Shown in pieces: positions 1 to 57,288 of a DNA stretch of 57,288 bases. Each line of letters opens with the position of its first letter. Position 1 is the first letter of the stretch. The DNA is from Basidiobolus meristosporus CBS 931.73 (taxonomy: Eukaryota > Fungi > Basidiobolomycota), in contig MCFE01000566.1 in the NCBI GenBank assembly GCA_002104905.1, positions 1-57,288 of the forward strand, given 5' to 3'. The position numbers were made by a program, and so were the translations under genes. The notes beneath the pieces were generated by a model that had not been told where the DNA came from, did no database searches, and was given only the letters and a program-made list of their open reading frames with translations.

Positions 1-1862
1 TTGGTCGTATGGCGATAGACACCTCAGAAATTCCAACTTCAGGACCTCGTAAAGGAAAAGGGGTATATATCTTGCACGTTTACCGCGACCATCTATGGTA
101 AACATCAGCGTACTCGAGCTGTGACGAATTCTTGCTTACTGACAAATTGCAGGAGCCACGGTGAGAAATCCGACCCACCAGAGTTCAAATCGCTGGAGGC
201 TGTTGCAGAGAACGAGACAGAGGCCGCCGATGGTAGGTGTGCTGTGCAAGATGGATGGTGCATCTTGAAAGATGTTAACAGTTGACTCACAGGAGTAGTG
301 GAAGCATCGCCAGAAGAGCCGGAGGAGAAGCAGGAGTTGAATCTGAGTGTTGCAGGTAAATCCCCGTGGCATATCTGATTAGCATTGGTGTTAAACGTGG
401 TAATTATAGAGGTGGACAAAATATTCGAAGCATCGCTGTTACAGGCGTTGAAAGTCAAGCTAACCCCTGATGGGGCTTCTCAGCATTTACCAATGATGGC
501 ATCGGCCTTCTACTCTGGCTATGTACTTGCTTCGCGGCCTGTTAATGTTGACATCAAGCAAAGTAGCTACAAAAAGGTGAGCAGGTCTGCAGCGCTAGAT
601 TTGCACCAGGATTAACAGGCGGTTTCATGTGTAGGTTGCGAAACTTTTCAAAGCTATGGAGAAGAAGGGACTCTTCAAGTGCAAGGAGATGCGTGGTGAG
701 CTGCATCTTATGAGTGTCAACTGGCAACACAAAGAGTATATTTTAATCACTATGTTTATCACGCCATTTGTACCGGAGCACTAATTGATAACAAATAGAT
801 TTTCCAATTTTGTGGCGCATAAGGTTCCGAATACATCGTCTGCGGCGCAAAAGCCGAATTCAGCGGCCAAATCCATGCCAAGTAGCAACGGCGCTTCCAA
901 AGCAGGCGGAGAGATAAGGATAGTTGAATTGTACCGAGTGTCTAGCGCAGTGGCGCCAATCTTTGACGATCTTAAAGTGAGGTATGTCTTGGCCTATTTG
1001 TGGACTATCGACACAACGTTCACAACAAAAATCCATTTTGCCAACATTCATCGTGTAGCAAAGATTCACTTTATGACAAGGCTGAGCTACGCAATATGAT
1101 CATGGAATACATCAAGAACCATGATCTGGCTAACCCTAAGGATCCGAGGTGAACCACACTCCCAGACACAGCCTGCTTGACTGGTGCTAATAACACGAGA
1201 TTCTATAGAATGGTTAGGATTGATCCGATTCTCTGCGATGCGTTGCTGAAGAAACAGGAGTATTCATCAGTGGATTTCTTAGCAAGAGATCAATGCGTGC
1301 AGAGGTGATGGGGCAATTAATGCTGCTTGAGCTTTCTGAATCGTCACTCAATGGTTTACCCTATAGGCTTCTGGCAAACATGCACCCATATCATTCGATA
1401 GAGATGGCAGGGCAGGAGGCGGTTATCAAGTAGGCAAGGAATTCAAGTGCCAGATGGAGTGGCTTCTAATCCCCACGCTTTGTGTAGGAAGGGCAACGTG
1501 AAGCCAATCCAGATATCCATTGAGGCACGACAAGGCCGCAAGGCCGTCACCAAGATCACAGGGATGGAGAATTTCCAAGTAAGCGTGAACGACCTGGCGA
1601 AGCAGCTACAGACGCTTTGTGCAAGCAGCGTAGCAGGTACACGTTTCTTTGAGAGTGGCCGTTTGTGGACTTTGTTTTAACTGGAACCTCACTTCTACGC
1701 TCAGTTAACGAACTTCCTATTGGAAAGAACACTCCTCATCCTATTGCTGAAATTCTGGTTCAGGGGCATCAGGAGAAAAAAGTCACTGAGGAATTAATCG
1801 CTCGTGGTGTGCCCAGCAAGCACTTGCAGGTAACCGACAAAACCGCCAAGAAAAAGAAATGA
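1..1862 (+). CDS. EIF2D: Translation initiation/reinitiation factor eIF2D (ligatin/Tma64-like), 5'-partial, multi-exon
   Basis: First exon reads GRMAIDTSEIPTSGPRKGKGVYILHVYRDHLW (PUA-domain end), followed by EVDKIFEASLLQALK...VDIKQSSYKK and a SWIB-like middle region. C-terminal SUI1 domain KPIQISIEARQGRKAVTKITGMENF...LAKQLQTLCASS...EILVQGHQ ends at TGA 1862. Confidence 0.85.
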
Positions 1863-2911
1863 GCCCCACCCACAGCATACAGGGCCTTTAGACAGATATG
1901 AAAAGCAAATAAAATGGCTCTATAACTCACGTAGTCACCATCGTTTTGAGGGCTGAGGGAACTGCCTGGCCTGATTTACGCGAACAGTGGGGTTGACTTG
2001 GTCTTAGACTTGCCTAAGGGCTGGGCTGGGGCGGAAAACAGAGCTCTGTATGCACGAAGTAACGTCACACCGTATGTTAGGGATAAAATGTCCGTATTGT
2101 TTAGCGCAGTAGATTACACCGGTACCGGGGTCAAGGTTGAAGGGTGGCCGAGTGGTCAAACGCAACATAGCAGAGTTATGGATGCCATAGGTACACATAG
2201 TTGCACCACTCTAACATGGAATCTCTATGCGGAGCTGGATTGGCGTAGACGTACGATGTGGTTCTCATGTATTCGACACGGACAACAATCTAGCGCCTGC
2301 CCGAGTATATGCTGGCCATATGCTGCTTCACCAACAGACCCATTCCATACACGTGCACAGGGTGATCGACTCCAACCAGAGCTATTCTACGGACACATAT
2401 CGATCACGTATTCTCAGTCAATGAGCATCACGAGCTCAATTTAGAGTTTGCATAGGTTTGATGGTCGATGTGGTTGGCGGGTGTTTGACCCATGATGTAG
2501 GTAACGAATTCCTTCGAACATTCAAGAGAGTGGAATAAGCTTTACATAGGGGTAAGGGGATCTATGAATTAGGCTGCTTTGTAATGGATTCCTAGTTTAA
2601 AAGGCGTGGATAGTGAATTGATTCGCATGCTGGGCCACCTACATGTTTCAAACGGAGTTGACAATGATGAATGCTGGGACCTTTGGCAATGCACGTCAAG
2701 CACGTATTTGGCAGTCCCATTGCACCTTCGATTTTCTGACTATCACCAAGACCTGATGCCGCTCCGATTATAAACTGCGCCAATATAAAAGCCGCGCCAG
2801 ATGCCTCGTGAATGATGGATTAGACCTCCAGTGTGCTAGTTCTACTTTCAGAGAAAACGCCTCTTCTTCACCTCCCTGCTCTTTGTTTCGTTGGTTCCGA
2901 ATTCACGGTTG

Positions 2912-4460
2912 ATGATGAAAAGCTTGATACGGCTTCTGATATTGAGCGCTTTCAGCGCCGGTGTGGTAACACCGCAACAGCATGGTGCATGTAGTAGGAT
3001 GACTGTTCGTAAAGAGGTCAGGCAGTTGAGTGCACAGGAATGGGACGACTTTATAAACGCAGTCAAGGCAGTGCATACGGGCACTCCGCCGACCATCTAC
3101 GATAAATACGTGGATATCCATCTACAGAATGTTCCGGTGGCCCACGCCATTCCTGCCTTTTTCCCGTGGCATCGAATGTTCGTGAAGGCGTTCGAGCAGC
3201 AGCTTCAGCAGATCAACCCCAAAGTGGCCATTCCGTACTGGGTATGCTTGCCACCGACTAGCGCCCTTCCCTTCAACTCGGCTCAGCACTAATCTATCTC
3301 TCCCCTGCCTAGGACTGGACTCTGGATTCCCAGGCTCCCGAGAAGAGCATGATATGGGACACGAAATACTTCGGATCCAGCGGCGATACGAATTGCGTTA
3401 CCGATGGCCCGTTTGCGGGCTGGATCATGAACACGCCCCAACCCCATTGCTTGCGCCGGAAATGGAACAAAGGGAAGCAGATCAGTGCCTTCTACCCGCC
3501 GGAGCTGCTCTCAAAGATCCTAAACGAAGCCAAGAGTTACTCCGAATTCCGAACCGCCATCGAGGCCGCCCCTCACGGCTTAGTGCACGTCAATATTGGA
3601 AGTGACGGCGGTGACATCAGCACCATGTGGAGTCCAAACGAGTAAGTGCTGCTTCGCTCTCTTTTCTAGGGCTGAGCTCTAACCGTCATTCTCTCATGCC
3701 GCAAAGTCCGGTATTCTGGCTGCACCATTCTTTCGTAGACAAAATTTGGTCGGACTTCCAATTGCTCAAACCGGCCCTCGCCAAGACCTACGACGGCAAA
3801 GACAAAGCCAACCGCACCGTAACCCTTGATGATGTGATAGCCCCATTCAACGTCAGGGTCGCAGATATATTAGATACTAACAGCCCACCTCTTTGCTATC
3901 GCTACACCAACCCCTTGTTGACCACGCGAGGCTTTGCTAGCAGCACCCCAGCTCAGACCACTACTACATCTAACGCCGGGAGAAAACGCAGCGTTAACTC
4001 AGGGCCCGACTGCACCATTGACCCTGACGACCGCTCTGACCAGACCGGCTTGCGGACACCCCATAGGCTCCCCGATGAGTGGGTTGAGATGATGGAGATG
4101 AATCCAGAGCGAGTCCGGGCCATGGAAGACCAATACGCAGCATTTATCGATGCTTTGAATGAGGAGCCATCCTACGTCTCTCCTGTTTCGCTTGCCCGCC
4201 ACCCAAGCACCATTGAAGATTTTGTCCAAGGGAAGATTGACACCTTGCCGCTGTTCGATGGGGTGACGAAGATTCCAGGGCTGAATCTCTCCAGCCTAGC
4301 CAAGATAGGCGAGCCGATTGTGCAAGCAATCGAGCCAGTGATGAACATCGTGGACGGATTGTTGAACAATCAGGATCAGGAGACACAGGAGCCGTCGGAG
4401 TCGAACGTGTATAGGACTGATGATCCCTTGGGGATAAAGATAGCCGGACTTCATCTGTGA
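2912..4460 (+). CDS. Secreted tyrosinase / type-3 di-copper-centre protein, 3 exons (introns about 3242-3312 and 3642-3706)
   Basis: Hydrophobic N-terminus MMKSLIRLLILSAFSAG; VRKEVRQLS motif; CuA histidines (IHLQNVPVAH, FFPWHR); spliced IPYW|DWT; CuB histidines (PHGLVHVNIG and spliced SPND|PVFWLHHSFVDKIW). A Thr/Ser linker and an acidic C-terminal domain follow. Confidence 0.9.
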
Positions 4461-5119
4461 CCATACCGATATACCCTTGATGCCATAAACCATGCTTTGA
4501 CCAGAAATTTTTTCATTCACATCTGCTCATATATCTATAGTGCTCGAGACAGAGTGTCCCACTGAGGCCTCTCCCACCCTTCTACACATGATCCCCGCGG
4601 AATAGCATTAGAGTTTGGGTAGCTCGGCACTGCCTATCCTCCCATCCTGCGTATGCTTATCCATGAGATATACCCAACTGGACTATCACCTTAGTTGCCA
4701 TTTACCTATTGTACTCACAGATATCTAAAATGAAGTTCAACCTTACAAGACTGGCTCGGTTTTAGGTTCCTTAGCTTACCAATGAAGTGTTTATCGGCGC
4801 TTGATATCAGTGCGGTCCGGGAGCCATCCTACCGAGCGCCTCTGCATTCTGCTCATAGCCCCAGAGCCTTCGATAAGCGCTCATTTGCCATCCGCATAAA
4901 TATCGGCCCATACAAATGCAGCACATGAAAGACGTACCGGATGCAGGACGGCTCTTTAATGTCGGGTGGGAGTGAAATGCAATATAAAACAAGCGATTGT
5001 GTGAATGAAGTGTGTTGGCATTGAAATATCGGGAGAATTGGCTAGGTGAGGTCGGATTAAATAGAGGGGGGAAATCATAGTCCAGGACAAGGCTAGCGAG
5101 ATGCAGAATGTTGTTCCTA

Positions 5120-6212
5120 CTAAGACCGACTAAACCCAAAGCCAAAGCCTTTAACCTCTCTCAATAGACAAGTGACTGGGACCTTTCGGTACTCTCCCAG
5201 CCGGAATTTCCCCACTATATAGAAGCCCAATCGTTGGTAGATTGAGTTGTACTTTTCGAAGGTGTTCTCAATGTAACAAGGGATTTCTTTTTCATCGGCC
5301 TGGGTGAACAAGTCAGTTGATTCGTTCTACAGTATAAGCGCGGTTGCGTCCGATATGTTACCTGGTTAGAGATATATTTGACAATGGCCTCGAGATACTC
5401 TAGATAGCACAATGAGTTGAAGTGAAGGGGGCTGGGGTGCTTGGAAAGGGATGCGATCAATTACCTAAATAATCTTCGCCAGGCCTTACACCTATATGGG
5501 TGATACGAAAGCAGGGTCGATCTCCGATGGCAGTAAACTGCACCTCCTTGGCACACCTAGAATACTCCACATATGCTCTCTGGGAAATGTCAGCAATCCT
5601 GGTGCATCAACCTTGGACAAATACTTGGCTACCTTCACACCTTCCCAGCCCGAACGAATGACCAGATTCAGGAGGCCAGCGCGAAACATGGTCCGTTTAT
5701 CATAAGCCCTGTTTCCCGGGGGAATGCTACAGTGACAAGGGGTTGTATGAGTATTTCCTCTCGGGAGTTGTACACGGATGTGCAAGTCAAATCACCAAAG
5801 AATTACTGCTTTGAAGTCGTTCACCTCGTAGATATCGCCCCGCAGAAACCCGGCTTTGGCCAGAAACTTGAAATATTGCTTTCGAAAAGATTCTCGTTTT
5901 TTTTCCTAGTAAAGGAAATGAGGCTCAGTTCATATGAAAACAACCCTAAGAGTACTCCATCCAACATACACTGGAGCCAGCAGCACCAACTATATAATCA
6001 ACCGTAGGATCTGGGGAGGGGGTAAAAAATCAGATCGACAGGACGGTTGTGTTTATGGGCATTAGTTATTACCGTTCCAATAACAGTCGTACAGGCAGCT
6101 CACTACCTTGCTTGAATCCGCTTATAAGATGGACAGATTAGGGAACTTGCTTACACAATGTTGGGATATCTCTAAAACCTTTTGATACTCGGTTGATACT
6201 TAACTCGGTCAT
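5120..6212 (-). CDS. GNAT-family N-acetyltransferase-like protein, many short exons
   Basis: Exons joined by eye give MTELSINRV..., DPTVDYIVG..., FRKQYFKFLAKAGFLRGDIYEVNDFKAVIL|IPPG...REHMWSILG|VRPG..., and ADEKEIPCYIENTFEKYNSIYQRLGF (resembles the ADxxGxPxYLE...FYERFGF end of GNATs). The start codon and small exons are approximate. Confidence 0.6.
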
Positions 6213-6712
6213 GAAGTGTGGCACTTCAAAATGTAAGTTCTCGCAGTTTAAAGCACGATTTGGAAGGAAGAGGAAGTACCAGAAAGGCTAGGGCTAGAAT
6301 ATGACTAATGTACCGTTGATTCTTTTATTCATAATATTCTCTATCAGCTAAGATGATGAAATCCCAATGGATATTCAACAAACCATGATATTCGTTGATC
6401 ACCATTTGCCACTTAGAGCAATCACAGTCTGACTCTCATGGAGTGGATGAAGTCTAGAAGTATGCACGCAAGATTAGTAATGGTGAAGATTTTCCGAATG
6501 TTCTACATAGAAATGCATTCTAACCTGAGGTGTGAGAGGTGTAGAGAACAGGTTCAATCCTCCCAGGTTTCAATTCTGGTTTGGCGATATTAGATATAAT
6601 GTATTCTGTGGAACTGATTTATTGCAAGCAACTACCATCAAAGCAGATGGGGAGATTGACTAAATAAACAATATCCTGTTATCTTTATTTATTCTTATCA
6701 CCATGGACTCGG

Positions 6713-7567
<855 letters not shown>

Positions 7568-8598
7568 TCAGCATACCTCTCTCTGGACCAATTAGCAGGA
7601 TTGCTCTACACCGTTGTCAAATAGGCGATTGCTGGAAATATGCAATATGCTGTTTGATTTGAATGTTGCATTCAATCAGCAACAATCCAAACAAGCACGC
7701 GACTACTGGAATCTTCAGAACCCGAGTGAAAGTGCAGATTAATAACTTTGGCTTTTATTTTATGCATTCTATTGAGTTATTCGTAAAATCAGTCGTTTCA
7801 TGATCACGTCATGGCGTCAACCACACAGTGCTCCAAGAAACTGAAAAGAGTTGATAACTGTTCCAGTTGCACGCTGATTCAACAGGAAGCTAGCATGAAG
7901 TTTACTTCGTTTGGCCAATATAATGTGCTATTCGTATCGGATCAAGAGCATACAAACACGGTCACATGGATGTTAAGCAGGATCAAAAATGTAGGCGCTT
8001 CTGTCAGATATGCCTTCTCCCCATATTGAGCCGCTTAGCTATCTGTTGCTTAAATCCCCCAAATAATCCATGGCGAGTGTTCAAACAATTATTACAAGGC
8101 ATCGAACCAATCTATTTCGACCGCAAAACACACCATTGGTTGTCGGTGTTTTGAACGAGCTATTGAGGTCAACATGAGGCAGCTTTGTTCGTTTTATAAA
8201 GTACTGTCTCAGCCTCTAGAGGTCAGTAATACTCGTTACACATGAATCGTAATGAATTTGCATGACATGTTGGCTCAGCAGAAACCAAGTGACTCTGGTT
8301 GAAGGTTATGAGGAACGTTTGATGCGCCACTCAAATACCCCCATGTTACCATAGATGCTAGTGAGAGTCGATACACCATGGTGATGGATCAGTGAATTGC
8401 TATATTCTCATTTCGAAGGGGAGTCGGGCATTTGTACAACAAATATCTTGGTAATTTTGTGAGACCTAGCTTTATACCGAATTTACGAGTTAACTCAATT
8501 TCTATGACCACTTATGATTTTTTGAGCAACATGAATAATGGGATAGATGTCAACCAGTAATTACTTGGATTCCAACACAACCAAGGTTTCTTGTAGTC

Positions 8599-9789
8599 AT
8601 GTCTCACGCGCAGAATCGTAACAAAGTATTGGTGATCGGGCGCGAGGGAACAGGGAAGCACGACCTGGTAAAAGGTAATGCTTTTCCGTAAAAACCCTAC
8701 TTTCCTAGCAAAAACCTCCGCTATAGGCTAACAGTCTTGTGTACTTCAAATCAGCTATTTTAAAGCAGACAAAGAGCCCAGAAAGCGAGAAAGATATTGT
8801 CAGTTGCCTTTTGCGTAACAAATACTACACCGCTTTTATAGAGTTTGTGATAGATGATACCGAACCAGATTTATCTTCCGAAGTAATTGAAGCCTTCGAC
8901 GAACTTGGCGAAGTGTTCGATGGGGTGATATTTGTTGGTGACAAGAATAAGGTAAAGATCGAGGGGAAACATGATACGAGGTGCCCGGTCCTTTCTCTCA
9001 CTTTCTTTGCAAGATGACTAACGCTAAACAATCTCCTCAGAAAGAAACTTTTGAGGATCTAAAGCCTTGGCTGGCTTTTACCACGAAATTTGAACCTGGC
9101 GTGTGTCTCTGTATAGGAAATAACATCCTCAATTCTAGTGAGGGGGACTCCAAGGTTGACACGGAAGAAATCGATGACTGGTGTCTTGAGCATGGGTTTG
9201 AGTACATCGATATGGATGAAGAAGCCGAAAATGGTATTCCATTCTTCGTGGTCGTCGGTCAAGCAAACCTTGTTAAAGCAATCATTAGAAACAACAGGTG
9301 TCCACCGAATCGTTGAAGCCTTGGAATCACACAGATGGGATGGTATGATAATGAATGGTGAAAGCCCAGATCCGATTGATGATTCTCCCGAGGAACCTCG
9401 AGATGAGAAATGGATGAGAAGTATGTGATTACCTCGTTAGTTTTGGGAAATCTGCATTAGCTAAACGTCACGCACAATAGATATGCTTGAATCGCATCAA
9501 GAGTCGGTCAAGGCTGAAGGTAAAGTGTTTACTCTTCACACCATGTGCATATCCATGCTGGCTCTTCTCACATAATCTCGTAGATTTACCGGATATGGAC
9601 GAAGTTCACGAATTGCACGAGCAACTCTTTGGCAATATTAATCTTGACAGTGAAGACAATGGATTGGATCGAGCATTCGAGTTAATCTTAAGCCTCAAAG
9701 AGCAATCGAAGAATATGTCCGAGTCAGAGCGTAGAAAGCTCGCGACCAAAGTAGCCCTGTCCTTTGGTCTACAGTTGGAGAAGGAATGA
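8599..9789 (+). CDS. AAGAB: Alpha/gamma-adaptin-binding protein p34 (AAGAB/IRC6), multi-exon
   Basis: N-terminal GTPase-like KVLVIGREGTGKHDLVK; NKYYTAFIEF; IDDWCLEHGFEYID; GVHRIVEALESHRW; C-terminal helix ERRKLATKVALSF. Confidence 0.8.
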
Positions 9790-9860
9790 CGAATTGAATT
9801 TGCATACTTTATTACCGAGGCGCCAAAAATACAGAATTGTTGAAACCGACACAATAAACT

Positions 9861-11663
9861 TTAAACCATGTACCAAGAGGTATGTTCCAACAAAGAATAC
9901 TCCCAAATGGCAAATTTTCTGTCGTAAATCCAAGAGGAGATTTGATGATCAAATATCGCTTCATACGGTAAGTCCCAAACCTCCAAGTGGTTTAGGTATT
10001 TGGTATTGCTACGAAATGAGTCAAGCGACTTCAGAGTCAATGTATTCGGAAGGTAAACAGTGTGCAGATTGGGCGCATACTGCTGCAATAGTTCTAGCAC
10101 TCTGTCGTCCACTTCCCAGCCAGCCAAGTTCAAGTCGGTCAAACGACTACCACAAGATTCGAGGTAACTCTTTAGAAAGGAAGCATTGATTTTCGAATCC
10201 TCGGGATATTGAATGTGGATTGACCGCAAATTGTGGCAATACTCTGCTAGTATCACAAACATGGCACTAGTAATCCTATTTTGCCCAATGTTCAATTCAT
10301 TTAGAGTGTTGCCAATGTTACGTAGTAGAGGCATCAACGTCGAATCGTCTGCTTGGTTATCCAATAATGATAGCTTTCTCAGTTTGGGGCAGAAAGTCCC
10401 AATCAGCTCGCTAAACTTGGGATTGTTGAAGATTCCCCCGTCTAGTGTGAGGCTCGTTAGGCTCGACCCACATTTCGAAAATAGTCTCTGCCAAGCTGCG
10501 TGATCAGCTCTTAGCAGATTCGGTACATCACCATTCCTGATCTCAAGCTCAGCAAGCTCACTAGTGAGATATTTTGAGAGGATATCCACATCTTCCACTT
10601 CTACTAAAAGGTTGCATAACGTAAGTCTTTTTAGTTTGACACCGTAGCTCGCGAGAAGCTCCTCAAATACTTTCCTTGAAATGACAGTAACTTCATCGAA
10701 GTTGAGGATCAAAGAATTTAATTTGAATAGGTGATGCTCGACTAACTCCTCCAAAAGCTGGTTTGCTTTCAGGGAAGCAGTATGAAAGCGGAGCGACTCC
10801 AGGTGGAGGCAGTGTGTTGACATCAAGGAGAGCACGTTATTGGGAACCTGGTAGGTCTTCAGTTTGAAGCACTCCAGGTTCGGTAGGTATGGGATAAGGT
10901 TTGCGAAGAAATTTGAGTCGACGGTGGCCAAATTTAGATGAAGACTAGCCAAATTCGTAAACGAGCCCAGCTGCGTGTGGTACTCATCAGTTGGTTGTGT
11001 AGAAATCATCTTATCTGGCCAGATGAGTCTGATTTCCGCCAATGATTTGGTGGACTTGAGTACTTGAATTATCTCCGGTAGGGAATCAGAGGTCACACTT
11101 CTGGTATCCAGATACGATATACAGCGAAGTTTCGGTAATCCTCGGACGACACTCGTTAGCCAGTGTTCAGTAGAATATGAAGGACTTGTATAGGGTAGCT
11201 TGATACTTTCCAGCTCTGGCAGATAGCCCAGCATCTCTAGAATCTCCTCGGCGCTTTCGAAGTACTTGTCGATGATACTTAATTTCTTTACATACTTTCC
11301 GACTAAATTCAAAGTATTAATGCGCGCTCTTTATCGTAAGTCCACAAAGACGTATTTATCTGAGGGCCCAATCACTTCTCTGCTGGTGTTCAGAGAAGGT
11401 AACCAGAAGAAAAGTATTCGCCTGACAAACTCAAGCCTACCTTTCTCGTTCTTCTGAATTTGTACTCGGAATAGTTCTAACGCATGCAGTGAGGAAAAAG
11501 TTGGCGCATACCAGATAAAGGGGGTAACGATGGCGTTCCATCGTTTGGAAGCGAGGGATGCTGCACATAGATCTACCAAGCGGCCTTTGAAGCAGGTAAA
11601 TATTTCCTTTTGGAGCTCGCTTGGAATCAACTCCAACCAAGAGAGAGGCTTGTTGTCGACCAT
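9861..11663 (-). CDS. F-box / leucine-rich-repeat (RNI-like) protein, 2 exons (intron 11303-11440)
   Basis: N-terminal F-box-like LELIPSELQKEIFTCF...LCAASLASKRWNAIVTPFIW, then about 480 aa of LxxLxL repeats. Phase-1 intron GTAGGC...ATTTAG joins NEK|VGKYVKKL. Confidence 0.8.
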
Positions 11664-12391
11664 ATTCAAGTCAGTTTAAAACGGAAAAAACAGGACGGAG
11701 CAAGGCTTAAATAGAAGAAGTGGTCGAAGCTGGATACTGCTTATTAGATAGTTCCGTGATCCGTGTAGAGCATACAGTTTGTTTTGCTCTACCGCGAAAT
11801 TAAATTTCTCTCTCCCAACCCCCCTCTTTCTAAACCTCAGTTGGTTATTGGAAACCTGAAACTAACAATATCGATCACTCTCGACATGCGATTGGTCCCT
11901 GCAGCACATTACTTATGACAGTCACGCATTTGCTGACCGCTCTGACAGTTGCTCTGAATAGGCTCGATTCCATCAACTCGCTTCATTCTCATCAGTATTT
12001 GATCCACACGTGAGACATCAGCAAGATGCTTGGTACTTTGGTGATCGGCCTCGCCAATCAAAAACCCTCCGCTATGTCGCGACACCACCTCTACGTAGCT
12101 GCTCAAAGCCATGGGATGCAACGAACACACCCTTGACAATTTATTTATCTAGTATGTACCTAGCGTAGGTAAAGTTTGTAACAAAGGAAAAGAACAACGA
12201 TTCAGTGAGCTTACGAAAGAAGGTATGGTGATGATTTACATTCGTTTCGACAACATAGTTTCAAAGGTCAAAATCAATGAAAACAACGCATAAAGTATGG
12301 AGTTCAGTAGGCTAGCGTGAAAACTGGATAAGTTGGTACAATTGAGATATTTAGGTGGTGCTGGTGGTGGTGGTGGTGCAAAATTGCTCAT

Positions 12392-14565
12392 TCAAGAACG
12401 GCGGAATTTCATGGCGACCTTTCGCTTTTGCGACATATTTAGAACAGCTGTTGAAACAGGGTGGATTGAGTAACTTGGATGAATTTGCAGATAAATTGAA
12501 CGTGCCGTACCATCCTTTCTCTTAACACGATCTCCATAAAAGTGCTGGGATTTAAAGTCGCTGATAGATTCGGGAACCGGCTTGCTCTTCGCTTGGTTAG
12601 TTAAGGAGACCACCTTGATATTGCTAGATGAAAAAGTTAATACGAAGGTAAACGTACATTTTAGAATGCAGACTATCTCACCCTATATTTTTTTCACCCT
12701 TCACTCTCTTTTGCTTACGACTAGTTTCTTCCAATTCCTCCAAGTCATCAAGTCGAGTATGCTTCCCATGCTTTACGGGCTTTTTCTCAGCAGGCCTATT
12801 GATGTCAAACTTTGAGTAAAACAACGCCTATGGGCGGCAGGACATTTTGAGAGAGCACTTACTTCGTCGCATCCATATCAGCGACCATTTCAAGCATCTC
12901 CAATGGTAATGTAGTAGGAATTTCAAGCGGCTCCGCTTCTTCTTCTGGTTCAAACTCTATCTCGGGAAGTTTTTTCTGAGACATACGGTCCTTCTTGGCA
13001 GCCTTTTGCTTCTTCAATTTCGTGTCTACCTCGCGTCTTTTGCTCTTTTGTTGCTCAGCGAGAAGCTGTGCAGCTTCACGTTCTTGTCTCTTCGCCTCCA
13101 ATGCTGAGGATTTGCCAGTACTCATAGAAATGGCCTCAGGCGCATCATCATCACTGTCACTATTCTCTGGCTCGCTTGGCTGAGCATATTCGCCAACATC
13201 AGATGTCGGGGCATTTTGGGCAACATCCTCCATCTCTTCATCCGATTCATTGTCTGGTTGCTCATCAAATATTTGATGAGTGCCAGTACTGTTTGATTTA
13301 GGAGTTGTCTGCTTTGAGGCAGCTTTCGGCGACTCAGGTTCAGGAGTGGTAGCCTTGGTTGCGTCTTGTTCTTGTGTTGTTGATTCTGGTGAACCAATAT
13401 CGGACGTACCAGAGATCACGGTATCGTTTTGGACGGACTCTTGAGAAACTGTAACTTCTTCAGTTATTTTCATCTCCGCATCCTCTAAACTGCTTCTTAC
13501 AGTAGTTGTTGTGATATCCTTACGGACAGATTGTGGTGTGGTTTGATTAGAACCAGCCCCAATCTTAACTGATGTAGAAGTTGTTCTTTGTATCAAAATA
13601 TCGTCCTCCAAAATGGCATCACCTTTAGGCCCCAAAGGCGAATTAAACTCGTCATTAAATAAGGGCGATTGTCTAGCTCTTTCAGCCTAGAGCAAATGCA
13701 AAAGACAATTGTTATCAGCTTCATCCAAGTATGAAAACATTTAACCTAGATAGCTTACACTCTTAAAAGGCTTCGCTTCGGGGGTACCAGGCTTGAATGG
13801 GCTTTTAACATCTAGGGGAATAGATCTATTATCCCCCAATGTAGCAACAATACTAATTTCATCCTCCTTGTTCTCGTCACTCTCCTCTTGGCTTTGTACA
13901 AGATCACTTATGAGGTTTCTCTTGGGCATTTCTTCCTTCTGAGCTCTAGTAACAGGTGCAGGAGTTTCCAAGGTTGCAGCTTTTCTACCGCGCCTGCTAG
14001 TAGCAGGTGTTTTAGCGGAGAGAGGCTCTGCAATGGTGGGGCGAGGCTCGGTCTTACGTGCACGACTACGCAAACGCTTGACAAGTGGGGGAGAGGTCAA
14101 CTGAGGGGTGGAAGGAGTAGACTGCTCCGGCTCCTCATTCTGTGAAGCAATCTCGGTTTGTTCTGATTCAGCTGCATTCACCGTTTGATCATCTACTGGT
14201 TGCTCTTGTTTTTCTTTGGGCAACCTGCCTCTAGGACGTAGAGTGGTTTTTGGTGTAGCTGCTGAAGCTTCGGCAACTTTTGACACCCTGGCAACTGGCT
14301 GGGTTTTAGCTCTGCTTTCCGAGGCATTTCTAGAGCTCCTTGCAGCGGGGGTTTGTGGCTCAGCCTCGGCTAGATTGAGTTTGCCCCTGGGCAAAGGTGT
14401 CCTAGATTCTTTACTTGGTGAAGACGGTTCTTCAATGGGGTTTTCATTCTTTCTAAGACGACTACGAAGACGAGAAGAAATGGGAGGAGAAGTAAGATTT
14501 CGGAGGCCAGTCTTGGGGGTAGAAGGGATTTCGCCTCTGGGCTTGCGGGGAGTCTTGGGAGGCAT
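12392..14565 (-). CDS. Probable U3 snoRNA-associated (BUD21/UTP16/NOL7-like) protein with a long disordered N-terminus, multi-exon
   Basis: ORF 13741-14565 splices (PFKS|gtaagc...ctag|AERARQ) into ORF 12859-13635, which has DSDDDAPEAISMSTGK and a charged coiled coil. Later exons carry KHGKHTRLDD and HFYGDRVKRKD...KRKVAMKFRRS. The family call is from motif memory only. Confidence 0.5.
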
Positions 14566-15229
14566 GTTGACCTACAAAAAATATATACGCTTATTTCAGA
14601 ACAGATTGTTAGCCGAGCCCTTAGACCTGAAGTGTCTTCAACAATACCTTGATTATCTTTTGGATATAAAGAGAAACAAAAAGAATGTATCAATGTAGTG
14701 TGGTGGCTCAAGGATACCAATGAAACACGAAAAGTGACGTTTTTTATGTTTATTTCCAATCATCATGTTGCTCATTTTATCCTATCCCTATGGCCACATA
14801 ATTCATTGTACTTGAAATTTTTTTTCGTTCCTCAAATTTCTATTGAAATCTCCAGCATCCCGAACCCAGCTCATCAGGAAAGCATTTGCTCATTGTTATT
14901 AACACCGAAGAATCAGATCATTGATGGGAATGGTGAGCCCAATTGGGATAATATTTGACCTTTTAATACTGTGAAGTTGGAGTATTCACATGGTTTCCTT
15001 AAATCTAGATATTTCGCTTGGGGAAGCTTTCAACAAAAACGGATGATTTCTCTGGATATACGACCTCTTACCACACGATCTTCAATTATTTACAAATCAA
15101 AGAACGAGTCAGACTTGCATGAAAATATCGAAAAAACCCGGAAAGAATTATATTATATGGAAGGTATGGGGAGGAGAGTAACAGTGCTGGGAGTTGGCAG
15201 TTCTAATGTGATTCTAAACCATATCCAGA

Positions 15230-16744
15230 TTAGATATCCATGGATTCATCGTCCTCATCATCAACATCGGCTTCCATTTCATCATCATCTTCAGATTCGC
15301 TGTCATCAGCAGGTAGGGTAAGAGTGGGCTTCTCTTCGACTACAGCTTCAGATCCGGGAGCGATACCGCGCCCTTCAAATGAGCGACGAACACCAGGGTT
15401 GGTAGCCAAGTCCCAAATATGAACTTCACCCTTGGAACCAGCAACTCCGAGCTGGAAAGCAGAATCAGGGCAGAAGGTTGCACTGAAGATCTTTCCAACA
15501 TCCAAGTTACGGCTGGTAACCATACTGGGTTTGTTCTCCTTAATATCCCAAACCTTGACAACCTTATCAGTAGAGCCTGTAACAAGTAGTCCAGGGATAA
15601 CTGGGTTGACATCCATAGCGGAGACAGGGGAGTCGTGGGCATGAAGTGTGAACAAGGCGGAGGTATTGGGGTTACGAACGTCAAAGCACTGAACGGTTCC
15701 AGATTCAGTTGAAACATAGAATTGTTGAGGTTGGAATGGATCCCATCTGATGCATTCAACATCGGACTCAATAGTCCAGGTAGAGATACTTTCGGGTGAG
15801 CGAGAGTCGAAGGCAGCAATGACTTTATCGTAACCACCGGTAAGCATAACAGTGGATTCAACAGGATGCCACATCACAGTCTGGACCTTATCCTTGTGGT
15901 GGTCGAAGGATCTGACGCATGAGGCGGTGGCCAAATCCCAGATCTTGACTGTGGTATCGGCTGAAGAACTAGCAAGGAGATTACGATGGTTCTTGTTCCA
16001 AGAGAGAGACATAACGGCATCAGTATGATAGTTGGGGTTGACCTTCTTGGCCTTTTTGCCGCGCTTGGCTTTCTTGTCGGGATTGCCAAGAATGAGATCG
16101 GGATACATGGAGTCTACGGTGTCCAAATCCCAGATTTCAATATCAGGGTCGAATGTTCCAACGGCGACGAAGTTTCCTGATCCCTCACCAGCTTGCTTGC
16201 CGACCTTGAAGTCGAGCCACTCAAGGCACAATGGGAAAGATGGCAACATAATGTCATGATGAACATACAGGTTGTCTTCGTTTTCTTCGTACACATAAAT
16301 CTCCATGTGACTGATATCGTCCTCAGTCTTGGCAGCAAGCAAGAGATTGTCGGTAGGCAAGATTTGGAGCTCTTCTTTCTCGGAGTCTTCTTCGTCATTG
16401 ATGGTGATATATGGGTCTTCCTTGTTCGAGTTATAGTAAGTCAGACCTTTGACTTTACCGAAAATCGAAACGTCCTGCTCCTCTCCCTCCTCTTCCTCAG
16501 GGGCAGGAGTATCGTAGTTTTCGAGATCATATTCGGCCAATTCAGGATCAATGACAGTTTCCTTCTCAGCTGCCTCAACTTCGGCGCCGGTTTCCTCCTG
16601 CGCTTCTTCTAGTTCACCTTGTGCGCGAGCGAGTTCTTCGGCAGCAAGGGTCTGGATTCTTTCGTACTCTTTCTCGTCGATATCATATTTCTTTGGGTTC
16701 TCACTAGCAACACCCCTTCTAATCCAGCATAAGGCGGAGATCAT
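15230..16744 (-). CDS. PWP1: Periodic tryptophan protein 1 (WD40, ribosome biogenesis), intronless
   Basis: MISALCWIRRGVA start, acidic region, EDNLYVHHDIMLPSFPLCLEWLD, GNFVAVGTFDPDIEIWDLD, WD40 repeats and an acidic tail. Confidence 0.93.
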   Translation of the reverse strand: MISALCWIRRGVASENPKKYDIDEKEYERIQTLAAEELARAQGELEEAQEETGAEVEAAEKETVIDPELAEYDLENYDTPAPEEEEGEEQDVSIFGKVKGLTYYNSNKEDPYITINDEEDSEKEELQILPTDNLLLAAKTEDDISHMEIYVYEENEDNLYVHHDIMLPSFPLCLEWLDFKVGKQAGEGSGNFVAVGTFDPDIEIWDLDTVDSMYPDLILGNPDKKAKRGKKAKKVNPNYHTDAVMSLSWNKNHRNLLASSSADTTVKIWDLATASCVRSFDHHKDKVQTVMWHPVESTVMLTGGYDKVIAAFDSRSPESISTWTIESDVECIRWDPFQPQQFYVSTESGTVQCFDVRNPNTSALFTLHAHDSPVSAMDVNPVIPGLLVTGSTDKVVKVWDIKENKPSMVTSRNLDVGKIFSATFCPDSAFQLGVAGSKGEVHIWDLATNPGVRRSFEGRGIAPGSEAVVEEKPTLTLPADDSESEDDDEMEADVDDEDDESMDI

Positions 16745-18124
16745 GGCGAAGTGAAAAGTCAATAGAAAGTAAGAAGAAAAGAGTGTGCTGAAAACGAAAA
16801 CTCCTCGACTTTTTTCTAACTGCAACGAAAATCCTCTTCACCACATTAATCTGATCACTTTTTTTCTTGCTGATCATCCATTAGTATCAAACGAACTATT
16901 TTTCTTTTTTTTTTCAGACCTACAGTGAGGCTTCGTCGCATCACGTGATATATATTACAGGATTATTTGTACCAGAACTACTAATCAATGGAGTAAGAAT
17001 CCGGCAGTCCACAGATCTGCAAATCAAGAAATAGCAGATTGCGGTGAAGAATGGGCCGGCATAATCCAAGCAAAATTGGCACAACATTGGATAGAGTATT
17101 GGCAATCCCATTCCAAGAGTTGCCGGAGCTGAATTCAGCAAGGATCCATTAGGAAACATTACTAACGATATCAGTTTTCCTAGTCTGGCTGGAGGTTTCC
17201 CAAATCAACCCTAGCATGCTTTGGTTGTAGGATTATGACTCTGGGGCATCCGGATTACTATTATTTATATCCTGCAAATTTGAGCAGTGGCATGTACATA
17301 TCTTGATATATGGGCATACCCTCCCCACTAGAGGCTAGTTGATGGACCACCTTCGTGTCACGTGACATAGAATAGAGAGATACATCCGCCGCTAATTATA
17401 GATAAATAACGCTTGAAGGGAAGAGCTAGATGGCTCATGTGATTGCTCGACCATTGCTGCCCAACTGTCAACCATTCAATTTGTTGGCCTCTGCCCAGAA
17501 GTAATTAAATGTGTTGATACTGATCAACTATTCGCTGGCCCAACATAGAGTTGTGATTGACTTGGCCACTAGAAAGAATTGCCGTCCTTGATGGGTTTGA
17601 TCAATCATTATTGCTGAAACATTCTTTCAGTCTTCAGTGAGCCAAGGCATTTCGTATTACAATACCATCAGGCGATACACCTCAAAGAATTTGAGTGGGA
17701 ATAGTCATGAGCACCATGTATGTATATATTTATATATTGAGTTTGCTATTGAAACGGCATTGACTTGGAGTATCACCCCTTGCAACTGCCCCAACAATAC
17801 CTAGCTTGGATGCGTCATTCTCTATTGCTTAAACACGGATGATTTTATTGGATTTCTATTCCAGATCTGTCAGAGTTAAAGCTAAAGGCCAACCAAAAAT
17901 GTGAAAGAAATCTCGCCGATCTTTAGTTTACATCCTACTATTTATTCCTATATATATACTCCAGCCATATGTTGGTGATATCATTCCATGCAACACTTTA
18001 TCACACGATATTTCTAGAGATATGAATCAGTTTATTGTTGAATAGCCAACCAATGAATTCTTATGGGGGATAGAATTCAAGTTAGACTTGAATATAAATA
18101 GTTGATCCATGCCCTGAATTATAA

Positions 18125-18586
<462 letters not shown>

Positions 18587-19242
18587 AGAGGTTCTGGTTG
18601 CGAGAGCTACCCCTAGTTCCTTGTTAGCTTAACTTTCAACAATTATTTTCACGATAAACCTGTATTCTTTATTATATTTGTTTCATCGCTATTTACATGT
18701 ATAATCTTTCTTATTTTATAAATGGCCTTTAGTTCGTATTGGAAATAAATTCGAAGAGTAAAGGACATCGAAGAGAGATGGTTGATTCGTTGCTGAAAAC
18801 CGAAGGTGAATTGCAATCATGAAAAATTTGAGATGGCTCTAAGGTAGCGTGGTGGACGAGGATAGGGCGAGTTTACCTTCGAGGGCACTCAGCTCAAACA
18901 ACTGGTCAATGATCAATCATAGGTGGCGTACCAGAATTCCAATTATTAGGCTAAGACCGAATTAGCTGTCATCTTCATAAATGTAATGGCTCCAACATGA
19001 CTACGTCTACTTGATTCGCTTGATGTATTTCTAATTTTCAGGTACCTTGCCTGTCGATGTCGTGTCAAACAAAGGCGATTAGATGTAACAGCTTATTTTC
19101 AACTCCTTGTACTGTGAATTTTATCAACTGATTTGATGGAATAAGCAAGCGAGGAACAAAGTACACTTAGAGAAAACCAAATAGAGCCTACGAAGATAAT
19201 GGGGGGGGGTGAAGGGAGGGGAGGGAACGATCATTAAAAACA

Positions 19243-22200
19243 CTATTTGATCTTTAAAGTACGTTGCTTTTCTGCGTGTTCCACGATCTTTCTTTCCACA
19301 AATAGACCCTATGAGAGAAATTGGATATGGTTAGATGAATTTCACCAACTTGTTTTTTCATAGGGTTACGATTGACTTACCTTACGCTTTCGAACTCCGT
19401 CCATATACTTCTTGGCTAGATTCTCTTTATCGGCCTTTTCGCCCAAATCTTCTAGTTCCTCTTCAGTTGTGGGTACCCAGAATGGGTCCTGGTCCAACAT
19501 TTCGAATCCGCAGAATACCAATTGAGGACTGGCAGCGCCAGATGTACGCTTACGAATATCGTCGGCAAAACCGAAACTTTCCACGACGGGTAGTAAGGCC
19601 TTGATGTGGAAGAATGGTGTCCCATCCTTCAGCTCTTCTGACAAGATCTTTCCTCTACGTCTGGATAAAACTGCGTATACCTTTCCTAACACATCGGTTT
19701 GCGCTTGAATTTCACAAGAATACATGGCTAGCAATAAGCGTGGAGACCAAGCCAGCAATCCTTGACGACAAGCTTCTTTCATTGCGTAGATTATCTGGCC
19801 GGAAACCATGCCGAGCTTAGAGCGAGCGGTGATGTCATCGTCTTCTTCGTCGTTCTCTACAATGAATTCCTCCAGGAAGAAGCACATTCCGGCCATGGGC
19901 TCAGAGCATAAAGGCCCGGCAAATGTAGCAAGCTGGAATCCGGTATTGATGCTTTCTTCGAACTCACGGATTGTGTTTCTGGTGGAGTCCAGTGCTTCAT
20001 CTTTGCTACCTTCTGGTGAATCCACTTCATCGTCACTCACTCGTGCTTCGGCCTTGGTGTCTTGCTTGAACCAAGACTTTCCTCCGGGGACATTGTTAAC
20101 CAAGATATTGGGTCCTGCACGCTTGGGCCCAAACATCCATATCTTATCAACAACACCTTGCCAGATGTCACCACCCGACTTCTTGAACTTGTGCTCCAAT
20201 TTCTCCTTGAATTCGGCTAGCGACAGCTCTTGCTTGATTGTGCTGGTGCCGGCAATGTCAGCAGTGATGTTCTCAGCCGTGACATCTTCCTCATTTGTCG
20301 AGTTCTTGTTGTCTTTTTCATTGGACAGTCTCTTTAGAGTGTTGATGTTTTTGTTGAGGAATTTCACAACCTTGGGTGGCAAGGGCATGGAGCGAATCTT
20401 AAGGGTGCACATCTTGTTGGGAGTAGACATGCTGATTACACCGCGTTGATCGTTTCTGGGTGCATCGGTAGGAACGACTGCCGTCTCACGGAATGGCACG
20501 ATTGGGGATGACACCTGAATCTCAATCTTGGCAAATCTCTCTTTCAGGTCAGTGAGGCATCTCTCAAGATGCAGCTCACCAGCGGTCAAAAGAACATGCT
20601 CACCAGTCTCTTGGACGACCACCTCTACTGATGGATCGGCTTGGTTTAGCATTCTGAGTCCCTCAACCAAAATTGGCATCTCGGACGGGTTGACTGGCTC
20701 CAAAGCCACACGAACAATAGGTGCGGTCTCATTCTTCGATGCCCCTAGACTGGGGCACTCCTTGGTGCTACTGATCGTACCGCTCTTCAAGATATGTCCC
20801 TCGATGCCCCCAATACCAAACACGTTTCCAGCAGGTACTTCTTGTAATGCCTGCAGCTCTCGTCCCATTATCAGATAAAGGTTCTGAACCTTGATCTGGC
20901 TACAATGGCGGTCCGGATATGCAGGATCATACTTCGGACCAAGCACGTACAAAGTTTGCCCAACACGTACGGTTCCTGAGTACACTCTAGCGAAGCCAAT
21001 TAGAACTTCTTTAGAAACGGGGTCACTAGAGGACTCGTCCACTTTTTCCTCCACTTTGTTTGGCTCTTCCAGGATTGCGGGATCCAGTGCGATTCCATGA
21101 TCGCCAGTAACTGACTGGCTGGCCTCTCTGGCTGCGCGAATAGTCCTGCCGCGTGCTCTCATTTCCTCTGCTGTCAGCTGGATTCTTCTGTTCTCCGGTA
21201 GTAATTCCTGAGGGACTGAGATCACCTTGGAGATATACGCAGCAACGGGGGATTCCTCCTTGCGTTCGCAATTGAACAACGCAGCCTCGAGTTCGTTCTT
21301 GGGGCTGGGGGCTTCGCTCTCGTAAGGGTACAAAATCTTCGGAATGCGGTAGCTCTGTGCATCCCGTGGGGAGGGAAGTTGATCGACAATTGCCAGAAGA
21401 ATGGAGGTGGACAATGGAAGCCATTGGCTGAATATGGCGCTTAGTAGAATCTTGGTGTCCTTGGATCTCATGTCGCGGGGCAAAATTTTAAGATTCAACG
21501 CCTTCACAATCTTCTCGATCTTCTCTTGGTTGCTAGCAACAAACGAATCTTTAGAGATGGTTAGGCCAGGCAATTGTGCGCGTAATACACTTACTTGTTC
21601 ATGACTACGCAGTCGTAAACTGCCCAGATGTTCTCCAGAACGAATTGCACGAACATCGGCTTGAGCTGGCGACCTTTTAAATGGCGATGTTGAATGATTC
21701 GCTTTGACTTCGGGTCCAGATAATAATCGCCCCATAGGGTCTTCTTGAGAAGGGATTCCTTGATCTTCAACTTATCGGCGTACAGTTGAGCGAATTGGTC
21801 GACCCTAGAAATCACCCAAGTCAGCAACACTCTTCACAACCACCCACTATTCAACATCGATGAAAACTACCTGAATGCCCAGCCATCGATGGCACTGGCG
21901 AACAGCACATTTCCTAACTCTGGTGCGAAATAAATATGAGAGTCATCTCTATCTTCTATGGTCCAATCATAAAATTGTTGCTCTAATGGCTCTGTTTCCG
22001 CTTCTGAATTGGTGCGAGCGATCTGTAAAGGAGTTGGGCCTCCAAAGTTACCAACTGGCTGTGTGTGTTTTCAAGGTATTGCCTACCTACCTTCTCGGCT
22101 TCAACCTTGCGGGCTTCTTCCTCCATCAATTCAGCAGTGAAGAACGTGGCCATGATGGCATTGACTTGCTCGAGGATGTTGTTTAAATGTGTGTAGGCTT

Positions 22201-22855
22201 CCAGAGGAGTAAGTTGGAGTTCGGTAATCAGCCTATCAATCTTGTTGAGCACCAACACTGGTCGAACATTTTCTAACCAAGCCTGTCGAAGTACTGTGTG
22301 GGTCTACTAAAAAGAATAGAGCATGATTAACTGAAACATTATACCAAGTGCCGGTCAACAGAATTTGGTTACCTGAGTACAAACACCTTCCACAGCGTCC
22401 ACAAGCACCAAAGCACCATCGCAAAGTCTAGAGGCCGTGGATACCTCACTATAGAAATCGACATGCCCGGGCGAATCGATCAAATTGATTAAATATTGTT
22501 CGGATTTCACGACGATTTCTGCTCAAGAGCAAGGCTTGGTTCAGCGCATTGTTGCAAATGTGGTAGTTTGACAAAAGCCACACTCACCATTTTCCTCGCG
22601 CATTCGCTTCATGATCTTGAAATACAAGCTAATGGCGCTAGACTCCATGGTAATCCCACGCATTTGCTCATCTTCACGACTATCTAAATACCGAATCTTT
22701 CCCGCGAGCTTGCCGGAGATGATTCCGTTGGAAGCAAGCAACGAATCTGACAGAGTGGTCTTTCCGTGATCGACATGGGCTAATATACAAATATTACGTA
22801 TGTTGCTGACATTGCTCTGAATAGAAGCAAGCTGTGCGGTGGTGATCGCTGGCAT
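19243..22855 (-). CDS. EFL1: Elongation-factor-like GTPase 1 (60S maturation, eIF6 release), multi-exon
   Basis: [26 protein letters not shown] (G1), [64 protein letters not shown]. Last exon [21 protein letters not shown] ends at 19243. Confidence 0.95.
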
Positions 22856-22876
22856 TCTTTACTACTGATGGAATCT

Positions 22877-23572
22877 CTACAAATGTTGGGTTAAAAGAAA
22901 CTCGCTCGGACAAGCAAAGCCAATCCCAACCTTTACAGATAAGCAAAATCTACCACCAAACGATGTGTCGTTTTTTTTTTCGTTGAATTTGGTCAAGGCA
23001 GATGGGGAATTTGGATGACAAATGGCATTTTTAATCGGATGATTTTTAGACTGCGCATTGGAGCCTGCATGATTCTTCGTTTTCACGGTTGCTGCGGATC
23101 CATGGGAAACGGCATCTTGACTAAACTGCGCGTAGAAACATGCCATTAGTAATGAAAAGAATGTTCTACTCCCCAGGATCGCCACAGTCAACGCCGGACA
23201 GTGGCAATGTACGCCCTGCACTCGGTATAGAAAAGGCCCAACCGTGAGGCGAATCGGTTCATGGTGAGAATGGCCTAGCATTCGGCAAAGATTTCCCAAA
23301 GGTTTCATAACTGCGGAAATCCCTTGATGGAAGAGCAGTGGCTCAACAACTACGCTCGCTGGAAGTCCAACCCCAAATATGGGTTCTAGAACGAACCGGA
23401 TCAAGGGTTGTACTATCTGTACCACCATGCAAATCACGGAGGGGGATGGAGGAGTTGATCCGCAAAGAGCAAATAGTGAAATGGCCTTCTCAAGCACGGT
23501 AGGTGGCTTGTCCTTGCTGGGCTGCCTCTGAAGGCAACCAATTCTAGCAAGCTTAGGTTGTTGTGTTTTCAT
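22877..23572 (-). CDS. Unidentified 231-codon ORF, possibly the 3' part of a spliced gene
   Basis: Long stop-free frame with no recognisable domain; it ends 21 nt before the EFL1 ATG. Confidence 0.3.
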   Translation of the reverse strand: MKTQQPKLARIGCLQRQPSKDKPPTVLEKAISLFALCGSTPPSPSVICMVVQIVQPLIRFVLEPIFGVGLPASVVVEPLLFHQGISAVMKPLGNLCRMLGHSHHEPIRLTVGPFLYRVQGVHCHCPALTVAILGSRTFFSLLMACFYAQFSQDAVSHGSAATVKTKNHAGSNAQSKNHPIKNAICHPNSPSALTKFNEKKNDTSFGGRFCLSVKVGIGFACPSEFLLTQHL

Positions 23573-24893
23573 TTTGACTTGTTCTGTCGATCTCTTGGTA
23601 TTATGATCTCTGTCAATATCCCGTTGCTATCTAATGGATGATTTACAACATTCTCGTGGTAGTTTGCAGTTTGCATTCCGCAATACATTTTGGGGCAAAG
23701 TACTATCCAGTCGCACCGCCATGCTGCTGATATGAATGATTAAACTGTGCACTCCGAATAAGAACCCAGTCAACAAGCTGAAGATATCACTACTACACAG
23801 GTAAGACTATCCTGCTCCGTTGGTTGGTGCATAGGTTCATCAATACAGATATCCATTGAGTTGCAGATGATATGCTTTGGGGGGGGGGTGTTGATGGTCG
23901 AATGCGTTTCTTTGGTGGCTCAGGAACAGTGATGGTATATTAGAATTACCATGACCCCCTGCCATTACGAAGGTAAGGATACCTTCTTTGTTACCTGCCC
24001 AACGTAGCCGTGGTAAATGACCCGTAATCAATGTAAACATCGGTAAGTTGCACCAGAGTATGCGGATATCTGAGATAATAAATGATGATCATCAACCATA
24101 AACCTGGCAATATTCCCGAGTGTAAGTCTACGCGACATACTCTGATCTTGGCTGTATATTACTATGCAGCTCCCTTTGCATGAGCTCTTATTCAGAAAAC
24201 GTCCACCAGATCACTCGACTAACGCTGGGAAGTCTGTTCATCGTAGTGAATGCTCAAGCTCCGAGGAGGAACTTGTTGGCTACTCTAGAGATCAAAGATA
24301 TGTTGGATAGGACCAGAATTGTCAAGAATCTTTGATTCTCAAAATATCCACTGCGTTCCACACACCCTACAATTAACAATAAGACAAAAGAAATGCTCTT
24401 TCAATTCAATGGTCCAATAGACGAACACGCTGCCCAATATTTCTTTTCACTTCTCAGTGTCTAGAAGGGCTTGCTTCAAAATTAACATGGTTATGAGCAG
24501 TTTGGTGAATGGGTATCCAAATTGGGGTTGCACTTATGATGGGAAAACGGCCTACGTAAATTGCATCGTAGAATCTTGCCAACGCATTCAGCGGTACTAA
24601 GACAGGTCAAAACTCTTAGTTCGGGAATTTCACAATGCTATATATCCTCCAGAATTCATGAATGTAGGTGCTACTCTAACATGTACTACGGAGCCAGTCC
24701 GAAATTACTGTAGCTTCCAAGAGATGCAGAGTACAGAGCCCACTGTCGAGTCAACCCCGCATTTCCTGCTTGATCATTTTCCAATAAGTGAACTGTAAGA
24801 TGTCTGATGGTTCGGAACTTTGCACTGATAGCCATGGACGGCTTGAACTGCACCGTCACTCGAGGAGGCAGAAGTAGTACTAGAGACACGGGT

Positions 24894-26106
24894 TTATTTG
24901 GCCATACTGTTTACACGGTTTTGCAGGTCAGTAACCTTATCCTCAATGATCCCCAGCCTGATGTTTAGATTCTCCTCGATTTGTGCAAGTCTGGCCTCCA
25001 TTCTCTCAAACAGCGCAACTTCAATCTCATGCTGCCATGCTGGGTTGGAATGGTCGGGCGCCGAGTGCCTCTGGACTGGCTTGTGTGTTCCAGGTGTGAT
25101 TAGATCCGTAGTTGGCACGTCGTTTAGAGTAGCACGATGCTCACCAGTGCCTGTAGCTGTACACGGTGACTGTTGAGTATCTGTCTTACCATCGCTGCCA
25201 GCCTCATTCAGACTGTGAAGAAATTGGTGGAATGCTGGGCTGGCCGAACTCCCACCGTTCATGAGTGCCTTGAGTGTATTCGTATCAATCTATTGGTGAT
25301 TTAGTTAGTACCCTCCTGTAGTACCATATGGATGGATGTCTATACCTTGGGAGCGGCAGCCTGGGCAGAAGTGTCTGGGGATGTGGTATTCAAAGAGCTG
25401 ATCATACTCCTCAGTGAGGAAAGGTCAAACGCCTCGGGCTGTATAAAAAGCTACCTTGTTGGCAATGGGAATCTACACCAGACCACTGTATCTACAACAA
25501 TACCTGGTTCTTTCGGGGCTGCTGTATCTCTAGTTCACGGCCTTTCACTAGGAATCTGGCTAGGTGTAGACAGGTTTTGCTATCTTTCGGTAACGAAAGG
25601 AACTAATCCAACTATGTGAGCTTCAGCTCAAGACATTCAACCACTGCGTTGAGCTACCTTTAACCGCAACAACTGGCAATGTTTCGGGACTTTCAGTTGG
25701 GTTTTCATCTGGTAATATTGGCTGAAAGTTCGTGAGTAGCGAGCCAGCTTATCACGAAGGTTTGGCATATTACCAACTATCTTTGCCCGAAAGATCTATT
25801 TCAATAGGTGTTCCTCGTAAAGTATGAGAGTATTCATCATCGATGTAGATTTCTATATTTCGAGCGTTCGTTATTAAGCTAAGCCCTTGATATTGAAGTG
25901 GCCCAGAAATGTCAAACAGTGGTGACGAGGTGTCTGCCTCAGGAGCAAATCTAATAACATCGCCGGTCTCTATCGCAGAAGTATTTTCTGCAACTAACGG
26001 TTAGACACGAGGCGAACGGGAAGATGGAGGAATCGTCTTTACCGGTGAGTTGAAAATACTCCGTTAACTCTGCCGTGGTTTTCCAAGAAGTAACGCAGTG
26101 CACCAT
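24894..26106 (-). CDS. PAAT / C10orf88 (DUF4506)-like protein, about 6 exons
   Basis: Spliced reading: MVHCVTSWKTTAELTEYFQLT..., QGLSLITNARNIEIYIDDEYSHTLRG, QYYQMKTQLKVPKHCQLLRLK|FLSLPKDSKTCLHLARFLV, AFDLSSLRSMI, then a C-terminal coiled coil. This parallels my recollection of human PAAT motifs (SSW; SSARNMEVY...EY..T.RG; KLLSF; IDLDKV). Confidence 0.6.
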
Positions 26107-26285
26107 CTATACGATAACCAAACCGCTAAACCACCTAATCACTTTGCCACCTAGGATTTGATGTGGTTGGAAAATTTGATTTGAATCATCATTTCATCAC
26201 ATCAAGACTTGCACCGAAATGAAAACAATCGAAAAAGCAGTCGGATGTTGTGTGTTCTTCACTGTGGTGAAATAGCCGCCTTGTT

Positions 26286-27704
26286 ATGACATTTCCACCA
26301 CCACAAGTATGGGGACTTAATCCGCTCTTTCACACCACTCCTCATCTGTGTGTGAGTGATGTGCTTACCGCACTTCCCCATCCGGACTTTCCTGGTTTGT
26401 AGCAACTTGGTGGAATTTCTACTTTTTGCTCTGATATTAACTTGCCCCCCCTCTTGTCTTTGCTTGGAGGGTGGTATCTGTAGATGTTCATTTCTATCTC
26501 AACCACCCCTTACGTCATGTAGAGATAGTGGGGATAATTGTTGAAGCTGATGCCACAACCAATTACATAAACTATAGCAGTGAGTAAAAGTATTCAAAAC
26601 ATCAGGTGGCACGGAGACTGAGCTTGTGTATGTGTAGTTGACGATGGTACTGGCGTGATAGCATGCATTCAATGGCTTCCGGCGGCTGAAAGACTAGTGC
26701 CCTATAGGGAGACGAAGGAGTTGGGCTCTTTGGTTAGGGTGTCGGGAAAGATAGGCGAGTTCCGGGAAAGGCGACAGATAACGATTCGAGAGCTAGGTAC
26801 GCATTGATTTTTGGTGCAAAGTTCCCTTACGCCTCAGCGGCCCAGGCTAATAACTTCTTGAAGCCATTGAGGAGGATGTGAACTTCGAAACTCAGCGCTG
26901 GGTAGAGATAATTCAGCTAAAGCTGAAGTTCTACGATGTCCCGTTTGTCTATCCCAAGGGCCTTGTTGAGGAGTTCTTTCCAACGCACGACATCGATTCC
27001 AACGTCATCAAAGAAGAGAGAAAGCCGGTACCGTGGCTCTATGTTCTCAAGCTTGTTGCAAAATCCATAATAATCCGCCACCACCGTAGGCAACCGTAGC
27101 GTCCGGCGAACTAAGCGAAGCGACCTTTCGCCGGTCAATGAAGGAATACATCGAGAGGAAGCGATTTACCAGCTTTCATTATGGGGATATCCGAGCCGCG
27201 GACGAACTTGTCAAGATCGCTAGACAAGTGCTACTACAACAAGTAACGTCATAAACACACCCGTCTTTCCCATAGAAACATCTGGACTGATCCCTGCTTA
27301 TGCAAGCATCAATGCACTGACCCAGCACCAACCCAAGTCTCGTCGTTGTTCTCGCGAGGCATCAAGAAACTTGTGAAGGACGGTCTACTCTACGTGAAAG
27401 ACGCTGATGCAGACGTGTACGAAGTCATTCACCACGAAGTCAATCTCGGGAGGGAGGTTCTTCATCTAATCCAACACGAGACCAGGAAGCATCAAGGTAC
27501 ATGAGCCTGTTTGCTCTGGTGGATGTAAGCTATGCTGACCAATTCTCCGCAGAAAACGTCCATGAATCAACCATCATTACGAAGATACGGTCGATCAAAG
27601 CCTTTCAAAATGTCCCCAGAGAAGTGCTGTTGGATTCCCTGAAGAGGCTCGTGGATTCTGGCGATTTGTTTCAACCGGAAAATCGAGAGTATAAATTGGT
27701 GTAA
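26286..27704 (+). CDS. STN1: CST complex subunit STN1 (OB fold plus winged helices), multi-exon
   Basis: Exons: VWGLNPLFH; FYLNHPLRHVEIVGIIV; DDGTGVIACIQW; LGSLVRVSGKIGEFRERRQIT; DVNFETQRWVEIIQLKLKFYDVPF; C-terminal winged helix LKRLVDSGDLFQPENREYKLV. Confidence 0.8.
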
Positions 27705-28088
27705 GCCACCGGCACACTCCACCTCAGCCATCGAAATCGGCTCTAGCCTGAGATATCCAACCTCACCAAACCAAGACGAACACGCATGTTACTACAGATT
27801 TACTGAGAAAATTGAATCATCTTAATACATGAGCTCAACTCAATACATCGCGCCAGTTCATCCTTCACACCAATCTAATGAGTGTTCTATCTCTTGCCGG
27901 GCCCTGCATTGAATGTGTCATGCGTTATCTTTGTTGAATGTTTATAGTTTACATCACATTAGGTTAATATCTGCTGCCCTCAACCGCATCTCGTTGGAGA
28001 TTACTCGCAGATGGTGGTACGATCATGATGAGATAGATATGATCGGATAGGGCCCGAAAAAGCGCGAGATGCACGGCAGAGCTCGGGC

Positions 28089-29833
28089 TCAGGCGGGCGG
28101 ATTGATGCGTCGATGCTCCTCCCTAGCTTTGGCAATTATTCGGTGGGTGGATCGGCGTTCATACAGTGGCTTGACAATACTGACGATGAACACATCGTCG
28201 TTTGCCACTGGGATTTTGCGGTTTAGAAAACTCATGATCTCCTCAAATCCCATCCTGAGTAAGGTGCCTGGTGGAGCGGCTTGAGATACAATCTTCTCAC
28301 ATACGCGAATCTGTCTACGCTACCTTCATGGTACTTCAATAATGCAACCGACACACAGATCAGCATGTCTAGGCCATGCAAGAGAAAGATATCCCATATC
28401 CTAAGTGCTGTCTGATGGGGCACGACACCCGCTGAGAAGAGGGTGAGATACCACCGCGCAGCAAAGAAGCTCAGCTGGATGTCTAGCTTGTTCTACACAG
28501 AAATGTTGGCCAGGTTAGAGATCGCTGCAATTACAACGGGCGTGCAGTACTGCATACCAAATGTTTCAAAAGCTTGGTGGTATGTTTCTTCATGAGTTTG
28601 GCTTGAACATGAAAGGTCTCCATTAGCTTGGGGAATCCTGGAAGGAACATCTCTCGCAAGGAATAATACTGGAATAGGCAAACAAAGGCAACAAAGGATT
28701 TCTGCGATAGATGCGACTTAAGAATGAGGATCGATCTGCATGGCTAGGCTTGAATGCTTACTTTCTCGGATATATATGCAAGTAAAGTGGAGGCCAGGCT
28801 GGCCATTCCTTGGCAGTAGCCAACCTCAGGGTCGTAGTTGGAGAACGAGGTCAAGACAGAGAACAGCATTTTCTGTCTATTGGAAATTCATGTCAATCGA
28901 TGGTTAAGGCCCAGAAAAGAGGTTGCTTAATACACTACCCAAGACCATATCGCTGCTTAAACATGATGTTGTCTTGTAAAGTGCGTGGAATGTCCAAATC
29001 GATCTGCGTTTCGTCTCGGGATTCTAGACCAGCTAGTGCCTGTGTTGTTTGTGTAGCAAAGATCAGCCTCAATACGCAAGACAAAGTGCAATCGCATGAC
29101 AGTACTTCATATTCGGCAATCAGCCTTTTCTCAATTTCCAAATCGAGCTTTCGGGTGGATAAGAAGTACCTGGGCATCAAGGCTTGGTGAGTTCACAAAG
29201 AACAGGAGTGCAGCTGCCAGTTTGCACAAGGTAAATGAGCTTACCAGTACTCTCCACGCCAACAATCAGGCACCCCTTTGTAGGTTCTTCTGACTAGCTA
29301 TTGGTCGGTCAGGTGACGAATGGATTGGGGATATTAGAAGTGGGCACGCACCTTTCTACTCTCTTTAAACGAATATAGGCGAAGGTTAGAAGCACCTATG
29401 GATTTGCTCAAAACCATTCCTTTCCATTTAAGCGCTCGACTCGCTTCTTTATCTAAGCAGCTGCATGGGTGTGTTAGTATGCAAGCTGGAAGAGACTGCA
29501 AAGCCAGGCGCCCTACCTGGTGTCAGGCACGGCCCGGTCGTCAGTTAGAAAACCGTATCTGTCAACTTGGCCTGCAAGTTTTTCCAAATCGAGGACACCT
29601 TCTGATAGACAAGTAGAGCCCGATTCATAAGATTTGCGGATCTCGGAATAGGAGACTGAGTAACTTGAGAGATTCCGTCGTTTAACAACATACTCCTCCT
29701 GGACATCTTCTGCAGAATCGTGCGAGTCTGAGCCATTGGTTGAAACCTCATCGACTTCGACTCTTGGCACTATAGGTATTTCTTTCAAGTCGAGGTCGAA
29801 ACGCAGAATGTCGGGCTCAGCTAGTTCAGTCAT
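28089..29833 (-). CDS. TBC-domain Rab GTPase-activating protein, multi-exon
   Basis: VDRYGFL motif; QIDLDIPRT (arginine finger); RIWDIFLLHGLDMLICVSVALLK; last exon MGFEEIMSFL...INPPA*. Confidence 0.85.
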
Positions 29834-31146
29834 GTCCTATGTCCTCAGTGTTGGTATCTAACAGGATGTGGTTCTGAAAACTAAGGGGCCAAGGCTACAG
29901 CAAATGTCAAAGGAGTGGGGGTTATGTCTGCTGGTAGTAAACCGTGGCAGCCAAGGGAAGTTAGTAATCAATTGAAAGTAGGTGATAACAGTAACTTCAG
30001 AAACGAGTTCAGGTTTTAATTTTCCATCATGTCTCAACAGTGACCATCTCGAAACTATGTTAGAAGGTTAGATTGACCTGATGGGCCAATCAAAGAAGCC
30101 TACTTTGAATAATATATTGATATTCACACAATTTCAACTTCAAACTAATAGCATAGGTGCTGACAATACTAGCAAGCTCATGATCCATGCAAAACTCGCT
30201 TTAGGCATGGACTTTGTCAGATTGGTCCAATTTATCCTGTGTGACTGCATAGAGTGGCTTCTTCAATCCTCCATCATTCGCACGAGTATCATACGAAATG
30301 CAGAGCACCCAACCTGCAACGAATTGATTTATGCATTGGAGAACTCCGCACTCCCAAAGTCTCGTCCTAAACCTGGGGGTGAGGATAGCACCACCCTTAC
30401 TGGCGAATGCTTCGCTAGATCAAGTGCTTAGCACAGAGACAGGAAGACTGAGGCTTTTGCCTATTCCTCAAATCAGAAACCGCAGGAAGCCATCTGTGCG
30501 ACCATGATTATGACCTTGATAAGATGTGCCATGCTAGACTAATGATCAAATCACCTTACTCTACGCCATCCACGATCAACGATAATTCGCCGTCTCATTC
30601 TCTCCACCACAGGCCAGATCAGGGGATATCCATATTTGGCCATATTGTGCTACCGCCAACTGGACCGATTTGACTGTGGATTAAATTCGAGCAACTTGGA
30701 TGCCACAGGAATTTAACAACGCCACGCATCCCACTCATTTCATTTGCTTGCTGCCTACAGCCTGATACCCTCAGGTTACACGAGAGCCAACTCTAACTTG
30801 ACTTGATTAAAACTGTTTGCTCAGGCCCTTCAGCATGGACTTCTTGCTGAGGGGAAGCAAAGCTCAAAGGCGATATGACCACTTAGAACATTGCATGATA
30901 AACAGCCCCAATAGTCAATCGACATCACTCGAGGTTTCATCACAGCCTTCCGAGTAAGGAGACTGGGGTTGGATTCAGGGTTATCACTCTGATGTACTCG
31001 TCAAGCACAAGACCACATCACATACATACAATGTTTGTTGTCCGTCCCTGGTGTGAGAGAACATGGTATGCTTGGCATGGTGGCTGTTAGCCGGTCAGTC
31101 GCTAGCCAGCACAATGTCGATTGGTGTATAGTCTTTATCCATGTGG

Positions 31147-32242
31147 TTAGGCTGACATGTTCATTGAGATTTTGCTATGAGGCGAATAGTTCTTCAATAT
31201 GAAGTCTTCAAAGCGGAAATCCTCAATTGATTTGACCGACGGATTGAGCTGTAATGACGGGAATGGTCTAGGCGTACGTTTCACTTGTATGGCCAGGGCG
31301 TCAATATGGTCCTCGTATACATGAGCATCGCCCATGCAGTGAATGAGGCTTCCTGGTTGAAGACCTGTAACATGAGCAACCATGTATGTCAAAAGAGCGT
31401 AACTTGCGATATTAAATGGGACCCCAAGTCCCATGTCACACGATCTCTGATACATTTGACATGAAAGGTATGGCACTGGATCCTGAGGCGTAGCTGTGGA
31501 TACATAGAATTGGCAGAACATGTGGCAAGGCGGGAGAGACATCTTTGGAATATCTAGATTGGCATTGGTTACTAGACTGCCCAGAAAAACGTGCAATGTC
31601 AAATGAAAGAATACCAGAGGGATTCCACGCGGTTAAGATAATCCGCCGGTCAGTAGGATCACGCTTTATGCGGCTAATGACTTGAGAGAGCTGGTCAATT
31701 CCTTGGCCGCCGTACTCAGCTTGCCAATTAGTGTACGTAGCACCGAAATGACGCCACTGAAACCCGTAAATTGGTCCTAAATCACCTTCTTCTCTATCTT
31801 CTAGGCCTAATCTATCCAGGTACTCTCTAGAACCATTTTTTTCCCAGATGTTTACTCCTTTTTCTGAGAGCTCCTTGGAGTTGGTTCCCCCACGAATGAA
31901 CCATAGTAATTCTTCAACCACTCCACGAAAAAATACCCGCTTGGTTGTTACCAAAGGGAACAGTCCGTTTTTCAGAGAGAAGCGCAGTTGAGGAGGAGCA
32001 AATACCGAGAGAGTCCCGGTCCCCGTTCTATCCACACGATGCTCCCCGTTGAGTAAGATATGCTTGATAAGATTCAAATACTGATATTCCTCATGCCGGT
32101 CAGCAACAATCTCGGTGGTAAATTTCCTGGCACTGAGTTGTGGTGTTTTACCGGTGAAAGGGGGGGATGGGCAGAAGGTGGGGTACAGCCTTGAAGCTGG
32201 GAGAGAAAATTGTTTGCGAGACAGTGCTGAAATTGACCGCAT
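31147..32242 (-). CDS. CDC21: Thymidylate synthase with an N-terminal extension, 2 exons (intron 31554-31614)
   Basis: [64 protein letters not shown]|[11 protein letters not shown] (catalytic Cys), [24 protein letters not shown]. Confidence 0.97.
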
Positions 32243-33642
32243 TTTGAGAGAAAGAAACCAGCGAGTGCAAACCAGTTTCGTATTTGAATTTGAGTGTGGC
32301 CAAGCTAACCAATACCTATGCTGATGAAAATCATCTGCATTCTCCAGGCCCCTCTTTCGCCATAGTTTTGCCGTGCATTTGCCCATAGCAAAAGCATACC
32401 TGTTGGTAAACCGTTATCTACAATCTGTGTACGATGCGCAATCGTAGGTTGGTAAGCCATCTCGGTTCCCCACGGATGATATAGATATATGGATCCGCCT
32501 CATTAATCAACTATGATGAAAAGTCATGACATTGGGAGAAATAAAGATGTGTGTCTTGCCAAATCCCCCTCATCTGCTACACAGTATAAGCCGGTAGAAG
32601 TATGAAAATCCGGGGTGAGTGAAATAAAGCAACATGCTCAGGGTCAACCAATAGTAATAAGGATAGCCATTGTGCCCACGGCTTGTCCAAGTCTTAAGAC
32701 ATCTGCCTGTTGTCTTAATCGCCATATGGGCTCTTCAAGAATGTGGATAGGCGAGCGGGCGACGCAATCTGCGATATAGAGAGTGCCTATTTGCATGACC
32801 CAGCAGCTGGCTGGATAGCACAGGGCAAACATCTGCAATGTCATACCTATTTTGATACGCATCGGTTGCAGTAACCTCAATAAGCCAAAGCCACCAAGCT
32901 GGTCATAATAATATGTTGATATCGCAATCAAGGAAATCATTTCTTCCGTAGGGGAGTAGTCCGCAGTAAACCGTGATTGCCTTAACTTGCTGATCAGTTT
33001 TGCATGTAGGTCCACTTCGAGAACTTCGATCAATTCTCCAAATCTACCCTCCACCGGCCAGTTAAGGCCTGGGACCAACATCTGCAATGCCGATTCAATC
33101 AATCGATCAATGATCAGCCATTACCCATACCAGTAAGACAAATTGTAATGATCGCTACAGGGTTCACAAGCGATTACTCATCATCATATGCAATTATCTA
33201 TGCTTCAAATGCTCGTGCAGACCCAAACGGTGTTGACATATGACCATGCAAATCAATGTGCTCATTTGATTGCGTTGTCCCCATCTATATATCCATGAAA
33301 GCACATGATCATGGCCCATTATTTCCCACGCTGATGAGAACTGCTCCCCAGTTGGTTTCTATCCATATCTGTCGGTTGATATGGGCTATCAGTAATTTTC
33401 AACATATATTTAATCATTTTCTGAAGCTTAGGTAGGCTTCGAAAGTTTGGGGCGGATAAGGGTGGGTAGTAAAATATCTAACAAACCAGAAAGAAAGAAT
33501 CACGAATCCGGCGAACGTTCAGAAATGAATGGAAAAGAACGTAAAGATGGATATCATAGTACTAATAGATTTTGAATGCCAAATATGATGATGCCATAAA
33601 AAACATACTGAGATGCAATGGTGATTTTCTATGATGCTTTGG

Positions 33643-35424
<1,782 letters not shown>

Positions 35425-37043
35425 AGCGTTTAGGAGAATAGAAAAATAGGAAACGAATTGTCACCAGCTTGAGAAGAGCTTAGATATGAAAAGAGGCTAA
35501 AGAGTATAAGAGCTGCAGTAAGCGAATAAAAGAAGTAATGGATGCGCCAGCAATAGACTGAACACTACGGTTGGAGTTTTAAGCAAAATCTTCAAAAAGC
35601 TCTTACAATTTTCACCACTCATTTGCTATCCATCTCCGATAAATGGACGATGAGAGGACACGAGAGTAGACTACCCAAAAATAGAAACTCGAGTGGAAGC
35701 TTTTGTTTGTGTTGCCAGAAACCACCAATTACATTCTATGCTGGTCAATCAATGGTCGTAGAGCAGTTAATTGCAATTAACTACGGATTTGTCAGCTCCA
35801 ATACCCCCGTTATGGTACGAATAGGTGGTAACAAACCTCTTATCAATGGGATGGCTGTATGACATACAAGGCTGATCATGAGAGAAATCCATGCATCATC
35901 CATGCAGAACGATGTTTACCCAGTTGGCATATGATACCAGCGGGGTTGACCATTGATTAATGCAAGTTCAACCACTCGCCCGCAAGGTGATTATATGTGG
36001 GCAGACGAGCAATCGGGGAGCTGCGGATAGATATATTTTCCGGCCGTAACAAGCAATCTAGGGGTGGAATGTGTGAAGTTATGCAGAATATCGAGCTTAA
36101 TCTGAATATGCCTTGCAAGCTGAGGATCCATGTGCTTGCTGGCCATAAGCGGCACTGAATGCAAACGAATGATCGAGAAGAACCACGATTTGGATGCTCA
36201 ACCTCTATTTAGTACATGTGATCACTCAACTGTGTGCAAAAGATCCGATTTTTTAAGCAGTATCGGTCGGAAGCAGGTGGACGTAGACATGCTCGCCTGG
36301 AATTCGTACAAGGCTATTAGAAGAGGATCTTGAAAGAACCTCAGCACTTTTTACTTGTCTCGAGTGGCAACTAGATGTTGGCAAGTCAGGCTCTAGTCGC
36401 TGGAAGGCACAATAATGCGCCCATTCTTTCTTGGATGGTATGGGCAACATTGGTTGCAGATGAAATCGTTTCCATTTCCGAGACAAAAGCGAGGATTGGT
36501 TTTCATTCAAGGAATCCCGCTCCCTGTTGTTCAAATTTCCCCAGTTATTACTGTTCCTCAGTGACATAGATTAGTGTACTACGGCACGGCCGAACTAGCT
36601 AATCTTGCATTCGTCCCTGTCCAGAGGAAATTGCCGCCAATATGGTTAGTACGCAGTAATGTATTCTGATTTTATGTTAACAAAGGCCAAACCATTCGAG
36701 TCTCGGAGAGATCACATCTGACTGGCATACTCACTACCTTGATCGCAACGAAGTCGTGAAGTTGTTGCTCTGCACTCCGAACCGGGCTTAGAGACAGTCA
36801 CAAGGAACGTATCCTTGCCATGTTTAACTGGTGAGTGGAGTGTTGTTGAGGAGCAAATACCAATGTGGAACTTGAAATAATTAACCATCCATGTGATTGG
36901 ATGGTAGGAGGGGCTCTAATTTGTTTTTAGTTGGAAGAATTCTATAGGCATAAATTGGCACTCCGAAGAACGGCAATACTGAGCCACCAAGCACTTGGTT
37001 ACTTCCTTACTAACTTCATTGAAACCAAGCCTGAGCAGTTAAT

Positions 37044-38768
37044 ATGGAAGGTGGAAGACAGTCCAAGGCCTCTTATATTTATCCAACACTAAAGCCTTCC
37101 GAGATATTGATTTGCATGAGGGACTTGCAGATCCCTTTTGCCGAGGAAGACTTGACCAAACCAACCGCGCTTCGATTGGCTCTTGTGTATGAGGCATTCG
37201 TAGACATCTTCATGGGGATACCTAAAGAGCAATTTGAACAGCCACCTGAGGGGGTACTGGACATGTTGGAACATCCAGAAATCCACATGTCGGCCCTGAC
37301 GCAAATGTCATTCTTCTCCAAACTGTACATATCTCACTAGTTCACGTACCCCCTTTTCAACTATTGACTAGCCTCATTTCTTCCATTTGTCTAGCAACAA
37401 GTTGATGATTGAGATTGGCGTGGACGATTTCAACTTGCGTGATTTGTTGAAACCAGAGCCAACTCATGTTCGACGTATTCTAAGCGCTCTCATTAACTTT
37501 GCCAAGTTCAGGGAGGAAAGAATGGCTATGTATGAGCAGTATGCACAAAAAACGGTAAGCCACCGTTCAAAGGAGCTTTCCATACTACCAACGGTTCTCT
37601 TTCTAAAAGCATCCTTTCTATAGGAAGAGTACAACGAGGAAAAGAACCAGCTTGAACATCATTATCAGGAGCTTGCAGAAAAAGTAAACAACATAAAGTC
37701 AGTATTCGTAGAGTTGCTTACCCAGCAATCCCATCATGACCCTTATGTTTGCTAGACTTCAGCGAGCCGAAGAGGAGCCCGCCATCAAAAAACTTAACGG
37801 TGCCAATTCCGATTGGACTCGTGGACTAAAAGAGCTTAAAAGGCAGCAGATTGCTCTGTCTTCGGAAATCGAGAATCTGAAAAAGAAGCGGGATGAGCTC
37901 AATGATTCTTTGGTAGGATGATGTCAACCCGCCAAGCATGGGATGCCACTTCTAATCCCCTCTTCTTAGACAAATGTTCAGTTCTTGGTCATGAATTGTA
38001 AGCAGGATAGCGAGAAGGTCCGCTCACTGATCGTACATAGTCCAGAAAAACTGGTGCAACAATTAGAGGAGCTAAGCAACACTTTGTCCGCCACCAAAAA
38101 CAACATTGCTACTAGCGAAAAAAGAGTCAGAGAGATGCAATCCAAGATCGATATGATGTTCTTTGTTGAGCAGGTAGTTTCTGTTTATTCATTTTGCTGA
38201 GATACACCGAGTAATCTGGCATGGTTATCAGGATGTTCTAGCCTCAATCAAGCTGTTGGAGGAATGCGAGGTGGAGATGAACAAGTATGATCAGGCGTTA
38301 CAACAGGTGGATATTGAAAAGGAAGAAATCGAGAAAAAAGAGGCGGAGTTGCGAGACTTGACCATCAAGGAACAGGCATGTTTGTTCATGAGCATCTGCA
38401 TGTCAAGACAGACAATAACATTGAGTGGAATTGTTTAGCAACTAAATCGCCAATTGGCAGCATCCCAGGAAAAAATCAACCGCCTGCAAAAGCACCAGTC
38501 TATCAAACGAGGCTCGATCGAGAACAAGTTGAAGTCACTCCGTGAGGAATACGATGTCATTTCCAACGAACGCACCACTGTCCAAGCCAAGATCGATGAT
38601 TACAGAAGAATTGCTGATGAAATGGAGGCGAAGACAGTTGAATTACGGAGAAGCATGGAGGTGGAGATGTCCCTGATTCAGGCTGAATATACCAAGTTAA
38701 CTGGCCAGGTGGAGTATTATCAAAATCAGTTGATACAGGCAATCACCAAGAGACCTTACGCACCATAG
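37044..38768 (+). CDS. NUF2: Kinetochore NDC80-complex subunit Nuf2, multi-exon
   Basis: YPTLKPSEILICMRDLQIPFAEEDLTKPT; DFNLRDLLKPEPTHVRRILSALINFAKFREER; IVHSPEKL; long C-terminal coiled coil. Confidence 0.92.
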
Positions 38769-38927
38769 CTTAGGCGTTGTTCAATGCTATTTAGCTTTCT
38801 TATCGTATACCAACATCATACCTTGCTGATCCTGTTCATTATTCTCCTTAATATATACATATTCAAGTCCATACGTCACATCCTAAAAATAGTGCACCCG
38901 CTTGAAGATTCAAGTAGCCTTCCATAC

Positions 38928-40034
38928 TCAACTGGCCACACTGCAAGTTGTTGGAGAAGGGTGGTGATTTTTGATGTTTATGTGAATTCGCCTCCAGAAG
39001 CCTTCCATGAACATAGTGTAGATGGTGCATGGCTGATAGAAGTTGCTACGAGCGGATTCCTGGGTGCCCCAAGAAAAACTAAACAAACCATACAGTTGGT
39101 GTATCCAATTGATCAGGAGGTTTTCAAAAGTATGTTTGAAGTTCTCCAGCCACTGGGGCATTTTGATGGAGGTGCCTATAATAAACAACCGGTCGATACG
39201 GTCCTCACTCCAGCATTAACGAAGTTACATTGAGTATTTCTAGTCCGTCAAGGAATGGTACGCTATTCGGCAGAAACTAAACAGGCTCCAAACTCTAGTA
39301 TCTTGGAATATCGTTTGTTGGCCGAGAATGGGCCCGTGGGATGCTGCTTTTCTTAATATCTAGTTAAACCAGGCTGCATTATACTGAAGCCTAACACAGC
39401 TTCGGCTCTTTTATATACGAGTATTGAAGGCAAGCTATATCGAATCCAATCTAAACAGAACATAAAACAGAGTATGGCGCTCTCAATGAAATATACGTTG
39501 GTTTAATACAAGAGTTGTTCTACTAGTGAACATGAATAGTGAATATACGAATAATAGGCATCAATCATAAGCTGAAGTGATTGCAGGATCCTCGCTAAGA
39601 GAGAAAGGAAAGTCGATTAGCTTCTTGAAGCTCTGGATCCCAGAAAAAATCGCTTGGACTTACCGAATAGATACACGAACATCGTACTTCGAGGCCGGGA
39701 TAGACTTTGGGGTTTTCAAAGTAAGAGGGTTGAATAAGCTTTCTGAGGTTCTGTTCGCGAGTGAGGGTGGGATCGATTGCTGCTGTTGTTGCTCTATCTT
39801 ACTTTCGAAGCCTGGTCGACGCAAGCTATGTTTGGCTGGGTTTTTGTCGAAGATGTCAAGATTGCGGAACGGATCAGCGGTGGATCTAGGAGGCATAGCA
39901 TATGGAAAGATCCAAGCTGATGAATGTATCTGCTTTGGTGGGCGAGTGAAGAAATCCATGGTGTTGGCTGCTGGGGGGACGCATTTGGAGGTGGAATATA
40001 GGTATTCACCTTCAGCTTGACTGTAGCGATTCAT
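38928..40034 (-). CDS. Hypothetical spliced gene
   Basis: 124-codon ATG ORF (39660-40034, Pro/Ser/Gln-rich) ending at a CG|gtaagt donor, plus a downstream ORF 38928-39188. I could not join the exons convincingly. Confidence 0.3.
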
Positions 40035-40442
40035 TTGGGAAAGGTGTAGTGTAGTCAGAAACTGTGATCGCCCAGCTTAAAACGTTTTTTTCCTTTGCAT
40101 GGAATTGTTTTCATTTCATCACCAGTCAATAAGAATGCATTAATCAAGAATTACGAGTTGGTGAAATTTGGGCTTCGATAGTTGGATCCACTCTATTTGA
40201 ATCAAGTGCGAGAAATGTATTGAGTGCAAGGTATAAATTTATTAATCTAAGAAGCTCTACATGGAAAATCATGACCTCTGTGATCTGTACAATCTGGAAT
40301 CAATAGAACAGGAGTATTAGCTGTTCGGTTATTCGTCACGGACACTTCCGCTCCAACAGAATAAACGAATGTGCCTTGTGATTCCCGGTATATGCTAAGC
40401 TGTTTTTGATTGAACCCTGGCTCGAACAACGAGCCAGCTCCT

Positions 40443-43400
40443 CTACGTGCTGCTGAACTTGTTGATTGTGTTGACAAGCTCATTGAACCGCAGTGGCTTG
40501 GTGACATATTCGTCCATCCCGGCACTGAGGCATTTCTCACGATCCCCGATCATTGCGTGGGCGGTAAGTGCGATGATTGGGATATGCATGCCAGTGATCC
40601 TTTCCATCTCGCGGATGCGCGCTGTAGCTTCGAACCCACCCATGATGGGCATCTGGAGATCCATCAATATCAGGTCAAACTTCGTGTTCTCCACCGCCTC
40701 TACCGCAAGAAGCCCATTAGACACGATCACAACCTCGTGGCCATGCTTTTCCAGGATTCTGACCGCAATCTTCTGATTCACAAGATTGTCCTCGGCAAGC
40801 AGAATCTTCATCTTCTTGGCGTTTACCTCTGTGGTTAAGGCTAGGTGGGATTCAAGAGCTGGCATCAATGCATTTGTGAGCTCGGTTATGTTGGCTGGGA
40901 CATTCATATAGGAGGTGATCAGCATATCAATGCAGCTCTTCATTTTCAATTTCATGGGCATCGTGATGGCTAGCAGTACCACCGGGACATAGCGAAGACA
41001 TGGATACTGGCGGATTTTTTCCACGTCCGACACTTCATCGACGACCACCATGTCGAAGAGCGGGGTTGTTGGCTTCGATGAGCTGGCTACGTTTACTGCC
41101 TCCTTCACCGAAGAGACCAGTACGGGCTTGAGCCTGAGCTCCTTCAACATCTCGAAGACAGTTAGGCTTTCCGGGTGCTTTTGGGTACTCAGGAATAGAA
41201 CGTTTCTGTTGCTGAACGAAACGATACGTTGCTCGATCTGCTCCGGAGGCATATGGCCGAGGGTGAACTCGGTTGTGAAATAAAAGTCACTGCCCTCCCC
41301 ATAGATGCTCTTAACCCACAGATCGCCGCCCATTAGATTGACCAGCTGCTTTGAGATGGACAAGCCAAGGCCAGTGCCTCCGTACTTCCGGGTGGTGGAC
41401 CCATCTGCCTGCGAGAATGTGTCAAAGATCAGGTTGAATTTGTCGCTCTGGATTCCGATGCCCGTATCCCCTACACAGAATGTCAGTACTGTTTTGTCCG
41501 CGGTGATCTTCTTTACAGTGGCCTGCAGGATCACTTGGCCTTCCGTGGTGAATTTGATTGCGTTCCCAACCAGATTGGTGATTACCTGGCGCAATCGCAA
41601 GGGATCCCCCACTAGCTGGTCGGGTATGTCTTTGTCTACGTCGTACACCAGGTCGAGCCTCTTCTGGTTGGCCTTCACCGCTAGAGTCTTCAGTACACCA
41701 AACACAGCATTCCTTAGAGAGAAGGGGATCTGCTCAATCATCAGCTTGCCTGCTTCGATTTTGGAGATATCCAGAATATCGTCGATGATTGTCAGCAAAG
41801 AGTTTGCGAGCTGATTAACGATAGTAAGGTTTTCTCTCTGCTGTCGGGTCAGGTCGGATTCCAAGGTGAGGCCGGTCATACCGATAATCCCATTCATTGG
41901 CGTTCGAATCTCGTGAGACATATTGGCCAAGAACTCGCTCTTGGCGCGGTTGGCAAGTTCGGCTGCCTCTCTCGCGGCTAGGTTTCTCTGGATGCTCTCC
42001 CTCAAGTTGTAGACCATCTGGTTGATCTTGGTTTTGAGCGAGTCCATCTCACCGGATGCCTCGACTGTGATGTATCTTGTGTAATCCCCGTCAGTCGCTG
42101 CGGCAGATATTTGGGCAAATGCTCTAACTTGCGTGGTGAGATTCGCTGCCATTGTGTTTACGTTGCTGGTTATTTCTTGCCAGATTCCTTTGACATCCTT
42201 CACTTGTGCCTGGACCCCCAGTTTACCTTCGGTACCAACTTCACGGGCCACACGGGTCACTTCTGCTGCAAATGTACTCAGTTGGTCCACCATGGTGTTG
42301 ATCGTGTTCTTCAGGTCCAAGACCTCTCCCTTCACATTGACCGTGATTTTCTTGGATAAGTCGCCACAAGCAACGGCCTTACATACATGTGCGATATCTC
42401 GAACTTGGGCGGTCAAATTCGATGCCATGGTATTAACATTGTCGGTAAGCTCTTTCCACGTGCCATCCACGTCTTTCACCACCGCTTGCCCACCCAGGAA
42501 TCCTTCTGTTCCTACTTCTCTGGCCACCCTGGTTACTTCGGCTGCAAAGATCCGTAATTGGTCCACCATAGAGTTGACCGTATTTTTCAACTCCAGAATT
42601 TCTCCTTTCACATCTACCGTGACCTTTTTCGATAGGTCACCGCGAGCAACTGCTGTTGTGACGGCTGCGATAGATCTCACTTGCCCGGTCAAATTGGCTG
42701 CCATGATGTTGACATTGTCAGTCAGATTTTTCCAGATACCTGCAACATCCTTCACTACAGCCTGGCCGCCAAGCTTCCCTTCGGTGCCAACCTCTAGGGA
42801 TACTCGTGTAACCTCTGTGGCAAACGTTTGGAGCTGATCAACCATGGTGTTTATCGTGTTCTTGAGATCTAGCATCTCTCCTTTAACGTCGACGGTTACC
42901 TTCTTGGACAAGTCTCCACAGGCTACGGCTTTGCTAACGTTTGCTATGTCACGGACCTGATCGGTCAAGTTGGCAGCCATTGTGTTTACATTGTCCGTTA
43001 GCTCCTTCCATGTACCTCCGACATCTTTTACAATGGCTTGTCCTCCTAGTTTTCCCTCCGTACCCACTTCACGAGCGACACGGGTCACCTCCGCTGCGAA
43101 AGTCCGCAACTGGTCAACCATGGAATTAACCGTTGTTTTAAGCTCATTAATCTCGCCTTTTACGTCAACCGTGATTTTCTTGGAGAGATCACCGCACGCC
43201 ACCGCAGTAGTAACTTCGGCAATTGAGCGCACCTGGCCCGTGAGATTCGCTGCCATGATGTTAACATTGTCTGTTAATTCTTTCCATATACCCGCAACTC
43301 CTTTGACTATGGCTTGACCTCCAAGCTTTCCTTCGGTACCAACTTCAAGTGATACTCTCGTTACCTCGGTGCCAAATGTTTGCAGTTGGTCAACCATGGT

Positions 43401-46400
43401 GTTGATAGTATTTTTAAGGTCCAGCATCTCCCCTTTGACATCCACGGTAACCTTTTTCGAAAGGTCGCCTACAGAGATTGCTTTGCTAACATGAGCAATA
43501 TCGCGAACTTGTGCGGTGAGATTCAAAGCCATCATGTTGACGTTTTCTGTCAGGTCTTTCCAGGTTCCACCTACATCCTGGACTACAGCTTGTCCTCCTA
43601 GCTTCCCTTCTGTGCCGACCTCACGTGCTACTCTAGTCACTTCAGCAGCAAAGGTTCGGAGTTGGTCAACCATAGTGTTGATGGTTAATTTCAGATCCAG
43701 AATTTCGCCTTGGACGTTAACAGTAACCTTCTTGGAGAGATCACCGGTAGCTACGGCTTTGCTGACACTTGCAATATCTCGTACTTGGCTAGTCAGATTC
43801 CACGCCATCATGTTGACATTTTCAGTCAAGTCTTTCCAAGTACCTCCGACATCTTTTACTATGGCCTGGCCACCAAGCTTCCCTTCGGTGCCGACTTCTC
43901 TGGCCACTCGAGTCACCTCGGAGGCAAATGTCTGCAACTGGTCCACCATGGTGTTGATCGTCACCTTCAGCTCGTTGATCTCTCCTTTCACATCCACAGT
44001 GACCTTTTTGGACAGATCTCCACGAGCAACCGCTTTACTCACATTGGCTATATCGCGGACTTGTGCAGTCAAGTTCGATGCCATCAGATTTACATTTTCT
44101 GTGAGGTCTTTCCAAGTTCCACCGACATCCTTGACAACTGCCTGCCCGCCTAGTTTTCCTTGAGTACCGACTTCTCTCGCAACCCTGGTCACTTCGGATG
44201 CGAAGGTTTGCAGTTGGTCAACCATAGTATTGATGGTATTTTTCAGTTCAAGAATTTCGCCTTTGACATTAACTGTGACCTTCTTGGATAGATCGCCTCG
44301 AGCCACTGCTTTACTGACATTGGCTATGTCCCGGACTTGGCCGGTTAAGTTAGATGCCATCAGATTGACATTGTCGGTGAGGTCTTTCCAGGTGCCTCCA
44401 ATATCTTTTACTATGGCCTGGCCACCAAGCTTGCCTTCAGTACCGACTTCTCTGGCCACTCGAGTCACCTCGGATGCAAATGTCTGCAACTGGTCCACCA
44501 TGGTGTTGATCGTCACCTTGAGCTCGTTGATCTCTCCTTTCACATCCACAGTGACCTTTTTGGACAGATCTCCACGAGCAACCGCTTTGCTCACATTTGC
44601 TATGTCCCGCACCTGATTGGTAAGATTGGAAGCCATCATATTCACGTTGTCAGTCAGATCCTTCCAGGTTCCGCCAACATCTTTGACAACCGCTTGTCCA
44701 CCAAGCTTACCCTCTGTACCGACTTCTCTGGCCACTCGAGTCACCTCGGATGCGAATGTCTGCAACTGGTCCACCATGGTGTTGATCGTCATCTTGAGCT
44801 CGTTGATCTCCCCTTTCACATCCACAGTGACCTTTTTGGAGAGATCCCCAACAGAAATGGCTTTACTCACATGTGCGATGTCTCTTACTTGGTTGGTCAA
44901 GTTAGATGCCATCAGATTGACATTGTCGGTGAGGTCTTTCCAGGTGCCTCCAACATCTTTGACAACTGCTTGTCCACCAAGTTTACCCTCTGTGCCGACT
45001 TCTCTGGCCACTCGAGTCACCTCGGATGCAAATGTCTGCAACTGGTCCACCATGGTGTTGATCGTCACCTTCAGCTCGTTGATCTCTCCTTTCACATCCA
45101 CAGTGACCTTTTTGGACAGATCTCCACGAGCAACCGCTTTGCTCACATTTGCTATGTCCCGCACCTGATTGGTAAGATTGGAAGCCATCATATTCACGTT
45201 GTCAGTCAGATCCTTCCAGGTTCCGCCAACATCTTTGACAACCGCTTGTCCACCAAGCTTACCCTCTGTACCGACTTCTCTGGCCACTCGAGTCACCTCG
45301 GATGCAAATGTCTGCAACTGGTCCACCATGGTGTTGATCGTCATCTTGAGCTCGTTGATCTCCCCTTTCACATCCACAGTGACCTTTTTGGAGAGATCCC
45401 CACGAGCAACCGCTTTACTCACATTTGCAATGTCACGTACTTGCGCAGTAAGATTGGACGCCATGAGGTTGACATTCTCGGTGAGATCTTTCCAAGTTCC
45501 ACCGACATCCTTGACCACAGCCTGGCCACCAAGCTTGCCTTCTGTTCCAACCTCTCTTGCTACCCTGGTGACTTCCGAGGCAAATGTCTGCAGTTGATCT
45601 ACCATTGTGTTAATAGTGTTCTTGAGATCGAGCATTTCGCCCTTTACGTTCACCGTAACCTTCTTTGAGAGATCACCTCGTGCCACCGCCTTGCTCACAT
45701 TTGCTATATCTCGAACTTGGTTGGTAAGGTTTGAGGCCATCATGTTTACTTTGTCGGTCAAATCTTTCCAGGTGCCTCCAACATCTTTTACTATGGCCTG
45801 GCCACCAAGCTTTCCTTCGGTGCCGACTTCTCTGGCTACCCGAGTCACCTCGGATGCAAATGTCTGCAGCTGGTCCACCATGGTGTTGATCGTCATCTTG
45901 AGCTCGTTGATCTCCCCTTTCACATCCACAGTGACCTTTTTGGAGAGATCCCCAACAGAAATGGCTTTACTCACATGTGCGATGTCTCTTACTTGGTTTG
46001 TCAAGTTAGATGCCATCAGATTGACATTGTCGGTGAGGTCTTTCCAGGTGCCTCCAACATCTTTGACAATGGCCTGGCCACCAAGTTTGCCTTCAGTACC
46101 GACTTCTCTGGCCACCCTAGTAACCTCGGATGCGAATGTCTGCAACTGGTCCACCATGGTGTTGATCGTCATCTTGAGCTCGTTGATCTCTCCTTTCACG
46201 TCCACAGTAACCTTTTTGGAGAGATCCCCAACAGAAATGGCTTTACTCACATGTGCGATGTCTCTTACTTGGTTGGTCAAGTTAGATGCCATCAGATTGA
46301 CATTGTCGGTGAGGTCTTTCCAGGTGCCTCCAACATCTTTGACAACTGCTTGTCCACCAAGTTTACCCTCTGTGCCGACTTCTCTGGCCACTCGAGTCAC

Positions 46401-48284
46401 CTCGGATGCAAATGTCTGCAACTGGTCCACCATGGTGTTGATCGTCACCTTCAGCTCGTTGATCTCTCCTTTCACATCCACAGTGACCTTTTTGGATAGA
46501 TCTCCACGAGCAACCGCTTTGCTCACATTTGCTATGTCCCGCACCTGATTGGTAAGATTGGAAGCCATCATATTCACGTTGTCAGTCAGATCCTTCCAGG
46601 TTCCGCCAACATCTTTGACAACCGCTTGTCCACCAAGCTTACCCTCTGTACCGACTTCTCTGGCTACCCGAGTCACCTCGGATGCAAATGTCTGCAACTG
46701 GTCCACCATGGTATTGATCGTCATCTTGAGCTCGTTGATCTCCCCTTTCACATCCACAGTGACCTTTTTGGAGAGATCCCCACGAGCAACCGCTTTACTC
46801 ACATTTGCAATGTCACGTACTTGCGCAGTAAGATTGGACGCCATGAGGTTGACATTCTCGGTGAGATCTTTCCAAGTTCCACCGACATCCTTGACCACAG
46901 CCTGGCCACCAAGCTTGCCTTCTGTTCCAACCTCTAGTGATACCCTGGTGACTTCTGTTGCGAATGTCTGCAATTGGTCTACCATAGTATTGATAGTCGT
47001 TTTTAATTCGTGAATTTCGCCTTTAACATCAACTGTAACCTTCTTCGATAAGTCACCTCTGGCAACTGCCTTGCTTACGTTGGCAATATCTCTCACTTGT
47101 GCTGTAAGATTGGAGGCCATCAAATTTACATTGTCTGTCAGTAGTTTCCAGGTTCCATCTACACCAGGAACTTCAGCTTGGACACCAAGTTTTCCTTCTG
47201 TTCCCACTTCATGGGCAACGCGAGTTACTTCAGAGGCAAATGAGTTCAGCTGATCTACCATTGTGTTGATAGTGTTCTTCAAAACGAACGTTTCGCCCTT
47301 TACATCCACCGATATCTTCTTAGATAGGTCTCCGCACGCCACTGCTGTGCATACTTCAGTGATATCACGAACTTGCTCAGAGTGGCTTGAAGCCACGCGA
47401 TTCAAGTTGATCATCATCTCTTTCCAGGATCCACCCCATTTACGAGTTTCACCTTGAATACATAATTTACCCATTTCGGCCATTTCACGTCCAACATGTA
47501 ATACTTCGGAGGAAAGCTCCTCCAAGCGGTCGGCCATACTGTTAATCGCGTTCTTCAAAGCCAAAGTAGATCCGGTAGCTTCTGTACACACAATACGCTG
47601 AGAGAGGTCGCCATTTGTAATGGCAATGGCAACTTTAGTACACTCGTCCATACAGTTTGAACAAGTGCTCTTTGAGTTACTGGATGGTGTGAGAGGATGA
47701 ACATCGTCAAGTTCATCGTCATAGTCCTCGCCAGAGGCAGAGGTGCAAGAAGAGGAGAGCGACTCCGCTTCTGAATGCTTACCCGAAATGTAGGTTGGTA
47801 GATGTGGACCCACTTGGGATACAAGTAGCTCAAGGGAATTGGAAATGCCCTGATCGTTGTCCAGGTGGGAGGAGAATTTGCCTTGCCCTTCCGGAGTATG
47901 GGTCTCTCGTTGTCTGGCGAGATAATCACACTCCGCGGAATCCCCATTGGAGCCTATCGGTAAGTACGGGCGGGGGTTGGTCACCTCACTAGGAGGAGGA
48001 ATTCTACCATAACGTTGCTGGTATCTCTCCAACTCCTTTTCCAAGAATAGTTGGCGACGCAACACCTGTTGAAGGGCCTTTTCCACCTGCATCTCGACCT
48101 CCGAAGACCCACGGTTGAGAGAGTAGGTGTATTTGTTTGGGCTGTCGTGGCCCATGGAAGCCAGAATCTCACCCACGTATGTTAAAAAATCGGCTCCCAT
48201 GTTGGTAGTTGTAGTGTGGATTACTGCGTCGGATGCGAATTTATCCTCGGTGACCACAGATAATCGGCGAGAGGCGAAGGTCAT
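40443..48284 (-). CDS. NIK1: Group III hybrid histidine kinase (NIK1/OS-1-like) with a very long poly-HAMP array; 2613 aa, intronless
   Basis: Tandem 92-aa HAMP units; His[18 protein letters not shown]; HATPase boxes ([30 protein letters not shown]); a degenerate first receiver and a canonical second receiver (LLAEDN...LILMDLQMP...YVTKP). Confidence 0.96.
42000..47640 (-). repeat. Coding tandem array with 276-bp period (20 HAMP units plus a terminal HAMP)
   Basis: The GDLS motif occurs 20 times plus a final GDYT in the translation, and nucleotide motifs recur at multiples of 276 bp. Boundaries are approximate. Confidence 0.95.
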
Positions 48285-51200
48285 GAACAGTCAAGATTAC
48301 AAGAAAATTTAAAATTACAAGGGGAGGTGCCGAGAATGTGCAAAGCTACTATTCACTCTATAGGTCACAATATGGTACAGGCGGTATATAAGTTGAAGAA
48401 ATCCGCACGATATAACCGCGAATAAGCTCGATTCGGCTGCGTTGGTGAATCCGGTTGTAAATTGTTGTGTCTGATGGTAGGGCTTTCAAAGAAAGAAGAC
48501 TGGGATATTCTAATGGTCGGGAGCAACGAATAAACCTGATTGATTACGATAAAGGCGTTAAAACCTATAGACAACCTGAAAGAGGTGAGGGAGGAATATC
48601 GTCAACCAAAAACGAGCAGACTGGAGGTTAATAAAGGTGTGGCGAGTGCGTTTTTTATACTGATTCCTATTCTACTGTAGTATTCGGATTTCAGGGAGTA
48701 CAAGTCCAGTAAGCAATGCAATAAGTAGCAATGATGACATACTTTGCCAGCAAACATAATATGTACTTATTTAAGAGTTTAGGAGCAGGTAACAGGTTGA
48801 ACTCTGGGACCTTTCCATTCAATAGAGCCGTACATCAAAATGGAAATTAGTCAAAGACATGGTGATATCAAGAAATCATGGCGTCTCACAGAGGGCCAAT
48901 CTAAATGCGATCATTAAAAATCCCATTTCCCTGGAAACCCACCAAGTAATAGGAACATCACAGGTGGAATTAGAGTTTGCCACACATATCCCCATGAACA
49001 AACAACATGCATGTTGGTATCTTAATGACGGGCCAAACAAGAGGAGAATAGCCAGACGATCGATGGGTGGAACACGGACATGTGCATGGAAAACCTCCAT
49101 CTATACATAATAGATAGACTCCGTAAACCTAATACATAATCGGCCCCAGCCACATGTCCCCTCAGCAGTTTGCCTTGGTGACATGGATAAAGGCTATCTA
49201 AGACCAAGATTTCCATATTTCTCTTTGGTCGCACCAGCATATCCACCCGATTGCCAACGATCGGCAATTGAACGAAGTGTTATCGGTGGCTAACAGCACT
49301 GGCCAAGGATTTGGAAAGCAACAGCACTGATTGGCCATCACCAGCCTGTTCACCAACCAACTCCCAGGGATACACGAGATGTGGGTCTTTATCAAATGCG
49401 TACTGAGGATTGATTTTCCAAAGGGGATGGTGAGCGGACGATATGGCGAAAGAACTGTGGAAAACGTGCAACAGCATTAACGTAGCGGCCGCTCCGAACC
49501 CACGACTTACCATTCAGCAGTACATGAACACTGCATGCTATTCGGATTCGTAGGAGATCTCGAAAAACTTCCGGATACTGATGCACTGTATCTTGGCTTA
49601 CTGGGTGGGCATTTCCTTCGAAGACTGCGCATCCCAATTCTATTAGGTGCTCAATGCTGATTACAGAATATCCCTTATTTCAGTGTACTATTCGATTGCT
49701 GCCAAGGTGGTGCAGATTACGCCCTATGCGCGGCTCAGACAGAACATACCCAATCCATGATCACTGAACTGTTATATGGAAGAGTTACACCACATATACC
49801 TGAGCCAAGTAACCCCATGACATAGGGGTACCATGGGCGAAAGCACCACCAGGGTGCATTCTGACGGATTCCGAGGAAAAGTCCGTCCACAAGCTGTCCC
49901 AAGGATCCTGGCTTGCTCCATGATGGCCAATGCATCTAGACTTCCATATATTTGTTCAACCTTTGAAGAGGCCACTCATTGTTGGCCGAACCCAAATTTC
50001 CACAAACGCCAATGCCCGCCTGGGTTACACACCGAGTGATTTCTGCCATGTCCAGCACCAGCCATACACAGGACGCGACGCCTGGTTTCAGTGCAGCAAA
50101 TGTGAGCATCATTATGTAAGTCTCACTTACCATCCACCAAATATGGTATCCTGTTAATAACCCTAATTGTCGATATTTCTTCCGTCTGGGAGATTCCGGC
50201 GCCTTCCCAGTCACCTCTCCTGATCATAACTCTAGGTTTCGAACCGGGGCATCGAATTACGTCAGTTTCCCTCCGTCCCACAGTTGGTGACCAAGTACTG
50301 TTAACCGGGCGCGGTCAGGTCCACGTGAATCAATTGTTGTATCTGAGCCCCACAGCATGATTTTCCCTGGCCAAAATCCCAGGTAGGCAGGCTGAATCGG
50401 CAACTGTGCTGATTGGTTGGATAATCTATTCAGACGAGGCCTTCTGACACCTGACCTGACCTGACCTTACCATGATCTCCTGGTGTCGTGCGAAGGCGCA
50501 GAAGCGTTCGGGGCCGATGAGGGATTGAGGGATTGTCAGGAATTACTGGGAGTATGGGCACATGCTAAACACGTCTCGGGCAGGCTCGTGTTGCACCGAT
50601 CCCGGCATCGCCAAAGTCCCTTCTGAACTGGACTTTTCACCTTGAAGGGAAGTTGTTGAAGTGTCGCGAGAATAGGGTTACGGGTATAGGGTAGACCCAA
50701 GCGTCCAGAACACTCCCTTCTGAATTGGTTCATACAGCGTTTGGCTTAATAACTGACCAGGTTGCAAATCTCCCCTAATCATTCGGCCTGGAAGGTGCAT
50801 GAGTCGTACTTGCACCGTCTGAAATCCGGAAAGCGCCCTTGTGCTGCTAGCTTCAGCCGGATGCTTTGACGCTCCCATGAATTGCCGTTCCGTTTGCGTA
50901 CCTGTTTGCACTTTTCAACCTCACCCTATCATTGCGTTACTATTGCTGCTTGCTTTACCCCCTTTGGAACTAAGGCGCTCCTTCACTGAGTTGGGGTGCT
51001 TGGGGCATTCATCACCAGTAACCATTCACTCTTGGCCGGCCATTTCATTGGCCTATGGTGCTGGGTGGAAAAGATATAATTGGCCACCATGTAATTCTCA
51101 AGTGGTTGTTGCAATCTCTTTGGGCTAGGTGGTCATTATTTCCAGGATGACTGCTCAAAACCCATCTGGATGGATACTAATACACATACTTATCAACATC

Positions 51201-51354
51201 TCTGTACATGAGTGAAGTTTTTATGTCTATTTAATGGACTTATTGCATTGCTCAACCTGATTGTAGTGCCTCTGCATGCCACATAGGCCATGGAGTGCAA
51301 GGTTACAATAGGAACCAACCTGCATCCTGTGAGTACTAAATATAGTACTCACTC

Positions 51355-53716
51355 CTTGTCCAAGTGTTCTGCTGCTAAGAAAATGTATCTGAGGTGAAAA
51401 TTCTTTACTACAAAGATGCTGCCAGGAGAAGAAATGAAAAATCTAACTAACAGAATTACCCTGCTGGTAGATGAAATGGAATCTGTGAGCATACCAACTA
51501 CTGATGAGGATGTGATAGTTACCATCCTGAATAGCCTGACAGACAAGTTTCAGGGCGTTGTATCAATCCTAGAGTCCAGAACTGAAGATTTAACCTTAAA
51601 TTACATATATGGAAGGCTCTTGGATGAAGAATTAAGAAAATCAAGCACCAATAAGAAGGAAGAAGAAAATGCTTTAATAAGAAATGATAACCAACAAAGG
51701 AAGTACTCAAGACCCTACAAAGGCAACAGAAACCTGTTTTGCAACTACTGCAAAGGAAAGAACACACATCAGACCAGTGCCTCAAGAAGAGAGATAATCA
51801 GCAAAAGAAGCCTGAATATGGAAATGCTGCAACAACTGAAGATAGACTATTCATATCTGCACTAAATATGACCACAAATAAAGATTCTCAGATGTGGTAT
51901 ATTGACTCTAGAGCATCTCAACACTATACACACCAAAAAGAACATATTACCCAATATTAAGAAATTCCAATTAAGAAGGTTTTCATGGGTGACAATAGAA
52001 CACTTGATGCAGTGGGAAAAGGAACTATCCAAGTAAACCTTAGAAGCAGTGAAGGAAGCCATACACTGACCTTTAAAGAAGTACTCTATGTTCCAGATGA
52101 TAGCCAAGAACCTGCAATCTGTAAGCAAGGCCACTGTAGAAGGACTCAATTTCAGCTTTGACAATTCTGGATGCAAGATCACTGATCAAAATGGTGCCCA
52201 TATTGCTTTGGGTATCAGAAATCAGAATCTATACAGGTTGACTTATATTCCATTGTATTTGGAAGCCAATATAAGTAATATAAATGAAGAAGCACCAATG
52301 CATTGGCACAGAAGATTTGGACACATCAATTTTGATTATTTGCGCAAAATGATCAAAGATCAGCTAGTTTCTGGAGTAAAAATTGATCCTCCAGCTAATT
52401 TGGAGCACTGTGAAGCCTGCATATATGGGAAACAAGCCAGACCACCGTTCAAGAACTCTGGGTCAATTAAAACTAAGACAAATTAGATCTAATTCACTCA
52501 GATCTGTGTGGACCTATGCAAAATTTATCCTTAGGTGGGATGAAGTATTTAATCACTTTTATTGATGATTATACAAGATACATGTGGGTTTACCTCATGG
52601 AGAGAAAGAAAGAAGCTCTGTCCAAGTTCAGGGAGTTCAAAGCCATGGTGGACAGAGAAACTGGTGAAAAAATCAAGAAAATATGCTCTGACAATGGTGG
52701 AGAATATATCTCAAAACTCTTCATCTACTTCTGCAAAATTCATGGGATAAAGCAAGAGACTACTGTACCATACTCCCCACAGCAAAATGGAGTAGCAGAA
52801 CGTGCAAACAGATAAATAACTGAAATGGGAAGATCTATGATCCATGATCAATTATTATCCTATGATATTTGGGTAGAATCAGATGCCATATCTGTATACC
52901 TTAAAAATAGGAGTTATAACAGAATACTTTGTGATTCTACTCCATTTGAAGCATGGTATGGTTACAGATCAAGTGCAGAACATCTACAAATATTTGGGTG
53001 TGCAGCATATGCCAAGAAACTTTCTGGAAATCAGCCAGTTTTTGAGCCAAAAAGTGTAAAATGAATATTTTTGGGTTACTGCAATGAGAGTAAAGCATAC
53101 AGACTCTACAATAACAAAGCAAAGAAGCTAATCAAGTCCAGGGATGGGTTGTTTGATGAAAATTTAAAATTTTCACAAAAAATGACATTGGAAGATGACA
53201 AAAATCTGTCCTCTAGTCCACCAATTGTCAGGATTAAATCAAAGCAAAACAATGAGAATTTCTCACTCCAGAGGACTCTACAACTATAGTTCAGCCTGAA
53301 GCAGTGCCCAGGAATATCCCAGAAGTGATCATTCCAGTATTAAATGCCCAGAGATCAAATTGGACAAGAAATAGCCCAAATTACTATATCAATGAGGGTA
53401 CAAACTTAGCCTATGCCTATTCAGTCCATATTGATGAGCCCCAGACTGTAAAAGAGGCCCTAAATAGCCCTCAGACAAGGTTTTGGAGATCAGCAATGAC
53501 TTAGGAATATCAGGCCCCAATGGAAAATCAAACTTGGGACTTGGTCAAATTACCAATCAACAAAAAATCAATTGGATGCAGAAGGGTCTTCAAGACCAAA
53601 TACAAGGCTGATGATACAATTGAAAGATACAAAGCAAGACTTGTGGCCAAAGGATACTCTCAAACAAAAGGACCTGACTATACTGAGACCTTTGCATTGG
53701 TAGGCAAGTTTAATTC
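51355..53716 (+). mobile_element. Decayed, 5'-truncated Ty1/copia retrotransposon (partial gag, protease, integrase, start of RT)
   Basis: Colinear with 54390-56750 but carries premature stops (AGG TGA, CAA>TAA, TCA>TAA, TGC>TGA, GAG>TAG), frameshifts and DSG>DSR in the protease. Homology ends abruptly after AAGTTTAATTC at 53716. Confidence 0.93.
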
Positions 53717-54066
53717 TGTTGTAAAAATTTGTATTTCCACCTAAATATTCACCTAGCTTAGTCACTTAGATCATCACCTTCAAATCCTAGAGAATACTGA
53801 CCAAATTCCTTGTTGGGATTTACTTGGAATATTTTTCACCAAAATGCCAGGTACCCAGAACATGAAAATTCTCAAAGTTGTCCAAACAGCCCCAAACTTT
53901 GCACACATGTTCTTGGGACCTTCCTTAACCTATTCTACGTGTTTGTAATGCCAAGACCAGGTAAAAGTATAAATACTACTTTTACATTCAATAAATCATT
54001 AAGTGAAAACCACATAATCTACTTGTTCTCCAAATCACTTCCAATATCTCCAAGACTCTTACAACA
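53717..54066 (+). repeat. 5' LTR (350 bp)
   Basis: Begins TGTTGTAA exactly where the older copy breaks and ends TTACAACA (perfect 8-bp terminal inverted repeat) directly before the primer site; contains TATAAATA and AATAAA. The 3' LTR is outside the window, so the pair cannot be confirmed. Confidence 0.8.
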
Positions 54067-54078
54067 GGTTATGAGCCC
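54067..54078 (+). promoter_or_regulatory. Primer-binding site GGTTATGAGCCC (internal initiator-tRNA type)
   Basis: Abuts the LTR end and matches the Ty5/Drosophila-copia class of primer site rather than TGGTATCAGAGC. Confidence 0.75.
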
Positions 54079-54097
54079 CAAGCTGTCACTCTCTGCA

Positions 54098-57000
54098 ATG
54101 TCTACTACTGCTATTACTGGAATTTTTCCCTCTGCTGAAAAGTTGGATGGATCTAACTACCAAGTGTGGAAGGTGAAGATGAAGATGCTGCTGCAAGAAA
54201 GAGGCCTTTGGGATATTGTCATGGGAGAAGAATGCCCTCCTAAAAACGTGGGAGAGGAAGCCTTAAAGTACCAGAAGAAAGAACAAAGTGCCTTTAACTG
54301 CATTTGCCTTAATGTCAAGGACAAATTGCTAATTCAATGCTCAAGAGCAAAAACGGCAAAGAATGCCTGGAAGGCATTAGAAGACACCTACCAGTCATGT
54401 TCAGCTGCCAAGAAAATGTATCTGAGAAGAAAATTCTTTACTACAAAGATGCTGCCAGGAGAAGAAATGAAAAATCTAATTAACAGAATTACCCTGCTGG
54501 TAGATGAGATGGAATCTGTGGGCGTACCAACTACTGATGAGGATGTGATAGTTACCATCCTGAATAGCCTGACAGACAAGTTTCAGGGCCTTGTATCAGC
54601 CCTAGAGTCCAGAACTGAAGATTTGACCTTAAATTACGTATATGGAAGGCTCCTGGATGAAGAATTAAGAAAATCAAGCGCCAATAAGAAGGAAGAAGAA
54701 AATGCTTTAATAAGCAATGATAACCAACAAAGGAGGTACCCAAGACCCTACAAAGGCAACAGCAACCTAATTTGCAACTACTGCAAAAGGAAAGGACACA
54801 CATCAGACCGATGTTTCAAAAAGAGAGATTATCAGCAAAAGAAGCCTGAATATGGAAATGCTGCAACAACTGAAGATAGTCTATTCATATCTGCACTAAA
54901 TATGACCACAAACAAGGATTCTCAGACGTGGTATATTGACTCTGGAGCTTCTCAACACTTTACACACCAAAAAGAACTTTTTACCCAATATCAAGAAATT
55001 CCAATTAAGAAGGTTTTCATGGGTGACAATAGAACACTTGATGCAGTGGGAGAAGGAACTATCCAAGTAAACCTAAGAAGCAGTGAAGGAAGCCATACAC
55101 TGACCTTTAAAGAAGTACTCTATGTACCAGAAATAGCCAAGAACCTACTCTCCGTAAGCAAGGCCACAGCAGAAGGACTCAGTTTCAGTTTTGACAATTC
55201 TGGATGCAGGATCACTGATCAAAATGGTGCTCATATTGCTTTGGGCATCAGAGATCAGAATCTATACAAGTTGACTTATATTCCATCATATCTGGAAGCC
55301 AATATAAGTAACTTAAATGAAGAAACACCAATGCTTTGGCACAGGAGATTTGGACACATCAATTTTGATTATTTGCGTAAAATGATCAAAGATCAGCTAA
55401 TTTCTGGAGTGAAAATTGATCCCCCAGCTATTTTGGAGCACTGTGAAGCCTGCACATATGGGAAACAAGCCAGACAACTGTTCAAGAGCTCTGGGTTAAT
55501 CAAAACTAAGAAAAAATTAGATCTAATTCACTCAGATCTGTGTGGACCTATGCAAAATTTATCCTTAGGTGGGATGAAGTATTTAATCACTTTTATTGAT
55601 GATTATACAAGATACACATGGGTCTACTTCATGGAGAGAAAGGAAGAAGCTCTGTCTAAGTTCAGGGAGTTTAAAGCCATGGTGGAGAGAGAAACTGGTG
55701 AAAAAATCAAGAAAATACGCTCTGACAATGGTGGAGAATATACCTCAAAACTCTTCATCCACTTCTGCAAAATTCATGGGATAAATCAAGAGACTACTGT
55801 ACCATACTCCCCACAGCAAAATGGAGTAGCAGAACAAGCTAACAGATCAATAATTGATATGGCAAGATCTATGATCCATGATCAAAAATTATCCTATGAT
55901 TTTTGGGTAGAATCAGTTGCCACTGCTGTATATCTTAAAAATAGGAGTTATAACAGAATACTTTGTGATTCTACTCCATTTGAAGCATGGTATGGATACA
56001 GACCAAGTGCAGAACATCTAAGAATATTTGGGTGTACAGCATATGCCAAAAAACTGGCCGGAAATCAGTCAAAATTTGAGCCAAAAAGTGTAAAATGCAT
56101 ATTTTTGGGCTACTGCAATGAGAGTAAGGCATACAGACTCTACAATACCAAAGCAAAGAAGCTTATCAAGTCCAGGGATGTGTTGTTTGATGAAAATTCA
56201 AAATTTTCACAAAAAATGACATCAGATGATGACAAAAATTTGATCTCAAGTCCACCAATTGTCAGGATTGAATCAGAGCAAAACAATGAAAATTTTTTCA
56301 CTCCAGAGGACTCTACAACCGTGGTTCAGCCAGAATCAGTGCCCAGGAATATCCCAGAAGTGATCATTCCAGTATCAAATGCCCAGAGATCAAATTGGAC
56401 AAGAAATAGCCCAAATTACTATATTAATGAGGGTACAAACTTAGCCTATGCCTATTCAGTCCATATTGATGAACCCCAGACTGTAAAAGAGGCCCTAAAT
56501 AGCCCTCAGACAAAGTTTTGGAGATCTGCAATGACTGAGGAATATCAGGCCCTGATGGAAAATCAAACTTGGGACTTAGTCAAATTACCAATCAACCAAA
56601 AATCAATTGGATGCAGATGGGTCTTCAAGACAAAATACAAGGCTGATGGTACAATTGAAAGATACAAAGCAAGACTTGTAGCCAAAGGATACTCTCAAAC
56701 AAAAGGACTTGACTATACTGAGACCTTTGCACCGGTAGCCAAGTTTAATTCCATCAGATTAATATTGGCTATTGCAGCCAAATATAAGTTTTTTATTCAT
56801 CAAATGGATGTAAAAACTGCATTTTTGAATGGAGAACTTGATGAGGACGTGTATATGGACCAGCCTGATGGGTTTGTTGACCAAGATAACCCCCATTTGG
56901 TCTGCAAGCTTAAAAAGTCACTATATGGTCTCAAACAATCACCAAGAGCCTGGAATTGCAAGATAGATTCTTATTTGGAATCTTTGAGTTTCAAAAGGAG

Positions 57001-57288
57001 TAATGCTGACTATAGTATATACTATAAGCCAGATAGAGCAAATCCAGTTCTATTAGCTCTATATGTGGATGATCTTATTATAGCCGCCAATAACCTAGAA
57101 ACATTGGAAGAGACTAAATCCAGCCTATCTAAGGAGTTCAAGATGTCCAATCTAGGAGAACTTAGTTACTACTTAGGGATTAAGTTCTCCATAGACAGAA
57201 GTACCCAGACTATTACCCTAAGCCAATCCAAGTATATTCAAGATATACTAAAGAAGTACAAAATGGAAGACTGTAAACCAGCAGCTAC
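54098..57288 (+). CDS. Copia Gag-Pol polyprotein, 3'-partial; no stop seen on manual translation
   Basis: MSTTAITG...KLDGSNYQVWKVKM; Zn knuckle CNYCKRKGHTSDRC; protease WYIDSGAS; LWHRRFGH/CEAC; integrase HSDLCGP, RSDNGGEY, NGVAE; [32 protein letters not shown]. Confidence 0.93.
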   Translation, partial: MSTTAITGIFPSAEKLDGSNYQVWKVKMKMLLQERGLWDIVMGEECPPKNVGEEALKYQKKEQSAFNCICLNVKDKLLIQCSRAKTAKNAWKALEDTYQSCSAAKKMYLRRKFFTTKMLPGEEMKNLINRITLLVDEMESVGVPTTDEDVIVTILNSLTDKFQGLVSALESRTEDLTLNYVYGRLLDEELRKSSANKKEEENALISNDNQQRRYPRPYKGNSNLICNYCKRKGHTSDRCFKKRDYQQKKPEYGNAATTEDSLFISALNMTTNKDSQTWYIDSGASQHFTHQKELFTQYQEIPIKKVFMGDNRTLDAVGEGTIQVNLRSSEGSHTLTFKEVLYVPEIAKNLLSVSKATAEGLSFSFDNSGCRITDQNGAHIALGIRDQNLYKLTYIPSYLEANISNLNEETPMLWHRRFGHINFDYLRKMIKDQLISGVKIDPPAILEHCEACTYGKQARQLFKSSGLIKTKKKLDLIHSDLCGPMQNLSLGGMKYLITFIDDYTRYTWVYFMERKEEALSKFREFKAMVERETGEKIKKIRSDNGGEYTSKLFIHFCKIHGINQETTVPYSPQQNGVAEQANRSIIDMARSMIHDQKLSYDFWVESVATAVYLKNRSYNRILCDSTPFEAWYGYRPSAEHLRIFGCTAYAKKLAGNQSKFEPKSVKCIFLGYCNESKAYRLYNTKAKKLIKSRDVLFDENSKFSQKMTSDDDKNLISSPPIVRIESEQNNENFFTPEDSTTVVQPESVPRNIPEVIIPVSNAQRSNWTRNSPNYYINEGTNLAYAYSVHIDEPQTVKEALNSPQTKFWRSAMTEEYQALMENQTWDLVKLPINQKSIGCRWVFKTKYKADGTIERYKARLVAKGYSQTKGLDYTETFAPVAKFNSIRLILAIAAKYKFFIHQMDVKTAFLNGELDEDVYMDQPDGFVDQDNPHLVCKLKKSLYGLKQSPRAWNCKIDSYLESLSFKRSNADYSIYYKPDRANPVLLALYVDDLIIAANNLETLEETKSSLSKEFKMSNLGELSYYLGIKFSIDRSTQTITLSQSKYIQDILKKYKMEDCKPAA

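Follow-up and report, generated by a model that had tools for sequence, protein, structure and literature searches.

The fungal group III hybrid histidine kinases, among them Os-1/Nik1 of Neurospora, CaNik1, DhNik1, TcsC, Drk1, Bos1, Hik1, and Tco1, are soluble proteins carrying tandem 92-aa HAMP units. As a group they are characterized by a position above Ypd1 and the HOG MAP kinase pathway and by conferring sensitivity to phenylpyrroles and dicarboximides. A tandem-HAMP N-terminal sensor region defines the group (PMC4965123), and a pseudo-receiver has already been named in one member, Drk1 (PMC6433957). Kinase-associated poly-HAMP arrays, recognized by at least five consecutive HAMPs, di-HAMP modules, and a divergent, "D1-type" first canonical HAMP, have a conserved junction Gly/Trp, and arrays of "dozens" of HAMPs have already been described (PMC13446029). 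Bacterial examples include the hybrid kinases AskA (crystal entries PDB 9trk and 9trj) and AskB of Myxococcus xanthus, which contain 21 and 31 HAMPs, respectively, and in which canonical and non-canonical HAMPs alternate behind a divergent first one. AskA is linked to development and sporulation, a biology unlike that of the osmosensor-type group III kinases.

Within a 57,288-nucleotide window of Basidiobolus meristosporus CBS 931.73 (all of the analyzed stretch, contig MCFE01000566.1), a single-exon ORF on the minus strand (40443–48284) encodes a hybrid histidine kinase belonging to group III, of 2613 aa and about 283 kDa. As the first-pass annotation had it, this is one ORF; it begins with an ATG, contains no internal stops, and is flanked by ordinary fungal genes. 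The public JGI model is shorter, 2549 aa starting at Met65; because residues 1–64 can be aligned to the N-terminus of an in-genome paralog, P0025, we favor the upstream start at Met1. The region preceding the HAMP array (aa 1–206; 47667–48284, minus strand) is Ser/Thr-rich and acidic and contains no Pfam domain, transmembrane segment, or recognizable sensor domain. Nor were transmembrane helices detected in the whole 2613-aa protein, whose maximum Kyte-Doolittle mean over 19 residues, 1.33, does not reach the usual threshold of 1.6, and the kinase is thus predicted to be a soluble, cytoplasmic-type protein. Additional Pfam matches to the complete sequence (ATG17_like, HMG_box, HTH_6, SpoIIID, among others) comprise no significant stretch and were discounted as noise summed over the repeats.

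The array spans about 1,894 aa and consists of 20 full units (aa 207–2047) followed by a terminal HAMP (aa 2048 to about 2100), in agreement with the 20 GDLS-type units and roughly 1,900 aa reported in the first pass. GD[LY][ST] motifs occur 21 times at a spacing of exactly 92 aa, except for a first gap of 93; TRF reports a period of 276 bp with 17.9 copies and 77% matches; and Pfam finds 18 stretches of HAMP, which covers the first half of a unit (for example, aa 1400–1451), and 20 of HAMP_2, which spans the junction. Counted as domains, there are 41 HAMPs in strict alternation, a first divergent canonical HAMP and then 20 pairs of one non-canonical and one canonical HAMP, so that the array matches the published description of kinase-associated poly-HAMP arrays in its length, its di-HAMP modules, and its divergent first canonical HAMP, and the protein has the tandem-HAMP N-terminal region by which group III is defined.

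Three parts of the array can be distinguished. Unit 1 (aa 207–299, 93 aa; 47388–47666, minus strand), recognized from motif spacing and unit comparison, is the divergent first di-HAMP module; it shares 60–63% identity with its unit 1 counterparts in the paralogs and about 10%, ungapped, with the other units, and its position corresponds to the D1-type HAMP. Units 2–20 (aa 300–2047; 42144–47387, minus strand) are 19 repeats of 92 aa, each of one canonical and one non-canonical HAMP, as indicated by Pfam, TRF, motif spacing, and the match to AskA. Units 2–20 have 48 of their 92 columns fully conserved, including G19, G31, G62, G65, G68, G78, and W80, a repeat far above chance, and each of the 20 units contains at least one Trp, in keeping with the junction Gly/Trp described for kinase-associated arrays. 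The terminal canonical HAMP (aa 2048–2100; 41985–42143, minus strand), located by motif spacing, leads into the DHp helix and shares 95–98% identity with the HAMP that closes the array in the paralogs.

A repeat of this length raises the question of assembly expansion, in which the true gene would have far fewer units. Two pairs of young copies could be read in this way: two 833-bp stretches at a five-unit offset that are 98.8% identical (copy A, CDS nt 1330–2162 within units 4–7, 46123–46955; copy B, CDS nt 2710–3542 within units 9–12, 44743–45575; both minus strand), and a 421-bp stretch 98.3% identical at a two-unit offset. However, differences are present even between the youngest copies, and no exact repeat in the array exceeds 287 bp. 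DNA identity between units ranges from 63 to 100%, with most units differing by 20–35%; the reading frame is unbroken over 7.8 kb; the genome was sequenced with PacBio (PMC7466969); arrays as long or longer occur in independent genomes of many fungi; and the end units pair one to one with those of a paralog with 18.5 units. We therefore reject an assembly artefact, which we regard as very improbable. Identity between units at the three codon positions is 0.86, 0.93, and 0.46, with a median pS of 0.79 (synonymous sites are saturated), a pN of 0.10, and a dN/dS of about 0.07 where dS is finite. Judged by this divergence, the array is real and every unit is under purifying selection; a pseudogene reading was likewise rejected on the intact frame and the dN/dS.

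The array is followed, as first annotated, by HisKA and HATPase domains, and the order HisKA-HATPase-pseudo-receiver-receiver is common to this protein and the fungal group III kinases, as is the H-box. Pfam and alignment place the HisKA/DHp domain at aa 2114–2179 (41748–41945, minus strand), with the phospho-acceptor His2124 in the H-box, and Pfam and motifs place HATPase_c, with its N, G1, F, and G2 boxes, at aa 2226–2339 (41268–41609, minus strand). The canonical receiver (Response_reg, aa 2494–2607; 40464–40805, minus strand) retains E2498/D2499, the phospho-acceptor D2542, T2574, and K2596, completing a hybrid transmitter with an acidic pair, phospho-Asp, and Lys in its C-terminal receiver. 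Two receivers had been annotated initially, of which this one stands; the other is a degenerate pseudo-receiver. It lies in a 154-aa gap between HATPase and receiver in which Pfam finds no domain, at aa 2362–2473 (40866–41201, minus strand), where profile-profile comparison with the true receiver gives an hhalign probability of 98.2% (E 3e-14) and an AlphaFold2 model of the C-terminal core (monomer) predicts a (beta-alpha)5 fold; the Asp position is kept, and the acidic pair and Lys are lost. The top Foldseek match of the core model is full-length Caulobacter ShkA (PDB 6qrj; E 1.7e-30, 507 columns), which, like the plant cytokinin-receptor-type kinases (PDB 7p8e), has the DHp-CA-pseudo-receiver-receiver order found here, although the sensor parts of both are unlike that of the Basidiobolus protein. 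In ShkA, c-di-GMP is bound by the pseudo-receiver; for the one described here, no ligand is predicted.

Assignment to group III, as in the first pass, is supported by the kinase core, which in searches with the C-terminal part shares 57–61% identity over about 550 aa with Dikarya proteins carrying the name NIK1 or histidine kinase osmosensor, as well as by the domain order and the H-box (core residues 16–36). The H-box does not vary when aligned with 33 homologs, Dikarya proteins of this family among them; one of these, P0235, is named histidine kinase osmosensor. The kinase-core phylogeny comprises group III-like and bacterial sequences only, so that placement relative to the other fungal kinase groups is based on the H-box and percent identity instead. 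In this tree, fungal and bacterial sequences separate (support 100), branching follows taxonomy, and the Basidiobolus protein falls among the fungal sequences, inside a clade of Basidiobolus only (support 99). An exhaustive representative search returned 1184 clusters at E <= 1e-30, indicating a large family, although clustering at 50% identity merges very similar proteins, and the search thus gives no distribution of array lengths. The protein is an ordinary member of a known family.

Because bacteria possess similar long poly-HAMP kinases, and hundreds of candidate transferred genes have been reported in Basidiobolus genomes (PMC7466969), recent acquisition from bacteria must also be weighed. 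In its favor, the HAMP units are 77–80% identical to those of verrucomicrobial-type poly-HAMP kinases, some of which have an N-terminal GAF domain and which share the di-HAMP module. The cores of those proteins, however, reach only about 30% identity with the core described here, compared with 62–66% for Mucoromycota and the Dikarya values given above. Together with agreement of the core tree with fungal taxonomy and the fungal character of the neighboring genes, this led us to reject recent transfer, which appears extremely improbable. The likeness to long bacterial poly-HAMP kinases suggested in the first pass is nonetheless real: the match to AskA (PDB 9trk/9trj) covers three units, or six HAMPs, with an E value of 4e-82, and the later AskA units are about 80% identical to units of the Basidiobolus array.

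Such conservation could also reflect an array serving chiefly as a scaffold for structure or binding: a long rod that would self-assemble or bind DNA or partner molecules, and would not primarily carry a signal inward from its distal end. Bacterial and Basidiobolus arrays share 85% identity in their unit consensus, compared with about 30% for the cores, and at 53 of 92 unit columns all eight group consensuses coincide. If two alternative core registers are used by each HAMP, however, about four of seven heptad positions are expected to be constrained by packing, which would roughly explain the 58% of columns that are universal, and deletions made in Dikarya proteins show kinase output to be under the control of the HAMP region (PMC13452588). 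We consider a mainly scaffolding role improbable.

Using a unit HMM made in this analysis, we counted 21–30 units in Mortierellomycotina, 12–27 in Mucorales, 17–38 in Kickxellomycotina, 14–27 in Mycena and Dacrymycetes, and 17–18 in some bacteria, compared with 4.5–6.5 in Ascomycota and basidiomycete yeasts and 20.5 (20 plus the terminal HAMP) here. The array is thus about three to four times longer than those of the characterized Dikarya kinases, close to the threefold difference first noted, but its length is not exceptional as had been supposed: arrays of 15–38 units are routine in Mortierellomycotina, Mucorales, Kickxellomycotina, Basidiobolus paralogs, Mycena, and Dacrymycetes, the long-array homologs of non-Dikarya fungi and some Agaricomycotina span 12–38 units, and by these counts a length of 20 units is usual for fungi outside Ascomycota and basidiomycete yeasts. 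The first-pass annotation had weighed whether arrays of about 20 units might be routine and already characterized in related fungi; routine they are, functionally characterized they are not. Units within the array are also much more alike, with a mean identity of 77% compared with 39–48% in the group III kinases of Ascomycota and basidiomycete yeasts. Long-array homologs (Mortierella alpina, 3638 aa; Linderina pennispora, 4268 aa; Mucor, Rhizopus, Calocera, and Mycena) have the same architecture and unit, and only the number and order of central units distinguish them and the paralogs from the protein described here. Separately, many public gene models of group III kinases are N-terminally truncated.

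These features are very probably explained jointly by a group III paralog in which a poly-HAMP rod signals to the transmitter and a Hog1-type cascade. By analogy with the AskA array and Dikarya orthologs, the protein would be a parallel homodimer whose HAMPs make up a single unbroken four-helix-bundle rod, with a length, estimated from helix length, of the order of 100 nm. A conformational change, either alternating rotation or a change in stability states, would be passed from HAMP to HAMP and would set the kinase/phosphatase balance of the complete transmitter into which the last HAMP runs (His2124, ATP-binding domain, pseudo-receiver, and receiver Asp2542). Phosphate would then pass from His2124 to Asp2542, to an HPt protein (Ypd1), and on to Ssk1/Skn7-type regulators, which by the same analogy would control a Hog1-type MAP kinase cascade.

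Which input the rod conveys bears on the paralogs. Five or more hybrid histidine kinases of group III, this one included, are encoded in the genome, so that the osmosensor need not be the copy described here; other in-genome paralogs include P0025, P0074, and P0153. Four, again including this one, are complete, with 20.5, 18.5, 12.5, and 6.5 units, and form a single Basidiobolus clade. When both flanks were compared by tblastx with the locus of a paralog, L001, no synteny was found, and P0025 is therefore a dispersed paralog rather than an allele or duplicate contig. In the paralogs the end units match those of the long array by position; both array ends are conserved while central units turn over, the latter apparently having been gained, lost, and homogenized by unequal recombination or gene conversion.

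It is possible, if doubtful, that the paralogs have divided inputs, with this kinase not an osmosensor but serving another physiological job within the same family and array length setting its threshold or gain; inputs such as temperature, oxidative or methylglyoxal stress, or development are offered equally tentatively. Four complete paralogs of one clade with widely different unit numbers would fit such a division, as would purifying selection on every unit, the view in the literature that the length of an array may serve for tuning (PMC13446029), and reports of non-osmotic roles for group III kinases (PMC4965123). However, the sequence offers no pointer to a particular alternative input, the N-terminal region lacks a recognizable sensor domain, and the recent duplications of central units fit a loosely constrained length as well as a tuned one.

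No system of a new kind is added by this gene: the kinase that had been proposed as an uncharacterized signaling system falls in the known Nik1/Os-1 group III family. It is unlikely, in our estimate, that array length is itself the selected variable, with the 6.5-, 12.5-, 18.5-, and 20.5-unit paralogs acting as sensors of different threshold or gain, long arrays being ancestral, and the short Dikarya arrays a derived reduction. If length is selected, the series would have arisen through unequal recombination between central units close to the consensus, with the specialized end units fixed. The pathway targeted by phenylpyrrole and dicarboximide fungicides is that of the group III kinases, which are also candidate targets for antifungals. 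In comparison with the long arrays, the 5–7-unit proteins on which work has concentrated to date lie at the short end of the group III family, and one PacBio genome holds a natural length series from 6.5 to 20.5 units.

The minus-strand gene at 40443-48284 is a single open reading frame without stops, encoding 2613 aa. A scan for the motif GD[LY][ST] returns 21 occurrences at a strict interval of 92 aa, except for 93 between the first two, giving 20 complete units across aa 207-2047 and then one terminal HAMP. Tandem Repeats Finder reports a period of 276 bp, with 17.9 copies and 77% matches. Pfam places HAMP and HAMP_2 all along the repeat region, HisKA at aa 2114-2179, HATPase_c at aa 2226-2339, and only one Response_reg, at aa 2494-2607. 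The motif scan and Pfam thus confirm the first-pass annotation in its description of the ORF, the 20 units plus terminal HAMP, HisKA, and HATPase. The kinase keeps the phospho-acceptor His2124 and the N, G1, F, and G2 boxes, its receiver has the acidic pair E2498/D2499, Asp2542, Thr2574, and Lys2596, and nowhere in the protein does hydrophobicity reach the level needed to form a membrane helix. The deposited JGI model is 2549 aa long and starts at Met65; the true start is probably the upstream ATG at 48284, because residues 1-64 (window 48093-48284) align with the N-terminus of the Basidiobolus paralog P0025.

Two receiver domains had been proposed, of which one is canonical; the other, preceding it, is a receiver-like fold that is degenerate and undetected by Pfam, which has no match in the stretch that separates the ATPase domain from the receiver. 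When this interdomain stretch and the true receiver were each excised from about 110-125 homologs and compared as profiles, hhalign matched the former to the latter with a probability of 98.2% (E 3e-14, 105 columns); in the profile alignment the pseudo-receiver retains an Asp at the phospho-acceptor position, and the acidic pair and conserved Lys are lost. An AlphaFold2 model of aa 2100-2613 (input alignment of 34 sequences; mean pLDDT 80.9) folds model residues 262-380 into five beta-alpha repeats, and its top Foldseek match is full-length ShkA (6qrj; E 1.7e-30, 507 columns). The ShkA transmitter has the domain order DHp-CA-pseudo-receiver-receiver, the same as in the window gene. Such a pseudo-receiver is a known feature, with a published precedent in the group III kinase Drk1 (PMC6433957).

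Group III is defined by tandem HAMP repeats and an H-box signature (PMC4965123), and because both are present the gene belongs to this group by the published definition; its standing relative to other fungal kinase groups rests on identity levels. Over the C-terminal 550 aa, identity is 82-85% with other Basidiobolus proteins, 62-69% with those of Mucoromycota, and 57-61% with Dikarya proteins named NIK1 or histidine kinase osmosensor by their sources, and the H-box is invariant in alignment with such Dikarya proteins. The HisKA/HATPase phylogeny suggested in the first pass was run as a kinase-core FastTree of 151 complete sequences, all of them bacterial or group III-like. Bacterial poly-HAMP kinases stand apart from the fungal sequences (support 100), the remainder tracks fungal taxonomy, and the clade of the query consists exclusively of Basidiobolus paralogs (support 99). 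These observations support classing the gene as a poly-HAMP kinase of group III, not as an uncharacterised signalling system: it is an ordinary representative of a known family, itself uncharacterised.

Nor is its length of 20.5 units unusual, contrary to the initial claim. With a unit HMM built from units 2-20 and counted in 240 homologs, long arrays prove routine in several fungal groups: 21-30.5 units in Mortierellomycotina, 12-27 in Mucorales, 17-37.6 in Kickxellomycotina (the maximum in Linderina pennispora, 4268 aa, partial), 24-27 in Dacrymycetes, and 14-21 in Mycena and Punctularia, with 17-18.5 in bacterial GAF-poly-HAMP kinases. Counts are 7.5 in Glomeromycotina, 7.5 and 17.6 in Umbelopsis, 6.5 in Tremellomycetes, 5.5 in filamentous Ascomycota and Pucciniomycotina, and about 4.5 (4.2-4.7) in Saccharomycotina and Saitoella. 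Paralogs in the same Basidiobolus genome have 18.5 (P0025), 12.5 (P0074), and 6.5 (P0153) units, and P0122 is partial. Arrays of "dozens" of HAMP domains are already in the literature, as are a catalogue of 4778 kinases having at least five HAMPs in a row and crystal structures of the array of AskA, which has 21 HAMPs (AskB has 31) (PMC13446029); in the open literature we found no paper explicitly treating the long arrays of fungi outside Dikarya. In Mortierella, Rhizopus, and relatives, many of the public entries named "histidine kinase osmosensor" (P0124-P0172 and similar) are 600-1000 aa long, often come from short contigs, and are already within a HAMP unit at residue 1-4. These are N-terminally truncated models, and public annotation therefore understates array lengths in such fungi.

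The array could in principle be an assembler stutter, but this is ruled out by the divergence of its units. Pairwise DNA identity between units ranges from 63% to 100%, the median pS (Nei-Gojobori) is saturated at 0.79 against a median pN of 0.10, and 48/92 columns never vary across units 2-20. By codon position, identity is 0.86/0.93/0.46, dN/dS is about 0.07 over pairs with finite dS, and the longest exact repeat is 287 bp. The units are old copies kept by purifying selection. The source contig (MCFE01000566.1, GCA_002104905.1) belongs to the B. meristosporus CBS 931.73 genome, which was sequenced with PacBio (PMC7466969).

The youngest repeat is an 833-bp stretch at 46123-46955, 98.8% identical to 44743-45575, five units downstream. 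Units 4-7, 9-12, and 14 make up a young family: their mutual DNA identity is 84-100%, against 72-80% with any unit of the paralog P0025. P0025 (2388 aa, 18.5 units; L001:10001-17230, contig MCFE01000203.1 of the same genome) shares no flank synteny with the window. Its end units correspond one-to-one with those of the window gene (units 1-3 to 1-3, and window units 16-21 to 14-19; up to 98% protein identity), while in the centre the units are interchangeable and unequal in number. Each gene has a young repeat of its own at a five-unit offset, P0025 units 5 and 10 being 94% identical in DNA. The pattern is consistent with an array centre subject to unequal recombination or gene conversion and with specialised ends that stay fixed.

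The AskA crystal construct, 9trk, matches three units at E 4e-82, with identity of about 80% in the later AskA modules. From this alignment, each 92-aa unit comprises one canonical and one non-canonical HAMP, so that the array holds 41 HAMPs, the first module being divergent. Across lineages the di-HAMP unit is close to universal: its bacterial and Basidiobolus consensuses are 85% identical. Comparing units 2-20 (42144-47387) with proteins P0093-P0096, P0105, P0114, and P0115 and with fungal homologs, 53/92 columns agree in all eight group consensuses; the kinase cores of these same proteins are only about 30% identical. Two readings would account for this: constraint on nearly every residue of the unit, or movement of arrays between lineages separately from the kinase core.

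The neighbours, a tyrosinase fragment (3627-4460), a WD40 protein (15230-16825), an EFL1-type GTPase (19366-21735), thymidylate synthase (31436-32386), and LETM1 (33919-34566), are ordinary fungal genes, and no phosphorelay partner adjoining the kinase was seen among them. A Nuf2 gene is called at about 38443-38768, on the low-coordinate margin of the region examined around the kinase. A second tandem-repeat gene, the minus-strand polyubiquitin gene at 6713-7558, has three ubiquitin repeats (period 228 bp, 80% DNA matches) that differ mainly at silent sites. Window positions 52000-56000 have 37-39% GC, versus about 45-49% elsewhere, and a positive AT skew of 0.15-0.19; past position 52815 there are no ORFs of at least 90 aa.

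If the protein works like AskA and like the Dikarya orthologs studied by deletion (PMC13452588), it would be a homodimer whose HAMP array forms a single continuous four-helix rod, with a length estimated from helix lengths to be of the order of 100 nm. Alternating conformations of adjacent HAMPs would determine how the transmitter is balanced between kinase and phosphatase states. The predicted route of the phosphate leads from His2124 through Asp2542 and an HPt protein to Ssk1/Skn7-type regulators, which may control a Hog1-type cascade.
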